From Candidatus Latescibacterota bacterium (GTDB taxonomy: Bacteria > Latescibacterota > UBA2968 > UBA8231), in contig CBDCDC010000002.1 in the NCBI GenBank assembly GCA_965215195.1, forward strand, positions 1,792,001-1,856,000: a stretch of DNA of 64,000 nucleotides, in the 5' to 3' direction. Within the stretch, counting starts at the first letter, position 1; the number at the start of each line of letters is the position of its first letter. The notes below the pieces were generated by a model. It saw only the letters and a list, made by a program, of their open reading frames with translations. It was not told where the DNA came from and made no database searches. Positions 1-64,000 of this stretch are shown in pieces. The position numbers were made by a program, and so were the translations under genes.

Positions 1-451
1 ACTCGCCGACTAGCTGGTAGATCGGGCCGCGGGCCGCGATCGCCTCGTGCGCTTGCCGCACCAGCGAATCGAAGCGGCGATTCCAGCCGACCATGCCGCG
101 CGCACCGCTGGCCTCGGCCGCCTCTTTGAGCGCACGGGTCTGGGCCAAGCTCATACCCGGCGGCTTTTCCAGCAGGGTGTCGATGCCCCGCTCCAAGCAC
201 GGCAGGGCCGCTTCGGCGTTGAGATGGGCCGGGGTAGCCACAATAGCAGCGGCCAATTCCTCGGCGTCGAGCATGGCCGCGACATCCGCGTAGCGGCGCT
301 CGACGCCCCACTCAGCACCCACCTGTTCGCGGTTTGCCGCAACCGGGTCGCAGACGGCGACCAACTCGACGTCCGCCAGCGCGTGCAGAGCGCGTCCGTG
401 GCCGCGACCGCGGCCGCCGCAGCCGATTAATCCAACAGGTATATTCGCCAT
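1..451 (-). CDS. Gfo/Idh/MocA family oxidoreductase, 5' part (runs off the window)
   Basis: Manual translation from ATG at 451 (AAGGAG upstream): MANIPVGLIGCGGRG...VAVCDP...IVATPAHLN...LLEKP. Rossmann GxG and EKP motifs; absent from the ORF track because it is truncated. Confidence 0.85.
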   Translation of the reverse strand, partial: MANIPVGLIGCGGRGRGHGRALHALADVELVAVCDPVAANREQVGAEWGVERRYADVAAMLDAEELAAAIVATPAHLNAEAALPCLERGIDTLLEKPPGMSLAQTRALKEAAEASGARGMVGWNRRFDSLVRQAHEAIAARGPIYQLVGE

Positions 452-533
452 AGCTAGCTCCTTGTCTGTGGATCCTGAGCACCGAATAACGCGGCCCAGC
501 CCAAAGGAATAGAGCCGCGCCTTTTCGGAGTGC

Positions 534-3500
534 TCAGGCTGGGGCCTCCGCCCGAGCCAGCAGCTCGGCGAAGTCGTAGTTGACGCTGGTGACGCCAAAG
601 TCGGGTTCGCGCTGGAAGGGGCGGCGCAGATAGCGTACGCGGTAACTGCCATCGTCCAAAAACTCGACTATCGCGAGAATGAAGTCGTCGGGTTTATTGA
701 GGCTGTAGAGAATTTCGTTTTTGGTCACCGTGATGGTCGCTGCCCCGCTTGCGCGGCCCTTAACTTCGATGAAGCGCAGCCGCCCCGTGCCGGGCACCCG
801 AGACTCGATATCGTAGCCGAGTTTGTCAAACTCCCGATCCGTTGGCTCATAGCCGAGGCCGCGTTCTACCTCCATGACAATAGCCCGCGCCCGGGCAGCA
901 ACCTCCTGCGTATCCACAGGTGCTCGGCGTCCCGCCATAGCGTTCACTAGTCCTTGCGGCACCACTAGCAAGCCGCCGCGCACTACTGGCGGTAACGGCG
1001 AAAGCTGTGCTTCAAGTTGCAGTTCCCGTAGCCTCTTGTGCAGCCGGGCCTGCAACGCATCGGCTCGTTTGCGCGCTTGGTCCGAGTTCAGCCGCGCACC
1101 ACTCGCGCCGGCCTGCTCCTGTAGCTTGAGCTGTTCAGCGCGGTGATCCCAGTAGGAGATTTCCTTGGTCAGACGGTCTTGGACCGCGGCCTCGGTCTTG
1201 GCAATCAACGCCAGCTTGGGATCGCGGACTTGGGCTAGATGCTCGGGGACGACGTGCGCCACGGCATAGGCTTGCGCCTGCTGCTCCATTTCTCGGTTGA
1301 TCCACGCGCATTCCGGCCGCTCCAAAATGGCCTCAACCCTAGGTTCGTCTGGGGCCAGGGGTCGATAGTCCAAGTAGGGGGCGTAGTGGAGGGGGCGCGT
1401 GTTGCCAGCCGCGTCGATTTCAACGTAGAGCATCTGCTTGGAGACAATTCGGCGGTCGCCGGCCCGCGTCCGGCCCGCGTCTTGAATGGCGTGTTCGAGG
1501 TAGAAAAGCACTCGCGGTGTCTGCCCCGGATCGCGCTCGTCAATCAGCACTGCTCCGCGCTTGAGCAGATCGCGGTGCTGCTCAAGCGTCAAGTCGAGGA
1601 CGGCGTCCAGCAAAGGGTGTCCCGGGCAGACGAACGCCGCCGCTGGCTGGCCCGGCAGCGCGACTAGGGATTTGTCGAAGGCGATCCGTTCATAGCGGGG
1701 GAGTACCGACGTGCTTTGGTTGCGGACCAGCGCGGGGACACGCGCAACCTCGTAGCGGCACGACTCGCGCTGCCGTACCGATCCATTGATTCGCTGGAAC
1801 GCCTCTAAAAAAAATGCCTCAATGTAATGCGGCTGTAGGCGGCGTGCCTCGGCCCGCTCCATCTCTTCGCGAACCCTCTGCAAGCGGCTAGCATCCATAG
1901 CATCATGGACGAGTTGCCGCTCCGCTAGCAAGTCTTGCAACGCGCTGTGGTCAAGCGCCTGATCGACCGCCGTGTCGAGACGTGCGCGAACTGCTGGCTG
2001 CTCGCCATAGCGAATGGCTTCAAGCAGGAGATCCCGCAACGGTCGGCCCTCGAATTCGAGCTTGCCGAGCACGTCAAATACCTGACCACCGAGGGCCTGC
2101 CGCGCCTGTTCTAGCTTGGTTAGCAGGCGCTGGTACACGTCGCCCTCGCGGGTCTCGTCCGCGACCAGGTTCCACAGGTGGCACACTTCCGTCTGGCCAA
2201 TTCGGTGGATGCGGCCGAAGCGCTGCTCTAGGCGGTTCGGGTTCCAAGGGAGGTCATAGTTGACCATCAGATGCGCCCGCTGGAGGTTGATTCCTTCGCC
2301 AGCGGCATCGGTAGCCAGTAGCACCTGTACCGCTGGGTCGTGGCGGAAGGCTTCCTGCGCTTGATGGCGGTCCGCGCGGGCCATGCCCCCGTGAACGACC
2401 ACTACCGACTCCGCACGTCCAAGCAAAGTGGTGATGCGGTTTTGCAGATAGTGGAGCGTATCGCGGTGCTCCGTAAAGAGCACCAGCTTCTGCGCCGGGG
2501 AGGGCACTGGACGCGGGATCGCACCACTGCCGTAGGGCGTTGTCGGCTCTCCGATCCTGCCTTTTATGCCGGACGCCGTAAAAATCTCACTGAGTAGGCT
2601 TGCGAGTTCCCGCCACTTTGCGTCTCCACTGCGGCGCCGGACGTCGAGCGCACGACTTTCCAGCATCTTCAGAGTTTCGATTTCCGCCTTCAGTTCGGCG
2701 CTGGAGCGGGCGGCGGTCGCTTGGTCGAGGATGCTCGTTTCGGTGGCTTGGACCTCGTGCTCTGGTGCGTCGTCGAGATCTTCGATGTCTTCGGCATCAA
2801 GCTCCAAGGTTGTGGTCGAGCCGGAACGCCGGGATTCCTCCAACTCGCACCGGCGAGTCTCCAAACGCCCTCGCCGTCGGCGTAGCGACTGGTAGATCGC
2901 CTCGGGAGACGAAGCGAGCCGCCGCTGGAGGATCGTCAGGGCGAAGCCGACCGCAGCCCGCTTGGCATTGGCGAGTGCGTCCGCCCGATTGAACTCCTCC
3001 CGCACATAGTCGGTGACCGCCTCGTAAAGCTGGGCTTCCGCCTCTGAGAGCCGGTACGGCACCGCGTAGGCGATGCGCTCGGGGAACAGCGGCTTACCAT
3101 CGAACTTGAGCAGCCGCTCCTTGACCATGCGCCGCATCAGGTCCGAGACATCGCTCACGTGGACGCCATCGCGGAAGCGGCCTTCAAAGCGGTCGCTGTC
3201 GAGCAGCGCCATGAAGAGCTGGAAGTCCTCTTCCTTGCCGTTGTGCGGCGTCGCCGTCATCAGCAGGAAGTGGCGCGTCAGCCCGGACAGAAGCTGCCCC
3301 AGCCGATAGCGCTTGGTGTAGCGGATCTCGCCCCCGAAGAAACGGGCCGACATCTTGTGCGCCTCGTCGCATACCACCAGATCCCAGCCAGCGTCCGGAG
3401 CTTGCAGCTTCTGTTGCACCTGTTCGTCGCGCGCTAGTTTGTCGAGGCGGGCGATGACGAGGTTGGCTTCGAGTTTGTCGTTGGTCATAATCTCAAAGGG

Positions 3501-4028
3501 CAACTGGAAACGCTGGTAGAGTTCGTCCTGCCATTGCTCGGCGAGGCTACCGGGGCAGACGATGAGGCACCGTTCGAGATCGCCGCGGGCGATCAGCTCT
3601 CTGATGAGGAGGCCGGCCATGATGGTCTTACCGGCACCCGGGTCATCGGCGAGGAGGAAGCGCAGCGGCTGGCGCGGCAGCATGGATTCGTACACCGCGG
3701 CGATCTGATGGGGCAATGGCTCAACGACCGAAGTGTGGACTGCCAACACGGGATCGAACAGATGCGCGAGGCGGATGCGTAGGGCCTCAGACACCAGCCG
3801 GAACAGGGCACCGTCGCCGTCAAAGCGCCACGGCGGCCCCTGTTCGACCACTTCGAGCCGCGCCTCGTCGGAGCGGTAGAGCAGCTCATTGGCCACCTTG
3901 CCGTCCGGCGTCTTGTAGGTCAGTTCTAGGGCTTCTGAGCCAAACCACTGCACGCTGACGACCACCACGAGGCCATCGGTGAGAATGCCGCTCACTGCGG
4001 CGTTAGGCTGGAGGTCTTCAAGCGTCAC
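534..4028 (-). CDS. SNF2-family helicase with C-terminal DUF3883 (PD-(D/E)xK-like nuclease) domain
   Basis: LADDPGAGKT, DEAH, TATPH, EGINLQ, QRFGRIHRIG; C-terminal GYDIES...FIEVKGR. Confidence 0.92.
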   Translation of the reverse strand: MTLEDLQPNAAVSGILTDGLVVVVSVQWFGSEALELTYKTPDGKVANELLYRSDEARLEVVEQGPPWRFDGDGALFRLVSEALRIRLAHLFDPVLAVHTSVVEPLPHQIAAVYESMLPRQPLRFLLADDPGAGKTIMAGLLIRELIARGDLERCLIVCPGSLAEQWQDELYQRFQLPFEIMTNDKLEANLVIARLDKLARDEQVQQKLQAPDAGWDLVVCDEAHKMSARFFGGEIRYTKRYRLGQLLSGLTRHFLLMTATPHNGKEEDFQLFMALLDSDRFEGRFRDGVHVSDVSDLMRRMVKERLLKFDGKPLFPERIAYAVPYRLSEAEAQLYEAVTDYVREEFNRADALANAKRAAVGFALTILQRRLASSPEAIYQSLRRRRGRLETRRCELEESRRSGSTTTLELDAEDIEDLDDAPEHEVQATETSILDQATAARSSAELKAEIETLKMLESRALDVRRRSGDAKWRELASLLSEIFTASGIKGRIGEPTTPYGSGAIPRPVPSPAQKLVLFTEHRDTLHYLQNRITTLLGRAESVVVVHGGMARADRHQAQEAFRHDPAVQVLLATDAAGEGINLQRAHLMVNYDLPWNPNRLEQRFGRIHRIGQTEVCHLWNLVADETREGDVYQRLLTKLEQARQALGGQVFDVLGKLEFEGRPLRDLLLEAIRYGEQPAVRARLDTAVDQALDHSALQDLLAERQLVHDAMDASRLQRVREEMERAEARRLQPHYIEAFFLEAFQRINGSVRQRESCRYEVARVPALVRNQSTSVLPRYERIAFDKSLVALPGQPAAAFVCPGHPLLDAVLDLTLEQHRDLLKRGAVLIDERDPGQTPRVLFYLEHAIQDAGRTRAGDRRIVSKQMLYVEIDAAGNTRPLHYAPYLDYRPLAPDEPRVEAILERPECAWINREMEQQAQAYAVAHVVPEHLAQVRDPKLALIAKTEAAVQDRLTKEISYWDHRAEQLKLQEQAGASGARLNSDQARKRADALQARLHKRLRELQLEAQLSPLPPVVRGGLLVVPQGLVNAMAGRRAPVDTQEVAARARAIVMEVERGLGYEPTDREFDKLGYDIESRVPGTGRLRFIEVKGRASGAATITVTKNEILYSLNKPDDFILAIVEFLDDGSYRVRYLRRPFQREPDFGVTSVNYDFAELLARAEAPA

Positions 4029-4036
4029 TCCCGACC

Positions 4037-4168
4037 CTAACTACACGACACCTAAAGTAGGCGACCCTTACTTTGAGTACGCATTTTCTGCGGTTTCCGC
4101 TGGGTGCGGGATCGAGGGCCAGATGCCCTCGATCCTTGGCAGGCTGAGGGCTGGTGTCGTGTAGTAAG
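4037..4168. mobile_element. MITE, 132 bp, IS4-like ends, 9-bp target duplication
   Basis: Ends CTAACTACACGACACC / GGTGTCGTGTAGTAAG; exact direct repeat CTCCCGACC at 4028-4036 and 4169-4177; internal hairpin GATCGAGGGCCAGATGCCCTCGATC. Confidence 0.85.
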
Positions 4169-4176
4169 CTCCCGAC

Positions 4177-7100
4177 CTATTCCCGTTCAAAACCCTGATT
4201 GGAGAATTTGAGCGTCCGGCTGTTCTCGGTGACAGTACGCACGACGTGGTCCGGGGCACCCGAGGGGATTTCAGCTTCTATCTCCAAAGTCACGGTCACT
4301 TTTGCCCCTACCAAGCCGGCGAGATGGGCAATGACCTCATCGGCGATCTGGCTCGCATCGCGACCGACGCGGGTGGCATCAAGGGCCACGGCCCCGTGAA
4401 AGCGCCGCGCTTTCTGCTCGGGTGGAGGGGGCGTTGGCACTGGACTGGTGCCATCACCGGCCGACGCGCTGACACCCTTCTCAGCGACGCCCGCCCCAGT
4501 TGCCGCTGGCGCGGCTTTCTGCTGTGCGATTGCGGCTTCAGGCTGGACCAGCAGCCCATCGCTTTCAGCACTAAGCAGGGGGACCTCACGGCCACAGCGG
4601 AGTCCGCGATAACGGCCTGTGGGCTCGTCAAAAGCATCGGCATAGGCGAACGATTCGTCTGTCCACAGGAGAAGACCCAACCCGTCTTGAATAGCTGCAA
4701 TGAGGACCTCTGGACCAGCGAGGCGGGGCAGGTACAGGTAGCGGGCAAAGTAGTCTGCCAACTGGCGGATTTCCACGTGATCGCCACCCCACAAGGGCAC
4801 GCGGTCGAGTTCCATTCGCAGGCGCGTGCCCGCAAGCACCGGTATCAACAGTTCTTCTGACCGCAGCTTCTTGCCGGCGCGCACGGCGAGCGGGTCTTGC
4901 CCAGCCAGCCGCAGAGCCTGCCACTCAACTGCCGCCTCGGGCGTGGACTGCACTGGCACGAGGAGCCACTGGTAGGCCTCTGGCAACCGTCCCACCACGG
5001 CACCATCCTCGGACTTCAACTGGTCTTCGGCCTGCCGCACCTGATGCGGGTCGAGATTCAGGGCTTCTTTGTCTTGCAAGATGGACGACCACGCCAAGTA
5101 GCGACGCACCGCTTCATCCAAGTCCTGCAGGCGAGTTTGGTCAACGACGAGGAAGACCAGCGTATTGCGGAAGAGGCGCGGGGTGTTGCCGCGATTTTCG
5201 AGCATGGCGGTGGCCGCGGCCTGCGCCTTGCTGTTTGACCCGCTGCTGTGCGGGTGCTCAGTCCCCAGCACCACTAGGCGAGCGTCCATGTCGTCGGGGA
5301 TATCAGCGCCGGATTGCGGCACCGTATGGATGCGCTGAAAGTCGCCCATGGCGCGCAGGTCGGCGCGCAACCGCTGCTCTATCTCGGCCACTACTGGTGC
5401 GGGATCGCGTCTGAATTGATCGGCCCGGTCTTCTGCCAGCTTGGTGACGGTCGGCTGCGTTGAGTACCAGTAGCGCGGGCCATCCTGATAGAGGAAGGTC
5501 GCCTGCGTACTCAGACGACGCAGGGCATCGCCAAAGATCGCCGATGTTTCGCCCGGCATTGCACAGCCGAGCTTGATCCGACGGTCCTCAAGGCCGCGAT
5601 TGGCCACCGAGGTCGTCGGCGCGGACCCGAGGTACACAGTGCGCGCCACCCGGCGGGTCGCCGAGAACTTGCCCAAGTTTGCCACCTCGCCGTCAATGCG
5701 CTGGGGCAGCGCATTCGGACCATCGACATCCGCCTCGATGATCGGCGTCCAGTTGTCGGACAGATAGCGGGTCAACTCGTTGCGGACGTGCGGATCGTCA
5801 ATGGGGATGTGGGCCGGCATGATCAGGGAGTTGCGGTCGCCGCGTTCCCACAGGCTGTGGATGACCGCGGCCATCAGACGCAGGACGCCGCGGGTGCGCT
5901 GGAATTTTACTAGCGCGGACCAGTCCGTATAGAGCCGGTCAAAGACTTCTGGATGGATCGGATAGGCGGCGCGCAGGCGGCGCTCGTAGTCGGCGTCCCG
6001 GCATTCGGCAGGGAACTCCTGCTGCTGGGCGCGGTAGAAGTCGGCAAAGGAGCGCGAGACATTGTCGCGGGCAGTGAATTGCTCGCGCTCGTTCAAGGAT
6101 TCAAATAGGCGGCGGCGCACGATCTCAAAGCCTTCTTCGGTGCTCGCTGGCGTCCAGGAGGATTCGACGCGGCCAATGACGTTCTTGAGTCGTGCCAGTG
6201 CCGCCCGGCCGCGGCGACCGCCGACTTCTTCGTCTTCACCTTGGACATGAGAAGAAGTCGTATCCGAGGAGGGCAAGCTGATCACCAGCAGACAACAATT
6301 CGCCGCTCGCGCGGATTCGGTCAAGGTCTGGGCAAAGCTAAAGTGGGTTTCAAAACTGCCGGCTGGCAGGTCGGCGTCGTCGTGCAACTGGCGGGCATAG
6401 GCGACCCATTCGTCGATCAGAATGAGGCACGGCCCGTATTCGTTCATCAATTCGCGGAGGGTGTCGCCCGGGCTGGTGGCGCGCTCGTCGTCCTGCCGCA
6501 CTTTGTCGAATGCCGCTCGCCCGCCAAGTTGCCAAGCCAGTTCGCCCCAAAGCGTCTTGACCACAGTGCCATCTTCCTTTGCCGACGGGTTGCCGGGCGA
6601 GATCTTGTTGCCGACCAGCACGACCCGTTTGACGCCATCGGGCCGGGCGGCGACTTCGGCTGACGCTATCAGGTCGTCGATGCCGAGCAACTCGCCGGTT
6701 GGCATGCCCGAGAATAGATGGTACAGGGCCAGCATGGAGTGGGTTTTGCCGCCGCCGAAGTTGGTCTGTAGCTCCACCACTGGATCGCCGCCGCGACCGC
6801 TCAGCCGCTGCATCGCTCCGCTGAGCAGGCCCTTCAGGCTTTCCGTCAGATAGGTGCGGCGAAAGAATTCTCTTGGGTTGCGATACTCATCCGTTCCTTC
6901 GCCGAGATAGACCTGCCACAGGTCTGCGGCGAACTCGGCCTGTTGGTAGCCGCCGCTGGCCACGTCCTGATGTGGGTTTACGACCTCGCGCCAAGGCTTC
7001 AGGCTGCCGGTGGCTTGGCTCTCAACGGTGGTGCCTGCGCCGCGCCGCCGCTGACTGCGCGCCTGCTCCTCAAAGACCAGACGGCGCAGCTCCATCTTCA

Positions 7101-7500
7101 TGCGATTGACCTCGTCTGCTTGCGGCGCGGAGACAGCCGTCAGCAGACGGGCAATAGAATCGAGGGCGCGGTCGGCGTCGTCGCTGGAGAAGCTGTCTTG
7201 GTGCGCCCACTTGTTGCGCTGGTCGCGGATTTCGCTGACGAGGCTGCGCTCGGCACGGCCCAGTACATTGCGGAACACGTCGTTCCACGTTTCCCACATG
7301 AGCTTGAGGAGTGCGGCTACATCCCACTGATCTACGGGCTTGTCGGTCAGGTTTGGATCATCGACAAAGCGCCGTATGGTATCCATGTGTACGCCACCGG
7401 CCTTGATTTTGTCTTGCACCTCGCGATCGACAAATGGGCCAAGCCCGTCCTTGAGGAGTTCGAGTGCTTTGCCGACGCGTTCTTGATTGGTAATGGCCAT
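4177..7500 (-). CDS. DUF499 AAA+ ATPase with N-terminal Swt1-like HEPN domain
   Basis: RNKWAH (Rx4H); PWREVV.PH.DV; EFAADL; Walker A QTNFGGGKTH; Walker B LILIDE; YPIHP; FQRTRGVLR. Confidence 0.92.
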   Translation of the reverse strand: MAITNQERVGKALELLKDGLGPFVDREVQDKIKAGGVHMDTIRRFVDDPNLTDKPVDQWDVAALLKLMWETWNDVFRNVLGRAERSLVSEIRDQRNKWAHQDSFSSDDADRALDSIARLLTAVSAPQADEVNRMKMELRRLVFEEQARSQRRRGAGTTVESQATGSLKPWREVVNPHQDVASGGYQQAEFAADLWQVYLGEGTDEYRNPREFFRRTYLTESLKGLLSGAMQRLSGRGGDPVVELQTNFGGGKTHSMLALYHLFSGMPTGELLGIDDLIASAEVAARPDGVKRVVLVGNKISPGNPSAKEDGTVVKTLWGELAWQLGGRAAFDKVRQDDERATSPGDTLRELMNEYGPCLILIDEWVAYARQLHDDADLPAGSFETHFSFAQTLTESARAANCCLLVISLPSSDTTSSHVQGEDEEVGGRRGRAALARLKNVIGRVESSWTPASTEEGFEIVRRRLFESLNEREQFTARDNVSRSFADFYRAQQQEFPAECRDADYERRLRAAYPIHPEVFDRLYTDWSALVKFQRTRGVLRLMAAVIHSLWERGDRNSLIMPAHIPIDDPHVRNELTRYLSDNWTPIIEADVDGPNALPQRIDGEVANLGKFSATRRVARTVYLGSAPTTSVANRGLEDRRIKLGCAMPGETSAIFGDALRRLSTQATFLYQDGPRYWYSTQPTVTKLAEDRADQFRRDPAPVVAEIEQRLRADLRAMGDFQRIHTVPQSGADIPDDMDARLVVLGTEHPHSSGSNSKAQAAATAMLENRGNTPRLFRNTLVFLVVDQTRLQDLDEAVRRYLAWSSILQDKEALNLDPHQVRQAEDQLKSEDGAVVGRLPEAYQWLLVPVQSTPEAAVEWQALRLAGQDPLAVRAGKKLRSEELLIPVLAGTRLRMELDRVPLWGGDHVEIRQLADYFARYLYLPRLAGPEVLIAAIQDGLGLLLWTDESFAYADAFDEPTGRYRGLRCGREVPLLSAESDGLLVQPEAAIAQQKAAPAATGAGVAEKGVSASAGDGTSPVPTPPPPEQKARRFHGAVALDATRVGRDASQIADEVIAHLAGLVGAKVTVTLEIEAEIPSGAPDHVVRTVTENSRTLKFSNQGFERE

Positions 7501-7559
7501 GGTCTTATTCCTTTGTTGTCTAGCACCGACAGCACGGGTACGCGCTGAGCAAATGTTTT

Positions 7560-8051
7560 TTAGTTTCCCTCGCCAGATAGTTCAAGTGCGTACTGTTTGA
7601 TTTCAGTAGATATCCACATACCGGCATCAATGAGTTGCTCGAGCACGGGGGCGATTTTTGGAATTAAGTTCTGTTCTTTAGCCCGCATCAAGATACCAAT
7701 GGTACCTATAATGTGTAACCCTAGTGTTTCAGCGGCATAGCGTGCATTCAGATCATCTAGGATAATTTGGTCAACCGATGTTTCTCTTGCCAATAGAATT
7801 GATGCACACTCACCATTGCCCAAGGATTTTAACTCAACTGGAATGGAATGACTAGCAGGTTTTTCAATGGTGATCCAAGAATAGTCCATTATGTTTGGAA
7901 CCGAATACCCCGTTGATCTCCCCCGATTCAATTCTCGTTCAACAGCATCAGCAACCAAAACTTCATCAAAGAGTGTCTGGAGAAGATCCAATTGATCAAT
8001 GCGAAAAAGGTATTGCAGTGCAGATGTATCAACCACGCATCTTTCTGGCAC
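7560..8051 (-). CDS. PIN-domain protein (DUF3368 family), putative toxin
   Basis: VVDTSAL, LGNGECASI, ILDDLNAR, IIGTIGIL; overlaps the upstream UPF0175 gene. Confidence 0.88.
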   Translation of the reverse strand: MPERCVVDTSALQYLFRIDQLDLLQTLFDEVLVADAVERELNRGRSTGYSVPNIMDYSWITIEKPASHSIPVELKSLGNGECASILLARETSVDQIILDDLNARYAAETLGLHIIGTIGILMRAKEQNLIPKIAPVLEQLIDAGMWISTEIKQYALELSGEGN

Positions 8052-8295
8052 TCTCGAAGTCCTTTTTCAACTCTTTGCGGGTTAAATTTGCAACGGATAC
8101 TTTGTACGATTTCAAGACATCAAAAAAGGCCACTCTGCTCAGGCCGGCAAGTTCTGCGGCTCGTCCTGAGGATAAGCGACCAATTTCATATAGTTTTGCT
8201 GCCAAAAGTATCCGTGCTTCCCGTGCAAATTCATCAGGAGTTTCTTGTAGAGCATTTAGAATGTTGGCGGGGCATTCAATTGTTATAGACGACAT
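8029..8295 (-). CDS. UPF0175 family HTH protein, putative antitoxin
   Basis: LAAKLYEIGRLSSGRAAELAGLSRVAFFD; start MSSITIE chosen. Confidence 0.88.
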   Translation of the reverse strand: MSSITIECPANILNALQETPDEFAREARILLAAKLYEIGRLSSGRAAELAGLSRVAFFDVLKSYKVSVANLTRKELKKDFESARKMRG

Positions 8296-8448
8296 CTTTG
8301 ATCTCATTCGTTTTCTTCTTTTTGGTTTAGCGGTCACGTACATCGTAGGCGTTGGCAATTCCATCACCTATCAGTTCGCCCTCCGATGGGGGCGCGGGCG
8401 GCTCCGCCAGAAAACATAAGGGAGGGGCAAAGGCGTTGTCAAAGGAGT

Positions 8449-8775
8449 TCAGGGTCGTTCATAAAGAACCTTCCCTTCGCGCAGCGCTGAACGCAACGCG
8501 GTTCCCACAAGGTGCCCGCGACGAGCGATTTCCTCGGGAGTCGCTACCACTATGTCCTTGCAAACCGGCAGATCGCCCAAGGCCCGGCGGATCTCGATAG
8601 CCTTGTTCCGCTTGTCAGACACCTTGGGCAGAATTACGAGCAGGTCAACATCGCTCCATTCGGTTGCCGTGCCCCGTGCATGAGACCCGAAGAGGACGAC
8701 CTGCGAAGACTGGAAGCCTCTCACGATGCGGTCCACCATAGTTGATATGAACTTTTCCGCTGCAGTCACATTCAT
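8449..8775 (-). CDS. Minimal nucleotidyltransferase (MNT, pol-beta superfamily)
   Basis: [18 protein letters not shown]; ATG overlaps the methyltransferase stop (ATGA). Confidence 0.88.
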
Positions 8776-11747
8776 CTTGCACCTCCCGTATCGCCATCGC
8801 CAAACAGCCCGCCCTGTTCGGGCGGCACTTCCTGCCGCGATAGGTTGGCGATTTCGGGCCAGCTCTGGACTAGGCTGTTGTAGGAGAGGGCTTCGGCCGC
8901 GCGGCGTTTGCGCTCGCAGAGGGTGTAGAGGCGGTAGGCTAGTTCGCGGGCGATGTCGGCTGCCGCGCCGAGCTGGGCCACGACTCGCGCCGCTGCTGGT
9001 TCGCCGCCGGTCTCCAAGGCGCGGATGAGATGGTGAACGGCTTCCCACACGGTGAGGCGGTCGTCGGTCGTCGGGTCCCAGTCGTCGGCTAACTCGTCTG
9101 GGCGCAGCAGGCGCACCTTGCCCGCGCTAGAGGCGAGGATGCCGCCTTCAACGATGCCGGCGATGCTGGTGTTTTTGGCTTTGGACAAGGTTTCGGCGAC
9201 GCCGTATTCGCCCTCGTCAAAACCGTGCTGTTCAAACCATGCCAAGGCCCAGCGGCTGTCGGCGTCAAAGTCGCCTTCCTGTTCGGCGAGCACTTCATCG
9301 AGCATCTGGTTGATCAGCGCCAAGGCCTCGCGCACCGAGACGGGCTTGCCTTCGGCGTCGAGCACCTTGGCGTAGCGGGTGAACACGGCCATGCCCGGGC
9401 CGATGGCGGCTTGGGCGAGATCGACCGGGGCGATGTTGCCGGATTGCAGGTAGGTAAGGGCCGTGGGAAGTTCGGCTCTGAGTGCGGCGATAAACTCGCG
9501 GCGGGTGGCCATGGGTGCGTTGGCAGGGCGTTGGCGGCAGACGAGGACGATGCTAGAGGCGAGGGCGTTGGTGCCCTTTGCAATAATTCTCCCGGCTCCC
9601 TCAGTTCGTATTGGCCAAGTGCCGCTGAGCTTGAAACCGGCGCGAAGAGCGGCATCAAGAAATGTTTCCCATCCAGTACTCGCCGTGCCGGTGTCGCCTT
9701 TGGTCTCGGACTGCTTGAAAGCGTAGTAGATCGTGATTGGATAGGCCGGATGCGATTGCTCAGCGAGACGACGCATTGCCTCTGTCATTCCGGCGAGAAA
9801 AAAGGTTTCTGCTTTTTCCTTATTGCCATGCCGATGAGGAGTAGCGACTAATTCTTCGGCCTTCGGTACGGCAAGCGTGGAAAAGAGCTCGGGATAGATT
9901 GACCGTACCGCACGACGCAGCCAGACATAAAAGAAATCGGAAAGGTCCGCGTAGCCGATGTTGTCGTAGTACGGTGGGTCAGTAGAGATCAGCTTGTCGG
10001 TACTGATCGTTTGGTTGGCTGCATCGAATTGACCTCCCGATCCAGCATTTAGTGCAGGGAACGCATTAATCACCATTGCACCTTTATCAAGAGCTGTCTC
10101 TAAGCTGCCGCCAGCGTCTGCGAACGGATTCGCCTCAGCGAAGTCCCACACCATTGGTATCGCTTGGCGAGCGAAAGTCTCTCGAAATGCACCGCGATCA
10201 TTCATCCAAGAAGCAAGCGATGAACCGATGTTCGAGATCTTTGATAGGGCAAACGCCAAATACACTCCCACCGCCTCGGCATACGCTGTCGCGCCAGTAC
10301 CGCCCTCTCGCAGCGGCGCGTCATCTCCTTGTGGAGCGGCGGCCTTTGGAGCGAGGGCATCTTGCCCTCGTCGAGGGCGGGACGCCCTCGATCCTAACAT
10401 ATCGTTCTTGACGCGCTCCCTCGCTTCCCCCACCAAGTCGGAGAAGGTGGTCAGGGCGACGAGTTGGCGGGGAGTGAAGAGGTCGGCCCATGTGAAGAAA
10501 CCATATCCTCGACCGCTGACCAAGTCGCGTGTATCACGGTTCATCAGTTGGTCTGGCTTCCACGCAGGTTCCGCCAGCGCGACAACTTCCTCGTGCTCCG
10601 GCGTCGGTGCCAGATATACCCGGCCCCGGTCGCCTGCGGCCACGATCGCCATCAGCCTTGCCCCCATGCGTCCGGCCATGCTTTCAGCCTTGATGTAGGG
10701 ATCGTTGATAACAGCACCCGACATCACACAGCGAAAGTTCGCTCCCCGCGCCAGCTTCGTCCCCACCTTCGCCGCCTCCACATCCTCCGGCTTTCCCACC
10801 TTCACCACAAACCGATACCCACCCCCCTCAATCACCGGCTCGACATACGCCTCTTTCCCCTTCTTCGTCGAAAGCATAAAAGTCGAGGCCAGCGGCACAT
10901 CGACATCGGCAAACGCCGGATTCGGGCTTCTCACCGTCCGCGCCCACAGCCACGCAATCACCGTCAGCTTGCGCCCTTTATATCGTTCAAGATCGGGCCG
11001 TTCCGCGACCATCTCCTCGGTAATCTCAACCTTCGGATACAGGTGCCCAATGCGCCGCTCGGCCTCGTCGCGCATCCACTGGCCATAGTAGCGCACATCC
11101 TCGGCCAGCCCCTGCGCCCCCTTCCATTCGCGCTCGATCAGGCTCCTTTCCTCGCGGGAAGCCGGATTCACCGGCGGCTGACCAGCGAATTTCGGCGGGA
11201 TCTCGATCATGGCCTTGTTGATGAGCACCGCCACCGGATTGAGGTCGCTGGCATGAGCCTCAAGCCCCAACCGCTGCGCTTCCAACGGCAACGCGCCGCC
11301 GCCTGCAAACGGATCGTGAAAGGCCGGCAGCTTGTCCGGGTCGAACAATTCGGCAGCACGCGGGTGGTCGGTATTGTCGGCGCAGGTTCGCCGCCAGCTC
11401 TTGCCAATCTCCGCCCGCGCCCGTTCCAGCACCTGCTCGTTCGTGGTATTCTCCCACTTCACCAATTCTTCGATGAGTCGGAACAGCCGCTCGCGCTCCT
11501 TTTCCTGTTCGGCCTCCGTAAGGAACAAATCGGGGCTGGCCGACGGATCATCGACCATCTGTGCAAAAATGACCGCCCGCGCAGCCGCCAACGGACGCCG
11601 CGCCCACCACAAATGCAGCGTACTCGGATGCCCGTGCCGAATAGACTTCTCCCGCGCTGAGGCGGCGTTGATCGCGTCGAGCGGCAGGGCGACTTCAATG
11701 AGTTTTTTGCGGGAATTGGCTGGAGGTGGAAGTAGTGTATCCATCAT
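8772..11747 (-). CDS. DUF1156 adenine-specific DNA methyltransferase
   Basis: [17 protein letters not shown] (motif I), [18 protein letters not shown] (motif IV). Confidence 0.93.
10352..10394. repeat. REP-like double hairpin inserted in frame in the DUF1156 gene
   Basis: CGAGGGCATCTTGCCCTCG-T-CGAGGGCGGGACGCCCTCGATCC, 43 bp identical to 42541-42583. Confidence 0.85.
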
Positions 11748-11770
11748 TTTTTAACGAGAGCTGTTAGAAA

Positions 11771-11810
11771 GAAAAACGGGCTACGCCTTTTGACGTAACC
11801 CGTTGTTTTT
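11771..11810 (-). terminator. Intrinsic terminator-like hairpin 3' of tRNA-Arg
   Basis: AAAAACGGGCTACG-loop-CGTAACCCGTTGTTTTT, with A/T runs on both sides. Confidence 0.6.
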
Positions 11811-11812
11811 AA

Positions 11813-11889
11813 TGGCGCACCCACAGGGACTCGAACCCCGAACCTTCTGATCCGTAGTCAGGTGCTCTATCCAATTGAGCTATGGGTGC
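11813..11889 (-). tRNA. tRNA-Arg(ACG)
   Basis: GCACCCATAGCTCAATTGGATAGAGCACCTGACTACGGATCAG...GGTTCGAGTCC...GGGTGCGCCA, encoded CCA. Confidence 0.97.
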
Positions 11890-11939
11890 ATAGCAAGCTG
11901 TAATGTAGTGTCATAAAATAGACGCGGCCCCCACCCTCG

Positions 11940-13115
11940 TCAAGGCACAAGCCCCTCGGACAAAGCCTCCAAGTACTTGTAGCCCGACCCCGTATTGAAG
12001 AGCACTACCCGCTCGTCCGCGCCCACTAGTCCCTGCTCCTTGAGCTTGATTAGGGCCGCTAGCGTTGCCCCGCCTTCGGGCGCGGGGAAAATGCCGGCGT
12101 GCGCCGCCATGCTGTGCGAATGCGCGAGCAATTCCCCGTCGCTGACAGCGAGGGCTGTGCCGCCGCTTTCCCGCAACACCTGCAACATCAGAAAGTCGCC
12201 GACCGCGCTGGGGACGCGCAGGCCCGAAGCCACGGTGTGGGCGTCTTCCCACGCCTCGGCGGCTTCGTGGCCGCGGGCAAAGGCGCGGACAATCGGCGCA
12301 CAGCCTTCGGCCTGCACCGAGATCATCCGCGGCCGGTGCCGGCCAATCCAGCCGAGTTGCTCCAGCTCGGCAAAAGCCTTCCACATCCCGATCAGCCCAG
12401 TGCCCCCGCCAGTGGGATAAATCACCACCTCGGGCAGGGACCAATCCATCTGCTCGGCCAGCTCATAGCCCAAGGTCTTTTTGCCTTCAATGCGGTACGG
12501 CTCCTTCAGGGTCGATACCTCAAACCACCCCTCAGCTTCCTTGCGCTCGCCGACGATGCGGCCGCAATCGCTGATTAGCCCGTCGACCAGCTCGACCTCG
12601 GCACCACAGGACCGGCATTCGGCGACAAAGGCCAGCGGCGTATCGCTGGGCATAAAGACAATCGCCGGCAGACCACAGGCGGCCGCGTAGGCCGCCAGCG
12701 CACCCCCAGCATTGCCCGCCGTGGGGATGGCCAGCTTTTTCGCGCCCCGGGCGCGGGCGCAGGTGACGGCGGCCGAAAGGCCGCGGGCCTTGAAGGAGCC
12801 GGTGGGGTTGGGCGATTCGTCCTTGATGTAGAGCTGGGAAAAACCCGCCCATTGCCCCAAGCGCTCCGGGCGCTGCAACGGGGTGAAGCCCTCGCCGAGG
12901 GAGACGATTTCCGCGGGCGAGCGGATGGGCATGACTTCCCGGTAGCGCCACATCGTCGGCGGGCGGGTGCCGAGCGCGGCGCGGGCCAGCGCGTGGCCAG
13001 CCCGGGCGAGGTCGTAGCGGGCGAGGAGGGGCGCACCAACCTCTGAGAGGTTGTGCAGCGCGTCGGCGTCGTAGCGCACACCCGTGCGGGCGCACTCTAG
13101 ATGGGTCAGGAACAC
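11940..13115 (-). CDS. thrC: Threonine synthase
   Basis: SLGEGFTP, NPTGSFKARG (PLP Lys), TAGNAG, EGKKT, PTGGG, NTGSGYKY. Confidence 0.9.
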   Translation of the reverse strand: MFLTHLECARTGVRYDADALHNLSEVGAPLLARYDLARAGHALARAALGTRPPTMWRYREVMPIRSPAEIVSLGEGFTPLQRPERLGQWAGFSQLYIKDESPNPTGSFKARGLSAAVTCARARGAKKLAIPTAGNAGGALAAYAAACGLPAIVFMPSDTPLAFVAECRSCGAEVELVDGLISDCGRIVGERKEAEGWFEVSTLKEPYRIEGKKTLGYELAEQMDWSLPEVVIYPTGGGTGLIGMWKAFAELEQLGWIGRHRPRMISVQAEGCAPIVRAFARGHEAAEAWEDAHTVASGLRVPSAVGDFLMLQVLRESGGTALAVSDGELLAHSHSMAAHAGIFPAPEGGATLAALIKLKEQGLVGADERVVLFNTGSGYKYLEALSEGLVP

Positions 13116-13681
13116 GGGGCGGCGTACAGTCCTTTCGCACGTATGTGGGCCTCGACCGCTTCGGGCACCATGTAGCGGATGGGCAGGCCAGCGGCCCGGC
13201 GCGTCCGAATCTCGGTCGAGGATAGCTCAATGAGCGGGGTATCTATAAAGCGCAGGCGCGGGTCGCCTTCTATCACCTCGCCCGGGCGCGCACCCACTAC
13301 CACCGTACACTGGGCAAAAATGCCTTCGAGATCGTGCCAAGCGTCGAGCTGGGCGATGTTGTCCGCGCCGATGATGAAAAACAGCGCGGCATGGGGATGA
13401 CGCTGGTGCAGCAGGCGCAGGGTTTCGACGGTATAGGACTTGCCCGGGCGGTCTAGCTCCAAGCGCGAGGCCGCAAAGTCGGCGCAGCCAGCCACGGCCA
13501 GCTCGACCATGGCCCAGCGTTCCTCGGCCGGCGCGTACGCGCCCTGCTTGAGCGGCGGAGCGGCCGCTGGAATGAAGAGCACTTGGTCGAGGGGAATTTT
13601 CTCTAAGGCGAAGCGGGCCAAAAGCAGGTGGCCGTGGTGGATGGGGTCAAAGGTGCCGCCGATGACGCCGATGCGCCGCAT
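13106..13681 (-). CDS. nadD: Nicotinate-nucleotide adenylyltransferase
   Basis: GGTFDPIHHGH, SYTVETL, IIGADN, LSSTEIR. Confidence 0.95.
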   Translation of the reverse strand: MRRIGVIGGTFDPIHHGHLLLARFALEKIPLDQVLFIPAAAPPLKQGAYAPAEERWAMVELAVAGCADFAASRLELDRPGKSYTVETLRLLHQRHPHAALFFIIGADNIAQLDAWHDLEGIFAQCTVVVGARPGEVIEGDPRLRFIDTPLIELSSTEIRTRRAAGLPIRYMVPEAVEAHIRAKGLYAAPCS

Positions 13682-13683
13682 CT

Positions 13684-14430
13684 TCAGCCCGGCGATTGGC
13701 TCAGCCCGGACAGGTGCTTTTGCACGTCCTCCACGAGGTCCGGGTCGCCGCTTTCTTGCAGCACTTCCTTCCAATAGCGCACCGCGAGATCCACCTCGCC
13801 TTGGGCGCGGGCGATCTCGCCCATGCGGAAGAGGGTGGTGTAATACCACTCGCCTACGTCTGGGTACTCGCGCAGAACTTCCTCGTAGGTCATTTTGGCC
13901 GCGTCGAGATAGCCCTGTTTGTGGTACAGGCGGGCACTTAAGTACTGCTTTTTGGCCAAGCGGCCCCGGCACTCGACGATGCGCTGGCGGGCCTGTGCGG
14001 CGAGGGGGGAGTCGGCATGGTCCTCGATGAAGTTGCGGAAGGCCGTCAGGGCCTCAAAGGTCTCCTGCTGGTCGAGCTCCGGGCGGCGCAATTGCTTGAA
14101 GTACGACTCGCCTATCTTGAACTGGGCCTCAACCGCCCACTCGCTAGAGGGATAAATATCGACGATGCGCTGATACTCAAAGGCTGCGTTGACCCAATCG
14201 CGATTGCAAAAGTACGCTTCGGCGAGGAGAAACTGGGCCTCGGCCACCCGGCGCGAGCCGGGAAAGTTGCTGACTAAGCGCTTGAAGTGCTCGGAAGCCT
14301 CTAGACAGCGGTTTTTCTGCATGGCCTTTTGGCCCTCTTCAAAGTAGTAATCCGCGCCTTGGAGCTTCTCGGACGGCGTACTGGCGCAGGCGGCCACGCA
14401 CAGGGCGAGCGGGAAAGCGAGGTATTTCAT
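13684..14430 (-). CDS. bamD: Outer membrane protein assembly factor BamD
   Basis: Lipobox VAAC, TPR repeats, ELDQQET, LAKKQY. Confidence 0.88.
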   Translation of the reverse strand: MKYLAFPLALCVAACASTPSEKLQGADYYFEEGQKAMQKNRCLEASEHFKRLVSNFPGSRRVAEAQFLLAEAYFCNRDWVNAAFEYQRIVDIYPSSEWAVEAQFKIGESYFKQLRRPELDQQETFEALTAFRNFIEDHADSPLAAQARQRIVECRGRLAKKQYLSARLYHKQGYLDAAKMTYEEVLREYPDVGEWYYTTLFRMGEIARAQGEVDLAVRYWKEVLQESGDPDLVEDVQKHLSGLSQSPG

Positions 14431-14432
14431 AG

Positions 14433-15059
14433 CTAGCGATTAGAAAAGAACAAATAGATAAGCCCACCGAGCACGGTGGATACGATCACGGGTTCGACGA
14501 ACTTGCTCCACGTTTGTTCCTCTAACTCGGTCTGGGCGAATTTGAACTGGTCGTGCTGGAGTATTTCTAGCTGCTTTTTGGGGATCCGATCGCGCTGCAT
14601 ACGGGTGATTTCGTCCTGCCAGTGGACCACGTCGTCGCGCTCGTCGCTCAAGCGCAGGGCGAGCGTTACCCGGCCTTGGCGGCTGACCTCGCTGCCGCGC
14701 AATCCCGAATGCGCCACAACGCCGAGATCGAGCACCCGGTAGGACAGGCGCATACTCGTCGATTGGGCCACAGTCGAATCCAAGGTCACGCTAAAGCCGC
14801 GCGTCAGCAGCCGGTTGGCCAGCAGGTGCTCGACCATCCAATTGGCGTCGTGCTTGCTCTGCGCCACGACCAACAAGGGAGCCGTCGCCGCGTCGGCTGG
14901 CATCTCAATGCGCGCCAAACTCTCATCGACCGCACTCGCCACGGTCTCGACCAACAAGTCCATATTGGTGGGAAAAGGAACGGCGACCGACGCGGTGGCA
15001 CAGACCATCAGCGCGGACAAAAGGCAATAACAGGCTCGGAGCAAGATCGTTGTCATCAA
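14433..15059 (-). CDS. Conserved hypothetical exported protein with C-terminal TM anchor
   Basis: Signal-like N-terminus; C-terminal EPVIVSTVLGGLIYLFFSNR; in operon between cpoB and bamD. Confidence 0.7.
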   Translation of the reverse strand: MMTTILLRACYCLLSALMVCATASVAVPFPTNMDLLVETVASAVDESLARIEMPADAATAPLLVVAQSKHDANWMVEHLLANRLLTRGFSVTLDSTVAQSTSMRLSYRVLDLGVVAHSGLRGSEVSRQGRVTLALRLSDERDDVVHWQDEITRMQRDRIPKKQLEILQHDQFKFAQTELEEQTWSKFVEPVIVSTVLGGLIYLFFSNR

Positions 15060-15793
15060 CCACCGAGGTATTTTATTTTTTCGCGGGCAGCGGGCGCGTA
15101 TTCGCTGTCGGGATATTCGTCGAGCAGCTTGTGCAAGGCCGCAAGCGCCCGGTCGCGCTCGTCCAAAGCGATGTGGCAGCGGGCGATTTTTAGCTGGGCG
15201 TCGTCGGCCTTACCCGTGTTGCTGAAGGCAAACACCTTGGTGAATTCGATGAGCGCCTGCCGGTATTTGCCCAGCCCGTAATAGCACTCGCCCTTCCAGT
15301 ACTGGGCGTTGTCGGACCACTCGCTCATAGGTGCCTCCGACAGCAAGCGGTCAAACTCGACCAAGGCGCGGTCGTATTGTTCGTGGCGATAGTAGTAGAG
15401 CGCACCTTGGTACATGTTGAACGCATCGCTGTTGCCGACGTCAGCCGTCGTATCGGCCTGTGTATCGCGGTTGCTGGTTGTAGCGACGACGCGCGGCCGC
15501 AGCGCACGGCGCGGCAAAGAATCTAGCCGCGCACTTAGGACGCGACTCTGGGCTTGGAGGGCTTGGAGGGCCTGCCGCAACTGGGCGTTGGATGTCTCTA
15601 GCTGGCGTATGCGCTCGGCCATGGCCTGCTCGCGCTCGTACGCGGCCGCAACGGCGCGTTCGAGAGCTTGGAGGGCCCCGCTTTTTTCTTCCTGCTGGGC
15701 CTCTTCCCACTGGACGGGAGGTTGTCCGGCTTGCGGCGCAGCACAGGCCCCAAGGCCCAAGGCCAACACCAACGCGCTTTTCGCGCTTTTCAT
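15056..15793 (-). CDS. cpoB: Tol-Pal associated TPR protein CpoB/YbgF-like
   Basis: Lipobox LGAC, coiled coil, DNAQYWKGECYY, KADDAQLK, YPDSEYA. Confidence 0.8.
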   Translation of the reverse strand: MKSAKSALVLALGLGACAAPQAGQPPVQWEEAQQEEKSGALQALERAVAAAYEREQAMAERIRQLETSNAQLRQALQALQAQSRVLSARLDSLPRRALRPRVVATTSNRDTQADTTADVGNSDAFNMYQGALYYYRHEQYDRALVEFDRLLSEAPMSEWSDNAQYWKGECYYGLGKYRQALIEFTKVFAFSNTGKADDAQLKIARCHIALDERDRALAALHKLLDEYPDSEYAPAAREKIKYLGG

Positions 15794-15877
15794 CGCATTT
15801 TTAATCGGAAGCACCAATGAACCATCTTCGACGAATATAGCATAATCCCCCTCCCAAACCAAGTGTCCGTCAGGGGA

Positions 15878-16378
15878 TCACGCGCTGGGCAGCACCTTGA
15901 TGCGCTCGACTAATTGGGTGGTGGAAACGCCCGGCCACAGGGGCAGGGCGCGAACTTGGCCGCCGTGCGCTTCGACGTGTTCGCGGCCGACGATGGCGGC
16001 CGGGGCGTAATCGCCACCCTTGACCAAGACATCGGGCGCAAGCGCGGCCACGAGGCTCTCGACGCTTTCACCCGCGAAGATGCACACATGCGAAACGCAT
16101 TCTAGGGCCGCCAGCACAGCGGCGCGGTCGCCTTGCGGGCACAGGGGCCGTCCGGGGCCCTTGAGGGCGCGGACCCCGTCGTCGTCGTTTAACCCCACCG
16201 CGAGACAGTCCCCCAAGGTGCGCGCCGCACGCAAGTACTCGACGTGACCTCGGTGCAGCAAGTCAAAGCATCCATTGGTGAAGACAAAAGTCTGCCGCGC
16301 TTTTTTCACTTGGCTGCGGATGGCGAGCAACTGGTCGTGCGTAATGATTTTGGCGGGATAGGACGCGGGCGACTGCAT
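15878..16378 (-). CDS. rfaE2: D-glycero-beta-D-manno-heptose 1-phosphate adenylyltransferase (HldE domain II)
   Basis: [30 protein letters not shown]. Confidence 0.9.
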
Positions 16379-16392
16379 GGGCAAAGACGAGA

Positions 16393-16470
16393 TGGGGTGG
16401 ATGACGGGAGTTGAACCCGCGCCCTCCAGGGCCACAACCTGGCGCTCTAACCAACTGAGCTACATCCACC
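16393..16470 (-). tRNA. tRNA-His(GTG)
   Basis: GGTGGATGTAGCTCAGTTGGTTAGAGCGCCAGGTTGTGGCCCTGG...GGTTCAACTCCC...CCACCCCA. Confidence 0.95.
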
Positions 16471-16490
16471 ACTAGGTCTTGAGGGCTACA

Positions 16491-16567
16491 TGGCGTGCCC
16501 AGTAGGACTCGAACCTACGACCGTCTGCTTAGAAGGCAGATGCTCTATCCAACTGAGCTATGGGCAC
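16491..16567 (-). tRNA. tRNA-Arg(TCT)
   Basis: GTGCCCATAGCTCAGTTGGATAGAGCATCTGCCTTCTAAGCAGA...GGTTCGAGTCC...GGGCACGCCA. Confidence 0.97.
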
Positions 16568-16705
16568 ATCGCCACAAGCGGCTAAAAATTTTACCTGCCG
16601 ACCAGAGGGTCGGTACAAGCATCCAAAGATATTAGGGGCTACTGCGATCAAAGTCAACGCGCCGCACGGCTAGGCCGGGCCGCCGCTTTCGCTGTTGACG
16701 GCTTG

Positions 16706-18736
16706 CTACTCAACCGGGACCGCGCCGCCGTGCCAGGGAAAGGCGTAGCTGGGGTCGTTTACAAACCGCCGCAGGCCGCAGGATAGGCGCACGGACGTCA
16801 GCGGCGGCAAGGTCACAGTGAAGTGCTTGCCGCGGACCTGAATGGTATTCGCGGTCGCGGTCTTGCTCGAACGCACGCGGGTATTGGGGTTGAGGTCGTC
16901 GCTGCTGTAATCCGTCCCGGTGAACTCCACTTGCGTGAAGGAATGCTCGCCGAAGGCACCGGACTGGACGATGAGGTTCCGGCACTCGCTGTGGCTCGTG
17001 TTCACTAGCTGGATTCCGCATCCATTGGCCGAGAGCTCATCGACGAGGGCGGCCACGTCCGGCGGCAGGCCAGGGCGGGTGGCGTCGGCGTCGAAGTAGC
17101 GCACGGTCGCGCGCAGCATTCCCCCGTTGTAGAGTTGACCGGGGCAGCCCATGGTCGTCTGCACGAGGCCCTTGACGAGCACGGGGTTCGGCGGCCAAGC
17201 GTTGTCTGCGATGATCTGCTGGACGGTGCGGGTGTCGCGCATCATACCCTCGAGGAAATCGGCGACCTGTTGGTAGTCGGCCTGCAAACATTGCACCGGC
17301 CAGTCCGGGTTCTTGCCGTCGTAATACTGGAAGCGGGCGAATTCGGTGCGGGCACCGCCGCGGTCGCCGATGGGCGGGAGCTCGTTCCAGTCGGTGCCGC
17401 CGCCGTCCCGCACTCGGGTGACGAGCTCGTAGTCGCCTTGCGCCATGGACTCGTGCCACAGGTTGACCAGATGGGTGGGGCCGCCGCGGATGGTGAACTC
17501 GGCGTAGCCGGTCCAGCCATCGGGTCCGTGGCTCTTCGGCACCACCAGCGCACCATGCTCGGTCTTGCCGCGATCGAGGAGGGCGACGATCTGCGAGCGC
17601 AGCACTTCCAAGTAGCCATCGTCGCCGCTGAGCAGATGGGCGCACTGGGCCCCGACGATGAGACCGAGAAAGAGTCGGTCGGCCGCGCTCTCGCTGCTGC
17701 TCCAGCCGTGCAACCCCCCCCACCACTGGCCGGCGCGGTGTTCGCCGATCTTGCCGGTGGGACCGACGTTGTCGGGAATGACCCCATCGTTCTCGCGGAT
17801 GCGCTCTATCCAGCCGCCGACGTAGTCGAGGACCCACTTCTTGTACTTTTCGTCGCCGGTGTAGAGATAGGCGTTGGTCACCAGCGCCGTGGCGCAGAGA
17901 TTGCTCGGTTCGTCGCCTTGCAGCGCCATCTCGTCGAAGAGGTCGAGGATTTCCTCGCGACGCGCTTCGCCCTCGTACCAGCGCGGCTCGAGCTCCTTGA
18001 TCTTCGGGTAGAGGAAGTGAGGCGTCAGCGGCTCGGTGCTCGGATTGTCTTGGAGCGCGTTGCGATGGCCAAAATCGCCCAGCGAGCCGCGATCGAGCCA
18101 GTGGCGCACCAAGTGGACGTGATCCGAAATGTCCCCTCCGCGGTGGACAATGCCTTCGTGCTGGCGCACGGACGTCAGCGGGCCGGCACCGCCGTGGAGG
18201 GGCGAGCGGAAGACGCCGTGCTCGGTATCGAAGTTGGGCGCGTTGGGGTCTTCGCCGATGTACATGGCGGCGAACTTGCGGGCGCGCTCGCGGTTGGACG
18301 GGTTGGTCGGATCAGCGACGCCGAAGTCGTAGAGCATCTGATTGCCCTCGCCCATGTGGAACCAGTCGGCGTTGAAGGGGACGCTGAGGTTCCAGTACTC
18401 GTTGCGCAACTGCGGCATGTACATGGGATGCCTAGGCTCGTCGTCGGTCAGTCTGCGCTCTTCGCTGTAGAGCCAAGTGATCGCATCCCATTCCCGCTTG
18501 GCGATGTGGAGGAAGCGCTCGTGGCCGCCTAGGGCGTAGAGCATGGCGCGCATGGAGCGGCTTTCGTAGGCGTCGTCCACGTCGAAGAAATGGTACACCC
18601 GGCCGTCGGAGCGGGCGTAGCCCTCCGTGGCAGCGTCGCCTGCGGTCTCCAAGATGCTGAACAGGCGACGCTGCAGTAACGCCCACTCGGGCGGGGGGAG
18701 GATGTCGCTACTAACGATGGTCGGTATGGCAGCCAT
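16706..18736 (-). CDS. Uncharacterised ~75 kDa protein, paralogue of 53817-55754
   Basis: Shared blocks W.L.QRRLF, DD.YE, NA...TGDEKY, PDNVG, YNGG, RPGLP.DV, GAFGEH; AGGAGAGG RBS upstream. Confidence 0.8.
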   Translation of the reverse strand: MAAIPTIVSSDILPPPEWALLQRRLFSILETAGDAATEGYARSDGRVYHFFDVDDAYESRSMRAMLYALGGHERFLHIAKREWDAITWLYSEERRLTDDEPRHPMYMPQLRNEYWNLSVPFNADWFHMGEGNQMLYDFGVADPTNPSNRERARKFAAMYIGEDPNAPNFDTEHGVFRSPLHGGAGPLTSVRQHEGIVHRGGDISDHVHLVRHWLDRGSLGDFGHRNALQDNPSTEPLTPHFLYPKIKELEPRWYEGEARREEILDLFDEMALQGDEPSNLCATALVTNAYLYTGDEKYKKWVLDYVGGWIERIRENDGVIPDNVGPTGKIGEHRAGQWWGGLHGWSSSESAADRLFLGLIVGAQCAHLLSGDDGYLEVLRSQIVALLDRGKTEHGALVVPKSHGPDGWTGYAEFTIRGGPTHLVNLWHESMAQGDYELVTRVRDGGGTDWNELPPIGDRGGARTEFARFQYYDGKNPDWPVQCLQADYQQVADFLEGMMRDTRTVQQIIADNAWPPNPVLVKGLVQTTMGCPGQLYNGGMLRATVRYFDADATRPGLPPDVAALVDELSANGCGIQLVNTSHSECRNLIVQSGAFGEHSFTQVEFTGTDYSSDDLNPNTRVRSSKTATANTIQVRGKHFTVTLPPLTSVRLSCGLRRFVNDPSYAFPWHGGAVPVE

Positions 18737-19068
18737 TTCTCGCCTCTCCTCTATTTGATTGCAAGGGAGTGGGGATGCTGTCGTCGCGCTAGGGGGACAG
18801 CGCAACTCGGCATTGATGCAAATTTCCATTCGCGGCTAGGGCTTGGCCGTCCGAGTGCGGCAGCTATTATAGGCCAAATCCCTCCCTGAAGAAAGGCGGG
18901 CGGCGCCGGATTGAGAGCAGGTCGGAGCGGACCCTGCCAAACCACTCACGGACTGAGCGGCGGCAGACCGGACAGGAAAACTCAGAAATTAGTTTTCCGG
19001 CTGGTTTTTAGTATAATTTGCCTTAGTGTCGCGTACTAAGCCAACCACAAACAACGAAGGAGTGTATT

Positions 19069-19854
19069 GTGAATTTATTTTCGCTAGCAGGAAAGGTCGC
19101 TCTCGTCACCGGTGCCAGTCGCGGCATTGGCCGCGGGGTGGCCGCCGGCATGGCTGCGGCCGGCGCCACGGTCGTGTGCGCCGCTCGCACCCGTAGCCAG
19201 CTCGACGAAGCTGTCGCCGCCATTGAGGCCGACGGTGGCAAGGCCCGTGCGGTCGAATTGGACATGGCCGACCTAGAGGGGATGGACGCGGCCTTGGCCC
19301 AATGCGGCCCCATAGACATCCTGTTCAACAATGCCGGCATGAACATCCGCCAGCCCATCGTCGAGGTCTCGGAGGAAAACTACGACCAGATCATGGCCGT
19401 CAATCTCAAGGGCCTGTACTTTCTCAGCCAGAAGGTGGGTCGCCAGATGATAGCGCACGGTCAAGGCGGCAAGATCATCAACATCGGCTCGCTGACCACG
19501 GGCTACGCCCTCGCCAAGGTCTCGGTGTACACCGCGACCAAGGGGGCTGTCGGCCAGCTCACCAAGGGCCAAGCCATTGAGTTCGGGCCGCACAACATCC
19601 AAGTCAACGCCATCTGCCCGGGCTTTGTGCTCACCTCGCTCACTGAGAAGTTGTGGGCCGACGACACCATGCGGGCTTGGGGCGAGGGGCGGGTTGCGCT
19701 CAACCGCTTGGGAACGCCCGAAGACTTGGTCGGCACGGCCGTTTTCCTCGCCGCGCCGGCCTCGGATTACGTCACCGGGCAGTGCATCTACGTCGATGGC
19801 GGCTTCATGGCCGGCGACGAGTGGCCCTTGCCGCCGGTGGCTGGCGGCAAGTGA
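19069..19854 (+). CDS. SDR family oxidoreductase (KduD/gluconate 5-dehydrogenase-like)
   Basis: TGASRGIG, NNAG, YTATK, VNAICPG, VDGG. Confidence 0.9.
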   Translation: MNLFSLAGKVALVTGASRGIGRGVAAGMAAAGATVVCAARTRSQLDEAVAAIEADGGKARAVELDMADLEGMDAALAQCGPIDILFNNAGMNIRQPIVEVSEENYDQIMAVNLKGLYFLSQKVGRQMIAHGQGGKIINIGSLTTGYALAKVSVYTATKGAVGQLTKGQAIEFGPHNIQVNAICPGFVLTSLTEKLWADDTMRAWGEGRVALNRLGTPEDLVGTAVFLAAPASDYVTGQCIYVDGGFMAGDEWPLPPVAGGK

Positions 19855-19994
19855 TGGGTGCGAATGCGACTAGGATGGCCGCTCCATTGCCTTCTATTTC
19901 GACCACGACGGCAACGAGGGGTTTGGCGAGTAGGCACCTGCCTTATTAGTTTGCGCTATGCACGGTCATTTACCCTAATGAGGAGTTAGCTCGC

Positions 19995-21950
<1,956 letters not shown>

Positions 21951-22253
21951 GTGAGTGCCGATACCTTGCACTGCCTAAAGGCAGCTACCCGCGAGTGGCT
22001 GGAGACCAACGGCTTGGGCGGCTGGAGCGGTGCGCACACCCGGCGCTACCACGGCCTGCTGGTCGTAGCGACCTGTCCGCCGGTCGGCCGGGTGGTGGTG
22101 CTCTCGCGGCTCGACGAGACCTTGGTCCTGCCCACAGCCCGCGTCGAGCTAGGTTGCAGCATCTTTCCCGGGGCTATCCATCTGTGGGTTGACTGGCGGC
22201 GCGACACGATGCCCAACCGCTTGCAGCCTAACGGCCTTTATAGACCCTGCTAG
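21951..22253 (+). pseudogene. Truncated duplicate of the glycogen debranching enzyme 5' end
   Basis: About 21961-22181 matches about 23496-23743 with two in-frame deletions, then diverges. Confidence 0.85.
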
Positions 22254-22267
22254 CTGACGTAGAGCGA

Positions 22268-23065
22268 TCATCTGAGCACCTCCTCGAGAGACGTTTTAAC
22301 CTGACCCCAGCTCGTCTGTTTTACTGAGGTTGTCAGATTCCTTATGATGGTTTGATTATCTATGTGGGCTTCTTTGAGGAGGCCAAAGTCCCAAACCTCC
22401 GTTTCCGTTGTAAAATGCGTGATATAAACGGGTCCTACCCCCACCTCAAACACTTCATCCCATTCCTCCGCATAGGTCGTTGCTGAAAAGCGGAAAAACC
22501 TCTGAGAGGGTGCTACTTGTACAATAGTACCCTCCCAATTCGGCGGACCGATATCGCCCGGCCAACGGGCATTAACGATTACCCACCATATATTTACATC
22601 TGTCCGGGGAATTTCTTGTAGGGGTAAGTCCCAAAAAGTTCCTTGGGGTGCCTCAAAGTCATACATCAGCCAATCCGTCTGATTGGGGTCTAGAGGATGC
22701 GGGTCTAGGCGATCCCACTCCTGTGCTAGAGTACCAGCCGCCACGGTATCCGGTTGCTCTATGTAGCGAAAGACTTGTGCCCCTTCTTTTCTCAGGTAGA
22801 GCGTATCGGGTAGAGACCAATTCCAGTCCTGTCGCACGACGAAATACGACCGCTCCCGCAACTGAACTTGGCCGATTACTTCCGTTGAAACGGTCTCTTC
22901 AAGGAGAAGGGTATCTGGGTATCTTACGTCATATTTCTGAAACACCCATCGGTTGCCCACTTCTAACGGGAAGAAATCGCCTTCCTCGGCGTGGGCCGTG
23001 CCCATACAGCCTACTACTAAGGCTCTCAATACGATCCATCTAAGTGCCATTCTCCCACTCCTCAT
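22268..23065 (-). CDS. Secreted hypothetical protein with C-terminal SWGQVK motif
   Basis: Signal peptide, FFPLEVGNRWVF start of mature domain, TSVKQTSWGQVK tail. Confidence 0.8.
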   Translation of the reverse strand: MRSGRMALRWIVLRALVVGCMGTAHAEEGDFFPLEVGNRWVFQKYDVRYPDTLLLEETVSTEVIGQVQLRERSYFVVRQDWNWSLPDTLYLRKEGAQVFRYIEQPDTVAAGTLAQEWDRLDPHPLDPNQTDWLMYDFEAPQGTFWDLPLQEIPRTDVNIWWVIVNARWPGDIGPPNWEGTIVQVAPSQRFFRFSATTYAEEWDEVFEVGVGPVYITHFTTETEVWDFGLLKEAHIDNQTIIRNLTTSVKQTSWGQVKTSLEEVLR

Positions 23066-23087
23066 CGCGCCTGCTGGTGTCGAGCGA

Positions 23088-23297
23088 TCATCTGAGTATC
23101 TGATAGATACGTCGATGAATCTCCTTTACTACAAAGATAGCAATCGTCGCGGTGTTTTTGTATCGGGTAAACGCCGTCAATGCGGCGGCACTGTGCAGGT
23201 TAAGCTTATTCATTATATGTTGGCGATGGGAACTGATGGTCTTTGGGGTCACGTGGAGTGCTTCGGCTATTTGCGCGGTTGTTTTTCCTTCGGCGAC
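23088..23297 (-). pseudogene. LuxR/NarL-type HTH remnant lacking its N-terminus
   Basis: Manual translation VAEGKTTAQIAEALHVTPKTISSHRQHIMNKLNLHSAAALT...; in-frame stop just upstream and a MITE end at 23305. Confidence 0.8.
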
Positions 23298-23304
23298 TCA
23301 GTGC

Positions 23305-23318
23305 CTAACTACACGACA
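23305..23318. repeat. Solo MITE terminus CTAACTACACGACA
   Basis: Identical to the left end of the 4037-4168 element. Confidence 0.7.
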
Positions 23319-23488
23319 GCATATTTACTTTGCCGTGCAGCCCCGCGTTAGGTTTATTGGTTGTTGCCCAAACGGCCATCCCCTAAACGGATAGGAGCTA
23401 CACGGTGAAAGGCATGAATAGCTTAAAGAAGGCCCTGCGTTAAGTGGCCCCTCTCATGTCGAACTACCAAGCGCTGCTTAATCACTCC

Positions 23489-25453
23489 ATGGCCAATACC
23501 TTGCACTGCCTAAAGGCAGCGAGTACAGCTTTTGCCCGCGAGTGGCTGGAGACCAACGGCTTGGGCGGCTGGGCTTCCTCCACGGTTAGCGGCGCGCACA
23601 CCCGGCGCTACCACGGCCTGCTGGTCGTAGCGACCTGTCCGCCGGTCGGCCGGGTGGTGGTGCTCTCGCGGCTCGACGAGACCTTGGTCCTGCCCACAGC
23701 CCGCGTCGAGCTAGGTTGCAGCATCTTTCCCAGCACTATCCATCCACAAGGCCACCAACTCATTGCTTCCTTCGCGCTTGAGCCGGTGCCGACGTGGACG
23801 TACGCGGGGGACGGGTGGGTGTTGCGCAAGCGGCTCGCTCTGCTCTCGGGCGAGCACGCCTTGGTCGTCGCGTACGAACTGGTGAAGGCGCGTGGCCCGC
23901 TTTGTTTGGAATTGCGCCCCTTTTTCGCAGGTCGGGACTATCACCACTTGATGCAGGCTAACGATCGCGTCGCCCGCACCGCTGCTTGGACCGACGGTGT
24001 GCTAGCCTATCAACCCTACCCCGATCAGCCCACCGCCTACATCTACGTCGCCGACGCATCTTGGGAGGCCGCCCCGGACTGGTACTACAACTTTCAATAT
24101 CCACGCGAGGAAGAGCGCGGCCTCGACCACCGCGAGGACCTGTTCACACCCGGTCGTCTGCGCCTGCAACTCGACCCCGGGGCCACCGTTGGCGTGGTCG
24201 CGGCCACCGAGCTTCCCGCCGGCCGCGACCCCCTCGCGCTTCTCGCCGGCGAGATCGATCGCCGTCAGCAGGCGATGGTGTGCGCTCCTTGGGCGGCCGA
24301 CCCTTTGCTGCGGTCGCTGGCGCGGGCGGCCAATGCGTTTCTGGTACGGCGCGGCGATGGCCTGCACACCATTGTCGCCGGCTATCACTGGTTCACGGAT
24401 TGGGGCCGCGACACCATGATCGCCCTGCCCGGCCTCTGTTTGGTCACCGGGCGCTTTGCCGCGGCGCGGGGCATCTTCGCGGCGTTTGCCGAGCACGTCA
24501 GCGAGGGCATGATCCCCAACCGCTTCCCCGACGCGGGAGAGGCTCCAGAATATCACGCTGTTGACGCGACCTTGTGGTTTTTCGTCGCGCTCTACAAGTA
24601 TTTGCAATACACCCAAGACTACGAGTTTGCCCGCGCACTGTGGCCGACGCTAGAGGACATAGCCGCTTGGCACGAGCGCGGCACGCGCCATCAGATCCGG
24701 GCCGATGCCGACGGCCTGCTCGCGGCCGGCGAGCCCGGGGTGCAACTGACGTGGATGGACGCCAAGATCGGCGATTGGGTGGTCACGCCGCGCATGGGCA
24801 AGCCAGTGGAGGTCAATGCCCTTTGGTACAATGCGCTCAAAGTTTTGCAGCACTTGGCCGAGGCATTTGGTCAGCGCACCGAGTACGGCCAGCACGCCGC
24901 TGAAGTGCGCGCGTCCTTTGACCGCCTGTTCTGGTGCGAAGAGCGCGGCTATCTATGCGACGTGGTCGCGCCCGAGGGGCCGGATTGGGCAATCCGCCCC
25001 AACCAAGTTTTCGCGCTCTCGCTGCCCTTTCCGCTCATCGAGGGCGAGCGGGCGCGGCGAATTTTGTCCGTGCTTGACGAACACTTGCTGACCCCGCGCG
25101 GCCTGCGCAGCCTCTCGCCGAGCGACCCGGCGTACTGCGCCCGGTATGCGGGCGGCCCGTGGGAGCGCGACAGGGCGTATCACCAAGGCACGGTGTGGGC
25201 CTGGCTCATCGGCCCGTACATCACCGCCCTCTGCCGCTGCTACGGCCGCGCCGGCCGCCAGCGCGGCCGCGCCCTCCTCAACGGCTTTGCCGCGCACCTG
25301 TGCGAGGCGGGCTTGGGCACGGTTTCGGAGATATTTGACGCCGAGCCGCCTTTTGCTCCTCGCGGCTGCATCGCCCAGGCGTGGAGCGTGGGGGAGTTGT
25401 TGCGGGCTGGGGTGGAGGATGTGGGTGAATTGGAAATTAAGAACTGGAGTTGA
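23489..25453 (+). CDS. Glycogen debranching enzyme (amylo-alpha-1,6-glucosidase, archaeal/GH133 type)
   Basis: REWLETNGLGG, TRRYHGLL, AGYHWFTDWGRDTMI, LTWMDA, YHQGTVW, QAWSV. Confidence 0.93.
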   Translation: MANTLHCLKAASTAFAREWLETNGLGGWASSTVSGAHTRRYHGLLVVATCPPVGRVVVLSRLDETLVLPTARVELGCSIFPSTIHPQGHQLIASFALEPVPTWTYAGDGWVLRKRLALLSGEHALVVAYELVKARGPLCLELRPFFAGRDYHHLMQANDRVARTAAWTDGVLAYQPYPDQPTAYIYVADASWEAAPDWYYNFQYPREEERGLDHREDLFTPGRLRLQLDPGATVGVVAATELPAGRDPLALLAGEIDRRQQAMVCAPWAADPLLRSLARAANAFLVRRGDGLHTIVAGYHWFTDWGRDTMIALPGLCLVTGRFAAARGIFAAFAEHVSEGMIPNRFPDAGEAPEYHAVDATLWFFVALYKYLQYTQDYEFARALWPTLEDIAAWHERGTRHQIRADADGLLAAGEPGVQLTWMDAKIGDWVVTPRMGKPVEVNALWYNALKVLQHLAEAFGQRTEYGQHAAEVRASFDRLFWCEERGYLCDVVAPEGPDWAIRPNQVFALSLPFPLIEGERARRILSVLDEHLLTPRGLRSLSPSDPAYCARYAGGPWERDRAYHQGTVWAWLIGPYITALCRCYGRAGRQRGRALLNGFAAHLCEAGLGTVSEIFDAEPPFAPRGCIAQAWSVGELLRAGVEDVGELEIKNWS

Positions 25454-25509
25454 GGGGGCGCTGGGAGCAACTGACTGTATGAAGGGGGGGCCGGTACTTT
25501 TGCGATTAT

Positions 25510-26880
25510 TTGACATTACCCAGTAGCGATCTATCTTGTCTTGCCAAAATTACAAGCGACACCGGACCGGTCCGTTTTGAGCTTGTACGCGAGATTGAGA
25601 TAGGGTCTAACATAATGCAAGACTGGAATTGGCATAAGAACACTTGGATCTGTTCTAAGGAGGGCCGCGAGCATCATGCGCTCGCCAATTTTTGCGCCGT
25701 TTGCGGCGGTTCTGTCGCGAGCAAACCTGTCGATCTCATGGCCGATATACCTCCCGGAGAGAGTAAGGATAGCGCCGTCGAGAATTTGCCTGTCACTATG
25801 GACCACGTTGACGACCTCTTTAACGTGTTCGGCCAGCCCTTATTAGTGAGCAAACCCAGCGGAACAATGCACACCTACATAGAGAACGAGCCATGCGATC
25901 TGCCTCAGCTCAATGGGGCTTCCTTGCGTCAGGTGGATTTTGACCGCTGGTGGATTTACGCGATCACTGAGGTGGGGACGCTTCAAGTACTTCCGACCTC
26001 TGCATTGTTAAACGAAGATATGCTTCGAGGTGCTCAGTGGAAGCAGGTTGCCGTGGAATGTGGGCGCGTCGAGAAAATGGCCCTAGGTCGGAATCGGCTT
26101 TTCCTACTGGACCAAGAGGCATTGACTATTCATGTACATAAGGTAGATAAAGCAAGTTGCGCTCGATACTGGAAGAGCGAGAACCGCATCTTCGACGAAT
26201 TGCAAAAGCAAGAGCTAGACGAAAATTCGTTGCCTATCCAAGAAATGATCCCAATTCGGGGAAGCGATACCTATCTGGGCTTAATAGAAGAGGAAAACAG
26301 GATTGTTTTCTTAGATTTGGAACAGGGCAAGAACGTCTCGCATGAGGATGAGGATGCCCGCGGCGGCCCATTAGCCGCTTCGGCGGGCGTGATGCGCGGC
26401 GAGGATCCGTCAATATGGCTATTGACTCAAGAAGGGGGCTTGTGTGCCCTACAGTTAGTCGGCCAACAGGTGCTAAAAGAAATTCCGAGCCAAACCGCGG
26501 TAGAGGTACAGGCCCTACAGGCATTGCGGATCAAGTCCGGCTATTGCTATATGGCGATAGGGTCTAATTTTATGCTGTTGTTCGATCCATTGAGCCGGCA
26601 AGTTACGTCCACATTGGAGTGTAGTCCCGGATATTCCATGAGGCACATCGATCAGACCAAAGGCTTGGGCGGCTTGGTCGCCAACTTCCAAAGAGGAGTA
26701 AGAGCTAATACGGAATTTCGTCTTTCCCGTCTTGATGAACGGGGAGAGGGACATTTCTTGCGTGGCTGGCCTTTAGGCGAAGATCCGGTTGTGCCGCCAG
26801 CGGGTTTCGGCAAGTACGTGTACGTGATGACCCGCGATCATGAGTACCATCTATATCGCTATGACCTATTGGCCGTTTGA
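25510..26880 (+). CDS. Hypothetical protein, N-terminal zinc ribbon plus probable beta-propeller region
   Basis: WICSK...H...FCAVCG; short beta-strand-like repeats; start uncertain (TTG 25510 or ATG 25615). Confidence 0.6.
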   Translation: MTLPSSDLSCLAKITSDTGPVRFELVREIEIGSNIMQDWNWHKNTWICSKEGREHHALANFCAVCGGSVASKPVDLMADIPPGESKDSAVENLPVTMDHVDDLFNVFGQPLLVSKPSGTMHTYIENEPCDLPQLNGASLRQVDFDRWWIYAITEVGTLQVLPTSALLNEDMLRGAQWKQVAVECGRVEKMALGRNRLFLLDQEALTIHVHKVDKASCARYWKSENRIFDELQKQELDENSLPIQEMIPIRGSDTYLGLIEEENRIVFLDLEQGKNVSHEDEDARGGPLAASAGVMRGEDPSIWLLTQEGGLCALQLVGQQVLKEIPSQTAVEVQALQALRIKSGYCYMAIGSNFMLLFDPLSRQVTSTLECSPGYSMRHIDQTKGLGGLVANFQRGVRANTEFRLSRLDERGEGHFLRGWPLGEDPVVPPAGFGKYVYVMTRDHEYHLYRYDLLAV

Positions 26881-28468
26881 AAACCAGTCATTCTGGTACG
26901 TTGCTCTGCTCTGCTGCCTAGGGCTTGGCGGCCCTCGTGCCGCCGCTGGGATGGATGTCAGCATATTGGTCGATGGCTCTGGTTCAATGGAGGGCTTCCA
27001 GCAGACAGGCGAGCTACAGAAATTGCTGACCTCGTTAAAAAAAGTCTGCCAAGACCAGCAACTGGAGGCGGGTACTTTATTTTTTCTATCCCACCACCCG
27101 GATTCGCTAGTGTGGCTCGAGGAGACCCAAGGCGCACAATGGGGCAGCTATACTAATTTGCTCAGGGCTTTTGAAGAAAGGCTTGGATGGGCACCTATCA
27201 CTTTTCTTATTACCGATAATGTCCAAGCGACCACCAATGACGAGGATGTTCGGGGGCTCTATGCGCGTTTTGCCGAGGATGTGGTACAAGTACTATATGC
27301 CGTGCCGCTGAGTCTGCCCTTTGACGGGCGGTTGTTCAATCACCCCGACAAGATTTACCACCAGGGTCAGCGTGGGGCGGTCCTGTATGCCTATCTCACA
27401 GAAGAAGATCAGCGCGCTAGATTCGGCAAACTCATCTCCCAACTCAGGGCCGGCGGTTTGGAACCGATGCTGATGAAACCGCTAGACCACCGCATTGTTC
27501 TACATCGCAAACGCCGGACACCTTCGGATCAGCCGAGTGATATCGGCATGGACGAATACGAGTCGGTCAATTTCTCCTTTACCCTAGAGTCGCAATTGAG
27601 CTACCTGAATATCGAGCCGACGGATGAGTATGGTAATCCGGTGCGGTTAAAGGTGAGCCAGCCTAGGATCGTTCCCATGCAGCCCGAAGACCGGCGGTAC
27701 TGGAGTCGAGCCGGCGGGAGAGGGCGAGTTACTCCACCCCGCCTCGAAGAGAAGTTGGAGCACAATACCCAGAACAAATACCGCTATTCGTGCCGGGTCC
27801 GCCTAGGCCCGTTCCAGCCCAACGAGGTTGGCTTTTTCGACCAGCTTGGTATGGCGCGTATAAGCCCGATTCCAGTGCAATATATGTCCAAGGTCGTCTT
27901 GGAGATACCGCCTGGCTCGTTTCGCATGACTCCGATTTATCAGGAGAAGTACTTTACCGACAATCCCCAAGAGGTCGAGCGCATCTATACGCCAGACGAT
28001 CTGATACACTTCCTGCACCGAGACCGAAAGGGTTTGGAAGTGGTGCCCAAGGGAGGAGCCATAAGAGGTAGGTTGCAAGTCCGTTCCCCTCTCTATCTGT
28101 GGCGGGCTTGGGTCGCGGTGATCTTGCTACCCATCGCTGTGGTAGCTGCCGGGGGAATGGTTTATTTTAGGAGCCTCGTTTATCGGCTGGCAGACGTCGA
28201 GTACAAGTACTGGATGCGCCCCCGCGGTCAAAAGGAATTGGAGTACACAAACCAAAGCGGAAAGAATATCGTTTTGGGATATTTGCGGCGAGACGGCCTG
28301 TTCAAATGCAAATACCACTTATTGCCGGCCAAAGAGGGCGACGAAAGGGCTGAACTAAGAAATCGGATGGACGATCCGGTCGGTGAGGAGGGGGTGGCTT
28401 TTGCAAGGGATGAAAAATGGGTTTTCAACCACAAGGGCAATGAATTTGAACTGGAACGCCTCAAATAA
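26861..28468 (+). CDS. Membrane-anchored von Willebrand A domain protein
   Basis: Signal peptide, MIDAS DGSGS plus YTNL and LITD, late TM WVAVILLPIAVVAAGGMVYF, about 100-aa tail. Confidence 0.75.
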   Translation: MTYWPFENQSFWYVALLCCLGLGGPRAAAGMDVSILVDGSGSMEGFQQTGELQKLLTSLKKVCQDQQLEAGTLFFLSHHPDSLVWLEETQGAQWGSYTNLLRAFEERLGWAPITFLITDNVQATTNDEDVRGLYARFAEDVVQVLYAVPLSLPFDGRLFNHPDKIYHQGQRGAVLYAYLTEEDQRARFGKLISQLRAGGLEPMLMKPLDHRIVLHRKRRTPSDQPSDIGMDEYESVNFSFTLESQLSYLNIEPTDEYGNPVRLKVSQPRIVPMQPEDRRYWSRAGGRGRVTPPRLEEKLEHNTQNKYRYSCRVRLGPFQPNEVGFFDQLGMARISPIPVQYMSKVVLEIPPGSFRMTPIYQEKYFTDNPQEVERIYTPDDLIHFLHRDRKGLEVVPKGGAIRGRLQVRSPLYLWRAWVAVILLPIAVVAAGGMVYFRSLVYRLADVEYKYWMRPRGQKELEYTNQSGKNIVLGYLRRDGLFKCKYHLLPAKEGDERAELRNRMDDPVGEEGVAFARDEKWVFNHKGNEFELERLK

Positions 28469-28483
28469 CACTAGGGAGTCAAG

Positions 28484-29533
28484 ATGAAACGGCACATCGC
28501 GCTCGGATTCATACTGGCTATCGGCTGGATGGGGTGTGGCGGGCCGGAACAAAGCGGCTCCACGTTTACCCAGCAGATTGCCAAGGAAGAGAAGGCAAGC
28601 GTAGTATTCCTCAAGGTCTCTACCAATGAAGGAGACGGACTGGGGAGCGGAATCATCGTTAAGTCAACGGGCCAAATTCTCACGGCGCACCATGTGATCA
28701 AGGGCATCAAAGAAGGATGGGCCAAGCCGTTCAACGGGACTTGGATGCCGATTACGGGCGTTGTCGCCCAAGACGAACTCAAAGATCTGGCGGTGATAAA
28801 CGTCGATCCGCGCAACCAACACCTACAGCCGTCTAGGCTTGGGTCGGGAGAGTATATAAGTTCGGGCGATCCCGTGGTGGCCATAGGCAACCCGTTGGGG
28901 CTAGAGTACTCGGTCACCGAAGGGATTATCTCCGAGGTTCGCACCACCCCGGAGGGCCTCAGACTAATTCAGACGGATGCGGCCGTATCGCCGGGCAACA
29001 GCGGCGGGCCTTTATTCGACCAGAACGGCGAGGTAATTGGCGTGGTAAGTTTCAATCTAAGCTCTAGCCGCGACGAGGGGCAGAATCTCAATTTTGCGGT
29101 CTCAATTGATGAAGCTAAACCACTGCTGGGCATCCCCTCGGACCAATTTGAACCTGTTCGGGTGGGAGTCCCGCCACCGGAGACTAGCTCGCAGAGCTCC
29201 TTTCGCTATGTAGAGATTGGGCGCATAGTCTGGATTTTGGTGTTTTCTGTAATCGTCTATCTCTTTTCGGCCTACATACTCTTTAGCGGGCTCATCAAGA
29301 ACCGAGACAAGCACCCGGCCACGGCTTTTGGCATATCCGCCCTCGTATCGTGGGTGGGCTTTGCGGTGATCGCCTCCTTTGTGTTGAGTGGCCTTTTCGA
29401 TTTTTTAATGGGCTGGGTGTCAGGTTCGCAAATTGAATGGCGAGTCTGCATCGCTGGGCTGGTGTTCCTAATTCTCATCTTGGTGGTAGTAAGACTTGTC
29501 TCCCGGCCATCGGCCGTTAAAAGTTCAGAGTGA
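28484..29533 (+). CDS. Trypsin-like (S1C/HtrA-type) serine protease, no PDZ, three C-terminal TM helices
   Basis: TAHHVI, DLAVI, AIGNPLGL, QTDAAVSPGNSGGPL; lipobox-like WMGC. Confidence 0.9.
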   Translation: MKRHIALGFILAIGWMGCGGPEQSGSTFTQQIAKEEKASVVFLKVSTNEGDGLGSGIIVKSTGQILTAHHVIKGIKEGWAKPFNGTWMPITGVVAQDELKDLAVINVDPRNQHLQPSRLGSGEYISSGDPVVAIGNPLGLEYSVTEGIISEVRTTPEGLRLIQTDAAVSPGNSGGPLFDQNGEVIGVVSFNLSSSRDEGQNLNFAVSIDEAKPLLGIPSDQFEPVRVGVPPPETSSQSSFRYVEIGRIVWILVFSVIVYLFSAYILFSGLIKNRDKHPATAFGISALVSWVGFAVIASFVLSGLFDFLMGWVSGSQIEWRVCIAGLVFLILILVVVRLVSRPSAVKSSE

Positions 29534-29624
29534 GAGACACCCGCCGGATACTTCGACCTGAGCGCAGCCGAAGATTTTCAGGCCACATCTAATACCAGTT
29601 GAAGCAAAATTGAAAGAGAACACC

Positions 29625-32600
29625 ATGCCTAGGGTCGGTACTCTAACTCAAGCAGAAAAAGAAAACAGAACGATCGCTATCCGTCCCACACTTTTGATCG
29701 GCTTGGGAGGTACGGGAAAGGAAGTACTGCGGCGACTGCGACGGATGTTCTACGAGAAGTACAGAGTAGCGGGTTTACCCATCATGGAGTACCTATGGTT
29801 CGATACTGACATCCGCAATGAGTCCCTGAGCGGGGAGACACCTGACGAGTTGGACAGGCTCATTGACCTTGCCATTTCACAGAAGATTGATGGTCGGGTC
29901 CAGCCCGGGGAGTTAGCTGGATACCGGCGCAACAAGAATGCCTATCCGCATATATGGAACTGGTTGCCCCGCGAACTAGATGCGCTGCCCGACAACGCCA
30001 TCACGCAAGGGGCAGGGCAGATCCGTTCTTTTGGACGGTTGGCTTTCTTCCACCATTATGCAAGAATTCGCAACGCCATCAACACATTGGGGAGAAAGGT
30101 AACTGCCCAAGAGGCTTCCGAGGACATGAACCGCCGTTACCCTGATTATACGGTAGATAATAGTACCTTGGAGATCATTACCGTGTCTTCTCTCGGTGGT
30201 GGAACGGGGTCCGGCTGCTTTATTGACGTCGGATTTCTATGTCGATCTTTGTTCCCAGCTTCTACGCGCACGGCTTTTCTGACCATGCCCACGGTTTTCG
30301 ACGGGGTGGTGGGTCCCACAGGGGTAGAGGCCGTCCATGCCAACGGCTTTGCCGCGCTCAAGGAACTCGAGTACTTCATGCAGCCCCGGTTTAGCGCCAC
30401 CACAGATGAGGATACAAGCGAGTACTCTCCTCACGAATTTAATTGGGATGGAACCCCACAGCAGGTGGAAGCACCGCCTTTTTCTACGGTCTATATGCTC
30501 GACAAGGAGAATATTGACGAATTCACCGATACATTCCAGATGATCGCTGAGTTTCTGCTGCTGGATTTCGACAAGACCGGATTCGCCGCTCAAAAGCGCA
30601 GCGTACGTTCCAATATGGAGCAGTACCTACAGGATATGGCCACCTTCCGCAGTGGAAACGATGGAAGCTATGTCCAGTATTTTCCATGCCGGTATGCATC
30701 TTTTGGGCTCTCCCAGATTGAATTGAATCAGCCTCGTCTGGCCAATGCGGCTGCCAACCGCTGCGCTCAGTATCTGGTAGAACTCATCATAGCCAAGGAT
30801 AACAGAATCCCTCAGGGCTTTGATGATGCCGATGTCAAACCCCGCATGGAGCAGATGGGCCTTACTAAGGAACTCTTTTTGCAACGCTGCTTGGTCAAGC
30901 CGGGCAAGGATTTCACCTTGATTGACGAGGTTGTCAACGAGTTGATCGAACCGGCTTTCAATAAATTGCAGGACGATCTGTACACGGCACCAGCGGTAGA
31001 GGATCAAAAGGTTTTGGATCGCCAAGTGGAACAAACGCGGCAGCAGGTGGGTGAATTGGTCCGCCAAGTGCGGGAACGAGTAGGGGAAAGACTGTTACAG
31101 CAAGGCACCCAAAAGGGCGATGGTGTGACGCAGATTTTGGAAAATATCGGCGCGAACCGTCCCATGCTCGAAAAGCGAGTAGAGGATGAATGTCTGAAAT
31201 TACTGTGCGACCCCTTGGAGTTCGGCCCTAAATTCATGGTTGAGTGGCTGAAGATCACCGTCCCTGTACTGGAGCGAATCAAAGAGGAATTGCAGGCCAT
31301 AGAGAATCGGCACATAGAAGCACCAGAGGCTCCGCCAATCAAAATCGAATTTTCCGACGAGTATAATAAATACGAAGCTCTCCTACGAGCGGCTAGGCAG
31401 GAGATGCCCTTTGCCTTCTTAACGAAACGCATTGCTATCAACCATTACGAAGAACGCAAACGGAGGTCCTTTGATCAGAATGCCCAACTCATCACTCGTG
31501 ATCTGGTGCAGCAGGTAGAGGCCGTCAGAGATCAACTCAAGCAATGGGTCACCGCTCGCTACAAGCAGGAGGCGGCCCGTCGGCTGCTCAATCCCAATTC
31601 CGGAAGACATGAGCAGGAAAAGGGCCTGATTGACAACATAATCGGCTTTGTCGGCCAACAGACCGAAGTCCGGGGTGCAGATGGCGAACTCCATGTGCAA
31701 CTCAGTGGTTTGCTGGCCAAGGTGGAGAAATTTCAAGAGCATCTTCAAGAGATGGCTGACCGCTTCGAGGGTTTCTATCGTTCTTATAGCAACCGAATGC
31801 CTAGTGTGCGCAATCTCGATCTCATGCCTGAACTTAACTATCGCGAGGAAATTGAGACATATCTGCGCGACAAAAAAAGACGGACAGGTGCCGGTTTCAA
31901 TGAAGTTTTACAAGGTGTTCTGGAGGCCTATTTTCGCTCGGAAGAAGCCCGGCCGCTATTTGCTGAGTACGCTACTCGCGAAGGAAGCGCGATCGATGCC
32001 ATACGCGATTGTACTCGCATTATCTTCAATCGATCTGCGAATAGGGACAATACCCCTCGTGATTGGAGAGAGGTAGAGAAGTCATTGAGTGAGTTCGCGT
32101 TTGGCCTATTTAAGGAGTTCTATGATGACAGAAACGCCGTTCAAGAGGTGCAAAACCAGAACTATAATGAGGGAGATGAGATACAAAAAAGATCAAGGCT
32201 AGCCAAACCACGGATGTCTGAGGCAACACCACGTTTACCGGGTATGGATCCTCACATCCAGAAAACAATAGGACTTCCTCCAGGTGAAAACAGATGGAAA
32301 ACGCTAATCGAACAAAACGTTCGAGACCCTCAAGTGGCGCACCACGCCCCTGATTCGGTTATATTTGTCAGCCAATGGATGGCCTTTCCCCTATTCGCTA
32401 TCGACAATTTGAGGCAACTGCACGCAGCATACGAAAACAACCTTCTTAGAATGCCGCAAAATGTATACCGTCGCTACACGACCAAGGACTATATCAAATA
32501 TCCGGAGGTCCTACCGCCTAAAGACGACGACGAAGCGCAAATGCTAGTGGATGCCCTACAACCGCTCATTGGTGGTATCCTACTCGGGGTAGTGGCTTAT

Positions 32601-33071
32601 GACAAACGACGATTCTACCGAACTTACCGAGCACAGGGCCGAAGGCGCGAGGAGTATTACGGACTTAATCTCGAGGACGCACGCCGGACTTTGGCCCGAG
32701 ACCAGATCATACGAGATAGACTGCGCCAAGAGGTACAAAACATTCAGGATAACTGGCGATTGAATGGCAATAACCTCGCTTTTGAGCAGTACTTGGCCCT
32801 CCAAAGACATTTAGTGGAGCATGTATATCCAGATACCAGAGTTGTGATACGCGGCCAGAGTGAGGATGTGGACGTATTCCACAGCTTGCTTAGCGAGGCT
32901 TTCGGCGAGAGTTTCAATAAGGAGCGGCAGCACTTGGACATCAGCGAAGAAGAATTGGACGGCCGTATCTACGAACACTTGCAGGACAAAGATCGTTTTG
33001 CCAAACCCCTAGACTACCGCGATCCTCACTGCAAAGACGATATATATGTGATGGATGGTGCCAATGCCTAG
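29625..33071 (+). CDS. Tubulin/FtsZ-like GTPase (Tubulin_2/FtsZl type) with long helical C-terminal region
   Basis: IGLGGTG, FDTD, GAGQIRSFGR, SLGGGTGSG, ANGFAALKEL. Confidence 0.9.
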   Translation: MPRVGTLTQAEKENRTIAIRPTLLIGLGGTGKEVLRRLRRMFYEKYRVAGLPIMEYLWFDTDIRNESLSGETPDELDRLIDLAISQKIDGRVQPGELAGYRRNKNAYPHIWNWLPRELDALPDNAITQGAGQIRSFGRLAFFHHYARIRNAINTLGRKVTAQEASEDMNRRYPDYTVDNSTLEIITVSSLGGGTGSGCFIDVGFLCRSLFPASTRTAFLTMPTVFDGVVGPTGVEAVHANGFAALKELEYFMQPRFSATTDEDTSEYSPHEFNWDGTPQQVEAPPFSTVYMLDKENIDEFTDTFQMIAEFLLLDFDKTGFAAQKRSVRSNMEQYLQDMATFRSGNDGSYVQYFPCRYASFGLSQIELNQPRLANAAANRCAQYLVELIIAKDNRIPQGFDDADVKPRMEQMGLTKELFLQRCLVKPGKDFTLIDEVVNELIEPAFNKLQDDLYTAPAVEDQKVLDRQVEQTRQQVGELVRQVRERVGERLLQQGTQKGDGVTQILENIGANRPMLEKRVEDECLKLLCDPLEFGPKFMVEWLKITVPVLERIKEELQAIENRHIEAPEAPPIKIEFSDEYNKYEALLRAARQEMPFAFLTKRIAINHYEERKRRSFDQNAQLITRDLVQQVEAVRDQLKQWVTARYKQEAARRLLNPNSGRHEQEKGLIDNIIGFVGQQTEVRGADGELHVQLSGLLAKVEKFQEHLQEMADRFEGFYRSYSNRMPSVRNLDLMPELNYREEIETYLRDKKRRTGAGFNEVLQGVLEAYFRSEEARPLFAEYATREGSAIDAIRDCTRIIFNRSANRDNTPRDWREVEKSLSEFAFGLFKEFYDDRNAVQEVQNQNYNEGDEIQKRSRLAKPRMSEATPRLPGMDPHIQKTIGLPPGENRWKTLIEQNVRDPQVAHHAPDSVIFVSQWMAFPLFAIDNLRQLHAAYENNLLRMPQNVYRRYTTKDYIKYPEVLPPKDDDEAQMLVDALQPLIGGILLGVVAYDKRRFYRTYRAQGRRREEYYGLNLEDARRTLARDQIIRDRLRQEVQNIQDNWRLNGNNLAFEQYLALQRHLVEHVYPDTRVVIRGQSEDVDVFHSLLSEAFGESFNKERQHLDISEEELDGRIYEHLQDKDRFAKPLDYRDPHCKDDIYVMDGANA

Positions 33072-36000
33072 GGAAGCGAGTCAAGAGCGGGTCGATAAGG
33101 CGATAGGTGCTTGCCCTGTTTGTCAGTGGCCTTATGGGAGCGGAAGCATCTTTTGCAGCAGTTGCGGGATTCAACTCGTCCGTCTAGAGGTATTTCCCAA
33201 GCCCAATGAGCTATTGACCCTCTTCGAAGGTTATCCAGTCATCATGCGGTTCGAGAATACCGGGAAAATACCCGTGGAACTGGAACGTCTCGACGGAGTG
33301 GAGTGGGGAGAATGGGTTTCGGAAACGAATTGGCCCGCCTCCTTGGATCCAAAGGAAAAAATAGAAATACGCCGGCTGCATACCGAGCGTCGCGGCCAAC
33401 GAGGGCGGTTGACTCTGCACCCCACGCTGTTGCCGATTTCATTTCGTTACCGGGTCCAAAAGGCTCCCCGAATCTGGCTGACTGACGAGCAGGGGCGAGA
33501 GTTTGAACAAGGCACTGACGGCGCACAGTTGTGGGCGGTAAATCGGGAAGCCCAATGGCACTATCTAGCCCTTCACACCACAAGCGAAGTGATTTTGGCA
33601 AAGCCTCCCCGTCTGTTCAAGGGAGATCAGATGGTGGATATAGTGCCGGCGGAAGAGGTAAGCTATCCCTTCCGCTTGGATCCAGATAAAGCCTTTCCGG
33701 TAAGACTCACCCAAAATCAGCCTCTGCCTGAAGAAGGGCATCCTGTACATCTCGTTTTTCCCATCCAGAACATAGGTGATGTCGATTTTCATCTCAATCT
33801 AAAGTACACTCTTCGGCCGGTGCTCAGAGTGGAGTTTAAGCCGCGGGGTTTCACCGGTGACACGGCACTTATCAGCGGAAGCCGAAAACAGAAGAATGTA
33901 AGTGCTACCATTACGCACTTACGGGGCGCACCACTACGCATAAATGCCGTGACTAGCGATACGTCTTGGCTACAGATCGTTGACAGCAAGGAGACCCCGG
34001 TCGTCCTTAACCCTCAGAATTCAACGGCGGGAGCTGATGAGGAGAGTGTGCTAAATATCCAGTTGCAAATGAAGACTGTTGATATTCCTCGGGTAACAGA
34101 ATCAAAGCACTTTGAACCCAAGATCGTCGTCAAGGGAGAGGCTATAGGAGCGGAAGATTCGGCGTTCGAAAAGGGGTATTCGCTTCCTGTCGGAGTAGTT
34201 CCTCCCAAACCGTTAGATCATCCTATTGGCATCGATTTTGGGACGACCAACTCTTGCTTGGCCTATTATGTTGTTGAAGATGAAGAAACAATGCCTCGCT
34301 TGGCAGAATTCGAGAGCAATGATCCTCGTGCCGAAGTGCCGACTGTCTTTCAGCTTAGAGCAATTAGGAAGAGAGCCGAACGTCTGGAAATTCTCGGAAC
34401 TCTGGAGGCTGACGAGCATCATTTGGTGGCGACCGAGAACGAGGAAGCTATTATGAGCTTTGGACGTAAGCCATTCGACCAGGTCGCCGGGATCAATCGG
34501 GACAACTTCGACGGCAATGATATCTGGAATTCTATGAGCAGTATCTGCTGGAATTTCAAATACGCTCTCAACCGACCCTATGATCCAAATATCTATATTG
34601 ATACCGGGATGTCGGGTATTTTGATCAATGGGCATCGCCCTAATACGCGGAATATCAGTCTGACTCCGGTGGATCAAGTAGCTATTTACCTCCGGTTTAT
34701 GGTAGAACGCTTCATTGAAGAATCCGGGTATTTGCCCAAAGAGATCTTTCTGACTTATCCGGCGGTATTCAACCGCCAAAAACAGGCCCTACAGGACGCC
34801 GCCGAAAAGGCTTTGCAGGAGCGCGACATTGAGACCCGCCTAGAGATCAGTGAACCTGAAGCTATCGCGGTGTATTATGTATGGCAGCTTATGGTTAGGG
34901 CCAATAAAGATAATATGGAAGAGGAGCCTGCCGATAAAGATGATGTGGATGAACGGATCATTGGGGTGTTCGACTGCGGCGGGGGGACGACCGATATCTC
35001 CATCGTACGCTATACTATGGGGGATGGTGAATATCAAATGAATCAAGTGGAAATTCTCGGTTCTGATGGTGACAATCGACTAGGGGGGAACCTACTGACA
35101 TTTTGCTTGGCTAAATACTTCTATGGGGAACTCGTCCCTGAACAGTATCGTAGTCGTTTTCCCTTTCCCAAGGATCTACGCGATGGCTTACGCACTCAAG
35201 AGGCTAGTGTGAAAACGAACTTCCTAAAGCTCTACCAGTTAGCCGAGATGATAAAGACGAACAGCACAACTTATGAGCGATTCCAAGGATGTTTTTCCCC
35301 ACAGCGCTATGAGGAACTGAACCAGATAAGGGATGTGGGATTGCTGGACCTGCTCGCCAGTGGGGAGAAACTGAATTGGCCTAGCATTGAGTTAGCCAGC
35401 CTCGAAGAGAGCGATGTATTCCGGGTCAATGGCTTGAAGCGCAGCATCAACAACGGCGACTTGCCAAGGCAACTTAGCTCTATGGATTATCAGGCTATTT
35501 TTTCTGTGCTTCGCCGAGAATTGGAGCGGGGTTTCAAGAAACTGGACTTGATGCAGAAGGAGCTTTACAAGCGGAAAATTATATCCAATTTCCAGTTGGA
35601 TCATCTTATTTTGGCAGGCAATTCGTCCAAATTGCCGATTGTGAATGAGATCGCTCAAGGTATGGAAACCAAAGAAGTTTCGGCCCCTGCTCTTTCTTCA
35701 CCGGATTTTAATAATGAACGAAAGGTTAGCGTAGCCGCGGGAGCGGCTCTTTACGGAAGGTCTCTACTGGAAGATCAAGAATCCCCCCTCGAAGTCTCTG
35801 GAATACACAAACTAAATTATCCGCTAGGTTCCTACAATACGATGAGAGGCTTCAGGCCCATTTTTGATCGCTGGCTTTCCCTAGAGAAGGGAAAAGTACA
35901 TTCCCGTGCGAGCAAAATTATCTCCAAGCGTCAATCCCGCACTCGACGAATCTTACTGTTCGAATTTTTCGGTTGGAACTACAAAAACCTGAAGGCAGAC

Positions 36001-36210
36001 CGGCAGCAAGTGGCAGCTATTCCCATGCCACTGGAGGAGCGGTCTTTTAAGCAGGCCGCTTATTGGCAGTACAAACTCGAGCTTCGGGGCGACGAAAACA
36101 ATCGCGGTCAGCTCTATTACAACTTCGCGGTAGGACAGGAGAAGGATGGAAGTGATTTTGAAGAAATCTATGATGGATACTTGAAATGCGAGGACTTTAA
36201 CTATAGTTGA
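33064..36210 (+). CDS. Atypical Hsp70-family ATPase with N-terminal zinc ribbon and beta-rich (Ig-like) domains
   Basis: CPVC...FCSSCG; GIDFGTTNS, TYPAVF, ISEPEAIA, VFDCGGGTTDIS, GDNRLGG, LAGNSSKLP, VAAGAA. Confidence 0.85.
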   Translation: MPREASQERVDKAIGACPVCQWPYGSGSIFCSSCGIQLVRLEVFPKPNELLTLFEGYPVIMRFENTGKIPVELERLDGVEWGEWVSETNWPASLDPKEKIEIRRLHTERRGQRGRLTLHPTLLPISFRYRVQKAPRIWLTDEQGREFEQGTDGAQLWAVNREAQWHYLALHTTSEVILAKPPRLFKGDQMVDIVPAEEVSYPFRLDPDKAFPVRLTQNQPLPEEGHPVHLVFPIQNIGDVDFHLNLKYTLRPVLRVEFKPRGFTGDTALISGSRKQKNVSATITHLRGAPLRINAVTSDTSWLQIVDSKETPVVLNPQNSTAGADEESVLNIQLQMKTVDIPRVTESKHFEPKIVVKGEAIGAEDSAFEKGYSLPVGVVPPKPLDHPIGIDFGTTNSCLAYYVVEDEETMPRLAEFESNDPRAEVPTVFQLRAIRKRAERLEILGTLEADEHHLVATENEEAIMSFGRKPFDQVAGINRDNFDGNDIWNSMSSICWNFKYALNRPYDPNIYIDTGMSGILINGHRPNTRNISLTPVDQVAIYLRFMVERFIEESGYLPKEIFLTYPAVFNRQKQALQDAAEKALQERDIETRLEISEPEAIAVYYVWQLMVRANKDNMEEEPADKDDVDERIIGVFDCGGGTTDISIVRYTMGDGEYQMNQVEILGSDGDNRLGGNLLTFCLAKYFYGELVPEQYRSRFPFPKDLRDGLRTQEASVKTNFLKLYQLAEMIKTNSTTYERFQGCFSPQRYEELNQIRDVGLLDLLASGEKLNWPSIELASLEESDVFRVNGLKRSINNGDLPRQLSSMDYQAIFSVLRRELERGFKKLDLMQKELYKRKIISNFQLDHLILAGNSSKLPIVNEIAQGMETKEVSAPALSSPDFNNERKVSVAAGAALYGRSLLEDQESPLEVSGIHKLNYPLGSYNTMRGFRPIFDRWLSLEKGKVHSRASKIISKRQSRTRRILLFEFFGWNYKNLKADRQQVAAIPMPLEERSFKQAAYWQYKLELRGDENNRGQLYYNFAVGQEKDGSDFEEIYDGYLKCEDFNYS

Positions 36211-36234
36211 GTGTAAAGCCAGCAAAAGATATTT

Positions 36235-37167
36235 ATGGCAGAATTCCAAGAAAAGGTTGATGCTCTAGGCAACGAAGTTGCCCTCTGGGAGAAAGAACTC
36301 CAAGCTCTGCGAGAAATCGTCGACAAGACAAGACAGATCCGAGAAGAATTACACAAACGCGGTCTCGGCGACCTCGTATTCGCGCAGATCCTCGATGTAG
36401 CCAAGGGTTTCGATGGGGCGGAAGAGAGCTTTGTAGAAAAGGTGAACGAGTTCTTAAACGATATGAACAACTTCAGAGACAAGTTGGCAAAGTTCCGCGA
36501 CATTATGCAAGCGTCCTACGATGACTACGCAGAGCTCCGTCAATTCATCCCTACTAACACCAAATTTCAAGAGCTACAAAAGCTAGAGCTCGATCTGCAA
36601 AATAGATTAAAATCATTCCAAGAAGAAGTACAGGCTGCCTCCGAAAAATGGAATAAAAAATATTCAGATATTACAAATACCCGATATCGTTTCCGAGAAA
36701 TGCTCAACGAACTGCCCCTAGAAGTCGAAGAGATACCGTCGACACAGGATGCTGAGACTATTAACAAGGACATCGAAAAGATCAAGGAGGCCGTGAATGG
36801 GTTGGAGTTGGTCTCCCTTATAGCGAAGGAATCGGATCTCAAAGATCAATTGACGACTATCCAAGCTAAGATAGACAATTTCTGTATTCCGTGGGATACT
36901 GTCCTGACTAATTTAATTGACCAGTTGTTCAAAGAGAAAAAATCTCTAGAACAGAAACCCGCGAAATTGGAAAGATTTGTCCAAGAACGCGGCCTTGAGT
37001 TGATTTGGCCGGAGCAAGGGGACGAACACTCGCTAGCATATCACCGAATTTTAGATGAGCGAGAAGATGATCAGGTAAGCCGCGGTCAAGTGATTCGACC
37101 TGTTACACCTGGACTACGCCGGGGGGCTGAAGTAATTATCAAGGCCGGGATTTGGCTGGCGAAATGA
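36235..37167 (+). CDS. Coiled-coil protein with C-terminal GrpE-like head
   Basis: Heptad-rich for about 250 aa, then GLELIWPEQGDEHSLAYH...GQVIRPVTPGLRRGAEVIIKAGIWL; follows the Hsp70 gene. Confidence 0.7.
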   Translation: MAEFQEKVDALGNEVALWEKELQALREIVDKTRQIREELHKRGLGDLVFAQILDVAKGFDGAEESFVEKVNEFLNDMNNFRDKLAKFRDIMQASYDDYAELRQFIPTNTKFQELQKLELDLQNRLKSFQEEVQAASEKWNKKYSDITNTRYRFREMLNELPLEVEEIPSTQDAETINKDIEKIKEAVNGLELVSLIAKESDLKDQLTTIQAKIDNFCIPWDTVLTNLIDQLFKEKKSLEQKPAKLERFVQERGLELIWPEQGDEHSLAYHRILDEREDDQVSRGQVIRPVTPGLRRGAEVIIKAGIWLAK

Positions 37168-37241
37168 GCAAAATCTTCTCTTACGGTAGAGTGTCTGTCC
37201 TATAACTGAGCATTGCAGCTACAGCAGAGAAAGCCATTTCC

Positions 37242-39026
37242 ATGAGTTTAGACTTCTTAGCCCAGAACAGCGATCAGATTCGGGACTTTTTTGTTTTTCT
37301 TATCATCTTGTTCGGCCTAGCTGCGCTTGTCCTATTTGTCAAAGGGTACAGAAGAACGCAGACATATCGCCTCGGATTGGGTGCTATTGAGAGCTGGGAG
37401 AGAGACAATCCAGATTTCAATATAGAAGAGGAGACCGACCAATCCCCCGAAGATGTTATTAAGGAAGCCAAGCATCCCTTGGCTGTCCGTTGGCTCGAAC
37501 GTTTTATAGCCTTATATCGGCAAAATAAGGCTCCTGATGTAGAAGGTTTGATAGGCTCTATCGAACACGAACTCACCCGGCACGACGAAGCATTCCGCTC
37601 GCTTACCAGCAGCCTCATTCTATTGGGCCTACTAGGCACATTTGTTGGATTAATAATCGTGGTCATACCTATCCCGGGTATTATCCAAGGAGCGCAGACT
37701 TCACCAACATTGAGTCAAGAAGTAAAAATAGAGGATGTATTTAGTACCATCCTAGAAGGGTTGGGGCAGTCAGTAAAAGGGATGCCACTGGCGTTCATTA
37801 CCAGTATAATAGGGCTTTTCGCCACCTTAATCCTAAATGGCTTATACAGCCTTCTATTACTACGCACTAGGAATACGTTGTTGGCAAACATAGAAGAGTG
37901 TTTCAACGCGAAAATCGCCCCTAGGTTTGCTATAATCCCGCCGCAGTTACGTTTGAGCCGCGTCTTCACCCGAACAGTAAACGACCTATACGATAAGTAC
38001 TTCACTACTCTTTCCGACTACTTAGACAAAAGACTCAAGGAAATTGTCGATGTTTACGATAATTATTTCCTTCTCTTTTCTGGCCATTTAGACAAAAGAC
38101 TCAAGGAAATCGTCGATAGTAACGCTCGCTTGGCCACACTTGTAGAAGAGAGCGGCACGAAGCTCAAGGAAAGTAGCGAGGCCAGTCTGAAAAGCGCGGA
38201 GATTTTTGAGCAGCACAAGGAGACGGTAGCTGCGGGGGCAAACGAAATAATGAGAGCGGCTAAGGAGTTTTCTCAACACATCAAGAACTTTGAGCGGCTA
38301 AGCGACCCCCTGAATGCGCTCAAGGACAGCGTCGATACTATGCTCGAGGAGAACAAGCGACTGATGGCCCGACAGTTTCAATCCTTTGATGAGCGGATGG
38401 ACAAACAATCCAAGTTATTTGAGGCGCGAATGGAGACCCTAGGAGACGGCCTAGCCGAGACTCTGGAGACGATAAGAGGATTGAATGACACAGATTATCG
38501 TCCCAATTTCGTGAACATCCAGAACCTGCTCACCGCTGTCAGGGAGAGCCAAGATGCCTTCCTCGAATTTCAGAAGAAGACGCTCAACGAGCAAGGTGAA
38601 GCGTTTGAAAAGGCCAAGCAACCCCTACAAGATGAATTGGAAAGGCTCCGCCAAGATCTGCAAAGATTGGGCAAGGAGCAAGGCGAGGCGTTTGAACAGG
38701 CCAAAAAGCCCTTACAGGATGAATCGGAAAGGTTGCGCCAAGAGCTACAAGGGTTGAACAAGGAGATAGTATTGTTGCAGAACCAGCTAGGCCAAGTGCT
38801 AGGAGCCATCAATCAAGGTTTCAAAAAAACGGACGAGGACCTCCAAGTACTGAAAGCTATCGATCAGGTAATCCCTCAGCTTGAAGACATGCATGCGACG
38901 GCGCAGGCAATAGAAAAACAGTTGGATGGCATGGCGAAATCGCCGCAAGGCATCGCCGGACGATCTCGAAGAAAATGGAATTGGAATAGTATTCGCCGAT
39001 TATTCAAGAAAAAGAGCAAGGAATAG
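37242..39026 (+). CDS. ZorA-like MotA/TolQ/ExbB channel protein with long coiled-coil tail
   Basis: Three TMs, LGLLGTFVGL and GMPLAFITSIIG, about 380-aa helical tail. Confidence 0.85.
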   Translation: MSLDFLAQNSDQIRDFFVFLIILFGLAALVLFVKGYRRTQTYRLGLGAIESWERDNPDFNIEEETDQSPEDVIKEAKHPLAVRWLERFIALYRQNKAPDVEGLIGSIEHELTRHDEAFRSLTSSLILLGLLGTFVGLIIVVIPIPGIIQGAQTSPTLSQEVKIEDVFSTILEGLGQSVKGMPLAFITSIIGLFATLILNGLYSLLLLRTRNTLLANIEECFNAKIAPRFAIIPPQLRLSRVFTRTVNDLYDKYFTTLSDYLDKRLKEIVDVYDNYFLLFSGHLDKRLKEIVDSNARLATLVEESGTKLKESSEASLKSAEIFEQHKETVAAGANEIMRAAKEFSQHIKNFERLSDPLNALKDSVDTMLEENKRLMARQFQSFDERMDKQSKLFEARMETLGDGLAETLETIRGLNDTDYRPNFVNIQNLLTAVRESQDAFLEFQKKTLNEQGEAFEKAKQPLQDELERLRQDLQRLGKEQGEAFEQAKKPLQDESERLRQELQGLNKEIVLLQNQLGQVLGAINQGFKKTDEDLQVLKAIDQVIPQLEDMHATAQAIEKQLDGMAKSPQGIAGRSRRKWNWNSIRRLFKKKSKE

Positions 39027-39065
39027 TCAGGCCCATCGGCTGAATGCTTGGGAAAGCAGCCTCGG

Positions 39066-39722
39066 ATGAAAAGGGATCGCAGTAGCCATAGTGGGCTCAA
39101 TTTCTGGCCTTCTTTCACGGACGCAATCACGGCTATTTTCATTTGCGTCACTTTTTTTCTCGTCGTGATGGTGATCAAGAATTACGTGGACCTGAGCCGC
39201 TTGCGTGCGCTGAAAGAACTGGTGGGTAAGATAGAGAAGGATCTCGACGAGTTAGAAGAATTCATGGGAGGAGAGGACGTCACCGTAGAAGAAGGTACGA
39301 TTGTAATGCGTAGTGATATCCTGTTCTCTTTTGATGAATCCGCTCTTGATGATATTCCCGTCGAAGGGCAAAATCAGCTCAGGCGAATAGGTCAAAAATT
39401 AAAGCAGTTTATTGAAAAAAAAGACAGTAAATTGTTCAGTATTGTGGTAGAGGGCCACACCGACAGTTACGGCGAGAGGGAATACAACCGCATTTTATCC
39501 CTGAAACGATCTCAAACTGTGGTGGACTATTGGGAGCAGGTCGACTTCACTTGGGAAAATTTCGATATCGTCCCGGTTGGCTTAGGCGAGCGGGAGCTGG
39601 TTGTTTTAACCGGAACAAAGGATGAACAGTCCCCTAACCGACGTATCGTGATCCGATTGGTGCCTAAATTTAGCCAACTAATCCAGAGCCTGAAGGAGCA
39701 GAACATCCTACTGAGGGATTAG
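39066..39722 (+). CDS. ZorB/MotB-like protein with OmpA-like peptidoglycan-binding domain
   Basis: FWPSFTD TM with conserved Asp; DILFSFD, VEGHTD, NRILSLKRS, NRRIVI. Confidence 0.88.
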   Translation: MKRDRSSHSGLNFWPSFTDAITAIFICVTFFLVVMVIKNYVDLSRLRALKELVGKIEKDLDELEEFMGGEDVTVEEGTIVMRSDILFSFDESALDDIPVEGQNQLRRIGQKLKQFIEKKDSKLFSIVVEGHTDSYGEREYNRILSLKRSQTVVDYWEQVDFTWENFDIVPVGLGERELVVLTGTKDEQSPNRRIVIRLVPKFSQLIQSLKEQNILLRD

Positions 39723-39965
39723 CAGTGCTCTGTCATAAGTGCTAGCTAAACTGCTCTTGGAACGGCGCACGGCCTTCCATTAGCGTTAGAGGCTGTCCTA
39801 ACGCCCAGCGGCAAAATTATCCGCCGCTGAACGCCGATGCGGAAGGACGCCCACTTCCGCGCCGACTCTCACCCCGATCTAGCTGTTGCGGGATCGAGAA
39901 GTAGCGGGCGACGTGGACTGTGCACTCTTGACAGATTCCAACGCAGCCCTTTTAATAGCCCAAGC

Positions 39966-40160
39966 AAATAACGGCGCAGGTGTCCGCTGTTAGACGCAGC
40001 GGAAGAATAGGGAAGGCAGTGCAAATCTGCCGCGGTCCCGCCACTGTGATCGGTTGACGGCCCACCGGCCGTCGCGTCCCCGACATCAGCCACTGATCCC
40101 CACGTGGATCGGGAAGGAGTCGGGCGGCACATAACCGGAAGTCAGGAGACCTGCCTGCGC
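39966..40160 (+). promoter_or_regulatory. Cobalamin riboswitch
   Basis: GCGCAGGTG...AATAGGGAAGGCAGTGCAAATCTGCCGCGGTCCCGCCACTGTGA...GCCACTG...GGGAAGG...AAGTCAGGAGACCTGCCTGCGC (B12 box), upstream of btu genes. Confidence 0.93.
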
Positions 40161-40199
40161 TGAGGTGAAGACTCCTTCGGCAGAAAGGTTGGTCCACCG

Positions 40200-42464
40200 G
40201 TGCCTAGCACAAGCACCCAGACCCGCTCTCATTCGAGGGTGGGCTTTTTTATTGTTGTTCTCTCACTGGCCCTGCATCCCGAAGCTCTCTTGGCCGGGTC
40301 TCTACAGGGCCGGTTGCTCGACCCGGACGCGGGTCGCCCTGTGTCCGGTGCCGTAGTGACGCTGAGTGTCCCATCCGGCGCAGTCCGCTCCGTCCGCAGC
40401 GATACGACCGGCTCCTTCCGCCTCGAAAACCTGTCGACAGGCACTTGGGATGTGCGCGTGGAGCGGCTGGGTTACCGGCTTCTGCAAGGCCGCATCCAGA
40501 TCGGCGCATCCCCCACCTCAGTTGAGTTGCACCTGCAATCCCTGCCCATGCTCATGGACGCGCTGGTGGTCCGCGCCCGGCGCAACCCCGAAGGCAAGCA
40601 CGTTGCCTCTTTCGTCGAAACCATCGCCTTGGGCAACCAGCGTACTCCCGGCGCGGACCTAGCTCAGATCCTCGACCGCGCCGTGGGCGTCAACACGCGG
40701 CGCTATGGAGGGCTAGGCGCATTCAGTACGCTTTCCATTCGCGGTTCCACCGCCGAACAGGTCCAAGTTTTCCTCGACGGGGTGCCGCTCAACGCGGCTG
40801 TTGGCGGAGGAGTTGATTTGGGCAGCTTACCCGTGGGTGGCGTGGAGAGCGTCGATATATACCGGGGCGCGGTGCCGGCGCGCTTTGGCGGCAACAGCCT
40901 CGGGGGCGTGGTCCACATCCGCACTCGGCCACTCGGCGGCAAGGTTCGTACGCGCTTGCACACGGCCACCGGTTCGCACAGCACCCGCCAACTGGGGGCC
41001 TCGCTCAGCGGCCCTTATAGGGGCTGGGAGTACTTGGGCTTGGTCAACTACCGAGTTAGTCGCAACGACTTCCGCTTTTGGGACGACAACGGCACCGAGT
41101 ACAATGCCCAAGACGACGGCTGGGCGCGGCGGCTCAACAGCGATTTTCGCGGCTTGCGCGGCCTATCCAAAATCGGGCGCAGCTTGGGTGCCAGCCGCTT
41201 GCAAGTCCACAGCATCTTTGACCTGAGCTACAAAGGTATCCCCGGCCTTGGCAACAACCAGTCCCGGCACACTCGCTACGACACCTGGCGTCATGTCGCC
41301 GAAGCTGCGCTCTTCGGTCCGCTGGGCGATGGTCGCGCCGGATACCGGATTAAAGCCCACCATTCCCGCGAAAAAGACGAGTACCGGGATCGGCGCGGCG
41401 AAGTGGGTTTGGGTCGCCAACACGACCGCAACATCACCCAGAGCTTGGGCCTGCGCGGCGAAGTGAATGCCCTGTTGCCCGGCCAGTCTTTGCTCACCGC
41501 TTTTGTCGCGGCCCGGCGCGAAACTTTTGTACCCGACGATTTGCTGCGGCCCGACAGTCGGTTTTTGCGCAGTCGCCGCCGAGCCTTGGCCGTTGGGACC
41601 GAGGTGGAGGTGCCGTTGGGGCCGCGCTTGACCTTTAATGCTGGTACGCAGGCAGAAGGGCTTGACGACCGCTTTTTCGACCGGAAGAACTTCGCTCCCA
41701 GCGCGGTGTTGCCGAGCCGGGACAACGGCGAAATCCTGTGGGGCCATCGCGTGGGCGCGGCCCTAGACTTAGGGGCTGGTTTGGCCCTCAAGGCCCACAA
41801 CGGTCGCTATCGGCGTGCGCCCAATTTCTTTGAACTCTTCGGCGACCGGGGTGCGGTGATCGGCAATACCGATCTCGTCGGTGAAGAAGGGCACAACTGG
41901 GATCTGGGTTTGGTTTTTCGCGGTCCGGTCGACGGAGTGGGGCTGACCTTGGCCGAGGTGGTGTACTATCACAAGCGCGTCGAAAACCTCATTCGCTTTA
42001 TGCAAAACTCGCAGCGGGTGTCGCGGCCCCACAATGTGGGCCGGGCCTTGCTGCGCGGCGTGGAGACGCGGATTGAAGCGCGGTTGTTGCCAAGGCTGGC
42101 ACTGCGCGGCAATTACGCGTACCAGCGGGCTGAAAATCGCACTCCGTTTTCTTTTGAACGGGGCAATGACCTGCCCAATGCGCCGCGCCATCGGCTCAAT
42201 ACGCACGTCTCCTTCGACCTAGGTCGTGCGGAGCTGTACGGAGAATTTAGTCGCGAAAGCCGGCATTTTCTCGACCGGGCCAATCTGCGGACTGTGCCCG
42301 TCCGCACCCTGTACAACCTCGGCGGAACCTTGCCGCTGGTCGAGGGCATTTCCTTGTCTTGGGAGTTGCACAACCTGACCGACAATCAAGTCGCCGATCT
42401 GTGGGGCTATCCGCTGCCGGGCCGCTCGTATGGGGTTTCTATGCACTATGCTACGTACCAGTAG
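40200..42464 (+). CDS. btuB: TonB-dependent receptor, probable cobalamin transporter
   Basis: N-terminal beta-sandwich, plug SIRGSTAEQVQVFLDGVP, VESVDIYRG, GGVVHI, YPLPGRS; riboswitch upstream. Confidence 0.85.
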   Translation: MPSTSTQTRSHSRVGFFIVVLSLALHPEALLAGSLQGRLLDPDAGRPVSGAVVTLSVPSGAVRSVRSDTTGSFRLENLSTGTWDVRVERLGYRLLQGRIQIGASPTSVELHLQSLPMLMDALVVRARRNPEGKHVASFVETIALGNQRTPGADLAQILDRAVGVNTRRYGGLGAFSTLSIRGSTAEQVQVFLDGVPLNAAVGGGVDLGSLPVGGVESVDIYRGAVPARFGGNSLGGVVHIRTRPLGGKVRTRLHTATGSHSTRQLGASLSGPYRGWEYLGLVNYRVSRNDFRFWDDNGTEYNAQDDGWARRLNSDFRGLRGLSKIGRSLGASRLQVHSIFDLSYKGIPGLGNNQSRHTRYDTWRHVAEAALFGPLGDGRAGYRIKAHHSREKDEYRDRRGEVGLGRQHDRNITQSLGLRGEVNALLPGQSLLTAFVAARRETFVPDDLLRPDSRFLRSRRRALAVGTEVEVPLGPRLTFNAGTQAEGLDDRFFDRKNFAPSAVLPSRDNGEILWGHRVGAALDLGAGLALKAHNGRYRRAPNFFELFGDRGAVIGNTDLVGEEGHNWDLGLVFRGPVDGVGLTLAEVVYYHKRVENLIRFMQNSQRVSRPHNVGRALLRGVETRIEARLLPRLALRGNYAYQRAENRTPFSFERGNDLPNAPRHRLNTHVSFDLGRAELYGEFSRESRHFLDRANLRTVPVRTLYNLGGTLPLVEGISLSWELHNLTDNQVADLWGYPLPGRSYGVSMHYATYQ

Positions 42465-42506
42465 CGGGGTGCCGGGCCGACGCACAGTCAGACCATTGGT
42501 TGGAAC

Positions 42507-42630
42507 CTTAGTACACGACAGTAGGGCCTTAACCTCGGATCGAGGGCATCTTGCCCTCGTCGAGGGCGGGACGCCCTCGATCCCGGACTCATCGCCCATC
42601 AACGACAAGTTATTGGTGTCGTGTAGTTAG
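42507..42630. mobile_element. MITE, 124 bp, same family as 4037-4168
   Basis: Ends CTTAGTACACGACA / TGTCGTGTAGTTAG; exact 9-bp TSD GGTTGGAAC at 42498-42506 and 42631-42639; carries the REP hairpin. Confidence 0.85.
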
Positions 42631-42761
42631 GGTTGGAACATAAGCCCTGCGTGTCGGCCCGGTGGGAACGTAGGGGCCGGTAATTAGCGGGCCGAAGGGC
42701 GACCACAAGGGATGACGACGTTTATGAGACAACTTCTAACCACTAACCAAGGAGGATTTTC

Positions 42762-44168
42762 GTGTACCGCATTTCCATTTTAGCCGCCTTTTTGCTGCTG
42801 GCGAACTCGTCGTCGGCCCAGAGCGACCTCTTCGTCATCACCACGGACTTTGCCACTGGCAGCACGGCTTTTTTGGCCGCAAATGCTGCCGAAGCCGAGG
42901 TGAATCTGCTGGGCATCCACGCGGACGCAGTGGGGCACTACCACGACGGCCGCGTCTATATCGTCAACCGCTTGGGGCAGGACAATATCTTGGTGCTGGA
43001 CGCGATGGATTGGCGTACGCCGCTGACGCAGTTTTCGGTGGGCAATGGCACCAACCCGCACGACATTGAGATCGTCGCACCCGACAAGGCGTACATTTCG
43101 CGCTACGACGCGGCGTCCCTGCTGATCGTCAATCCCCAAGATGGCGCGGAATTGGGCCAAATCGATCTGAGTGCTTTCGCCGACGCGGATGGCCTGCCCG
43201 AGGTGTCGCAAATCGTCCGCGTGGGCGAGCGGCTGTACTTGAGTTGCCAACGCCTCGATCGCAATAGCGGGTGGGGACCGGCCGACATTAGCTACCTGAT
43301 CGTCGTCGATCTGACGACGGACACCTTGGTTGACGTGGACCCGGACGCCGAGGGCGTACAAGGGATCGCGCTGAGCGCTGGCAATCCCAACAGCATGGCC
43401 GTGGTCGGCGAGCAGATCGCCGTGGGGGGAGTGGTCAATTTCGGCGACCGGGCTGGCGGCGTGGAAATCGTCGATGTGGCTACCAACCGCAGCCTCGGAC
43501 TGGCCGTCAGAGAGGAGGACTTGGGCGGCGATATCGCGTCCGTGGTACTCGTCGATCAAAACCGGGGCTATGCCGTAGTCACGGACGCGAATTTTGCCAA
43601 CAGCGTCCGGCCCTTTGATTTGTCCAGCGGTACGGTGGGTGCGCCTTTAGAAAATATCAGCGGCGGTTTTATCCCCAGCTTGGCGGTAGATGGCGACCGC
43701 TTAATCGTGGCCGATCGCGGCAGTTTCGACGATCCGGCCAGCGCGGGACTCAAATTCTACGACGCGGCCACCGGAGCTTTTCTGCGCGGCCCTATCGACA
43801 CCGGCCTGCCGCCAGCGAATATCGTGGTCTTGGGCGATGCTGCCATCCCTACGGCTGTGGAGGAGACTGCCGACACTCGCTTGCCGCAGGAATTCGCCTT
43901 GGAAGCGGCCTATCCCAATCCCTTCAACGCCGCGGTGCAGATTCCCTTTGCGGTCTGGCAGGCCAACGCGCCGGTCGAATTGACCGTCCACGACGTCTTG
44001 GGCCGCACCATCCGCACTCTGACTTTTGGTACGGTGGCCGCCGGGTGGCACGTTCTCCACTGGGACGGTCGCAATGCCGCCGGCGAAACGGTGAGCAACG
44101 GCGCGTATCTGGTGCAGTTGCGCGTTGGCGGTCGACGGGCTGTGGGCAAGGTGATGTTGATCAAATGA
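42762..44168 (+). CDS. Secreted YncE/BtuG-like beta-propeller with C-terminal FlgD-Ig sorting-like domain
   Basis: GTNPHDI, KAYISRY, DADGLPE; tail AYPNPFN...WDGRN...GAYLVQL. Confidence 0.75.
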   Translation: MYRISILAAFLLLANSSSAQSDLFVITTDFATGSTAFLAANAAEAEVNLLGIHADAVGHYHDGRVYIVNRLGQDNILVLDAMDWRTPLTQFSVGNGTNPHDIEIVAPDKAYISRYDAASLLIVNPQDGAELGQIDLSAFADADGLPEVSQIVRVGERLYLSCQRLDRNSGWGPADISYLIVVDLTTDTLVDVDPDAEGVQGIALSAGNPNSMAVVGEQIAVGGVVNFGDRAGGVEIVDVATNRSLGLAVREEDLGGDIASVVLVDQNRGYAVVTDANFANSVRPFDLSSGTVGAPLENISGGFIPSLAVDGDRLIVADRGSFDDPASAGLKFYDAATGAFLRGPIDTGLPPANIVVLGDAAIPTAVEETADTRLPQEFALEAAYPNPFNAAVQIPFAVWQANAPVELTVHDVLGRTIRTLTFGTVAAGWHVLHWDGRNAAGETVSNGAYLVQLRVGGRRAVGKVMLIK

Positions 44169-44251
44169 CTAACATTACGCACGGGCACCTAGGTATTAGA
44201 TGCTGAGCGCAGCGAAGCATCCCATACCTAATGGCCTTTGCGTAACGTCAG
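44169..44251. repeat. Short inverted-repeat element (degenerate MITE)
   Basis: CTAACATTACGCA ... TGCGTAACGTCAG; the right end recurs near 53122; internal GCTGAGCGCAGCGAAGC hairpin resembles 29551-29573. Confidence 0.55.
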
Positions 44252-44271
44252 CTAAGTGAAAGGCAACAGGC

Positions 44272-44832
44272 ATGGTTACGCTATCTAAGCTCTACACCAA
44301 GACCGGCGATGGCGGCATGACGCGGCTGGGCGATATGTCGCAAGTGCCCAAGACGAGCACCCGCATCGCTGCCTATGGGTGCGTGGATGAGTTGAACTCG
44401 GTGATCGGGCTGGCTCGGGCCAGCGGCGCGGAGCACGACGACATCCTCGCCCGGGTGCAAAACGATCTCTTCGACGTGGGGGCGGATTTGTGCGTCCCGC
44501 CAGCCGATGATGAACGCCTGCGCGTCCAGCCGCAGCAGGTCCTGTTCCTAGAGCAGCAAATTGACGATCTCACGCGGGACTTGGCTCCCTTGCGGAGCTT
44601 TATCTTGCCTGGGGGACGGCTTCCCGCTGCTTGGCTTCACTTGGCGCGGACGGTGTGTCGGCGCGCCGAGCGCGCAGCTTGGCACCTCGCGGAGCAAGAG
44701 CCGGTCGGCCAGCCAGTTCTCCAGTATCTCAACCGGCTCTCCGATTTGCTCTTCGCCATGGCGCGGGTCGCCAACGACAGCGGGAAGGCGGATGTGTTGT
44801 GGCAGCCGGGGGAAGGCGCGGACGATGCGTAA
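44272..44832 (+). CDS. PduO-type cob(I)alamin adenosyltransferase
   Basis: LYTKTGDGG, YGCVDELNS, FILPGG, RTVCRRAER, YLNRLSD. Confidence 0.93.
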   Translation: MVTLSKLYTKTGDGGMTRLGDMSQVPKTSTRIAAYGCVDELNSVIGLARASGAEHDDILARVQNDLFDVGADLCVPPADDERLRVQPQQVLFLEQQIDDLTRDLAPLRSFILPGGRLPAAWLHLARTVCRRAERAAWHLAEQEPVGQPVLQYLNRLSDLLFAMARVANDSGKADVLWQPGEGADDA

Positions 44833-44871
44833 GTGGCTCTTGGTAGGGTCGATTTTTGGTGGAGGTGTTTG

Positions 44872-46029
44872 ATGCACAAGGTGTGTTTTTGGGCTTGGAT
44901 GATCCTCGGCGTACCGGCGGCGAACTGGGCCGACTGCGTCGATACGTACGATCCGGCGCAGGACTATTTTCCCCACAAGGCCGAGCTGCAATACGCCGAG
45001 AGCTTTTCGATTGAATACTTCGGCAACTACAAAGTGATCACCGTGCACACCCCGTGGCCCGGTGCCCAAGAAGCCGTCCAGTACTTATTGGTCCAGTGCG
45101 GCACCCCCGCACCCGACGGGTACGAGGGCATTCAGCGCATCCCAGTACCCATCCGTCGCCTCGCGGCCCTATCGACCACGCAATTGCCGCATCTCGAATT
45201 GCTCAACGCCCTCGAAAACCTAGTCGCGGTCAGCGACATTGAGCTGGTGCATTCGCCCGGCGTCAACCAGCGCTTTGCGGCCGGCAAAATCGCCGAAATC
45301 GGCCACGGTGCCGGGATCAACCTTGAAGTAGTGCTGGAATTGGAAACCGACGTGGTAATGACTGTGGCCTCGGCTCAATCCCAGTACCATGCCCATCCGG
45401 TCTTGCAGCAAGCCGGCGTGGTCGTGGCCATCAACGCCGAGTACACCGAGCCTTCCCTGTTGGGCCGCACCGAGTGGCTCAAGTTCACGGCGGCCTTTTT
45501 CAATGCCGAGGCCCTAGCGGAAGAACGCTTTGCCGACATTGCGGCCCAGTACCAGCAATACGCGGCCTTGGTGCGGGATGTGCCAATGGCCCAACGTCCC
45601 ACCGTGTTCGGCGGCTCCCTCTGGCGCGACACTTGGCACGTGTCGGGCGGCAAGAGCTACGCAGCGCAATTGATCGCCGCGGCGGGCGGCGCGTACCTGT
45701 GGGCCGACGACGATTCCGCGGGGAGCTTGCCCTTGGATTTTGAGGCCGTGTACGAAAAGGCCCACGCGGCCGACATTTGGCTGACCATGCGCAACGAATG
45801 GCACTCGCTGGCCGAGGTGCAGGCCGCGGACGAGCGCTACGCCGCGCTGGCCGCGTTCAACAGCGGCCGGGTCTACAATGCCAACGCCCGGCTCAACGCG
45901 CACGGCGGCAACGACTACTGGGAAAGCGGCCTTGCCGAACCCCATATCGCGTTGGCCGATGTTATAAAAATCCTGCATCCCGATCTCCTGACGGACCACG
46001 CGCTCAAGTTCTATAAAAAACTAGACTGA
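44872..46029 (+). CDS. btuF: Cobalamin/Fe-siderophore ABC substrate-binding protein
   Basis: EPSLLGRTEWLKF, GGNDYWESG, LADVIKILHP; context. Confidence 0.8.
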   Translation: MHKVCFWAWMILGVPAANWADCVDTYDPAQDYFPHKAELQYAESFSIEYFGNYKVITVHTPWPGAQEAVQYLLVQCGTPAPDGYEGIQRIPVPIRRLAALSTTQLPHLELLNALENLVAVSDIELVHSPGVNQRFAAGKIAEIGHGAGINLEVVLELETDVVMTVASAQSQYHAHPVLQQAGVVVAINAEYTEPSLLGRTEWLKFTAAFFNAEALAEERFADIAAQYQQYAALVRDVPMAQRPTVFGGSLWRDTWHVSGGKSYAAQLIAAAGGAYLWADDDSAGSLPLDFEAVYEKAHAADIWLTMRNEWHSLAEVQAADERYAALAAFNSGRVYNANARLNAHGGNDYWESGLAEPHIALADVIKILHPDLLTDHALKFYKKLD

Positions 46030-46035
46030 GACGCC

Positions 46036-47097
46036 GTGGCGACTGCTTCTACTACCCCTTGGCCTCGGCTGGGTCCGTTCCTCGGGATGGCTGCGGCCTT
46101 GCTCGGCTTTTTTGCGCTCAGTCTGGGCGTGGGGTCGGTGTCCATTCCGCTCGATGCGGTGCTCGCCATCCTGTGGGGTGCAACCGACCAAAAGCCGAGT
46201 TGGAGCCACATCATCTACGCGATCCGCCTGCCGCGCGCACTCACCGCGCTATTGGCCGGCGCGGCCCTGAGCGCCAGCGGTTTGCAAATGCAAACCCTAT
46301 TCCGCAATCCCCTCGCCGATCCCTTCATCCTCGGCATCAGCGCCGGAGCCAGTCTGGGCGTGGCATTGGTCGTCTTGGGCACGGGCGTCACCGGGGCCGG
46401 GCTGCTGGTCGGTCTGGGGCTTTTGGGCCAAGTCGGCGTAGTCGCTGCGGCCGTGGCTGGGGCGGCGCTGGTGCTGGGCTTGGTGCTGTTCGCGGGGCGG
46501 CGCGTACAGCACACCATGACCCTGCTCATCCTCGGCCTCATGTTCGGCTATCTGACCAGTGCCGTGGTCAGCGTGTTGCTCTACTTCAGCATCCCCGAAC
46601 AGGTGCAAACGTATGTCCTGTGGACTTTTGGCAGCTTTGGCGCGGTCGCTTGGGGTCAACTCACCTTTTTAGCGCCGGTGGTGCTGGCCGGTCTGGGGAT
46701 TGCCGGTCTGTTGGTCAAACCGCTCAATGCCCTGCTGCTCGGAGAGACCTATGCGCGCAGCATGGGCTTAGGTGTGCGGCGGGCGCGAGTGTGGATCATT
46801 GCGAGTGCCGCGCTGCTGGCGGGCGCGGTCACGGCCTATTGCGGTCCCATTGGCTTTTTGGGCGTGGCCGTGCCGCATTTGTGCCGCGCCCTCTTCAATA
46901 CCTCGGACCACCGCGTACTGCTGCCGGCCAGCGTGCTGTTGGGCGGCATTTTGGCCCTGAGCGCGGATCTGGTGGCCCGTCTGCCCGGCAGCGAGGCCGC
47001 TCTGCCGCTCAACGCGGTCACCGCTCTGATCGGCGCGCCCGTGGTCACTTGGATCATCCTGCGCCGCCGCACGCTGCGGCAGGCCCTTGCCGCCTGA
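46036..47097 (+). CDS. btuC: Cobalamin/Fe ABC permease
   Basis: IRLPRA, FRNPLADP, LGETYARSMG, GPIGFLG. Confidence 0.85.
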   Translation: MATASTTPWPRLGPFLGMAAALLGFFALSLGVGSVSIPLDAVLAILWGATDQKPSWSHIIYAIRLPRALTALLAGAALSASGLQMQTLFRNPLADPFILGISAGASLGVALVVLGTGVTGAGLLVGLGLLGQVGVVAAAVAGAALVLGLVLFAGRRVQHTMTLLILGLMFGYLTSAVVSVLLYFSIPEQVQTYVLWTFGSFGAVAWGQLTFLAPVVLAGLGIAGLLVKPLNALLLGETYARSMGLGVRRARVWIIASAALLAGAVTAYCGPIGFLGVAVPHLCRALFNTSDHRVLLPASVLLGGILALSADLVARLPGSEAALPLNAVTALIGAPVVTWIILRRRTLRQALAA

Positions 47098-47102
47098 ACG
47101 CC

Positions 47103-48104
47103 GTGGCCGCGACCATTCTACAAACGCGCGGCTTGTGCATTGGCTACGCGCCCAAGCGCCGCCCGCGCATGGCCGTGGCCGCGGACATTGGCGTGGAATT
47201 GCTCAAGGGGGAACTCGTCTGCCTGTTGGGTCCCAATGGCGCGGGCAAATCCACGCTCCTGCGCACGCTGGCTGGCCTGCAAAAGCCGCTGGCCGGCGAG
47301 GTGCTTCTCGAAGGCCGCGACCTGCACGGGCTGACCGAGAGCGAGCGGGCGCGCCTGCTGGGCTTAGTCCTGACCGAGCGGGTGGATGTGGGCAACCTGT
47401 CGGCCTACGCTCTGGTGGCGCTGGGGCGTTACCCGTACACCGGCTGGGACGGTCGCCTTTCCTCTGCGGACGAAGCGGTGGTGCGCTGGGCTATTGACGC
47501 GGTGGGGGCTAGAGACTTGGCCGCTCGCAGCGTCGGCGAATTGAGCGATGGCGAACGGCAAAAGGTGATGATTGCCCGCGCCTTGGCCCAAGAACCAGCC
47601 GTGCTCCTCCTCGACGAGCCTACGGCCTTTTTGGACTTGCCGCGGCGCGTCGAAATCGTGCAGTTGTTGCGCCGCTTGGCTGGTGACAGCGATCGCGCTG
47701 TCTTGCTTTCCACGCACGATTTGGACTTGGCCCTGCGCTGCGCCGACCGCCTCTATCTGCTGCCGCCGGACGGGCCTTTGCAAACCGGGGCACCGGAAGA
47801 CTTGGTGTTGAGCGGAGCTTTCCAGCGGACGTTTGCAGACGTGGAATTCGACCCGGCCATTGGTTCGTTCCATCTGGCGCACGAGCCGGAAGGCGCAGTC
47901 GGTTTGGTGGGAGAAGGGCTTCATGCCCTGTGGACGGCGCGGGCTTTGGAGCGGGCGGGGTTTTGCGTGGCGGAAGACGCGTCGACATGCGTTGAGATCA
48001 TCGAGGACAACGGCGACGCGACTTGGCGGCTTCACACGGCAACCGGCGAGCGCGTCTGCACCACCCTGTACGAGGTGGTCAAGTGCTTGAAACGGCACCT
48101 TTGA
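47103..48104 (+). CDS. btuD: Cobalamin/Fe ABC ATP-binding protein
   Basis: GPNGAGKST, LSDGERQ, LLDEPT; GTG start after the btuC stop. Confidence 0.85.
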   Translation: MAATILQTRGLCIGYAPKRRPRMAVAADIGVELLKGELVCLLGPNGAGKSTLLRTLAGLQKPLAGEVLLEGRDLHGLTESERARLLGLVLTERVDVGNLSAYALVALGRYPYTGWDGRLSSADEAVVRWAIDAVGARDLAARSVGELSDGERQKVMIARALAQEPAVLLLDEPTAFLDLPRRVEIVQLLRRLAGDSDRAVLLSTHDLDLALRCADRLYLLPPDGPLQTGAPEDLVLSGAFQRTFADVEFDPAIGSFHLAHEPEGAVGLVGEGLHALWTARALERAGFCVAEDASTCVEIIEDNGDATWRLHTATGERVCTTLYEVVKCLKRHL

Positions 48105-48138
48105 AATTGGAGCATGGAGCACGAAAGAGAACCTCTTA

Positions 48139-48281
48139 GAGGCAGTCTGAAAATTCGCGTCGGGCCGTTAGGGCCTAGGAGGGAGGGCGTCTCGCCCTCC
48201 ACCACGCGAGGGCAAGATGCCCTCGCACCCAAGCATCTAGGGGCCGCAGAGGACCGCACGAGGGGGTTTTCAGAACGCTTC
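48139..48281. mobile_element. MITE with IS5/IS1031-like ends, TTA target duplication
   Basis: GAGGCAGTCTGAAAA / TTTTCAGAACGCTTC, TTA at 48136-48138 and 48282-48284; internal GAGGGC...GCCCTC double hairpin. Confidence 0.75.
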
Positions 48282-48368
48282 TTAGAAAAGTCGATACAAA
48301 CGCCTACCGCGCCGTTTATACAGTCAAGATCGATAGGAGCCTTTACGTGCTTCATGCGTTGCGGCCCC

Positions 48369-49466
48369 TTACCGCGTCGAAAACTTGTGTATTGTAACCG
48401 TCCGGTAGGTCTCGCCCGGACGCAACACTACCGACGGAAAGCCCGGCTGGTTGATCGAGTCGGGATAGTGCTGGGTTTCTAAGCAAAGGCCGTGGTACTG
48501 ATTGTAGATTGTCCCGCCCTTACCCATCACGCCGTTGAGGTGGATGGCCGAGTAAAACTGCACCCCCGGCTCGGTGGTGTACAGTTCCATCACTCGCCCG
48601 CTCTCTGGCTCGTACACCTCGGCGGCCAGCCCGGGCTCAGCTCGGCCCCCATGGTCGAGCACGTAGTTGTGGTCGTAGCCGCCGACCTGTCCGATTTGCC
48701 CGATCCGCCCGCCAATGGCGGCCGGTTTGCCAAAGTCGAGGGGGGTGCCTGCTACCGGCAAAATGCGCCCCGTGGGGATTTGGTTGGCGTCCGGCTCGGT
48801 GTAGTAGCGGGCGTGGAGCGTGAGGATATGCCCGAGTATGGAGCCGCTGCCGGCCAAGTTGAAATAGGAGTGGTTGCTCAGGTTGATCGGCGTAGGCTCG
48901 TCCGTGGTCGCCTCGTATGCGATGACCAGCTCGTCGTCGTGGGTCAAGGTGTACGTCACGCTCACCGGCACGGTGCCTGGATAGCCCTCCTCGCCGTCTT
49001 GGCTCACGTAGTGCAAGCGCACGGCCGGCCCGCGTGTATCTTCTACCACCTCGGCGTCCCAGACGACCTTGTCGAAGCCCACTAGCCCGCCGTGCAGGTG
49101 ATTGGGACCGTTGTTGACGGCGAGTGTGTACTCTTGGCCATCTAGGGAGAATTTGCCGCCGGCGATGCGGTTGGCGACCCGCCCGGTGATACAGCCAAAA
49201 TACGGATTCTCCTGCTCGTACTGGTCCAAGCGGTCAAAGCCTAGTACGATGTCGCCCAGCATTCCGGCGCGATCGCGCACGAGGAGTTCGGTGATGATCC
49301 CACCATAGGTGATGACGCGGGCCATAGTGCCGCGGTCGTTTGTGAGGGTATAGCGATCGACGGGCTGGCCGGCTGCGGTCGTTCCAAAGCTGTCTTTGCT
49401 CACGTTGGCTGCTCCTGCGGTGGCGGCCAAGGCGACCGCCAGTAACACGGCGCTGGGCTTTTGCAT
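48369..49466 (-). CDS. galM: Aldose 1-epimerase with signal peptide
   Basis: GRVANRI, HLHGG, DGEEGYPG, NHSYFNL, YDHN, CLETQ. Confidence 0.93.
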   Translation of the reverse strand: MQKPSAVLLAVALAATAGAANVSKDSFGTTAAGQPVDRYTLTNDRGTMARVITYGGIITELLVRDRAGMLGDIVLGFDRLDQYEQENPYFGCITGRVANRIAGGKFSLDGQEYTLAVNNGPNHLHGGLVGFDKVVWDAEVVEDTRGPAVRLHYVSQDGEEGYPGTVPVSVTYTLTHDDELVIAYEATTDEPTPINLSNHSYFNLAGSGSILGHILTLHARYYTEPDANQIPTGRILPVAGTPLDFGKPAAIGGRIGQIGQVGGYDHNYVLDHGGRAEPGLAAEVYEPESGRVMELYTTEPGVQFYSAIHLNGVMGKGGTIYNQYHGLCLETQHYPDSINQPGFPSVVLRPGETYRTVTIHKFSTR

Positions 49467-49595
49467 GGCCCCTCCTCCTTGCGCTTCCTTTTTGCCAGAC
49501 GTAACATAGGCATTCCGCATGCGCGGGAACAGCCACGAGGGGCGCGACGGCCGTGAGCGGGCGTCGTCCCTTAAACCTCCTAGCGAGCTACATTT

Positions 49596-50588
49596 ATGCA
49601 AACGCCCTTTTTGCTCCTCGCCGCAATTTTTGTCGCCTGTAGCGACGCGCCGCAACCAGCGGCCAAGCCCCAACTCGCCTTTGTCACCAATGGCGTCGGT
49701 CCCTTTTGGACCATTGCCGCCAAAGGAGTCGAGGCCGCGGCCGCCGAATTTGCCGCCGACGCAGAGGTGCAAATGCCCGGCGAGGGAGTCGCCGACCAGA
49801 AGCGCATCGTCCAAGCCCTGCTGGCCCGCGGCATCGACGGCATGGCCATAAGCCCTATCGACCCGGACAATCAGACCAACCTGCTCAACGAGGCCGCCGC
49901 CCACACCAACCTGATCACCCACGACTCGGACGCGCCGCAAAGCAACCGCCTTTGCTTTATTGGCATCGACAACTACTCGGCCGGACGCGCCTGCGGGGCC
50001 CTGGTCAAAGAAGCCCTGCCCGACGGCGGAAATATCATGATCTTCGTCGGTCGCCTCGAACAGCTCAACGCCCGCCAGCGCCGCCAAGGCGTCCTCGACG
50101 AACTGCTCGATCGCTCCTTTGACCCGACGCGCCGCGACCCCAACAGCGGCCCGATCGCCGGCGACCAATACACCATTCTCGACACCCGCACCGACCAGTT
50201 CGACTACGCCAAAGCCAAAGCCCAAGTTGAAGACGCCATTGCCAAGTACCCGGACCTGCACGGCGTCGTCGGCCTATTTGCCTACAATCCGCCGATGTGC
50301 CTCGAAGCCATCAAGGAAGCCGGCAAGATCGGCCAGATCCAAATCATCGCCTTTGACGAGGAAGCCCCCACCCTCGAGGGCATCATCAACGGCCATATCT
50401 ACGGCACGGTGGTGCAAAACCCGTATCGCTACGGGTACGAGTCGGTGCGGATCCTCGCCGCTCTCGCCCGCGGCGACCGCTCGGTTTTGCCCGCCAGTGG
50501 GGTGCTCGACGTACCGGCGCGGTCCATCCGCCGCGACAATGTCGAAGCCTTTTGGGACGAATTGAAAACCCTGACCGGCACTCGCTAA
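49596..50588 (+). CDS. Sugar ABC transporter periplasmic binding lipoprotein (RbsB-like)
   Basis: Lipobox FVAC, AISPID, DSD, IGIDNY, AFDE, VVQNPY. Confidence 0.9.
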
Positions 50589-52078
50589 TGGCGCTGTTGG
50601 CTGCCCGCGGCATTAGCAAGCACTTTCCCGGGGTCCTTGCTCTCGACGCGGTGGATATGGCGGTGGAAGCAGGAGAAGTCCTCGCCGTCATCGGCGAAAA
50701 CGGGGCGGGCAAATCCACTCTGATGAAAATCCTCGCCGGCATTGAGACCCCGGACAGAGGCCAGATTGTGCGCGCTGGGGAATCGGTGATCATCGACTCG
50801 CCGCGCCGCGCTGCTGCGCTCGGCATCGCCCTGATCCACCAAGAGCTCAACTTTTGCGCCAATCTCTCGGTCGCCGCCAACCTCTACCTCGGCCGCGAGC
50901 CGCAGAAGTGGGGGCTGATCGACCGCGCCGCCATCCGCCGGGGGGCCGTCCAAGCCCTCGCGCAACTCGGGATCGAGGTGTCGCCGGACGCCCTGATGGG
51001 CGACTTGTCCATTGGCCACCAGCAGCTCGTCGAAATCGCCAAGGCACTCTCGACCCAAGCACGGGTTCTGATTATGGACGAGCCAACCTCCAGCCTCACC
51101 AGCCAAGAGGCCGAGGCTCTATTCGCAGTCATCGACGAGTTGCGCGGGCGCGGCGTGGCTATTGTCTATATCTCCCACCGCCTCGGAGAGGTCGCAGCCC
51201 TAGCGGACCGCGTCTTGGTCCTGTGCGACGGGCAAAACGCCGGTGAGCTGGCCCGAGCGGAGATTAGCCACGACGCCATGGTGGCGAAGATGGTCGGCCG
51301 CGACGTGGCCCAGTACTACGCGCACCAACCGCATCCGGCCGGCGACATCGCCCTCCAAGCCGCGGACTTGGTCCTCCCGGCTTGGCCCGATCACCGGCTC
51401 AACTTCGCGGTGCGGCGCGGGCAGCTCGTCGGCATCGCCGGTCTCGTCGGCGCGGGGCGCACCGAGCTGTTGCAGGTGCTCTTCGGCCTCGTCCCGGCGC
51501 TTGGTGGCCGCGTCCTCATCAACGGCGCACCGCACGCGATCCGCTCGCCGGCCGATGCCATTGGCGTCGGCTTGGCCCTCGTGCCCGAAGATCGCAAGCA
51601 ACAGGGCCTGATCCTCGAAATGGCCCTGCGCGACAACATCGGCCTGCCCGGCTTGGGGCACTACCAGCGCTTTGCCGGTTGGGCCAATTTTGCCCGCCAA
51701 GCCGCGGACGCCGAGCAAATGATCGAGCGTCTCGCCATCCGCACCCCCGGCCCGGCCCAGATCGTCCAGTACCTATCCGGCGGCAACCAGCAAAAGGCCG
51801 TGCTGGCCAAGTGGCTGGCGCTCGCGCCCCGCGTGTTGCTGCTCGACGAACCGACCCGGGGCATTGACGTGGGGGCCAAACAAGCGATTTATCGCCTGAT
51901 GGAAGAGTTGGCCGCCAGCGGCGTGGCCGTGCTGTTTGCGTCGAGTGAGTTGGAGGAAATTCTGGGGATGGCCGATGAGGTGCTGGTCATGCACGAGGGC
52001 CGCATTACCGGCCAACTCCAGCGGGACGCGCTCAGCGAGGAGGCGATTATGCACTTGGCGACCGGGAAGGCGGCTTAG
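50588..52078 (+). CDS. Sugar ABC transporter ATP-binding protein (RbsA-like)
   Basis: GENGAGKST, MDEPT, VPEDRK, LSGGNQQK. Confidence 0.93.
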   Translation: MALLAARGISKHFPGVLALDAVDMAVEAGEVLAVIGENGAGKSTLMKILAGIETPDRGQIVRAGESVIIDSPRRAAALGIALIHQELNFCANLSVAANLYLGREPQKWGLIDRAAIRRGAVQALAQLGIEVSPDALMGDLSIGHQQLVEIAKALSTQARVLIMDEPTSSLTSQEAEALFAVIDELRGRGVAIVYISHRLGEVAALADRVLVLCDGQNAGELARAEISHDAMVAKMVGRDVAQYYAHQPHPAGDIALQAADLVLPAWPDHRLNFAVRRGQLVGIAGLVGAGRTELLQVLFGLVPALGGRVLINGAPHAIRSPADAIGVGLALVPEDRKQQGLILEMALRDNIGLPGLGHYQRFAGWANFARQAADAEQMIERLAIRTPGPAQIVQYLSGGNQQKAVLAKWLALAPRVLLLDEPTRGIDVGAKQAIYRLMEELAASGVAVLFASSELEEILGMADEVLVMHEGRITGQLQRDALSEEAIMHLATGKAA

Positions 52079-52126
52079 ATACGTGCCTTGTCCTACAATC
52101 GCAAGAGGGCCGACGCGGGGTTTAAG

Positions 52127-53095
52127 ATGAAGCAGATACTGGGTATTCTCGGCTTGTTGCTGGCGATTTTTGTGGTCACTTGGATCGTCGAACCTAAGTT
52201 TGTCAGTGCCTATAACTTGCAAAATATCACGCGCTGGACCTCGCTATTTGGCATCATTTCCATCGGCGTGGCCTTTGTCATCATCACGGGCGGTATTGAC
52301 TTGTCGATTGGCTCGTTGATCGGCTTGGTGGGGTGTCTGCTGCCCATGCTCTTAGCCGCTGGATGCACACCGGCCACGGCGCTGGTGGCCGTCGTGGTTT
52401 TGTCTCTAACCATTGGGTTGATGCACGGCTTGCTGATCACGCGCCTGCGGCTGCAGCCGTTTGTCGTGACGCTGTGTGGTCTGTTGTTCTACCGCGGCTT
52501 TGCCCGCTGGCTCACCCACGACCAAGTCCAGGGCTTTGGCTCGTCCTACGAGGGCCTGCGCCAACTGGCGATTGGCAAGGTCGCGCTGGGCAGTGGCTTT
52601 GCGCTGCCGATTCCATTTTTCCTCTTGGTGCTTGTCGGGGTTTTGGCCGCCCTCTTTCTCAACCGCACGATATGGGGCCGCTACCTGTTGGCACTGGGCC
52701 GCAACGAGACGGCGGCGCGGTACAGCGGGATCCAAATTGAGCGGATGAAGGTTTTGGCGTACGTCTTGTGCTCGGGCACCGCTGGCTTGGGGGGCATCCT
52801 CTTCGCCCTCGACGTCAACTCGGTGCAACCGGCCGCGCACGGCAATTTCTACGAACTGTATGCAATTGCCGCGGCCGTGTTGGGGGGCTGTTCCCTGCGC
52901 GGCGGCGAGGGGTCGATTTTGGGGGTCGTCATTGGTGCGGCCGTCATGCGGTTGCTCTACAATGCCATCAATGTGTCCGGCATCCCCACCCAACTCGAAT
53001 TTGCCATTATCGGTGCGGTGATTTTGGCGGGGGTCATGGCCGACGAGTTGATCCGCCGCGTGGCCGGGAGGCGACGAGCGGGACGGGGGGATTAG
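52127..53095 (+). CDS. Sugar ABC transporter permease (RbsC-like)
   Basis: GGIDLSIG, GRNETAARYSG, YELYAIAAAVLGG. Confidence 0.93.
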   Translation: MKQILGILGLLLAIFVVTWIVEPKFVSAYNLQNITRWTSLFGIISIGVAFVIITGGIDLSIGSLIGLVGCLLPMLLAAGCTPATALVAVVVLSLTIGLMHGLLITRLRLQPFVVTLCGLLFYRGFARWLTHDQVQGFGSSYEGLRQLAIGKVALGSGFALPIPFFLLVLVGVLAALFLNRTIWGRYLLALGRNETAARYSGIQIERMKVLAYVLCSGTAGLGGILFALDVNSVQPAAHGNFYELYAIAAAVLGGCSLRGGEGSILGVVIGAAVMRLLYNAINVSGIPTQLEFAIIGAVILAGVMADELIRRVAGRRRAGRGD

Positions 53096-53104
53096 GCGAT
53101 GGAC

Positions 53105-53192
53105 CTTAGTACACCTCAAAACTGCGTAACGTCAGAACTTGATAACGCATTCGCATTCAAGGGCGTACCCACAGGAGGGGTCGCGTACTGAG
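53105..53192. repeat. Degenerate MITE of the CTTAGTACAC family
   Basis: CTTAGTACAC... / ...GTCGCGTACTGAG, with imperfect flanking repeats; contains TGCGTAACGTCAG. Confidence 0.5.
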
Positions 53193-53204
53193 GCCATGAC
53201 GTTA

Positions 53205-53657
53205 TCACGGCTTTGCCGTTCCCAGCCAATCGACGAAAGCCGCTGGCGACTCAACTACCACGCGGCCGTTGAGCGACTCGTGTTCAAAGCCGCACATTTG
53301 GTCGCCGACAAAGGCGAATGCGCCAGTGGTCTGTGGAATAAAGGCCAGCGCAAAGGTCAAATCGGGCACGGCCACCTGCTGTAGGTCGAGATGGGGCAGG
53401 GCAAAGGTGTAGATGTAATCTCGACTCGTCAGTTCGAGTTCAACCGCGATGCCGAGCGGCAGGTGCAATTCCTTCCCCGGCTTGGTGATGTCGTCGGCCG
53501 TGTGCAATGCGCCGTCGGGGCCTGGGTAGCGAAATTGCCAGGTGAACGCTTCCCCGCTGATTTGGATGTGTAGCGGCCCTGGGGGCAGGGCGGGCGTACA
53601 ACCGGCCGCTCCCAACGCGACTAAGCCCCACAGGGCAATCCCCGTACTGTGGCGCAT
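53205..53657 (-). CDS. Stand-alone cytochrome c oxidase subunit II-like cupredoxin lipoprotein
   Basis: WQFRYPGPDG, LHLP, LTSRD, QMCGFEH; lipobox AAGC. Confidence 0.75.
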   Translation of the reverse strand: MRHSTGIALWGLVALGAAGCTPALPPGPLHIQISGEAFTWQFRYPGPDGALHTADDITKPGKELHLPLGIAVELELTSRDYIYTFALPHLDLQQVAVPDLTFALAFIPQTTGAFAFVGDQMCGFEHESLNGRVVVESPAAFVDWLGTAKP

Positions 53658-53816
53658 ATACCCTTCCTCAATCAGCGGTTTTCCGTCGCTTACTCCAACA
53701 GCTCGGCAGGCGCAAATAAACCGCCTCGTTCCGCCCTGTCAAGCGGCTTTACACGCGCGCTTTGTCTCCCTAAAATCATCCGCACAACTCTCTACAATCC
53801 TCTCAGGAGTACCCCC

Positions 53817-55754
53817 ATGCAAAGCCTGACCGCCAATATCCCGCTCAACGCGCCCGCCCATTGGGCCGTGTGGCAGCGTCGCCTCTTCGAGGCCTTAGAT
53901 CAATCGGTGCAGCCCTTTCTCGACCACTTCACCCGCGAGGACGGCGAATTCATCTGGCAGGACGAGTGGGGCGGCGGCAGCCCCGACGATTTCTACGAGC
54001 CTTTTTTTAATTGGCCACTCGTTTATCTCATGGGCGGCGGCGAGCACCTGTTGCACCTAGCCGACCGCCAGTGGGAGGCCATCACCCGCCAACTGACCCG
54101 CTTGGGCACGGTCAGCAAGGAATACGGCATCCGCGAAGACCAGATGCACCAAGCCGAAAGCGACGTCTGCTTTTACCACTTGTGCCTAGCCCACCCCAAC
54201 GCCCCCCGGCGCGTCGAACGGGCCTGCCGCTTTGCCGGCTTTTACCTCAACGAAGACCCGGAAGCGCAAAACTACGACCCGGAGCACAAAATCCTGCGCT
54301 CGGGCCTCAACGGCAGCCACGGCCCCTATTTCGCCCCGCTGGCCGAGCGCGACCAGCAAAGCTACAACCCCTTGGGCAGCAGCATGGAAGTGTACGACCT
54401 GCCCTTTTTCGACTTGCCCGGCATCACTTGCGTACAGGACTTGGCCGACCCGGCCAAAGCCCGCCTGATGGGGCAGACCCTGTTCGACCGCTGGCGTCAG
54501 GGCGACACCCCGACCAATTTGGCCGTCACCTCGCTGGCTACCAATGCCTTCCTGATCACCGGCGATGAAAAATACCGCGCTTGGGTAGTGGAGTACACCG
54601 ACGCTTGGGTGGAGCGGGCCCGGGCCAACGGCGGTATGTTGCCCGACAACGTCGGCCTGTCGGGCCAAGTGGGCGAATACTGCGCTGGCAACTGGTACGG
54701 CGGGCGCTACGGCTGGACCTTTCCGCACGGCTTTTTGACCTTGCAGAAAGCTACGCTCGACGCGGCCGCCAACGCCTACCTGTTGACCCGCGATCGCGCC
54801 TATCTCGACCTGCCGCGCCAGCAGATGGACCGCATCTTGGAACAAGGGCGCATGGAGGATATTCGCGACCAGTACATGAGCGTGGCCGAGCGCTGGGCGA
54901 GCCAATTTGCCGCCATGGGCGAGCAGCGCGAAACCTTGCTGGTGCCCTACCGCTATGGCGACGCCGGCTGGTTCGACTGGCAGCCCATGAGTCCGGTGTA
55001 CCCGGTGACCCTGTGGAATCTCTCCATGGACGAGGGCGACTGGGAGCGCATGGAGGCCATTCGGCAAAAAGAAGCATTCGACTGGGCCGCGGTGTTCCCC
55101 TTTCACAACAAAGAAGACTCGGGCCACGAGGCCCCTTGGGTGCGCTTTCTGGCCGGGGCCAACCCGGCCTATCCAGAGCACATGTTGCAGGCCACGTACC
55201 AAGTGGCCGGCCGCCGCTTAGCCCAACTGCGCTCCGACCAAGACGTGGGCACTCGCCACCACGTCCACCACTGGCAATGGGGCAACCCCGTCTCCTCCGA
55301 AGCGCTCATCCAGCTCACTATGGGCGGCCCACAGCCCATCTACAACGGCGGTTTGCTGCACGCCCGCCTGCGCTATTTTGACGCCCAGCGCCGCCGACCC
55401 GGCCTGCCCGAAGACGTCGGGGCCTTGGTGGAAAAGCTCGCAGCGGACCGCACGGTCGTGCGCTTGGTCAATTTGAACCACAATGAGCGTAGGGAACTGG
55501 TCATTCAGGGCGGGGCCTTTGGCGAGCACCGCTTTGGCCGGGCTGCGTATCAAAGCCGCACCAGCGAGTACCCGGGCTGGATGGGCGGCTATGCCGGCAC
55601 GTACGCGGCCCCGCCCTTAGAGACTGAAGAGCGCCAAGTAGCCGTCGACGGCAAACACCTGAGCATCACCTTACCCCCCCATTGCGAAATCACCCTCGCT
55701 ATAGAAACCCAGCGCTACGTCAACGAGCCGTCGCACCACGCCGGGCCGTTTTAG
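53817..55754 (+). CDS. Uncharacterised ~74 kDa protein, paralogue of 16706-18736
   Basis: Same conserved blocks as 16706-18736; AGGAG RBS. Confidence 0.8.
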   Translation: MQSLTANIPLNAPAHWAVWQRRLFEALDQSVQPFLDHFTREDGEFIWQDEWGGGSPDDFYEPFFNWPLVYLMGGGEHLLHLADRQWEAITRQLTRLGTVSKEYGIREDQMHQAESDVCFYHLCLAHPNAPRRVERACRFAGFYLNEDPEAQNYDPEHKILRSGLNGSHGPYFAPLAERDQQSYNPLGSSMEVYDLPFFDLPGITCVQDLADPAKARLMGQTLFDRWRQGDTPTNLAVTSLATNAFLITGDEKYRAWVVEYTDAWVERARANGGMLPDNVGLSGQVGEYCAGNWYGGRYGWTFPHGFLTLQKATLDAAANAYLLTRDRAYLDLPRQQMDRILEQGRMEDIRDQYMSVAERWASQFAAMGEQRETLLVPYRYGDAGWFDWQPMSPVYPVTLWNLSMDEGDWERMEAIRQKEAFDWAAVFPFHNKEDSGHEAPWVRFLAGANPAYPEHMLQATYQVAGRRLAQLRSDQDVGTRHHVHHWQWGNPVSSEALIQLTMGGPQPIYNGGLLHARLRYFDAQRRRPGLPEDVGALVEKLAADRTVVRLVNLNHNERRELVIQGGAFGEHRFGRAAYQSRTSEYPGWMGGYAGTYAAPPLETEERQVAVDGKHLSITLPPHCEITLAIETQRYVNEPSHHAGPF

Positions 55755-55792
55755 GGGATGGTCCGGCCAAGCCGACGAGGTAGGGTGGCCCT

Positions 55793-57487
55793 TTAGCGGC
55801 GGAACCAAGCAGCAATGGCGTCGCGGCCGAGCGCGTTGGGGACATCGGCGGCGCAAAGCCAGCCCTTGCGGGCGATGCCGATGCCGTAGCCGAGATGGTC
55901 TAGGCCGGCGATGCTGTGGGCGTCGGTATTGACGGCGATTTGGACGCCGTGGTTGCGGGCCTTTTTGACGTGCCGCCAGTCGAGATCGAGCCGCGCTGGA
56001 TGGGCGTTGATTTCGAGGGCGACCTCACAGCGGGCGGCGGCTTCGATGATTTGTTCGACATCGACGGCGTAGCCTTCGCGCTTGAGGAGCAAGCGCCCGG
56101 TTGGATGGCCGACGATGGTGGCCGCCGGATGCTCAATGGCGCGGACGATGCGCGCGGTCATGGCGTCGCGGCTCAGGTTGAATTGCGAATGGACTGAGAC
56201 GACCACGAAGTCGAATTGCGCGAGCAGGTCGTCGTCGTAGTCAAGCGAGCCATCGCCGCGGATATCCGACTCAATGCCCTTGAAGATGCGGAAGGGGGCT
56301 AGCGCCTCGTTGAGCCGGTCGATTTCCTCCCACTGGCGTTGGACCTCGGCAACGCTAAGCCCTCCGGCGTAGGCCGCGGTCTGGCTGTGGTCGGCAATGC
56401 CCATGTACTCAAAGCCGCGTTCCCGCACGGCACAGGCCATGGCCTCCAGGCTGTCGGCTCCATCCGAATAGGTCGAATGCACGTGGAGCAGGCCGCGAAT
56501 GTCGGCGGCCGTTACCAGCTCGGGTAGGGCATTGGCGGCCGCGGCCTCAACTTCACCTTGGTTTTCGCGCAGCTCCGGCCGAATGTATGCGAGGCCCAAG
56601 GCGGCGAACAAAGCCGCCTCATCAGCGCACTCAATGCGCTCGGCACCGCGCCACAGACCGCGTTCATCGAGGACCAGACCGCGCCCTGCGGCCCTATCGC
56701 GCAGTGCGGCGCGGTGGTCCTCGCTGCCTGTGTAGGAGTGTAGGGCTGCGGGGAAGGCCTCGTCTGGGACCACGTGCAAGTTGGCGTGCAGTCCGCTGTG
56801 TAACCTTCCCGCGCTCGGCGCGAGGACTTCGGCGATATCCGGGTGGCCCGCAAAGGCCGCAGCCACGGCATCGGCGTCGGTGGTGCTGAGCACGAGGTCG
56901 AGCTGTTGAACCGTCTCCCGTGCGCGGCGCAGCCCACCGGCGACGGCGAGACGCTGCGCGTGGGGGCGCAGGGCGGCGAGTAGGCTTTGGGCGCTTTGCC
57001 GCGCGCTATCGACGCGGCAGTGGCCCTCGTGAGCGCGGATGAATTCAACGCCCTTGAGGATGGTTGCCTCGGTCTTGGGGCCAAAGCCCTTGAGGGCGGC
57101 GAGTTGGCCGGCGCGGCCGGCTTGCGCCAAGGCGTCGAGGGTCTCAATGCCGAGGGCCTTGCGGATGGCGTTGATCTTGCGCGGCCCCAACCCGGGGACC
57201 CGCAGCATGTCGAGCAGACCTTCGGGCGTTGCGGCCCGCAGCGTTTCATAGGCTTGGGCCGTGCCGGTGGCGGCGAATTCGGCAACCAGCGCGGCCACGC
57301 TGTCGCCGATGCCTTTGACCTCGGTCAAAGTCCCGGCCGCGAGGAGCTCGTCGAGGGGGGACGTTAGGGTTTCGAGGGCGCGCACGGCATTGGCGTACGC
57401 GCGGACGCGGAAGGAGGAAGCCCCGCTGAGTTCGAGGAGGGTGGCGTACTCTTCGACAAAATCCGCTGCAATCCGGGCCGTTATCAT
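55793..57487 (-). CDS. polX: PolX-PHP fusion, non-canonical polymerase site
   Basis: FRVRAY, HhH VKGIG and VPGLGP; PHP HVHSTYSDG, DHS, GHPTGR, NTDAH. Confidence 0.92.
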   Translation of the reverse strand: MITARIAADFVEEYATLLELSGASSFRVRAYANAVRALETLTSPLDELLAAGTLTEVKGIGDSVAALVAEFAATGTAQAYETLRAATPEGLLDMLRVPGLGPRKINAIRKALGIETLDALAQAGRAGQLAALKGFGPKTEATILKGVEFIRAHEGHCRVDSARQSAQSLLAALRPHAQRLAVAGGLRRARETVQQLDLVLSTTDADAVAAAFAGHPDIAEVLAPSAGRLHSGLHANLHVVPDEAFPAALHSYTGSEDHRAALRDRAAGRGLVLDERGLWRGAERIECADEAALFAALGLAYIRPELRENQGEVEAAAANALPELVTAADIRGLLHVHSTYSDGADSLEAMACAVRERGFEYMGIADHSQTAAYAGGLSVAEVQRQWEEIDRLNEALAPFRIFKGIESDIRGDGSLDYDDDLLAQFDFVVVSVHSQFNLSRDAMTARIVRAIEHPAATIVGHPTGRLLLKREGYAVDVEQIIEAAARCEVALEINAHPARLDLDWRHVKKARNHGVQIAVNTDAHSIAGLDHLGYGIGIARKGWLCAADVPNALGRDAIAAWFRR

Positions 57488-58269
57488 TGCTTTTGCTCGT
57501 GCATCAGGTGGAGGATGTGTGATACCAGCGGCGCGTTGCCGGCGGCGAGTCCGCCGGGGATGAGGGGGTCTGCTTGGTTGTAGGTCCGCACTTGGTGGTC
57601 GCACGTGTGCATGAGGCCGCCGGCTTCGCGCACCAATAGGTCGCCAGCGCAGACGTCCCACTCGTTTTTGTCTTGGACGCTAAAGTTGAGGTCGCAGGCC
57701 CCGGCGGCGACTAGGGCTAGCTTGTAGGCGACGCTGCCGACCGGGCGGATTGCGCCGAGGTGCGGGCGAAAGGGGTCAATTTCGCCGCGGCTGGTCTCGC
57801 TGCGGCTGACGACGGCCGTGGCTTGGCCGAGGGACTGGACCTCGCTGCAAAACACGCGCTGGCCATTGCGGAAGGTGCCGCTGCCAGACGCGGCGGCAAA
57901 AACTTCCTCCTGCGCGGGGTTGTAGATAACCGCTAGGATCGGCTCGCCGCCTTCGACTAAGGCTACGGCGACCACGTATTCGGGAATGCCTTCGACAAAC
58001 TCGCGGGTGCCGTCTATTGGATCGACGATCCACACGGCTTCTTTTGCCAAACGTTGGCGATCATCAACGGTCTCTTCGGAGAGCCAGCCGCAGTCTGGGC
58101 GCAGATCCCGCAGGGCTTTTTTGAGGTAGGCGTCGGCTTGGAGATCGGCCGCGGTAAGCGGATCGTTTCGGTCTTTGTAGGCGACTTCGAGTGGCCCGCC
58201 GAAGTACTGCAAGGTCAGCATCCCGGCCTCGCGGGTGGCTGCTATGGCTTGTTGGAGTTGGGCCTGCAT
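57484..58269 (-). CDS. Inositol monophosphatase family / 3'(2'),5'-bisphosphate nucleotidase CysQ-like
   Basis: LSEE, WIVDPIDGTREF, EWDVCAG...EAGG. Confidence 0.88.
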   Translation of the reverse strand: MQAQLQQAIAATREAGMLTLQYFGGPLEVAYKDRNDPLTAADLQADAYLKKALRDLRPDCGWLSEETVDDRQRLAKEAVWIVDPIDGTREFVEGIPEYVVAVALVEGGEPILAVIYNPAQEEVFAAASGSGTFRNGQRVFCSEVQSLGQATAVVSRSETSRGEIDPFRPHLGAIRPVGSVAYKLALVAAGACDLNFSVQDKNEWDVCAGDLLVREAGGLMHTCDHQVRTYNQADPLIPGGLAAGNAPLVSHILHLMHEQKQ

Positions 58270-58392
58270 GAGAGAATTTGAAAATAGGGGTTGGCGTTGG
58301 AGGGAGCAATGGGCTGCGCCGGGTCATGGTGCTTGACAAGACGAAGAAGCGTCGGGTAGATTGAAAAAGCAGAATCGACAATTTCAAATGAG

Positions 58393-59019
58393 GTGAAAAT
58401 GCGACTATGGATTTGGCTGCCGGCGATTTTGCTGGTGGCCCGCGGGGCCGAGGCGGCCATGGAGACAGAACAGGTGCGGAGCCTGCTACAAGAGATGCAG
58501 GCCGAAGAGACGTGGGGCGAAGCCGTGCTTGCCGATGGCCGGGTGCGCTCGTTGCGCGTGGAGGAGATTGAGGCGGATTCGGTAGCGGTCGTCGAGGTCG
58601 TCGGTGCCTTGCAGGAGCGGGAGGCCGCATACTCGCTGGCCGACATTCGCTCGCTGCGCACGCTGGGGACGCATCGCATTCAGTCGCGCCGCACCGCGTA
58701 CCAACAGCCAAAGTCCGGGCTGTTGGCCTTCCTGCTAGAGCTACCCGTGCCGGGCGCGGGCTATTTCTACATTGGAGAGCACAAACAAGGGCTCGCGCTC
58801 ATGGGCTTGACGGTGACGGCTGTGGGGACAGCTTATCTGACCGGTGCGGAGACCGCAGCCGGTTGGGTGCCGCTGTCAGCGTGGGTCAAGATCGCGTCGC
58901 TAGCCCACCTGCGCGACCAAGTCCAAGCCATCAACGAGGTGGCCACGAGCGTTGAGCTGGGCGCTCTGCCCGGGCGCGAAGCGGCCGTCCCCGCTCTGCG
59001 GCTGAAGCTGTCTTTTTAG
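58393..59019 (+). CDS. Hypothetical exported membrane protein
   Basis: Signal peptide; KSGLLAFLLELPVPGAGYFYIG (TM2/DUF5683-like). Confidence 0.7.
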   Translation: MKMRLWIWLPAILLVARGAEAAMETEQVRSLLQEMQAEETWGEAVLADGRVRSLRVEEIEADSVAVVEVVGALQEREAAYSLADIRSLRTLGTHRIQSRRTAYQQPKSGLLAFLLELPVPGAGYFYIGEHKQGLALMGLTVTAVGTAYLTGAETAAGWVPLSAWVKIASLAHLRDQVQAINEVATSVELGALPGREAAVPALRLKLSF

Positions 59020-59070
59020 GGCGTACGCAGGCTTCTGCTGGCCCTGCGCTACCGGTACGCGGAACACGTC

Positions 59071-59785
59071 TTGCACATCAACTATATAGCCCAACCGGAT
59101 ACCCAACTAGGAAACGTTCTGTCGACGATGCTCGATGCCGACCCTCCGGCGTCGAGCATCGTTTTTGTTTCAGCCTTTGCGAGCGTTCAAACCATCATGC
59201 GCGTGAAACGGCAAATCCTTGGGTTGAAAGAAAGCGGCAGCGATATCCGTTTCGTGCTCGGGTGTGCGGGCACGGCGCACAGCGGCGAAGAAGGAGGCTG
59301 CGGCGGACGACCAAACCCGAGGGCTCCTCCTTCCGGCGGCTTTCTATATGACACTTCCTACCTTGCAGGGAGACATTCCTGGAGAGGGGCGCGTCCCGCT
59401 TGAGGCGATTGAACTGGCGAAGGAGTTTTGGGGTTGGCCAGATGAATACGCAAGAGAAGTTAGTACCCAAGGTAAGAGCATCAGGGTGTACTGGAACTGG
59501 CGGCCCAAGTGGAGGGTATGGAGCGTGGAGGCACCCGGTACTATTATCACGCAAGAGGTCCGTATGTACATGTATGAGAACAGCTCGGATTTTCGCTTTT
59601 ATGTGCGTCCTCTAGTCAACGCCGGCGGCAATTTTGGGGATGTTGTGCGCATGCGACGGATCGCCGAACCCGATGCGGAGTACGAATGCGCACTGGCACG
59701 TCAGAATACGCCTGAATATAAAGAGTGGATCAAGGCGTGTACGCAGCCCGTCCGCAGCAGCACAAGGCGCTTTGGCTACGCCTGA
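59071..59785 (+). pseudogene. Internally deleted, frame-broken PLD-family restriction endonuclease
   Basis: N-terminal part SIVFVSAFAS...IRFVLG resembles a PLD nuclease start; the frame shifts near 59262 to a C-terminal domain; no HxK motif; faces a methyltransferase. Confidence 0.6.
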
Positions 59786-59791
59786 GTGCGT

Positions 59792-62617
59792 TTAAGCCTT
59801 CAGGCGCAATACTACATTCTCAGTGATCGCGTTTTTTATATGGACTAAATTTTCTGTCGTTACGGAGATATCGATCCGTTCAATTAGCTCCATTCCGCAT
59901 TGTATTGCGATGTCCTGAACAAAGTCCGTCGTGGGAATTCGCTCGTAAGCGCCTTCTACGCGCATGCGGTTGTCGCCGATGACGATCATAGCTTCGCCAC
60001 TTGGGCGCAGAACGCGACGGCAATTCTTCAGCACCAATGCCATATCCTGAAAGAACCGCTGCAACAGAGCGGGCATATTCTTGCGTCGGAAACCGACATC
60101 TGCTTGGGAAATCCGTGTGTGTAGATCCTGAAGATAGTTACAAACACTTTCGGGCAAGACGCCCTCACTGGCTGCGATGGCCTGCTCCAACCTACGTCGC
60201 TCTTTAGTCGCGATCTCCCGGCTGCCAATAAGGCCCCGTTCAATGGGTCTCCGCGCCGATGAATCCATTCCAAATAGTACAAGGAGCGATAGTCTATCCG
60301 TATCAATATATGGAAGGGCCGTAGCATACGGTGGACTTGTAAGTACAAGATCCACGCTGTTTTCTGTAAGACCGAGGGTTTCGAAAGTCTTTTGAGTGCG
60401 AGCGTCCCCTTCGACAACTCTGCTAGGACAGAACCGATGTGGGGAATAGCCACGCACGGACCAGAACTTCTCAATGCGCGTGTATTGAGCATCGAGGGCC
60501 TCGAGGTACATTTTGAACACATCGGCGTCCGCGATGGGTTCCTTCCGCCGCCGTATCCTCAAGTCGTTTGGAGCCTGCTGCGAAACCTCGCGGATGATGC
60601 TACTCAAAACCACTTCTAGAAAATCCCTTACGACGCCCTCGCTGACCGATCGAATCGCACCAAGCAGCCAGTTTATCTTTGAAATAACTGGAGTGGGAAA
60701 CCACCTATTAATTTCGCTCAGGCAACTTGGATCAAACTGGTCCTCTCCCTCTGCTGGCTTCGCTGGAGCCTCCTCAATCATACCGACTAGGACGCCGAGT
60801 GTTTCTCGCACGATGTCGGGATTTACTTCGAGCATACCTGTCTTTGCCTTGGCGATCTTGGCCGCGAGAGGATTGATGTCGCAACCAAGCGTCCGTTGCC
60901 CATTCAGATAGCCTTCCAAGAGAGTTGTACCGCTTCCGCAGAATGGGTCGAATACGCTGGCTCCCGCACGGAGGGCACAAACATTCATCAACCCCTTGGC
61001 AAGTTGCGGATAGAACTTACCCTTGTAGGGATGCAGGCCATGCGTGGCGTACTTGGGATCTTTGCGGGCCGAAGGTTGTCGTGCGAAGCCGTTTTCGAGG
61101 ATAGCTTGCCACGTAGGCTCACTGTCAAATGCCGTCAGTCCGACTCCGTGAGTAAATACGAGTTGGCGAGCCTTTGTCGCAGAGTAAGGGTCCAATTCTA
61201 GGCTGGGGCCACGGGTTGTTGGAACGCCTAATACAGACTCAATTTCGCGTTTCCTCAACGCGCTTTCGTAGGGCCACAACTTGTACGGGGGAGACGCCAA
61301 CCATACGGATACCTTCTTAGGGGGCTTGCGGATGACGAGGAGTTTCTCGGTGGTAGCCCTCCTCCCAGCAGCCGCAAAGGAACGCTTTGACGAATGGATT
61401 GCTCGCTCTGTGATACAAACACTTTCAAAGCCAATTTTTTCTGCTGAGTCGCTCAATGCCTCTGCCGCCGGATAAAGGACTTTCTTATAGATCGCGTCAC
61501 CTACAATGAGCACGGCATACCTGCCAGGCTTCAAGAGGCGGTGCATCCCCGACAAGCTTTGTTGCATCTCCGCGAGGTACTCATCGAATCCCGAGGCCTC
61601 CTTCTGATGGCGAAGGTGAGATCCAATCTCGATCTTTGCGAGTTCGCGCGGGTTGTATCCCAACCACAGCAGCCGAAAGCGGTGATAAAGGTGGTAGTCT
61701 GTCGCGTTTCCGTAGGGTGGAGACGTAACAATCAGGTCAATGGTCTCAGGCCTGCATACCCCATGTCCCAACTTTCGCGTATCGGCCGTTGTGAAGTTAC
61801 AGACACCGTACCGAAGCACGGCCTGCGTCCTGACTACATTGCGAATGATCCTATCGAGGGCACCGAGGAATCGCTTTAAGGTCTCGCCTTGTGGTATATC
61901 ACGCGGCTTGCTCGCATAGCGAGTCTCAGAGTCTTGGAACGAGGCAGCTAGAACAATACGCGAAAGGGCCAGCAAGGCTATGTCGCGGGCCTTCTCGCGT
62001 TCAATCCGCTCAATGCGCGACCTGATTAACGCCAATTCTCCCCGTGCAGTGCTGGGGAACCACTTATCGATATTGGGTATGTCTGGTATGTATTCGGCAT
62101 TTGCAGCATACAGGGATTTGGCATCGGGAAGGTCGAAGAAGTAGGTAGTCAGGGAACTGCGAATGGTGTGGAGCTCCCTAGCGGCTTTGCGGTCCAAGTT
62201 GCAGGTTTTTACGCGCCCGATTAGGGTGCCCACTGCATTGGCGTCAACACTCAGTGCCCTTCTCCCCAAGCGAACAGCTTCTAGGGCGGTAGTACCGCTG
62301 CCGCCAAAGGGGTCGAGCACTAACTCGCCAGGGAACGATAGCTGAGAGATACAGGTTCCGGGTAGCTGAGGAATGAATTTCGCGGGATATGGATGCAGGT
62401 CATGGGTCAGGAAACCCGTGTTGTCGGTAGTAAACGACCAATCTATCGTCTGGAAGGCATTTGCGACGCGCTCCGCATTTTGGAGATCATCCGGGGAATG
62501 AATCTCTTCGTACTGAGGAAATGCCTCCTCCCAGTCAAGCGCGTATTGGCCCCCTTCTTCTCGAACAAGGGACGCACTAAGCTCCGTTTCATACAGGTAT
62601 CTTCCCTGCCTCGACAT
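59792..62617 (-). CDS. Fused two-domain amino-methyltransferase (probable m4C)
   Basis: Two sets: HPYPAKF/DPFGGSGT/TSPPY and HPYKGKF/DPFCGSGT/TSPPY. Confidence 0.9.
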   Translation of the reverse strand: MSRQGRYLYETELSASLVREEGGQYALDWEEAFPQYEEIHSPDDLQNAERVANAFQTIDWSFTTDNTGFLTHDLHPYPAKFIPQLPGTCISQLSFPGELVLDPFGGSGTTALEAVRLGRRALSVDANAVGTLIGRVKTCNLDRKAARELHTIRSSLTTYFFDLPDAKSLYAANAEYIPDIPNIDKWFPSTARGELALIRSRIERIEREKARDIALLALSRIVLAASFQDSETRYASKPRDIPQGETLKRFLGALDRIIRNVVRTQAVLRYGVCNFTTADTRKLGHGVCRPETIDLIVTSPPYGNATDYHLYHRFRLLWLGYNPRELAKIEIGSHLRHQKEASGFDEYLAEMQQSLSGMHRLLKPGRYAVLIVGDAIYKKVLYPAAEALSDSAEKIGFESVCITERAIHSSKRSFAAAGRRATTEKLLVIRKPPKKVSVWLASPPYKLWPYESALRKREIESVLGVPTTRGPSLELDPYSATKARQLVFTHGVGLTAFDSEPTWQAILENGFARQPSARKDPKYATHGLHPYKGKFYPQLAKGLMNVCALRAGASVFDPFCGSGTTLLEGYLNGQRTLGCDINPLAAKIAKAKTGMLEVNPDIVRETLGVLVGMIEEAPAKPAEGEDQFDPSCLSEINRWFPTPVISKINWLLGAIRSVSEGVVRDFLEVVLSSIIREVSQQAPNDLRIRRRKEPIADADVFKMYLEALDAQYTRIEKFWSVRGYSPHRFCPSRVVEGDARTQKTFETLGLTENSVDLVLTSPPYATALPYIDTDRLSLLVLFGMDSSARRPIERGLIGSREIATKERRRLEQAIAASEGVLPESVCNYLQDLHTRISQADVGFRRKNMPALLQRFFQDMALVLKNCRRVLRPSGEAMIVIGDNRMRVEGAYERIPTTDFVQDIAIQCGMELIERIDISVTTENLVHIKNAITENVVLRLKA

Positions 62618-62734
62618 CGGCTTCCTCCTTTACATTCTGGGAAATAAGGTATGTTCCCAGAATAGTGTCAAATACACCTAGTAGGATTAGAAGTCGAGAA
62701 TAGGAAGCAACCGGCCCCGGCAAGGCCCGGTTTT

Positions 62735-64000
62735 TTAGGCCCTCCAGCCGCGGCCGATCCAAGCCCTTAAATCCATGGCCAAGCTGAGGAAGGTGGGCAC
62801 GAGGAAGAGGGTGAATAACGTGGACAACAGCAGGCCGCCGATGACGACGCTGCCCAAGCCGCGGTAGAGTTCGGAGCCAGCGCCGGGGAAGACGACCAGC
62901 GGCAGCATCCCCAAGGCGCTGGTAATCATGGACATGAAGATCGGCCGTACGCGACTGAAAACCGCGTCGCGGATGGCTTCTTTGAGCGGGGTTTGGGGTG
63001 CGTCGCGCAGGATATTGAGCGTCTGGTGGACGATGAGGATGGCGTTGTTGACCACCACGCCGACGAGGATGACGAAGCCGAGCATGGTGAGGATGTCGAG
63101 CGGCTGATAGGTCAGTGTGCGGTTGACGACCTCCAGCCCGAGAATGCCACCGGCCAGGGCCGGGGGTACGCTGAGCATGATGACGAATGGATAGAGGAAG
63201 CTCTCAAAGAGCGCGGCCATCAGCAGATAGGTAATTGCCAAGGCCAACAGGAAGTTCCACTGGAGGGCTTGGCGGGTGCGCCGCAGGTCGTCGGCCGAGC
63301 CGGAAAGCTCGATTTGGTAGGGCGGGGCCAACTCGCCCGAATCGACGAGGGGGTGGACAATTTGGGCTTGGATAGAGTCGAGGGCCGTCTCCAAGGGAAT
63401 GGTTTCCGGGGGGATGACTTGGACCGTGATGGCCCGGCTGCGCTCGATGTGGTTGATCTGCTCCGGACCGGTGGTTACTTCGACGCGGGCTATGGCGCTG
63501 AGCGGCACCAGTTGGCCGCGCGGGGTGTAGATGGGTAGGGCTTCAATGTCTTGGGTGCGAAACCAATCCTCCTCACCCCGCAGCACCAAGTCGATTTCCT
63601 CGCCTTGGAACTGATAGCCATCGACGAGGGCACCGTCTAATAGCGCGTTGACCGCCGAGCCAATGTCCCGCGCCGAAAGTCCTAAATCGGCGGCGCGCAC
63701 CCGGTCGGGAAGGATGCGGACTTCTGGATTGCCCAAGTCGAGGCTGGGAATGGGACGGGCTTGGGCACCGGGCACAACTTGGCGGACTTGGCCGAAGACG
63801 CGGCCCCCCAGCTCGATGAGGCGGCCCAGATCGGGGCCGGTGATCTCAATGTCGATGGCCCGCCCGCTGCCACCGCCGCGCTGGAAGAGGCTCGACTGCT
63901 GTACAATGGCGAAGGTGCCCGGCACCCCGCCGAAGACCGGCCCTTGGATGATCGGGATCAGCTCGCGCACCCGCGCCGGATCGGCCGAGCGCGCACCCAT
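62735..64000 (-). CDS. AcrB/AcrD/AcrF RND permease, 3' part
   Basis: ALFESFLYP, GVVVNNAIL, RVRPIFM, LYRGLG; runs off the window. Confidence 0.92.
   Translation of the reverse strand: MGARSADPARVRELIPIIQGPVFGGVPGTFAIVQQSSLFQRGGGSGRAIDIEITGPDLGRLIELGGRVFGQVRQVVPGAQARPIPSLDLGNPEVRILPDRVRAADLGLSARDIGSAVNALLDGALVDGYQFQGEEIDLVLRGEEDWFRTQDIEALPIYTPRGQLVPLSAIARVEVTTGPEQINHIERSRAITVQVIPPETIPLETALDSIQAQIVHPLVDSGELAPPYQIELSGSADDLRRTRQALQWNFLLALAITYLLMAALFESFLYPFVIMLSVPPALAGGILGLEVVNRTLTYQPLDILTMLGFVILVGVVVNNAILIVHQTLNILRDAPQTPLKEAIRDAVFSRVRPIFMSMITSALGMLPLVVFPGAGSELYRGLGSVVIGGLLLSTLFTLFLVPTFLSLAMDLRAWIGRGWRA

Follow-up and report, generated by a model that had tools for sequence, protein, structure and literature searches.

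Results

Organisation of the island

The window analysed here (the whole 64,000-nt stretch of DNA) contains an island of 14.5 kb with eight genes, all in the same orientation and named g1 to g8 in order. Its features are:

25424..39921, strand not applicable (.): whole island, eight genes with short flanks, present or absent as a single block
25510..25537, + strand: promoter-like site TTGACA-16-TATCTT, 5' of g1 (consensus scan, 10/12 matches; weak evidence)
25615..26880, + strand: g1, Zn-ribbon-like Cys motif and 7/8-bladed beta-propeller, cytoplasmic, 421 aa
26840..28468, + strand: g2, signal peptide and periplasmic vWA-like domain with MIDAS motif
28484..29533, + strand: g3, HtrA-type serine protease domain fused to a C-terminal module of 3-4 transmembrane (TM) helices
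29610..33071, + strand: g4, FtsZl1-type tubulin-like GTPase with a long helical C-terminal extension
33055..36210, + strand: g5, Zn-ribbon, about 340 aa, Hsp70-type nucleotide-binding domain and C-terminal domain
36235..37167, + strand: g6, long helical protein with a C-terminal GrpE-like beta-domain
37242..39026, + strand: g7, ZorA-like MotA/ExbB-family subunit (PADLOC ZorA3, 7.5e-12)
39048..39722, + strand: g8, ZorB-like subunit with one TM helix and an OmpA-type peptidoglycan-binding domain (PADLOC ZorB1, 2e-21)

As originally predicted, the block is more AT-rich than its flanks, with a GC content of 0.502 (25424-39921) against 0.624 and 0.627 in the adjoining 10 kb on each side, and its eight co-oriented reading frames lie at the predicted positions, overlapping or closely spaced. 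The overlaps are 41 nt (g1/g2) and 17 nt (g4/g5), and the gaps are 15 nt (g2-g3), 76 nt (g3-g4), 24 nt (g5-g6), 74 nt (g6-g7) and 21 nt (g7-g8). In two RNA libraries there are contigs that span g1-g2-g3 and g3-g4; they may include DNA and do not establish a single transcript. The start of g1 had been placed at TTG 25510, but the orthologues begin at ATG 25615, which gives a protein of 421 aa. The TTG at 25510 may be part of the -35 hexamer of the promoter-like site, on the weak evidence of a scan that found 16 sites in the region where 12.9 were expected.

Properties of the encoded proteins

Seven of the domain calls in the original prediction held on checking with Pfam, PADLOC, Foldseek, motifs and models; the Ig region of g5 is a putative one. 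As judged from sequence motifs, the active sites of g2, g3, g4, g5, g7 and g8 are intact. Pfam and PADLOC revealed no toxin or nuclease effector among the eight proteins.

The last two genes resemble the Zorya motor pair, as had been predicted. Three TM helices are found in g7 (11-38, 120-153 and 178-208), with motifs invariant in the alignment (LGLLGT133F and AFxTS188), followed by a helical tail of about 385 aa containing two internal tandem duplications. The best match of the g7 family profile in the PDB is 8vvn_C, the Shewanella type I ZorA (1.6e-7); other matches include E. coli ZorA (1.4e-3) and ExbB (1.5e-3), and the distant orthologues of g7 exceed the Pfam MotA_ExbB cut-off. The TM helix of g8 carries Asp25, and its OmpA-type domain (Pfam OmpA, 6e-12) has Y146-N147-L150-R154; the residues given for ZorB are Asp26 and Y151/N152/L155/R159 (PMC11946911). 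E. coli ZorB (8qyd_F) is matched over residues 7-159 of g8, including the TM helix, at 3.5e-6. Among solved structures the pair is nearer ZorAB than ExbB/TolQ or MotAB, although the scores against the NCBIfam ZorA and ZorB models are far below their cut-offs (16.9 vs 500 bits and 34.7 vs 400).

The predicted Zn-ribbon/propeller protein, g1, has three Cys residues (C14, C28 and C31) that are invariant in 15 sequences, and its AF2 model (pLDDT 78, pTM 0.83) has a propeller fold. The best Foldseek matches of the model are the WD40 propellers Fbw7, Cdc4 and Utp21, and BamB (E values to 5.5e-11). It matched no Pfam family, and no TM segment was found in a TM scan. In g2 the vWA-like domain is followed by a beta-rich middle, one TM helix (approximately 416-447) and a cytoplasmic tail of about 95 aa according to the TM scan. 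The residues of a MIDAS-type DxSxS...T...TD motif (D45, S47, S49, T105, T125 and D126) do not vary among 13 sequences, and an Atlas search led to VWA_2-bearing clusters (score 0.83). There was no Pfam match at threshold, and sub-threshold vWA matches occurred in only 3/13 members; it is from the invariant motif that we take g2 to be the predicted TM-vWA protein, probably a periplasmic one of the adhesion type.

The assignment of g3 as a TM-trypsin protein was right as to its domain (Pfam Trypsin_2, 1.2e-29) but not as to its place in the core of the system. The N-terminus is signal- or lipoprotein-like, with Cys18, and the sequence motif gives a catalytic triad of H69/70, D101 and S173. Like HtrA, DegP and DegS, g3 has a signal peptide and a trypsin-fold domain with a His-Asp-Ser triad; it differs from them in having the C-terminal module of 3-4 TM helices in place of a PDZ domain, which is absent, and it scores 141 bits against degP_htrA_DO, in the protease part only, where the Do-family cut-off is 416. 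In the ten distant loci described below, the protease domain is absent and only a membrane module of about 150 aa stands at the g3 position, to which the TM module of g3 shows a weak match (hmmsearch 5e-3; hhalign probability 42%). The core does not include the protease domain, an addition specific to the lineage.

The tubulin-like nature of g4 was confirmed by the match to Pfam Tubulin_2 over residues 28-390 (1.6e-64), and its GGGTGSG motif is at 196-202. The predicted Hsp70/GrpE pair was also recovered. The Zn-ribbon of g5 has C20, C23, C34 and C37, invariant in 13 sequences, of which 7-8 give weak Zn-ribbon matches. It keeps the nucleotide-binding motifs of Hsp70 (DFGTTN at 394, DCGGGTTD at 640 and LAGNSS near 855), in which the columns are invariant, and matches Pfam HSP70 at 2.6e-11, although only at model positions 118-238 of 599; scores against DnaK/HscA models (1e-12 to 1e-10) are far below the cut-offs. 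It differs from DnaK in its Zn-ribbon and about 340 extra N-terminal residues, and in a C-terminal domain unlike that of DnaK, with no recognisable substrate-binding domain. The partner, g6, is GrpE-like by its fold only: the score against Pfam GrpE is 7.4e-5 (22.9 bits, below the 25.8 cut-off), and GrpE was not recovered when PDB sequences were searched with a profile. The AF2 model has a low mean pLDDT of 59, rising to 76-89 over residues 250-310, and ranks 1-10 of its Foldseek matches in the PDB are all GrpE chains (1dkg_A, 6.6e-5). Its helical N-terminal part is much longer than that of GrpE. The genome has its housekeeping DnaK (921 bits) and GrpE (151 bits) at other positions, and g5 and g6 are therefore extra copies.

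Recurrence and distribution

The gene set co-occurs in other genomes, as the original prediction required. All eight genes are found in identical order and with identical flanks in 4/4 close loci, among which g2, g3 and g8 are the most conserved (mean pairwise identity 0.88-0.93), and in the same order, at 25-50% identity and with other flanks, in both loci examined from another Latescibacterota family. A core consisting of the vWA-TM protein, a 4-TM protein, Tubulin_2, the Zn-ribbon-Hsp70, the GrpE-like C-domain and the ZorA/ZorB-like proteins recurs at about 20% identity in ten loci on metagenome contigs. The Zn-ribbon beta-propeller of the g1 type is an extra member, seen in Latescibacterota.

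The metagenome loci came from 72 fetched with a profile of the distant Zn-ribbon-Hsp70, of which 12 hold that Hsp70 subfamily; the Hsp70-like genes of the other 60 are different ones, and the partners are all absent there. The vWA-TM, Tubulin_2 and Zn-ribbon-Hsp70 genes adjoin each other in 10/12 subfamily loci, the remaining two being one that is cut upstream and one on a 2.9-kb contig. Eleven loci extend further downstream, and in ten of them ZorA- and/or ZorB-like genes follow within 5 kb. The contig of locus L017 encodes a GMP synthase identical to one named Candidatus Cloacimonadaceae, which places its core in a second phylum. Because the same core recurs in another phylum, we regard the machine as real, though uncharacterised.

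Distribution is patchy. Tubulin_2 is present in 5/12 congeneric genomes, and another count of congeners gives 7/30 for the cassette; the g2 family occurs in 16/168 genomes and 4/49 genera of the phylum. In all five congeneric genomes examined that have none of the genes, the flanks are 20-280 bp apart, and in DNA contigs from runs X5 and X6 position 25423 is followed by 39927/39922, the island-free form. The island is gained or lost as one block. The GC content of the cassette is below that of its flanks in all five contexts measured.

In the window the flanks are a glycogen-debranching-like gene, a cobalamin riboswitch and a TonB-dependent receptor. Housekeeping genes also flank 5/6 other sampled loci (NamZ, ABC transporter, GMP synthase, HflX-like GTPase), and possibly conflict-related neighbours (PARG-like and NadR-like) were seen only at L007. 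In these mostly housekeeping flanks, nothing points to a defence island.

Discussion

Comparison with known systems

The original prediction held that no named system matches the island. This was correct in that PADLOC, which has no model for g1, g2, g4 or g5, found none of ZorC, ZorD, ZorE, ZorF or ZorG, and in that no description of a system joining these modules was found in the literature. It needs qualifying in that the link between FtsZl1, vWA and OmpA proteins was published in 2010 (PMC2875224), and the island therefore builds on a system that had already been predicted and is not entirely new.

Zorya and the island both have a MotA/ExbB-family subunit in which three TM helices are combined with a long helical tail in the cytoplasm, and a partner with one TM helix bearing a conserved Asp, an OmpA-type domain and the Y-N-x2-L-x3-R residues, as far as these are set out in PMC11946911. 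It differs from types I-III in lacking the ZorC-G effectors and a nuclease, in having a tubulin-like GTPase, Hsp70/GrpE and a vWA-like protein as partners, and in the position of the motor genes, which are last in the island but first or second in zorABCD, zorABE and zorGABF. The g7 tail is also shorter than that of E. coli ZorA, which is about 500 aa. In PMC11946911 the ZorA tail is given as 70 nm.

In the operons described by Makarova and Koonin (PMC2875224) the FtsZl1 protein likewise has a tubulin-like domain at its N-terminus, a coiled coil and a helical C-terminus, and it is encoded together with a vWA protein that has an intact MIDAS and TM/signal segments, an OmpA-family protein, and several lineage-specific membrane proteins. 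Hsp70, GrpE and a MotA-like partner are not named in the main text of that paper, although some of the island genes may be tabulated, unnamed, among its associated families A1-A2 and B1-B9. The operons often include a P-loop GTPase and protein kinases, neither of which was found in the island.

Proposed function and alternatives

The reading we prefer, to which we give about an even chance, is that the eight genes encode a single machine that spans the envelope and is inherited and lost as a whole, most likely with a role in conflict or defence. On Nostoc and Azospirillum plasmids, FtsZl1 lies among CHAT/caspase genes. The conflict systems predicted in PMC7159879 include tubulin, TM-vWA and HSP70-GrpE modules. 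A defence function is plausible and would fit the patchy distribution, the clean insertion or deletion and the AT bias; it is unproven, as the neighbouring genes are housekeeping. The core is possibly a new kind of immune system. With Zorya (PMC11946911) as the model for sensing and signalling, a disturbance of the envelope, by phage entry or other attack, would be sensed on the periplasmic side by the vWA protein, by the ZorB-like dimer bound to peptidoglycan, or by both. A proton-driven ZorA-like pentamer would then rotate, and its tail would relay the signal to the cytoplasm, where it would trigger or position the tubulin-like protein as this assembles with GTP. A dedicated Hsp70/GrpE cycle may load, remodel or dismantle that assembly, and the propeller and Zn-ribbons may serve as adaptors. 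The proposed output is an assembly of proteins at the membrane that would act by sealing, sequestration, division arrest or membrane remodelling, with periplasmic proteolysis added in the lineage that has the g3 protease. As no nuclease domain was detected, DNA cleavage is not the proposed output.

Chance juxtaposition of unrelated genes is scarcely credible. A chance mosaic is ruled out by the gene order kept at 20-50% identity across two Latescibacterota families and the Cloacimonadaceae contig, and by gain or loss as a single block. The more serious competitor, possible but well short of even, is an envelope machine with no part in immunity, serving membrane remodelling, vesicles, movement or anchoring of surface adhesins, or force across the envelope. 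Membrane remodelling or vesicle biogenesis was indeed proposed for FtsZl1-vWA-OmpA operons, as reported in PMC2875224, and vWA proteins tethered to the inner membrane beside 5:2 TolQR-like motors have been proposed as force transducers (PMC12204202). The housekeeping flanks at most loci, the absence of a toxin or nuclease by Pfam and PADLOC, and the high conservation of g2, g3 and g8, as expected for parts binding the cell's own structures, all suit such a machine. Less easily accommodated are its presence in so few genomes of the phylum (16/168) and genus (5/12 or 7/30), with clean empty sites, the AT bias in 5/5 contexts, and a motor nearer ZorAB than the other solved families. Moreover, the TM helix of g2 is near the C-terminus, and the layout of the vWA force transducers (PMC12204202), with an N-terminal TM/SHLS or trans-pore helix, is not seen in g2.

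An envelope quality-control or stress module, in which the protease and Hsp70/GrpE would handle damaged proteins and the motor supply energy, we consider unlikely. The intact HtrA-type triad, the pairing of an Hsp70-like ATPase with a GrpE-like partner and the envelope location of several parts speak for it; however, ten distant loci have no protease domain, g5 has no recognisable DnaK substrate-binding domain and only a partial HSP70 match, the system is patchy and mobile, and the tubulin-like GTPase is left without a role. It is also improbable that the island belongs, in reduced or divergent form, to the DO-GTPase/GAP1-N2 conflict systems that Kaur et al. 2020 described (PMC7159879), despite the parts in common: a tubulin extended by helices at its C-terminus, a TM protein whose vWA domain is external, an HSP70-GrpE pair, N-terminal Zn-ribbons and a predicted output of membrane-proximal assembly. 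The DO-GTPase and GAP1 that define those systems were not detected, nor was any other P-loop GTPase or FNIII family, in the eight proteins or in ten proteins scanned from the distant loci, and the island has a ZorAB-like motor, whereas the text of Kaur et al. mentions no MotA/ExbB/Zorya partner. The tubulin and HSP70 themes, non-overlapping in that text, are joined in one operon in the island. The systems described there are mainly from Actinobacteria and Firmicutes, whereas the island system is found in Latescibacterota and Cloacimonadota.

Structure and boundaries of the island

The island (25424-39921) consists of eight open reading frames on the + strand, g1 to g8, which overlap or lie no more than 76 nt apart. 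Upstream of it lies a glycogen-debranching-like gene, and downstream a cobalamin riboswitch and a TonB-dependent receptor gene. The GC content of the island is 0.502, compared to 0.624 and 0.627 in the neighbouring 10 kb on each side, and in all five contexts measured the cassette had a lower GC content than its flanks. Both the co-oriented, closely spaced arrangement and the higher AT content had been noted in the original prediction, and both were borne out. The start of g1 had been placed at 25510. This was not upheld, as the orthologues begin at the ATG at 25615. The features at the two ends are as follows.

25510 (position of the TTG included in the -35 hexamer), + strand: promoter-like site upstream of g1
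25615-26880, + strand: g1, with an ATG start as in the orthologues and in a 421-aa database copy
39961-40172, + strand: cobalamin riboswitch (RF00174, 114 bits), directly after the island
40200-42464, + strand: 754-aa open reading frame downstream of the riboswitch, originally called as a btu/TonB-dependent receptor gene

The extent of the island was set at approximately 25424-39921 because its flanks adjoin in island-free congeners, being adjacent in all five of the complete congeneric genomes that lack it. Contigs with the same joined form were present alongside the island-bearing form in two DNA runs. In the island-free genomes the riboswitch region lies immediately 3' of the debranching-like gene. 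The boundary falls about 30 nt within the 3' end of that gene (25424-25453), so that its last ten or so codons are not the same in island-bearing and island-free genomes. The island ends showed no integrase, tRNA or long flanking repeat, and all that they share is a microhomology of 4 bases, read by eye. The riboswitch was the sole match in an Rfam scan.

Contigs from a relative about 93% identical were found in two metatranscriptome libraries of one study. They bridge g1-g2-g3 (26306-28717) and g3-g4 (29292-32424; 28717-29652), and also cover parts of g7 and g8, leaving approximately 32.7-37.8 kb uncovered. The bridging agrees with co-transcription, although this is weak evidence since DNA may occur in such libraries and contigs are not themselves transcripts.

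Recurrence in other genomes

Four Latescibacterota genomes have the same eight genes (68-96% identity), flanked as in the window. In two genomes from another family of the same class the gene order is the same, the identity is 25-50% and the flanks are different; the g6 counterpart there was assigned by its position and C-terminal similarity. A profile of distant proteins combining a Zn-ribbon with an Hsp70-like domain (ZnR-Hsp70) was used to fetch 72 metagenome loci. The ZnR-Hsp70 subfamily was present in 12 of these; in the remaining 60 the Hsp70-like genes were of other kinds and no partner gene was present. Ten of the 12 contain, in a row, genes for a g2-like protein, a membrane protein of about 150 aa, a Tubulin_2 protein and the ZnR-Hsp70; of the other two, one is cut upstream and one is a 2.9 kb contig. 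Eleven of the loci have downstream sequence, and in 10 of them a ZorA-like gene and/or a ZorB-like OmpA gene was found two to four genes further on; the distant ZorA-like genes score above the cut-off for Pfam MotA_ExbB. The intervening proteins have a C-terminal domain which can be aligned with the C-terminus of g6 (hhalign probability 43-81%), and one of them gave a near full-length, sub-threshold match to GrpE. Upstream, a Zn-ribbon protein of about 420 aa aligns weakly with g1 (probability 77%). The 169-kb contig of one distant locus (L017) encodes a GMP synthase with exactly the sequence of a protein labelled Candidatus Cloacimonadaceae, and the core therefore exists in a second phylum.

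Since the gene set recurs in order in other genomes, the cassette is not a chance mosaic. As judged from conserved gene content and order, the eight genes form one unit, a real, conserved and mobile system.

One metagenome locus (L018, 3073-11764) has vWA-like, Tubulin_2 and Hsp70-like genes. No ZorA/B-like gene lies within 9 kb downstream, where there are large opposite-strand genes instead, and it may be a motor-less variant.

The motor pair

The g7 product has three transmembrane segments, a helical C-terminal tail of about 385 aa, and invariant Thr133 and Ser188, while g8 contains Asp25 and the residues Y146, N147, L150 and R154 of a Y-N-x2-L-x3-R peptidoglycan-binding motif. The features of a Zorya ZorA (MotA/ExbB family, three transmembrane segments, long coiled-coil tail) are found in g7, and those of a ZorB (single transmembrane segment with an essential Asp, peptidoglycan-binding domain) in g8. 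The ZorA-like and ZorB-like assignments originally made were confirmed by PADLOC matches to ZorA3 (g7, 7.5e-12) and ZorB1 (g8, 2e-21), scoring below the NCBIfam ZorA and ZorB1 cut-offs, respectively, and by matches to Zorya structures. The best PDB match to the g7-family profile was the Shewanella type I ZorA 8vvn_C (1.6e-7), with E. coli ZorA and ExbB each at about 1.5e-3. From the transmembrane helix onward, including the linker, g8 matched E. coli ZorB 8qyd_F (3.5e-6); it also matched OmpA (6e-12). For Zorya, the available text of PMC11946911 points to ZorB Asp26, ZorA Thr147 and Ser184, and the ZorA tail; Asp25 of g8 and Thr133 and Ser188 of g7 may be the counterparts of these residues.

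Within the g7 tail, two stretches of about 20-30 residues are each tandemly duplicated (residues ~255-300 and ~455-510). The orthologue in locus L003 lacks both duplications (543 compared to 594 aa), so the length of the ZorA-like tail varies among close relatives.

Cytoplasmic components

No Pfam, NCBIfam or PADLOC family was assigned to g1, and a transmembrane scan found no segment in it. Its conserved C-x13-C-x2-C motif, together with an AF2 model (pLDDT 78, pTM 0.83) whose closest PDB folds are WD40-type propellers, is in keeping with its earlier description as a Zn-ribbon/propeller protein. The tubulin-like call for g4 was substantiated by a full-length match to PF13809 (Tubulin_2, 1.6e-64, model positions 1-355 of 356), with GGGTGSG at 196-202. 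By these features g4 belongs to Makarova and Koonin's FtsZl1 family (PMC2875224).

In g5 a Zn-ribbon is followed by about 340 aa and then an Hsp70 nucleotide-binding domain. Four Cys residues at the N-terminus are invariant, and weak Zn-ribbon matches were obtained in 7-8 of 13 relatives. A Pfam scan of the 13 N-terminal regions found only the Zn-ribbon and, in one of them, a weak FN3 match; an Atlas search with this part gave a weak Zn-ribbon lead (0.77) and nothing else. The hallmark of Hsp70 is an actin-fold nucleotide-binding domain with phosphate-1, phosphate-2 and adenosine motifs. The corresponding residues in g5 (DFGTTN at 394, DCGGGTTD at 640-647, and L853, G855 and N856) are invariant in 17 sequences. 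The PF00012 score, 42.9 bits, exceeds the 20.6 cut-off, and with the invariant Cys residues this bears out the Zn-ribbon and Hsp70 domains proposed for the gene, while the Ig part proposed between them stays putative. The match is restricted to model positions 118-238 of 599, no DnaK-type C-terminal substrate-binding domain or lid was detected with Pfam or NCBIfam, and scores for the DnaK/HscA equivalogs were at most 46 bits against cut-offs above 600.

GrpE (PF01025) has a long helix, a four-helix bundle and a C-terminal beta-domain. The Pfam GrpE score of g6, 22.9 bits, is below the cut-off of 25.8, and the g6-family profile retrieved only coiled-coil noise, and no GrpE, from PDB sequences. 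The predicted structure has a pLDDT of 76-89 in the C-terminal 60 residues (the beta-domain) and 59 overall, and in a Foldseek search of the PDB ranks 1-10 were all GrpE chains, so the model favours the GrpE-like identity suggested originally. Complex prediction with the g5 nucleotide-binding domain and two copies of the C-terminal half of g6 scored 0.08, the mark being 0.32, and weighs neither for nor against such a complex. Ordinary DnaK and GrpE are encoded elsewhere in the same genome, which argues that the g5/g6 pair is dedicated to the system.

Envelope components

The pattern DxSxS...T...TD is the MIDAS signature of vWA domains. In an alignment of 13 g2-family sequences, with identities down to 17%, D45-x-S47-x-S49, T105 and T125-D126 are invariant. 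These columns come after a signal-like N-terminus, and there is a single transmembrane segment at about 416-447. No family reached threshold for g2; none of the 13 members had a vWA Pfam match at threshold and three had weak ones. Atlas leads also point to vWA. The family profile gave one weak match among PDB sequences (8s05_A, 'conserved protein', 0.0046) and nothing usable. On the strength of the MIDAS pattern g2 is likely to be a vWA-like protein, as first proposed, with its transmembrane segment found and its putative vWA domain below the Pfam threshold.

An HtrA-type protease domain with His, Asp and Ser173 is present in g3 (Trypsin_2, 1.2e-29). Whereas HtrA/DegP proteins carry one or two PDZ domains, g3 has no PDZ and ends instead in three to four transmembrane helices. 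The protease domain is absent from all of the distant loci and so is not part of the core. Apparently it was joined to the small membrane protein in Latescibacterota alone, and the transmembrane part shows weak homology to that protein. The original prediction was correct in joining a protease to a transmembrane module; its overall anatomy of the cassette was right apart from the non-core protease, the start of g1 and the putative Ig part of g5.

Relation to known systems

Zorya gene orders are zorABCD, zorABE and zorGABF, as given in the available text of PMC11946911. In contrast, the ZorA/B-like genes close this eight-gene cassette and likewise form the final pair in the distant loci. No PADLOC match to ZorC, ZorD, ZorE, ZorF or ZorG was obtained in g1-g6 at E <= 0.01. 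Since it departs from Zorya in its soluble partners as well as in gene order, the cassette is not a Zorya type.

FtsZl1 proteins, in the available text of PMC2875224, have a Tubulin_2 domain, a GGGTG(S/T)G loop, a coiled coil and a helical C-terminus, and share their operon with a vWA protein whose MIDAS (DxSxS) is intact and, in several genomes, with an OmpA-family protein. The first description applies to g4, and the OmpA-family protein has its equivalent in g8 and in the distant loci (OmpA, 4e-17). A diverged P-loop GTPase and/or Ser/Thr kinases, which are frequent but not universal in those operons (PMC2875224), were found neither in the eight proteins nor in the distant-locus proteins scanned. 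The cassette is placed inside the broad FtsZl1-vWA-OmpA theme of 2010. Hsp70, GrpE and MotA-like partners go unnamed in the main text of PMC2875224; its additional files, where families A1-A2 and B1-B9 are defined, may include some of the genes without names.

The systems of Kaur 2020 have as their core a DO-GTPase (a TRAFAC P-loop GTPase) and GAP1, according to the available text of PMC7159879. No Pfam or NCBIfam family for either was detected in the eight proteins or in 10 distant-locus proteins, a search which very divergent forms could escape, and that text makes no mention of a MotA-like partner. For these two reasons the cassette is not classed as a DO-GTPase/GAP1 system. Full-text literature searches returned no earlier description of the system and no Zorya type matched, in agreement with the original view that no described system joins these modules. 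In its gene content the cassette links two kinds of system already known, namely Zorya-type motors and FtsZl1 operons.

Distribution

Tubulin_2 was present in 8 of 21 related genomes, including 5 of 12 congeners, and the g2 family in 16 of 168 genomes of the phylum (4 of 49 genera). The g2 family is a small one, with 330 representatives at E <= 1e-3 and 212 at 1e-10 among 1.84 billion; the cluster names of ten representatives give a taxon for one, Candidatus Sericytochromatia. Viral contigs contained no g2 relative. With g5 they yielded 74 loci with generic Hsp70 domains, 34 matching the g5 profile and none the other seven profiles. A tblastn search of plasmids with g5 found only ordinary DnaK-type matches, none of the 89 records covering at least 80%. 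The corresponding search with g4 gave nine records; in two of them, on Nostoc and Azospirillum plasmids, the surroundings are different and include neither Hsp70 nor ZorA-like genes.

On Nostoc punctiforme pNPUN01 (L079), FtsZl1 and a small vWA protein are encoded among CHAT, caspase and S8 peptidase genes, and on Azospirillum sp. TSA2s p2 (L080) among caspase, OmpA, DUF4384 and PEGA genes. Each is a different, apparently conflict-type, setting for this tubulin family.

Possible function

Three parts of the system face the periplasm (the vWA-like protein, the protease and the peptidoglycan-binding domain) and five are cytoplasmic. The catalytic motifs are intact and the genes are jointly inherited. 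By analogy with Zorya as described in the available text of PMC11946911, the ZorB-like dimer would hold the cell wall, the ZorA-like pentamer would act as a proton-driven rotor, and the ZorA-like tail would convey a signal inward. The partner genes suggest that this signal would be aimed at the tubulin-like GTPase together with the Hsp70/GrpE pair, and that these would build or recycle an assembly close to the membrane.

A defence role is plausible, and we would give even chances to a reading of the cassette in terms of defence or conflict. It is favoured by the patchy, block-wise gain and loss of the cassette, by its AT bias, and by the faster change of the cytoplasmic parts (mean pairwise identity 0.71-0.75, compared to 0.88-0.93 for the periplasmic parts). 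Like parts are used in predicted conflict systems (PMC7159879, in its available text), and FtsZl1 occurs amid CHAT/caspase genes on two plasmids. Against it, the neighbours are housekeeping genes in most loci and there is no recognisable toxin. That the cassette encodes an envelope machine of a non-immune kind seems to us rather unlikely. The flanking genes are 84-89% identical to those of the window, and divergence among five close orthologues is spread out, with no hypervariable 'sensor' domain.

A more specific form of the defence reading, to be held tentatively, is a fourth Zorya-type immunity, in which a proton-driven ZorAB-like motor, with a vWA receptor in the periplasm to prime it, would signal a breach of the envelope to the cytoplasm, and the effector would be a GTP-driven tubulin-like polymer, built and recycled by a private Hsp70/GrpE pair, rather than a nuclease. 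If true, this would be a cytoskeleton-and-chaperone-based bacterial innate immunity, horizontally spread across FCB-group phyla. To our knowledge Zorya is the sole immune use of a flagellar-stator-type motor, and all three types that we know to be described end in DNA-targeting effectors. Nor do we know of any function found since 2010 for the FtsZl1 branch of the tubulin superfamily. By coupling a Zorya-type motor to FtsZl1 and adding a dedicated Hsp70/GrpE pair, the operon offers a concrete, testable object for two questions, namely the possible signalling targets of the ZorA tail and the purpose of FtsZl1 polymers. If it is a defence system, its output, the assembly or remodelling of proteins at the membrane, would be a new effector logic; otherwise it would be a new kind of machine that spans the envelope and joins a motor to a cytoskeleton. 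In both cases the ZorAB-like pair would add to the uses known for 5:2 motors.

Neighbouring and related loci

Directly downstream of one distant copy (L007, 18126-20120) are microbial PARG-like and cytidylyltransferase/AAA_28 (NadR-like) genes, the sole possibly conflict-related neighbourhood among the flanks sampled. In the same genome as the window, about 750 kb away (L081; contig 2, 1030000-1049900), there is a second non-housekeeping chaperone module on the - strand at 7656-12542, which resembles the HSP70-GrpE theme of Kaur 2020 as presented in the available text of PMC7159879. Its genes encode the following.

minus strand, 711 aa: Hsp70-vWA fusion (HSP70 6.6e-132, VWA 3e-26)
minus strand, 366 aa: GrpE-like protein (1.4e-11)
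minus strand, 531 aa: protein with an Hsp70 nucleotide-binding domain only

After these come genes for two family-less proteins and two Sel1-repeat proteins.

What the first reader, a model, noticed from the sequence alone, without database searches (positions are those of the whole stretch)
33064..37167. Dedicated atypical Hsp70 with its own GrpE-like factor and no J-domain gene
Seen: all Hsp70 ATPase motifs start only after about 390 aa of Zn ribbon and beta-rich sequence. Only about 140 aa follow VAAGAA, so there is no normal substrate-binding domain plus lid. The next gene is a long coiled coil ending in a GrpE-like beta head. No HPD-type J-domain gene is evident in the operon. Inference: a nucleotide switch with N-terminal recognition domains, perhaps reset by GrpE and activated through the motor or the tubulin partner.
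Basis: partly seen in the sequence, partly recalled or inferred. Interest (0 to 1): 0.7.

Follow-up and report, generated by a model that had tools for sequence, protein, structure and literature searches.

The report
Lidless Hsp70 with private GrpE-like partner
An acquired eight-gene island in an uncultured bacterium encodes an unusual Hsp70-type ATPase followed by a very diverged GrpE-type partner, apparently a private chaperone-like switch serving a tubulin-like protein and a membrane motor; its job, perhaps virus defence, has never been tested.

Summary
Gene 33064-36210 encodes a 1048-aa protein: a zinc ribbon, about 340 aa of beta-rich sequence, then an Hsp70 ATPase domain starting at residue 391. 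The last ~140 aa superpose on the Hsp70 substrate-binding beta domain, and there is no helical lid. So "no normal substrate-binding domain" is only half right.

Gene 36235-37167 is a 310-aa coiled coil. Its last ~66 residues are homologous to the GrpE C-terminal domain:
- Profile-profile comparison gives E 5.8e-7, against a best of 0.014 in 100 shuffles.
- A profile search of 1.84 billion proteins returned 62 hits outside the three listed representatives of the two subfamilies; 43 of them are Pfam GrpE.

No J domain lies in the window.

The pair sits in a low-GC, eight-gene island with a Tubulin_2 GTPase, a ZorA/ZorB-like motor, a vWA-like protein and a membrane protease. The island is present or absent at one fixed site within the genus.

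Dedicated Hsp70-GrpE pairs and tubulin-vWA-OmpA operons are in print, and this scan noted similar modules in other phyla. I class it as a new variant of a known kind.

The parts
25510..26880 (+). Gene 1, 456 aa: protein with a Cys-rich Zn-ribbon-like stretch near residues 47-66 and no known family
   Evidence: ORF. No Pfam, NCBIfam or PADLOC match. Homologues occupy the same first position in L004, L005 and L006.
26840..28468 (+). Gene 2, 542 aa: vWA-like membrane protein (DGSGS MIDAS-like motif, one hydrophobic segment at 416-434)
   Evidence: The motif is invariant in 3 of 3 aligned homologues. Hydrophobic segment. No Pfam match, so 'vWA' rests on the motif and on recall.
28484..29533 (+). 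Gene 3, 349 aa: HtrA/trypsin-type serine protease with a lipoprotein-like leader and three C-terminal hydrophobic segments
   Evidence: Pfam Trypsin_2 E 1.2e-29. NCBIfam Do-family E 3.9e-41, below the cut-off. TAHH, DLAV and GNSGGP motifs are visible. Hydrophobic segments.
29610..33071 (+). Gene 4, 1153 aa: tubulin/FtsZ-like GTPase of the Tubulin_2 (FtsZl1) family with a ~750-aa helical C-terminal extension; its stop overlaps the start of gene 5
   Evidence: Pfam PF13809 E 1.6e-64 over residues 28-390. GGGTGSG signature visible. Lies upstream of the Hsp70-like gene in the 15 loci where phmmer found it within the held flanks.
33064..36210 (+). Gene 5, 1048 aa (1051 from the ATG at 33055): atypical Hsp70
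   Evidence: Pfam HSP70 42.9 bits against a cut-off of 20.6. AlphaFold2 mean pLDDT 80.8. VIA Z 28-31 to DnaK and BiP.
33112..33177 (+). Zn ribbon of gene 5 (residues 17-38)
   Evidence: Weak Pfam Zn_Ribbon_1 match. C17, C20, C31 and C34 are nearly invariant.
33181..34203 (+). Beta-rich region of gene 5 (residues 40-380), probably tandem Ig-like sandwiches
   Evidence: All strands in the model. The protein atlas gives only weak leads to HYDIN/VesB-type Ig-like domains, score 0.79-0.83. The Poribacteria relative in L044 has a Pfam Ig-like match, E 7e-7.
34216..35778 (+). Hsp70 nucleotide-binding domain (residues 385-905), with insertions
   Evidence: Motif positions; the motif residues are invariant in 36 homologues. 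VIA: 7rax Z 28.8, rmsd 3.6, 367 aligned. Hsp70 chains rank above MreB, Z 23.6.
35779..36207 (+). C-terminal beta domain (residues 906-1048): SBD-beta-like, no helical lid
   Evidence: Full-length ATP-state DnaK 4b9q_A: Z 29.2, rmsd 4.8, 475 aligned, model 385-1047 to chain 2-505. BiP 5e84_A: 475 aligned. By sequence alone it is not detectable: hhalign E 0.67 and no Pfam match.
36235..37167 (+). Gene 6, 310 aa: coiled-coil protein with a GrpE-type C-terminal head
36964..37164 (+). GrpE-homologous head (residues 244-310)
   Evidence: hhalign against 25 canonical GrpE: probability 92.2, E 5.8e-7, 66 columns. Shuffle control. 43 of 62 library hits are Pfam GrpE.
37242..39026 (+). Gene 7, 594 aa: ZorA-like MotA/ExbB-type membrane subunit with a long helical tail
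   Evidence: PADLOC ZorA3 E 7.5e-12 over residues 124-583. Three hydrophobic segments. The L006 homologue reaches Pfam MotA_ExbB at the cut-off.
39048..39722 (+). Gene 8, 224 aa: ZorB/MotB-like anchor with an OmpA-type peptidoglycan-binding domain and an Asp at the start of its TM helix
   Evidence: PADLOC ZorB1 E 2e-21. Pfam OmpA E 6e-12. N-terminal sequence printed.

Best explanation
Genes 5 and 6 encode a dedicated Hsp70-type ATPase and its own, highly diverged GrpE-type nucleotide-exchange factor.

Shown:
- Gene 5 has an Hsp70-family ATPase domain with all nucleotide-binding motifs conserved.
- Gene 6 ends in a domain homologous to the GrpE head, which in DnaK-GrpE contacts the ATPase domain.
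- The two genes are always adjacent and always follow a Tubulin_2 gene.

Inferred:
- The GrpE-like protein, probably a dimer through its coiled coil, speeds ADP release and so resets the ATPase.
- The lidless SBD-beta-like domain grips a specific built-in client segment rather than unfolded proteins in general.
- The Zn-ribbon and Ig-like front end tethers the ATPase to a fixed partner. The most likely partners are the tubulin-like polymer, whose gene is translationally coupled to it, or the ZorA-like tail.
- With no J domain in the island, ATP hydrolysis is triggered by another island component or by a host J protein.

The pair is the cytoplasmic core of an acquired eight-gene, envelope-spanning island: ZorAB-like ion-driven motor, vWA-like protein, membrane serine protease and tubulin-like GTPase. 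I read the island as most likely a conflict (anti-phage-type) system. That last step is the weakest.
For: **Hsp70 membership**
- Pfam HSP70 scores 42.9 bits against a cut-off of 20.6. The best PDB sequence hit is DnaK 1dkg_D, E 6.3e-7.
- The motif residues are invariant across 36 homologues of 37-86% identity.
- In a search of 48,161 PDB representatives the top six chains are Hsp70-family (Z 25.4-28.1), above MreB at 23.6.

**SBD-beta-like domain**
- 475 residues align to ATP-state DnaK or BiP through chain residue ~505-527. ATPase-only chains align over 354-367.

**GrpE head**
- Two subfamilies that share only about 20% identity each align in register with the GrpE C-terminus (E 0.018 and 0.019).
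- Their joint 80-aa profile against 25 canonical GrpE gives probability 92.2, E 5.8e-7, score 43.2. The maximum in 100 column shuffles was 19.5, and the reversed control scored 12.1.
- The same profile finds true GrpE ORFs beside Hsp70 genes in other loci; the best is E 2.9e-5 among 3010 ORFs.
- A 16-sequence head profile found 65 proteins at E<=0.001 among 1.84 billion. Of the 62 other than the three listed representatives of the two subfamilies, 43 carry Pfam GrpE at E<=0.001 and 34 pass the gathering cut-off. In the matches I examined, the Pfam hits lie over the same C-terminal stretch.
- The five best Foldseek PDB rows for the model are all GrpE chains.

**Linkage**
- 16 of 16 genomes with the Hsp70-like gene have the GrpE-like ORF directly downstream.
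- The whole eight-gene order is kept at 38% Hsp70 identity in L006.

**Accessory island**
- GC is 0.501 against 0.618 for the rest of the window.
- Among 30 same-genus loci, the site between the glycogen-debranching and TonB-receptor genes is occupied in 8 and empty in 13.
- An integrase follows the operon in L006.

**ZorAB-like motor**
- PADLOC ZorA3 E 7.5e-12 and ZorB1 E 2e-21.

**In print**
- Passages of Kaur et al. 2020 (PMC7159879) describe HSP70 plus GrpE and tubulin plus vWA themes in predicted conflict systems.
Against: - No binding or exchange was tested. Complex prediction was never run: the queue was full and the tool was then withdrawn.
- Pfam GrpE does not reach its cut-off on the 310-aa protein (22.9 bits against 25.8), and that weak match falls on the coiled coil, not the head.
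- Profiles of either subfamily, and of the head alone, find no GrpE among PDB sequences.
- Foldseek E-values for GrpE are weak (0.07-0.9). The head is the least confident part of the model (pLDDT about 50 at residues 260-290).
- The SBD-beta assignment rests on one predicted model. By sequence the domain is undetectable (hhalign E 0.67; no Pfam match).
- An equivalent of the catalytic Lys70 of DnaK could not be placed with confidence. The only invariant Lys nearby is K499.
- For the defence reading: none of the other six proteins matches a PADLOC effector, and no known Zorya partner is present. Makarova and Koonin proposed membrane remodelling for FtsZl1 operons.
Confidence: 0.6

Rival explanations
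1. The 310-aa protein keeps a GrpE-derived head only as a docking module. It acts as a structural tether, a coiled-coil strut linking the Hsp70-like ATPase to the ZorA-like tail, the membrane or the tubulin-like polymer, and has lost nucleotide-exchange activity.
For: - The head is very diverged. The conserved His of the canonical FDPxxH stretch is kept in one subfamily (H270 invariant), but the aligned position is Y or H in the other.
- The helical part is much longer than in canonical GrpE (about 250 of 310 aa).
- The distant subfamily carries an N-terminal membrane helix, which fits an anchoring role.
- Some relatives seem to carry two such proteins per contig.
Against: - Docking by a GrpE head onto an Hsp70 ATPase domain is itself what opens the nucleotide cleft in DnaK-GrpE (established knowledge; PDB 1DKG). 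Binding without any exchange effect would therefore be unusual.
- The head is the most conserved part across the two subfamilies.
Confidence: 0.2
2. The island is not an immune system. It is a membrane-remodelling or envelope-maintenance machine, as first proposed for FtsZl1-vWA-OmpA operons, in which the Hsp70/GrpE pair assembles or recycles the tubulin-like filament.
For: - Makarova and Koonin 2010 (PMC2875224; abstract and passages read) proposed this for Tubulin_2 operons with vWA and OmpA-family genes.
- Several island proteins are membrane-bound.
- No nuclease or other classical effector domain was found.
Against: - The island is patchy: 16 of 168 genomes in the phylum and 8 of 31 in the genus.
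- It has low GC and a clean presence/absence polymorphism at one site. These fit an accessory, horizontally moving cassette better than a housekeeping envelope function.
- The motor pair matches Zorya models better than flagellar or Tol models.
Confidence: 0.3
3. The Hsp70-like protein is just a spare general chaperone that works with the host DnaJ and GrpE, and the neighbouring coiled-coil gene is unrelated to it.
For: The genome encodes four J-domain proteins and a canonical hrcA-grpE-dnaJ locus that could act in trans.
Against: - The protein has a 380-aa Zn-ribbon/beta front end and no lid.
- It sits in a strict eight-gene synteny.
- The GrpE-like ORF is adjacent in 16 of 16 genomes.
- The genome already has a canonical DnaK (E 2.6e-277).
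Confidence: 0.05

Closest known systems
DnaK-GrpE chaperone pair (E. coli; PDB 1DKG)
   Same: - An Hsp70-family ATPase domain with the same nucleotide motifs.
- A partner that combines long helices with a C-terminal beta head homologous to GrpE.
   Different: - A 380-aa Zn-ribbon/beta N-terminal extension on the Hsp70.
- No helical lid.
- No J-domain partner in the operon.
- The partner is 310 aa, below the Pfam GrpE cut-off, and in one subfamily is membrane-anchored.
- The pair is encoded in an accessory island rather than in the heat-shock locus, which lies elsewhere in the genome.
HSP70 + GrpE theme of GAP1-N2 DO-GTPase conflict systems (Kaur, Burroughs, Iyer, Aravind 2020, eLife 9:e52696, PMC7159879; passages read)
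   Same: - A dedicated Hsp70 with its own GrpE inside a multi-gene predicted conflict system.
- That paper's systems also use tubulin, vWA, Zn ribbons, trypsin-like peptidases and membrane components.
   Different: - That theme is built around DO-GTPases and GAP1, and usually includes a DnaJ-fused FNIII protein.
- It is reported mainly from Actinobacteria and Firmicutes, and its tubulin and HSP70 themes are described as non-overlapping.
- Here no Walker-A protein is present and no J domain.
- Here tubulin and Hsp70 are adjacent, and a ZorAB-like motor is part of the operon. The terms MotA, MotB and ExbB do not occur in that paper's main text.
- I could not see that paper's source-data tables.
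FtsZl1 (Pfam Tubulin_2) operons with vWA and OmpA-family genes (Makarova and Koonin 2010, Biol Direct 5:33, PMC2875224; abstract and passages read)
   Same: A Tubulin_2 GTPase with a vWA-like protein and an OmpA-domain protein in one operon.
   Different: - That paper's main text does not contain the search terms Hsp, DnaK or GrpE. It treats the OmpA-family proteins as membrane transport proteins.
- Here the OmpA-domain protein is a ZorB/MotB-type anchor paired with a ZorA-like subunit.
- The paper's additional files were not read.
Zorya anti-phage systems (ZorA/ZorB motor plus ZorC/D, ZorE or ZorF/G)
   Same: - A ZorA-like subunit with a long helical tail.
- A ZorB-like anchor with an OmpA domain and a TM-proximal Asp.
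   Different: - None of the known Zorya partner families is present: the other six proteins have no PADLOC Zor match.
- The partners here are a tubulin-like GTPase, an Hsp70/GrpE pair, a vWA-like protein and a protease.

Membership tests
Hsp70 (PF00012) | Actin-fold ATPase domain with phosphate-1 (DxGTTNS), phosphate-2 (DxGGGTxD) and adenosine motifs | tested here: met
   Motifs at residues 391, 637 and 851, invariant in 36 homologues. Pfam 42.9 bits against a cut-off of 20.6. VIA Z 28.8, rmsd 3.6, 367 aligned to DnaK NBD 7rax.
Hsp70 (PF00012) | Closer to Hsp70 than to other actin-fold ATPases (MreB, ParM, FtsA, actin) | tested here: met
   In 48,161 PDB representatives the six best chains are Hsp70/Hsp110/Ssz types (Z 25.4-28.1). 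MreB scores 23.6, FtsA 20.4 and ParM 19.5.
Hsp70 (PF00012) | Linker plus substrate-binding beta sandwich after the ATPase domain | tested here: inconclusive
   The model superposes on DnaK 4b9q_A through residue 505 (Z 29.2, rmsd 4.8, 475 aligned) and on BiP 5e84_A. By sequence alone: hhalign E 0.67 and no Pfam match. The domain was not folded or searched on its own.
Hsp70 (PF00012) | Helical lid (SBD-alpha) and C-terminal tail | tested here: not met
   The protein ends 153 residues after VAAGAA. The model shows strands with only one 5-residue helix after residue 905.
Hsp70 (PF00012) | Catalytic Lys (K70 of DnaK) | tested here: inconclusive
   No invariant Lys lies between residues 430 and 495. 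K499 is invariant and is the only candidate. The profile alignment in this stretch has low confidence. The K70 numbering is recalled.
Hsp70 system | J-domain co-chaperone encoded with it | tested here: not met
   No DnaJ match in the eight proteins. PF00226 searched in six frames gives 4 matches in the genome, none in the window. The HPD tripeptides are not conserved.
GrpE (PF01025) | Whole-protein Pfam score over the gathering cut-off | tested here: not met
   22.9 bits against 25.8, matched on residues 112-158, which is the coiled coil. 6 of 35 close homologues carry a precomputed PF01025 label.
GrpE (PF01025) | C-terminal beta domain homologous to that of GrpE | tested here: met
   hhalign probability 92.2, E 5.8e-7, 66 columns, against a shuffle maximum score of 19.5 (observed 43.2). 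43 of 62 library hits of the head profile are Pfam GrpE, 34 of them over the cut-off. Cross-hits to true GrpE ORFs.
GrpE (PF01025) | Long paired helix and four-helix bundle preceding the head; overall GrpE fold | tested here: inconclusive
   Helices 192-214, 218-233 and 243-251 precede the strands. The five best Foldseek PDB rows are GrpE, but with E 0.07-0.93. The VIA wide list is filled by the N-terminal helical hairpin.
GrpE (PF01025) | Dimer that binds the Hsp70 ATPase domain and accelerates nucleotide release | not testable with these tools
Needs biochemistry.
Zorya (types I-III) | ZorA with a long tail plus ZorB with a peptidoglycan-binding domain | tested here: met
   PADLOC ZorA3 E 7.5e-12 and ZorB1 E 2e-21. 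Pfam OmpA E 6e-12.
Zorya (types I-III) | Type-defining partners ZorC/ZorD, ZorE or ZorF/ZorG | tested here: not met
   No PADLOC Zor match in the other six proteins at E<=0.01.
FtsZl1 operon (Makarova and Koonin 2010) | Tubulin_2 GTPase with vWA and OmpA-family genes | tested here: met
   PF13809 E 1.6e-64 and OmpA E 6e-12. The vWA assignment rests only on the conserved DGSGS motif; there is no Pfam vWA match.
DO-GTPase / GAP1-N2 system (Kaur et al. 2020) | One or two TRAFAC DO-GTPases and a GAP1 protein | tested here: not met
   No Walker-A motif ([AG]xxxxGK[ST]) in any of the eight proteins. GAP1 has no model in the libraries used, so its absence was not tested directly.

The most novel reading that the evidence does not exclude
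The island is a new kind of motor-coupled immune or envelope-surveillance machine in which an ion-driven ZorAB-like stator takes the place of the J domain. Rotation or a conformational change of the ZorA-like tail, triggered at the envelope, switches on a tethered, lidless Hsp70. That Hsp70, cycled by its private GrpE, drives assembly or disassembly of a tubulin-like polymer as the effector step. This would be a J-independent Hsp70 cycle wired to a membrane motor and a cytoskeletal GTPase.
Probability: 0.12. Interest if true: 0.85.

Novelty: new variant of a known kind. Interest (0 to 1): 0.55.

Why it matters
- **Hsp70 cycling without a J protein.** Hsp70 cycles are normally thought to need a J-domain protein to fire hydrolysis and a lid to hold clients. 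Here a conserved Hsp70 keeps a private exchange factor but has neither a lid nor a J partner in its operon. It is also hard-wired to a tubulin-like GTPase and a Zorya-type motor. If the pair works as inferred, it is a natural case of an Hsp70 used as a dedicated switch inside a larger machine.
- **A handle on an untested operon class.** It gives a biochemical way into the FtsZl1/Tubulin_2 operons, which were predicted in 2010 and, in the 14 papers of the held library that use the name FtsZl1, show no experimental study of this family by title or abstract (listing only).
- **A wider GrpE-like family.** The head profile built here finds a set of long coiled-coil proteins with GrpE-type heads that Pfam mostly misses (19 of 62 hits have no Pfam GrpE match).

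Tried and rejected
- **Complex prediction** (Hsp70 ATPase domain 382-905 plus two copies of GrpE-like 109-310). The queue was full, and the tool was withdrawn. Nothing was folded, so binding is untested.
- **Sequence searches of PDB.** The 310-aa protein and profiles A1, A3 and A5 found no GrpE. The hits were coiled coils, TRPM8 and RsbW at E>0.2.
- **Single-subfamily profile comparisons.** A1 against A3 gave E 0.0051, probability 7%. Each subfamily against GrpE gave E about 0.02, probability 2.5%. Only the joint head profile was decisive.
- **VIA wide search with the GrpE-like model.** The list was filled by the N-terminal helical hairpin (Z<=9.6) and says nothing about the head.
- **C-terminal domain of the Hsp70-like protein.**
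  - hhalign against 26 DnaK gave E 0.67.
  - Pfam gave nothing.
  - The atlas gave only 0.87 leads to DUF5716_C.
- **N-terminal beta region.** Only weak Ig-like leads, score 0.79-0.83.
- **Literature.** Searches combining Zorya or ZorA with tubulin or Hsp70, and Hsp70/GrpE with anti-phage or tubulin-like, listed no paper (by title and abstract start) that describes this gene combination.
- **Considered and rejected.**
  - That the HPD tripeptides in gene 2 mark a hidden J domain: they are not conserved.
  - That a DO-GTPase hides in genes 1-3: no P-loop.

Full report
**Setting**

The window is G000:C2:1792001-1856000. The closest public relatives of the gene in question lie on records titled Candidatus Latescibacterota. 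Between 25.5 and 39.7 kb, GC falls to 0.501 against 0.618 for the rest of the window.

That stretch is exactly eight same-strand ORFs with overlaps or gaps of at most 76 bases:
- Gene 1: 456 aa, no family.
- Gene 2: 542 aa, conserved DGSGS motif and one membrane segment. It is vWA-like by motif only; Pfam finds nothing.
- Gene 3: 349 aa, trypsin/HtrA-type protease with a lipoprotein-like leader and three C-terminal hydrophobic segments.
- Gene 4: 1153 aa, Tubulin_2, E 1.6e-64.
- Gene 5: the Hsp70-like protein.
- Gene 6: the 310-aa protein.
- Gene 7: 594 aa, ZorA-like (PADLOC ZorA3 E 7.5e-12).
- Gene 8: 224 aa, ZorB-like (PADLOC ZorB1 E 2e-21; Pfam OmpA E 6e-12).

The flanking genes are ordinary: a glycogen-debranching enzyme upstream and a TonB-dependent receptor downstream.

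**The Hsp70-like protein**

- By sequence it is a weak but clear Hsp70. Pfam scores 42.9 bits against a cut-off of 20.6. The best PDB hit is the DnaK ATPase domain of 1DKG at E 6.3e-7.
- I found 52 full-length-type relatives (E<=1e-129, 34-100% identity) and 8 weaker ones. I aligned 36 of them. The phosphate-1, phosphate-2 and adenosine motif residues are invariant, and the four Cys of the N-terminal ribbon are nearly so.
- The AlphaFold2 model from that alignment has mean pLDDT 80.8 and pTM 0.67. It shows a small ribbon, an all-beta region to about residue 384, an actin-fold ATPase domain (385-905) with insertions, and a final beta domain (906-1048).
- Among 48,161 PDB representatives the six best chains are all Hsp70, Hsp110 or Ssz types (Z 25.4-28.1). 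They rank above MreB (23.6), FtsA (20.4) and ParM (19.5).

**Is there a substrate-binding domain?**

ATPase-only chains align over 354-367 residues; for example 7rax gives Z 28.8 and rmsd 3.6. Full-length ATP-state DnaK (4b9q_A: Z 29.2, rmsd 4.8) and BiP (5e84_A: Z 28.1, rmsd 5.0) align over 475 residues. Those alignments span model residues 385-1047 and run to chain residue about 505-527.

So about 110 extra residues of the last domain lie on the linker and the beta subdomain, docked as in the ATP state. The Z score hardly rises, so the fit is loose.

By sequence the domain is not recognisable. hhalign against 26 DnaK gives E 0.67, and Pfam finds nothing. A forced global profile alignment does run through it in a plausible register, but that is not evidence on its own.

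I conclude that a diverged SBD-beta-like domain is likely and that the helical lid is certainly absent. The catalytic-Lys equivalent could not be placed; K499 is the only invariant candidate (the DnaK numbering is recalled).

**The 310-aa protein**

Close homologues are few: 35 proteins of 64-100% identity, 6 of which carry a precomputed PF01025 label. Pfam's own match on this protein is below the cut-off and falls on the coiled coil.

The model (pLDDT 70.9) is helical to residue 251 and then shows five short strands. The head is its least confident part. Foldseek finds nothing at E<=0.001, yet its five best PDB rows are all GrpE chains (E 0.07-0.93).

The decisive evidence came from a second, distant subfamily:
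- In L006 the same eight-gene order is kept at 38% Hsp70 identity. There the gene after the Hsp70 encodes a 275-aa protein that aligns to the 310-aa protein only over the last 58 residues (21% identity, E 0.035).
- That subfamily (36 proteins) has an N-terminal membrane helix.
- Each subfamily alone aligns in register to the GrpE C-terminus at E about 0.02.
- The joint profile of their last 80 residues, run against 25 of the 30 canonical Latescibacterota GrpE sequences I collected (5 fragments or outliers dropped), gives probability 92.2, E 5.8e-7, 66 columns and score 43.2.
- In the controls, 100 column shuffles reached at most score 19.5 (E>=0.014), and the reversed profile scored 12.1.
- The same profile picks out genuine GrpE ORFs next to Hsp70 genes in unrelated loci (best E 2.9e-5 among 3010 ORFs).
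- A head profile from 16 loci (A5) was searched against 1.84 billion representative proteins and returned 65 hits at E<=0.001. Three of these are listed representatives of the two subfamilies themselves.
- Of the other 62, 43 carry Pfam GrpE at E<=0.001, 34 of them over the gathering cut-off. In the matches I examined, the Pfam hits lie over the same C-terminal stretch. No other family recurs there, and 19 have no GrpE match.

The head is therefore a GrpE head. Against this, none of the three profiles finds GrpE among PDB sequences.

**Linkage and distribution**

- The Hsp70-like gene is present in 16 of 168 genomes searched in the phylum, in 4 of 49 genera, and in 8 of 31 genomes of the window's genus counting G000.
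- All 16 genomes have a GrpE-like ORF directly downstream. The Tubulin_2 gene is upstream wherever the held flank reaches, which is 15 loci.
- L004 and L005 keep all eight genes. L006 keeps seven by phmmer, and the head profile finds the eighth.
- Among 30 same-genus loci holding the upstream glycogen-debranching gene, the island's first gene follows in 8, which are exactly the 8 genomes with the Hsp70-like gene.
- In the remaining 22 same-genus loci:
  - The TonB-receptor gene follows directly in 13.
  - Neither gene is seen within the flank in 5.
  - 4 more distant matches gave no protein hit.
- In L006 a tyrosine integrase follows the ZorB-like gene.

This is an accessory cassette that comes and goes at one site.

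**J domain and host chaperones**

No J domain is found in the eight proteins or anywhere in the window. Elsewhere the genome has:
- a canonical DnaK;
- an hrcA-grpE-dnaJ locus;
- three further J-domain ORFs;
- a second non-canonical cluster, made of an Hsp70-vWA fusion, a 366-aa GrpE and an ATPase-only Hsp70.

**How it most likely works**

Shown: family membership of the ATPase domain, homology of the head, strict adjacency, and the accessory nature of the island.

Inferred, from the established DnaK-GrpE mechanism in which the GrpE dimer opens the nucleotide cleft (PDB 1DKG):
- The 310-aa protein exchanges nucleotide on the Hsp70-like ATPase.
- Without a lid, the beta domain would bind and release quickly. 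It is therefore more likely to handle a dedicated segment of a partner.
- The front end tethers the ATPase. The 8-17-base overlap of the tubulin stop with the Hsp70 start suggests coupled production with the tubulin-like protein.
- What fires hydrolysis is unknown.

The defence reading rests on three things: the ZorAB-like pair, the island's behaviour, and the parts list it shares with the predicted conflict systems of Kaur et al. 2020. It is weakened by the lack of any known effector and by the older membrane-remodelling proposal. What I say about how Zorya works is recalled, not read here.

**Comparison and novelty**

A dedicated Hsp70 with its own GrpE inside predicted conflict systems is in print (Kaur et al. 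2020; passages read). Tubulin_2-vWA-OmpA operons are also in print (Makarova and Koonin 2010; abstract and passages read).

Neither main text, as far as I searched it, describes this combination:
- The 2010 paper does not contain the search terms Hsp, DnaK or GrpE.
- The 2020 paper does not contain the terms MotA, MotB or ExbB, and it ties its Hsp70 theme to DO-GTPases, GAP1 and a DnaJ fusion. None of those was found here.
- Their supplementary tables were not seen and could list such operons.

Five literature searches listed no paper (by title and abstract start) linking Zorya-type motors with tubulin or Hsp70.

Earlier notes of this scan, which are unchecked and on other genomes, report similar tubulin/Hsp70/GrpE-like modules in Armatimonadota and ZorAB-like pairs in tubulin operons of other phyla. 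So the scan has met this kind of system before on other DNA. I did not test those records.

I class the finding as a new variant of a known kind.

Noticed in passing
L133 (G000:C2:1030000-1048000), 7656-12542, minus strand; outside the window: The same genome has a second non-canonical chaperone cluster. It holds a 711-aa Hsp70 fused to a vWA domain (HSP70 E 6.6e-132, VWA E 3e-26), a 366-aa GrpE (PF01025 E 1.4e-11) and a 531-aa Hsp70 matching only the ATPase part of the Pfam model (positions 1-375 of 599). It resembles the HSP70 + GrpE + second HSP70 theme of Kaur et al. 2020.
   Followed up: partly
L044 (Poribacteria record), 2955-15113: A more distant version of the module: two Tubulin_2 genes and a 1164-aa Hsp70-like protein with a Pfam Ig-like domain at its front. 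The last ~60 residues of that protein (1096-1158 of the 1165-aa stop-to-stop frame) match the GrpE-like head profile (E 5e-5 among 3010 ORFs). A downstream coiled-coil protein (447-aa ORF; 453-aa stop-to-stop frame) ends in a weaker match (E 6.9e-4). This may be an Hsp70 with a fused GrpE-type head. The canonical GrpE profile does not hit it.
   Followed up: partly
Proteins P0132-P0149 and others: 19 of the 62 library hits of the head profile have no Pfam GrpE match. They range from 97 to 791 aa and most are 197-791 aa. This suggests a wider family of GrpE-headed coiled-coil proteins that current models miss. P0135 and P0139 share a longest-contig length (35763) with the Hsp70-like P0062, and P0133 and P0137 share another (15122), hinting at two such proteins per system.
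   Followed up: partly
L004, 14144-15771: In this close relative the ZorA-like gene matches in two overlapping frames (14144-14443 and 14395-15771). This could be a frameshift, an assembly error or a split gene.
   Followed up: no
window 39722-40200 and same-genus loci L139-L159: Where the island is absent, the glycogen-debranching and TonB-receptor genes lie only a few hundred bases apart (about 350-550 in most empty loci, about 1.1 kb in L148, from the tblastn coordinates). The insertion site is therefore a short intergenic spacer. No repeat, tRNA or integrase marking the island ends was looked for, apart from a tRNA scan of 15-48 kb that found only tRNA-His and tRNA-Arg at 16393-16567.
   Followed up: partly
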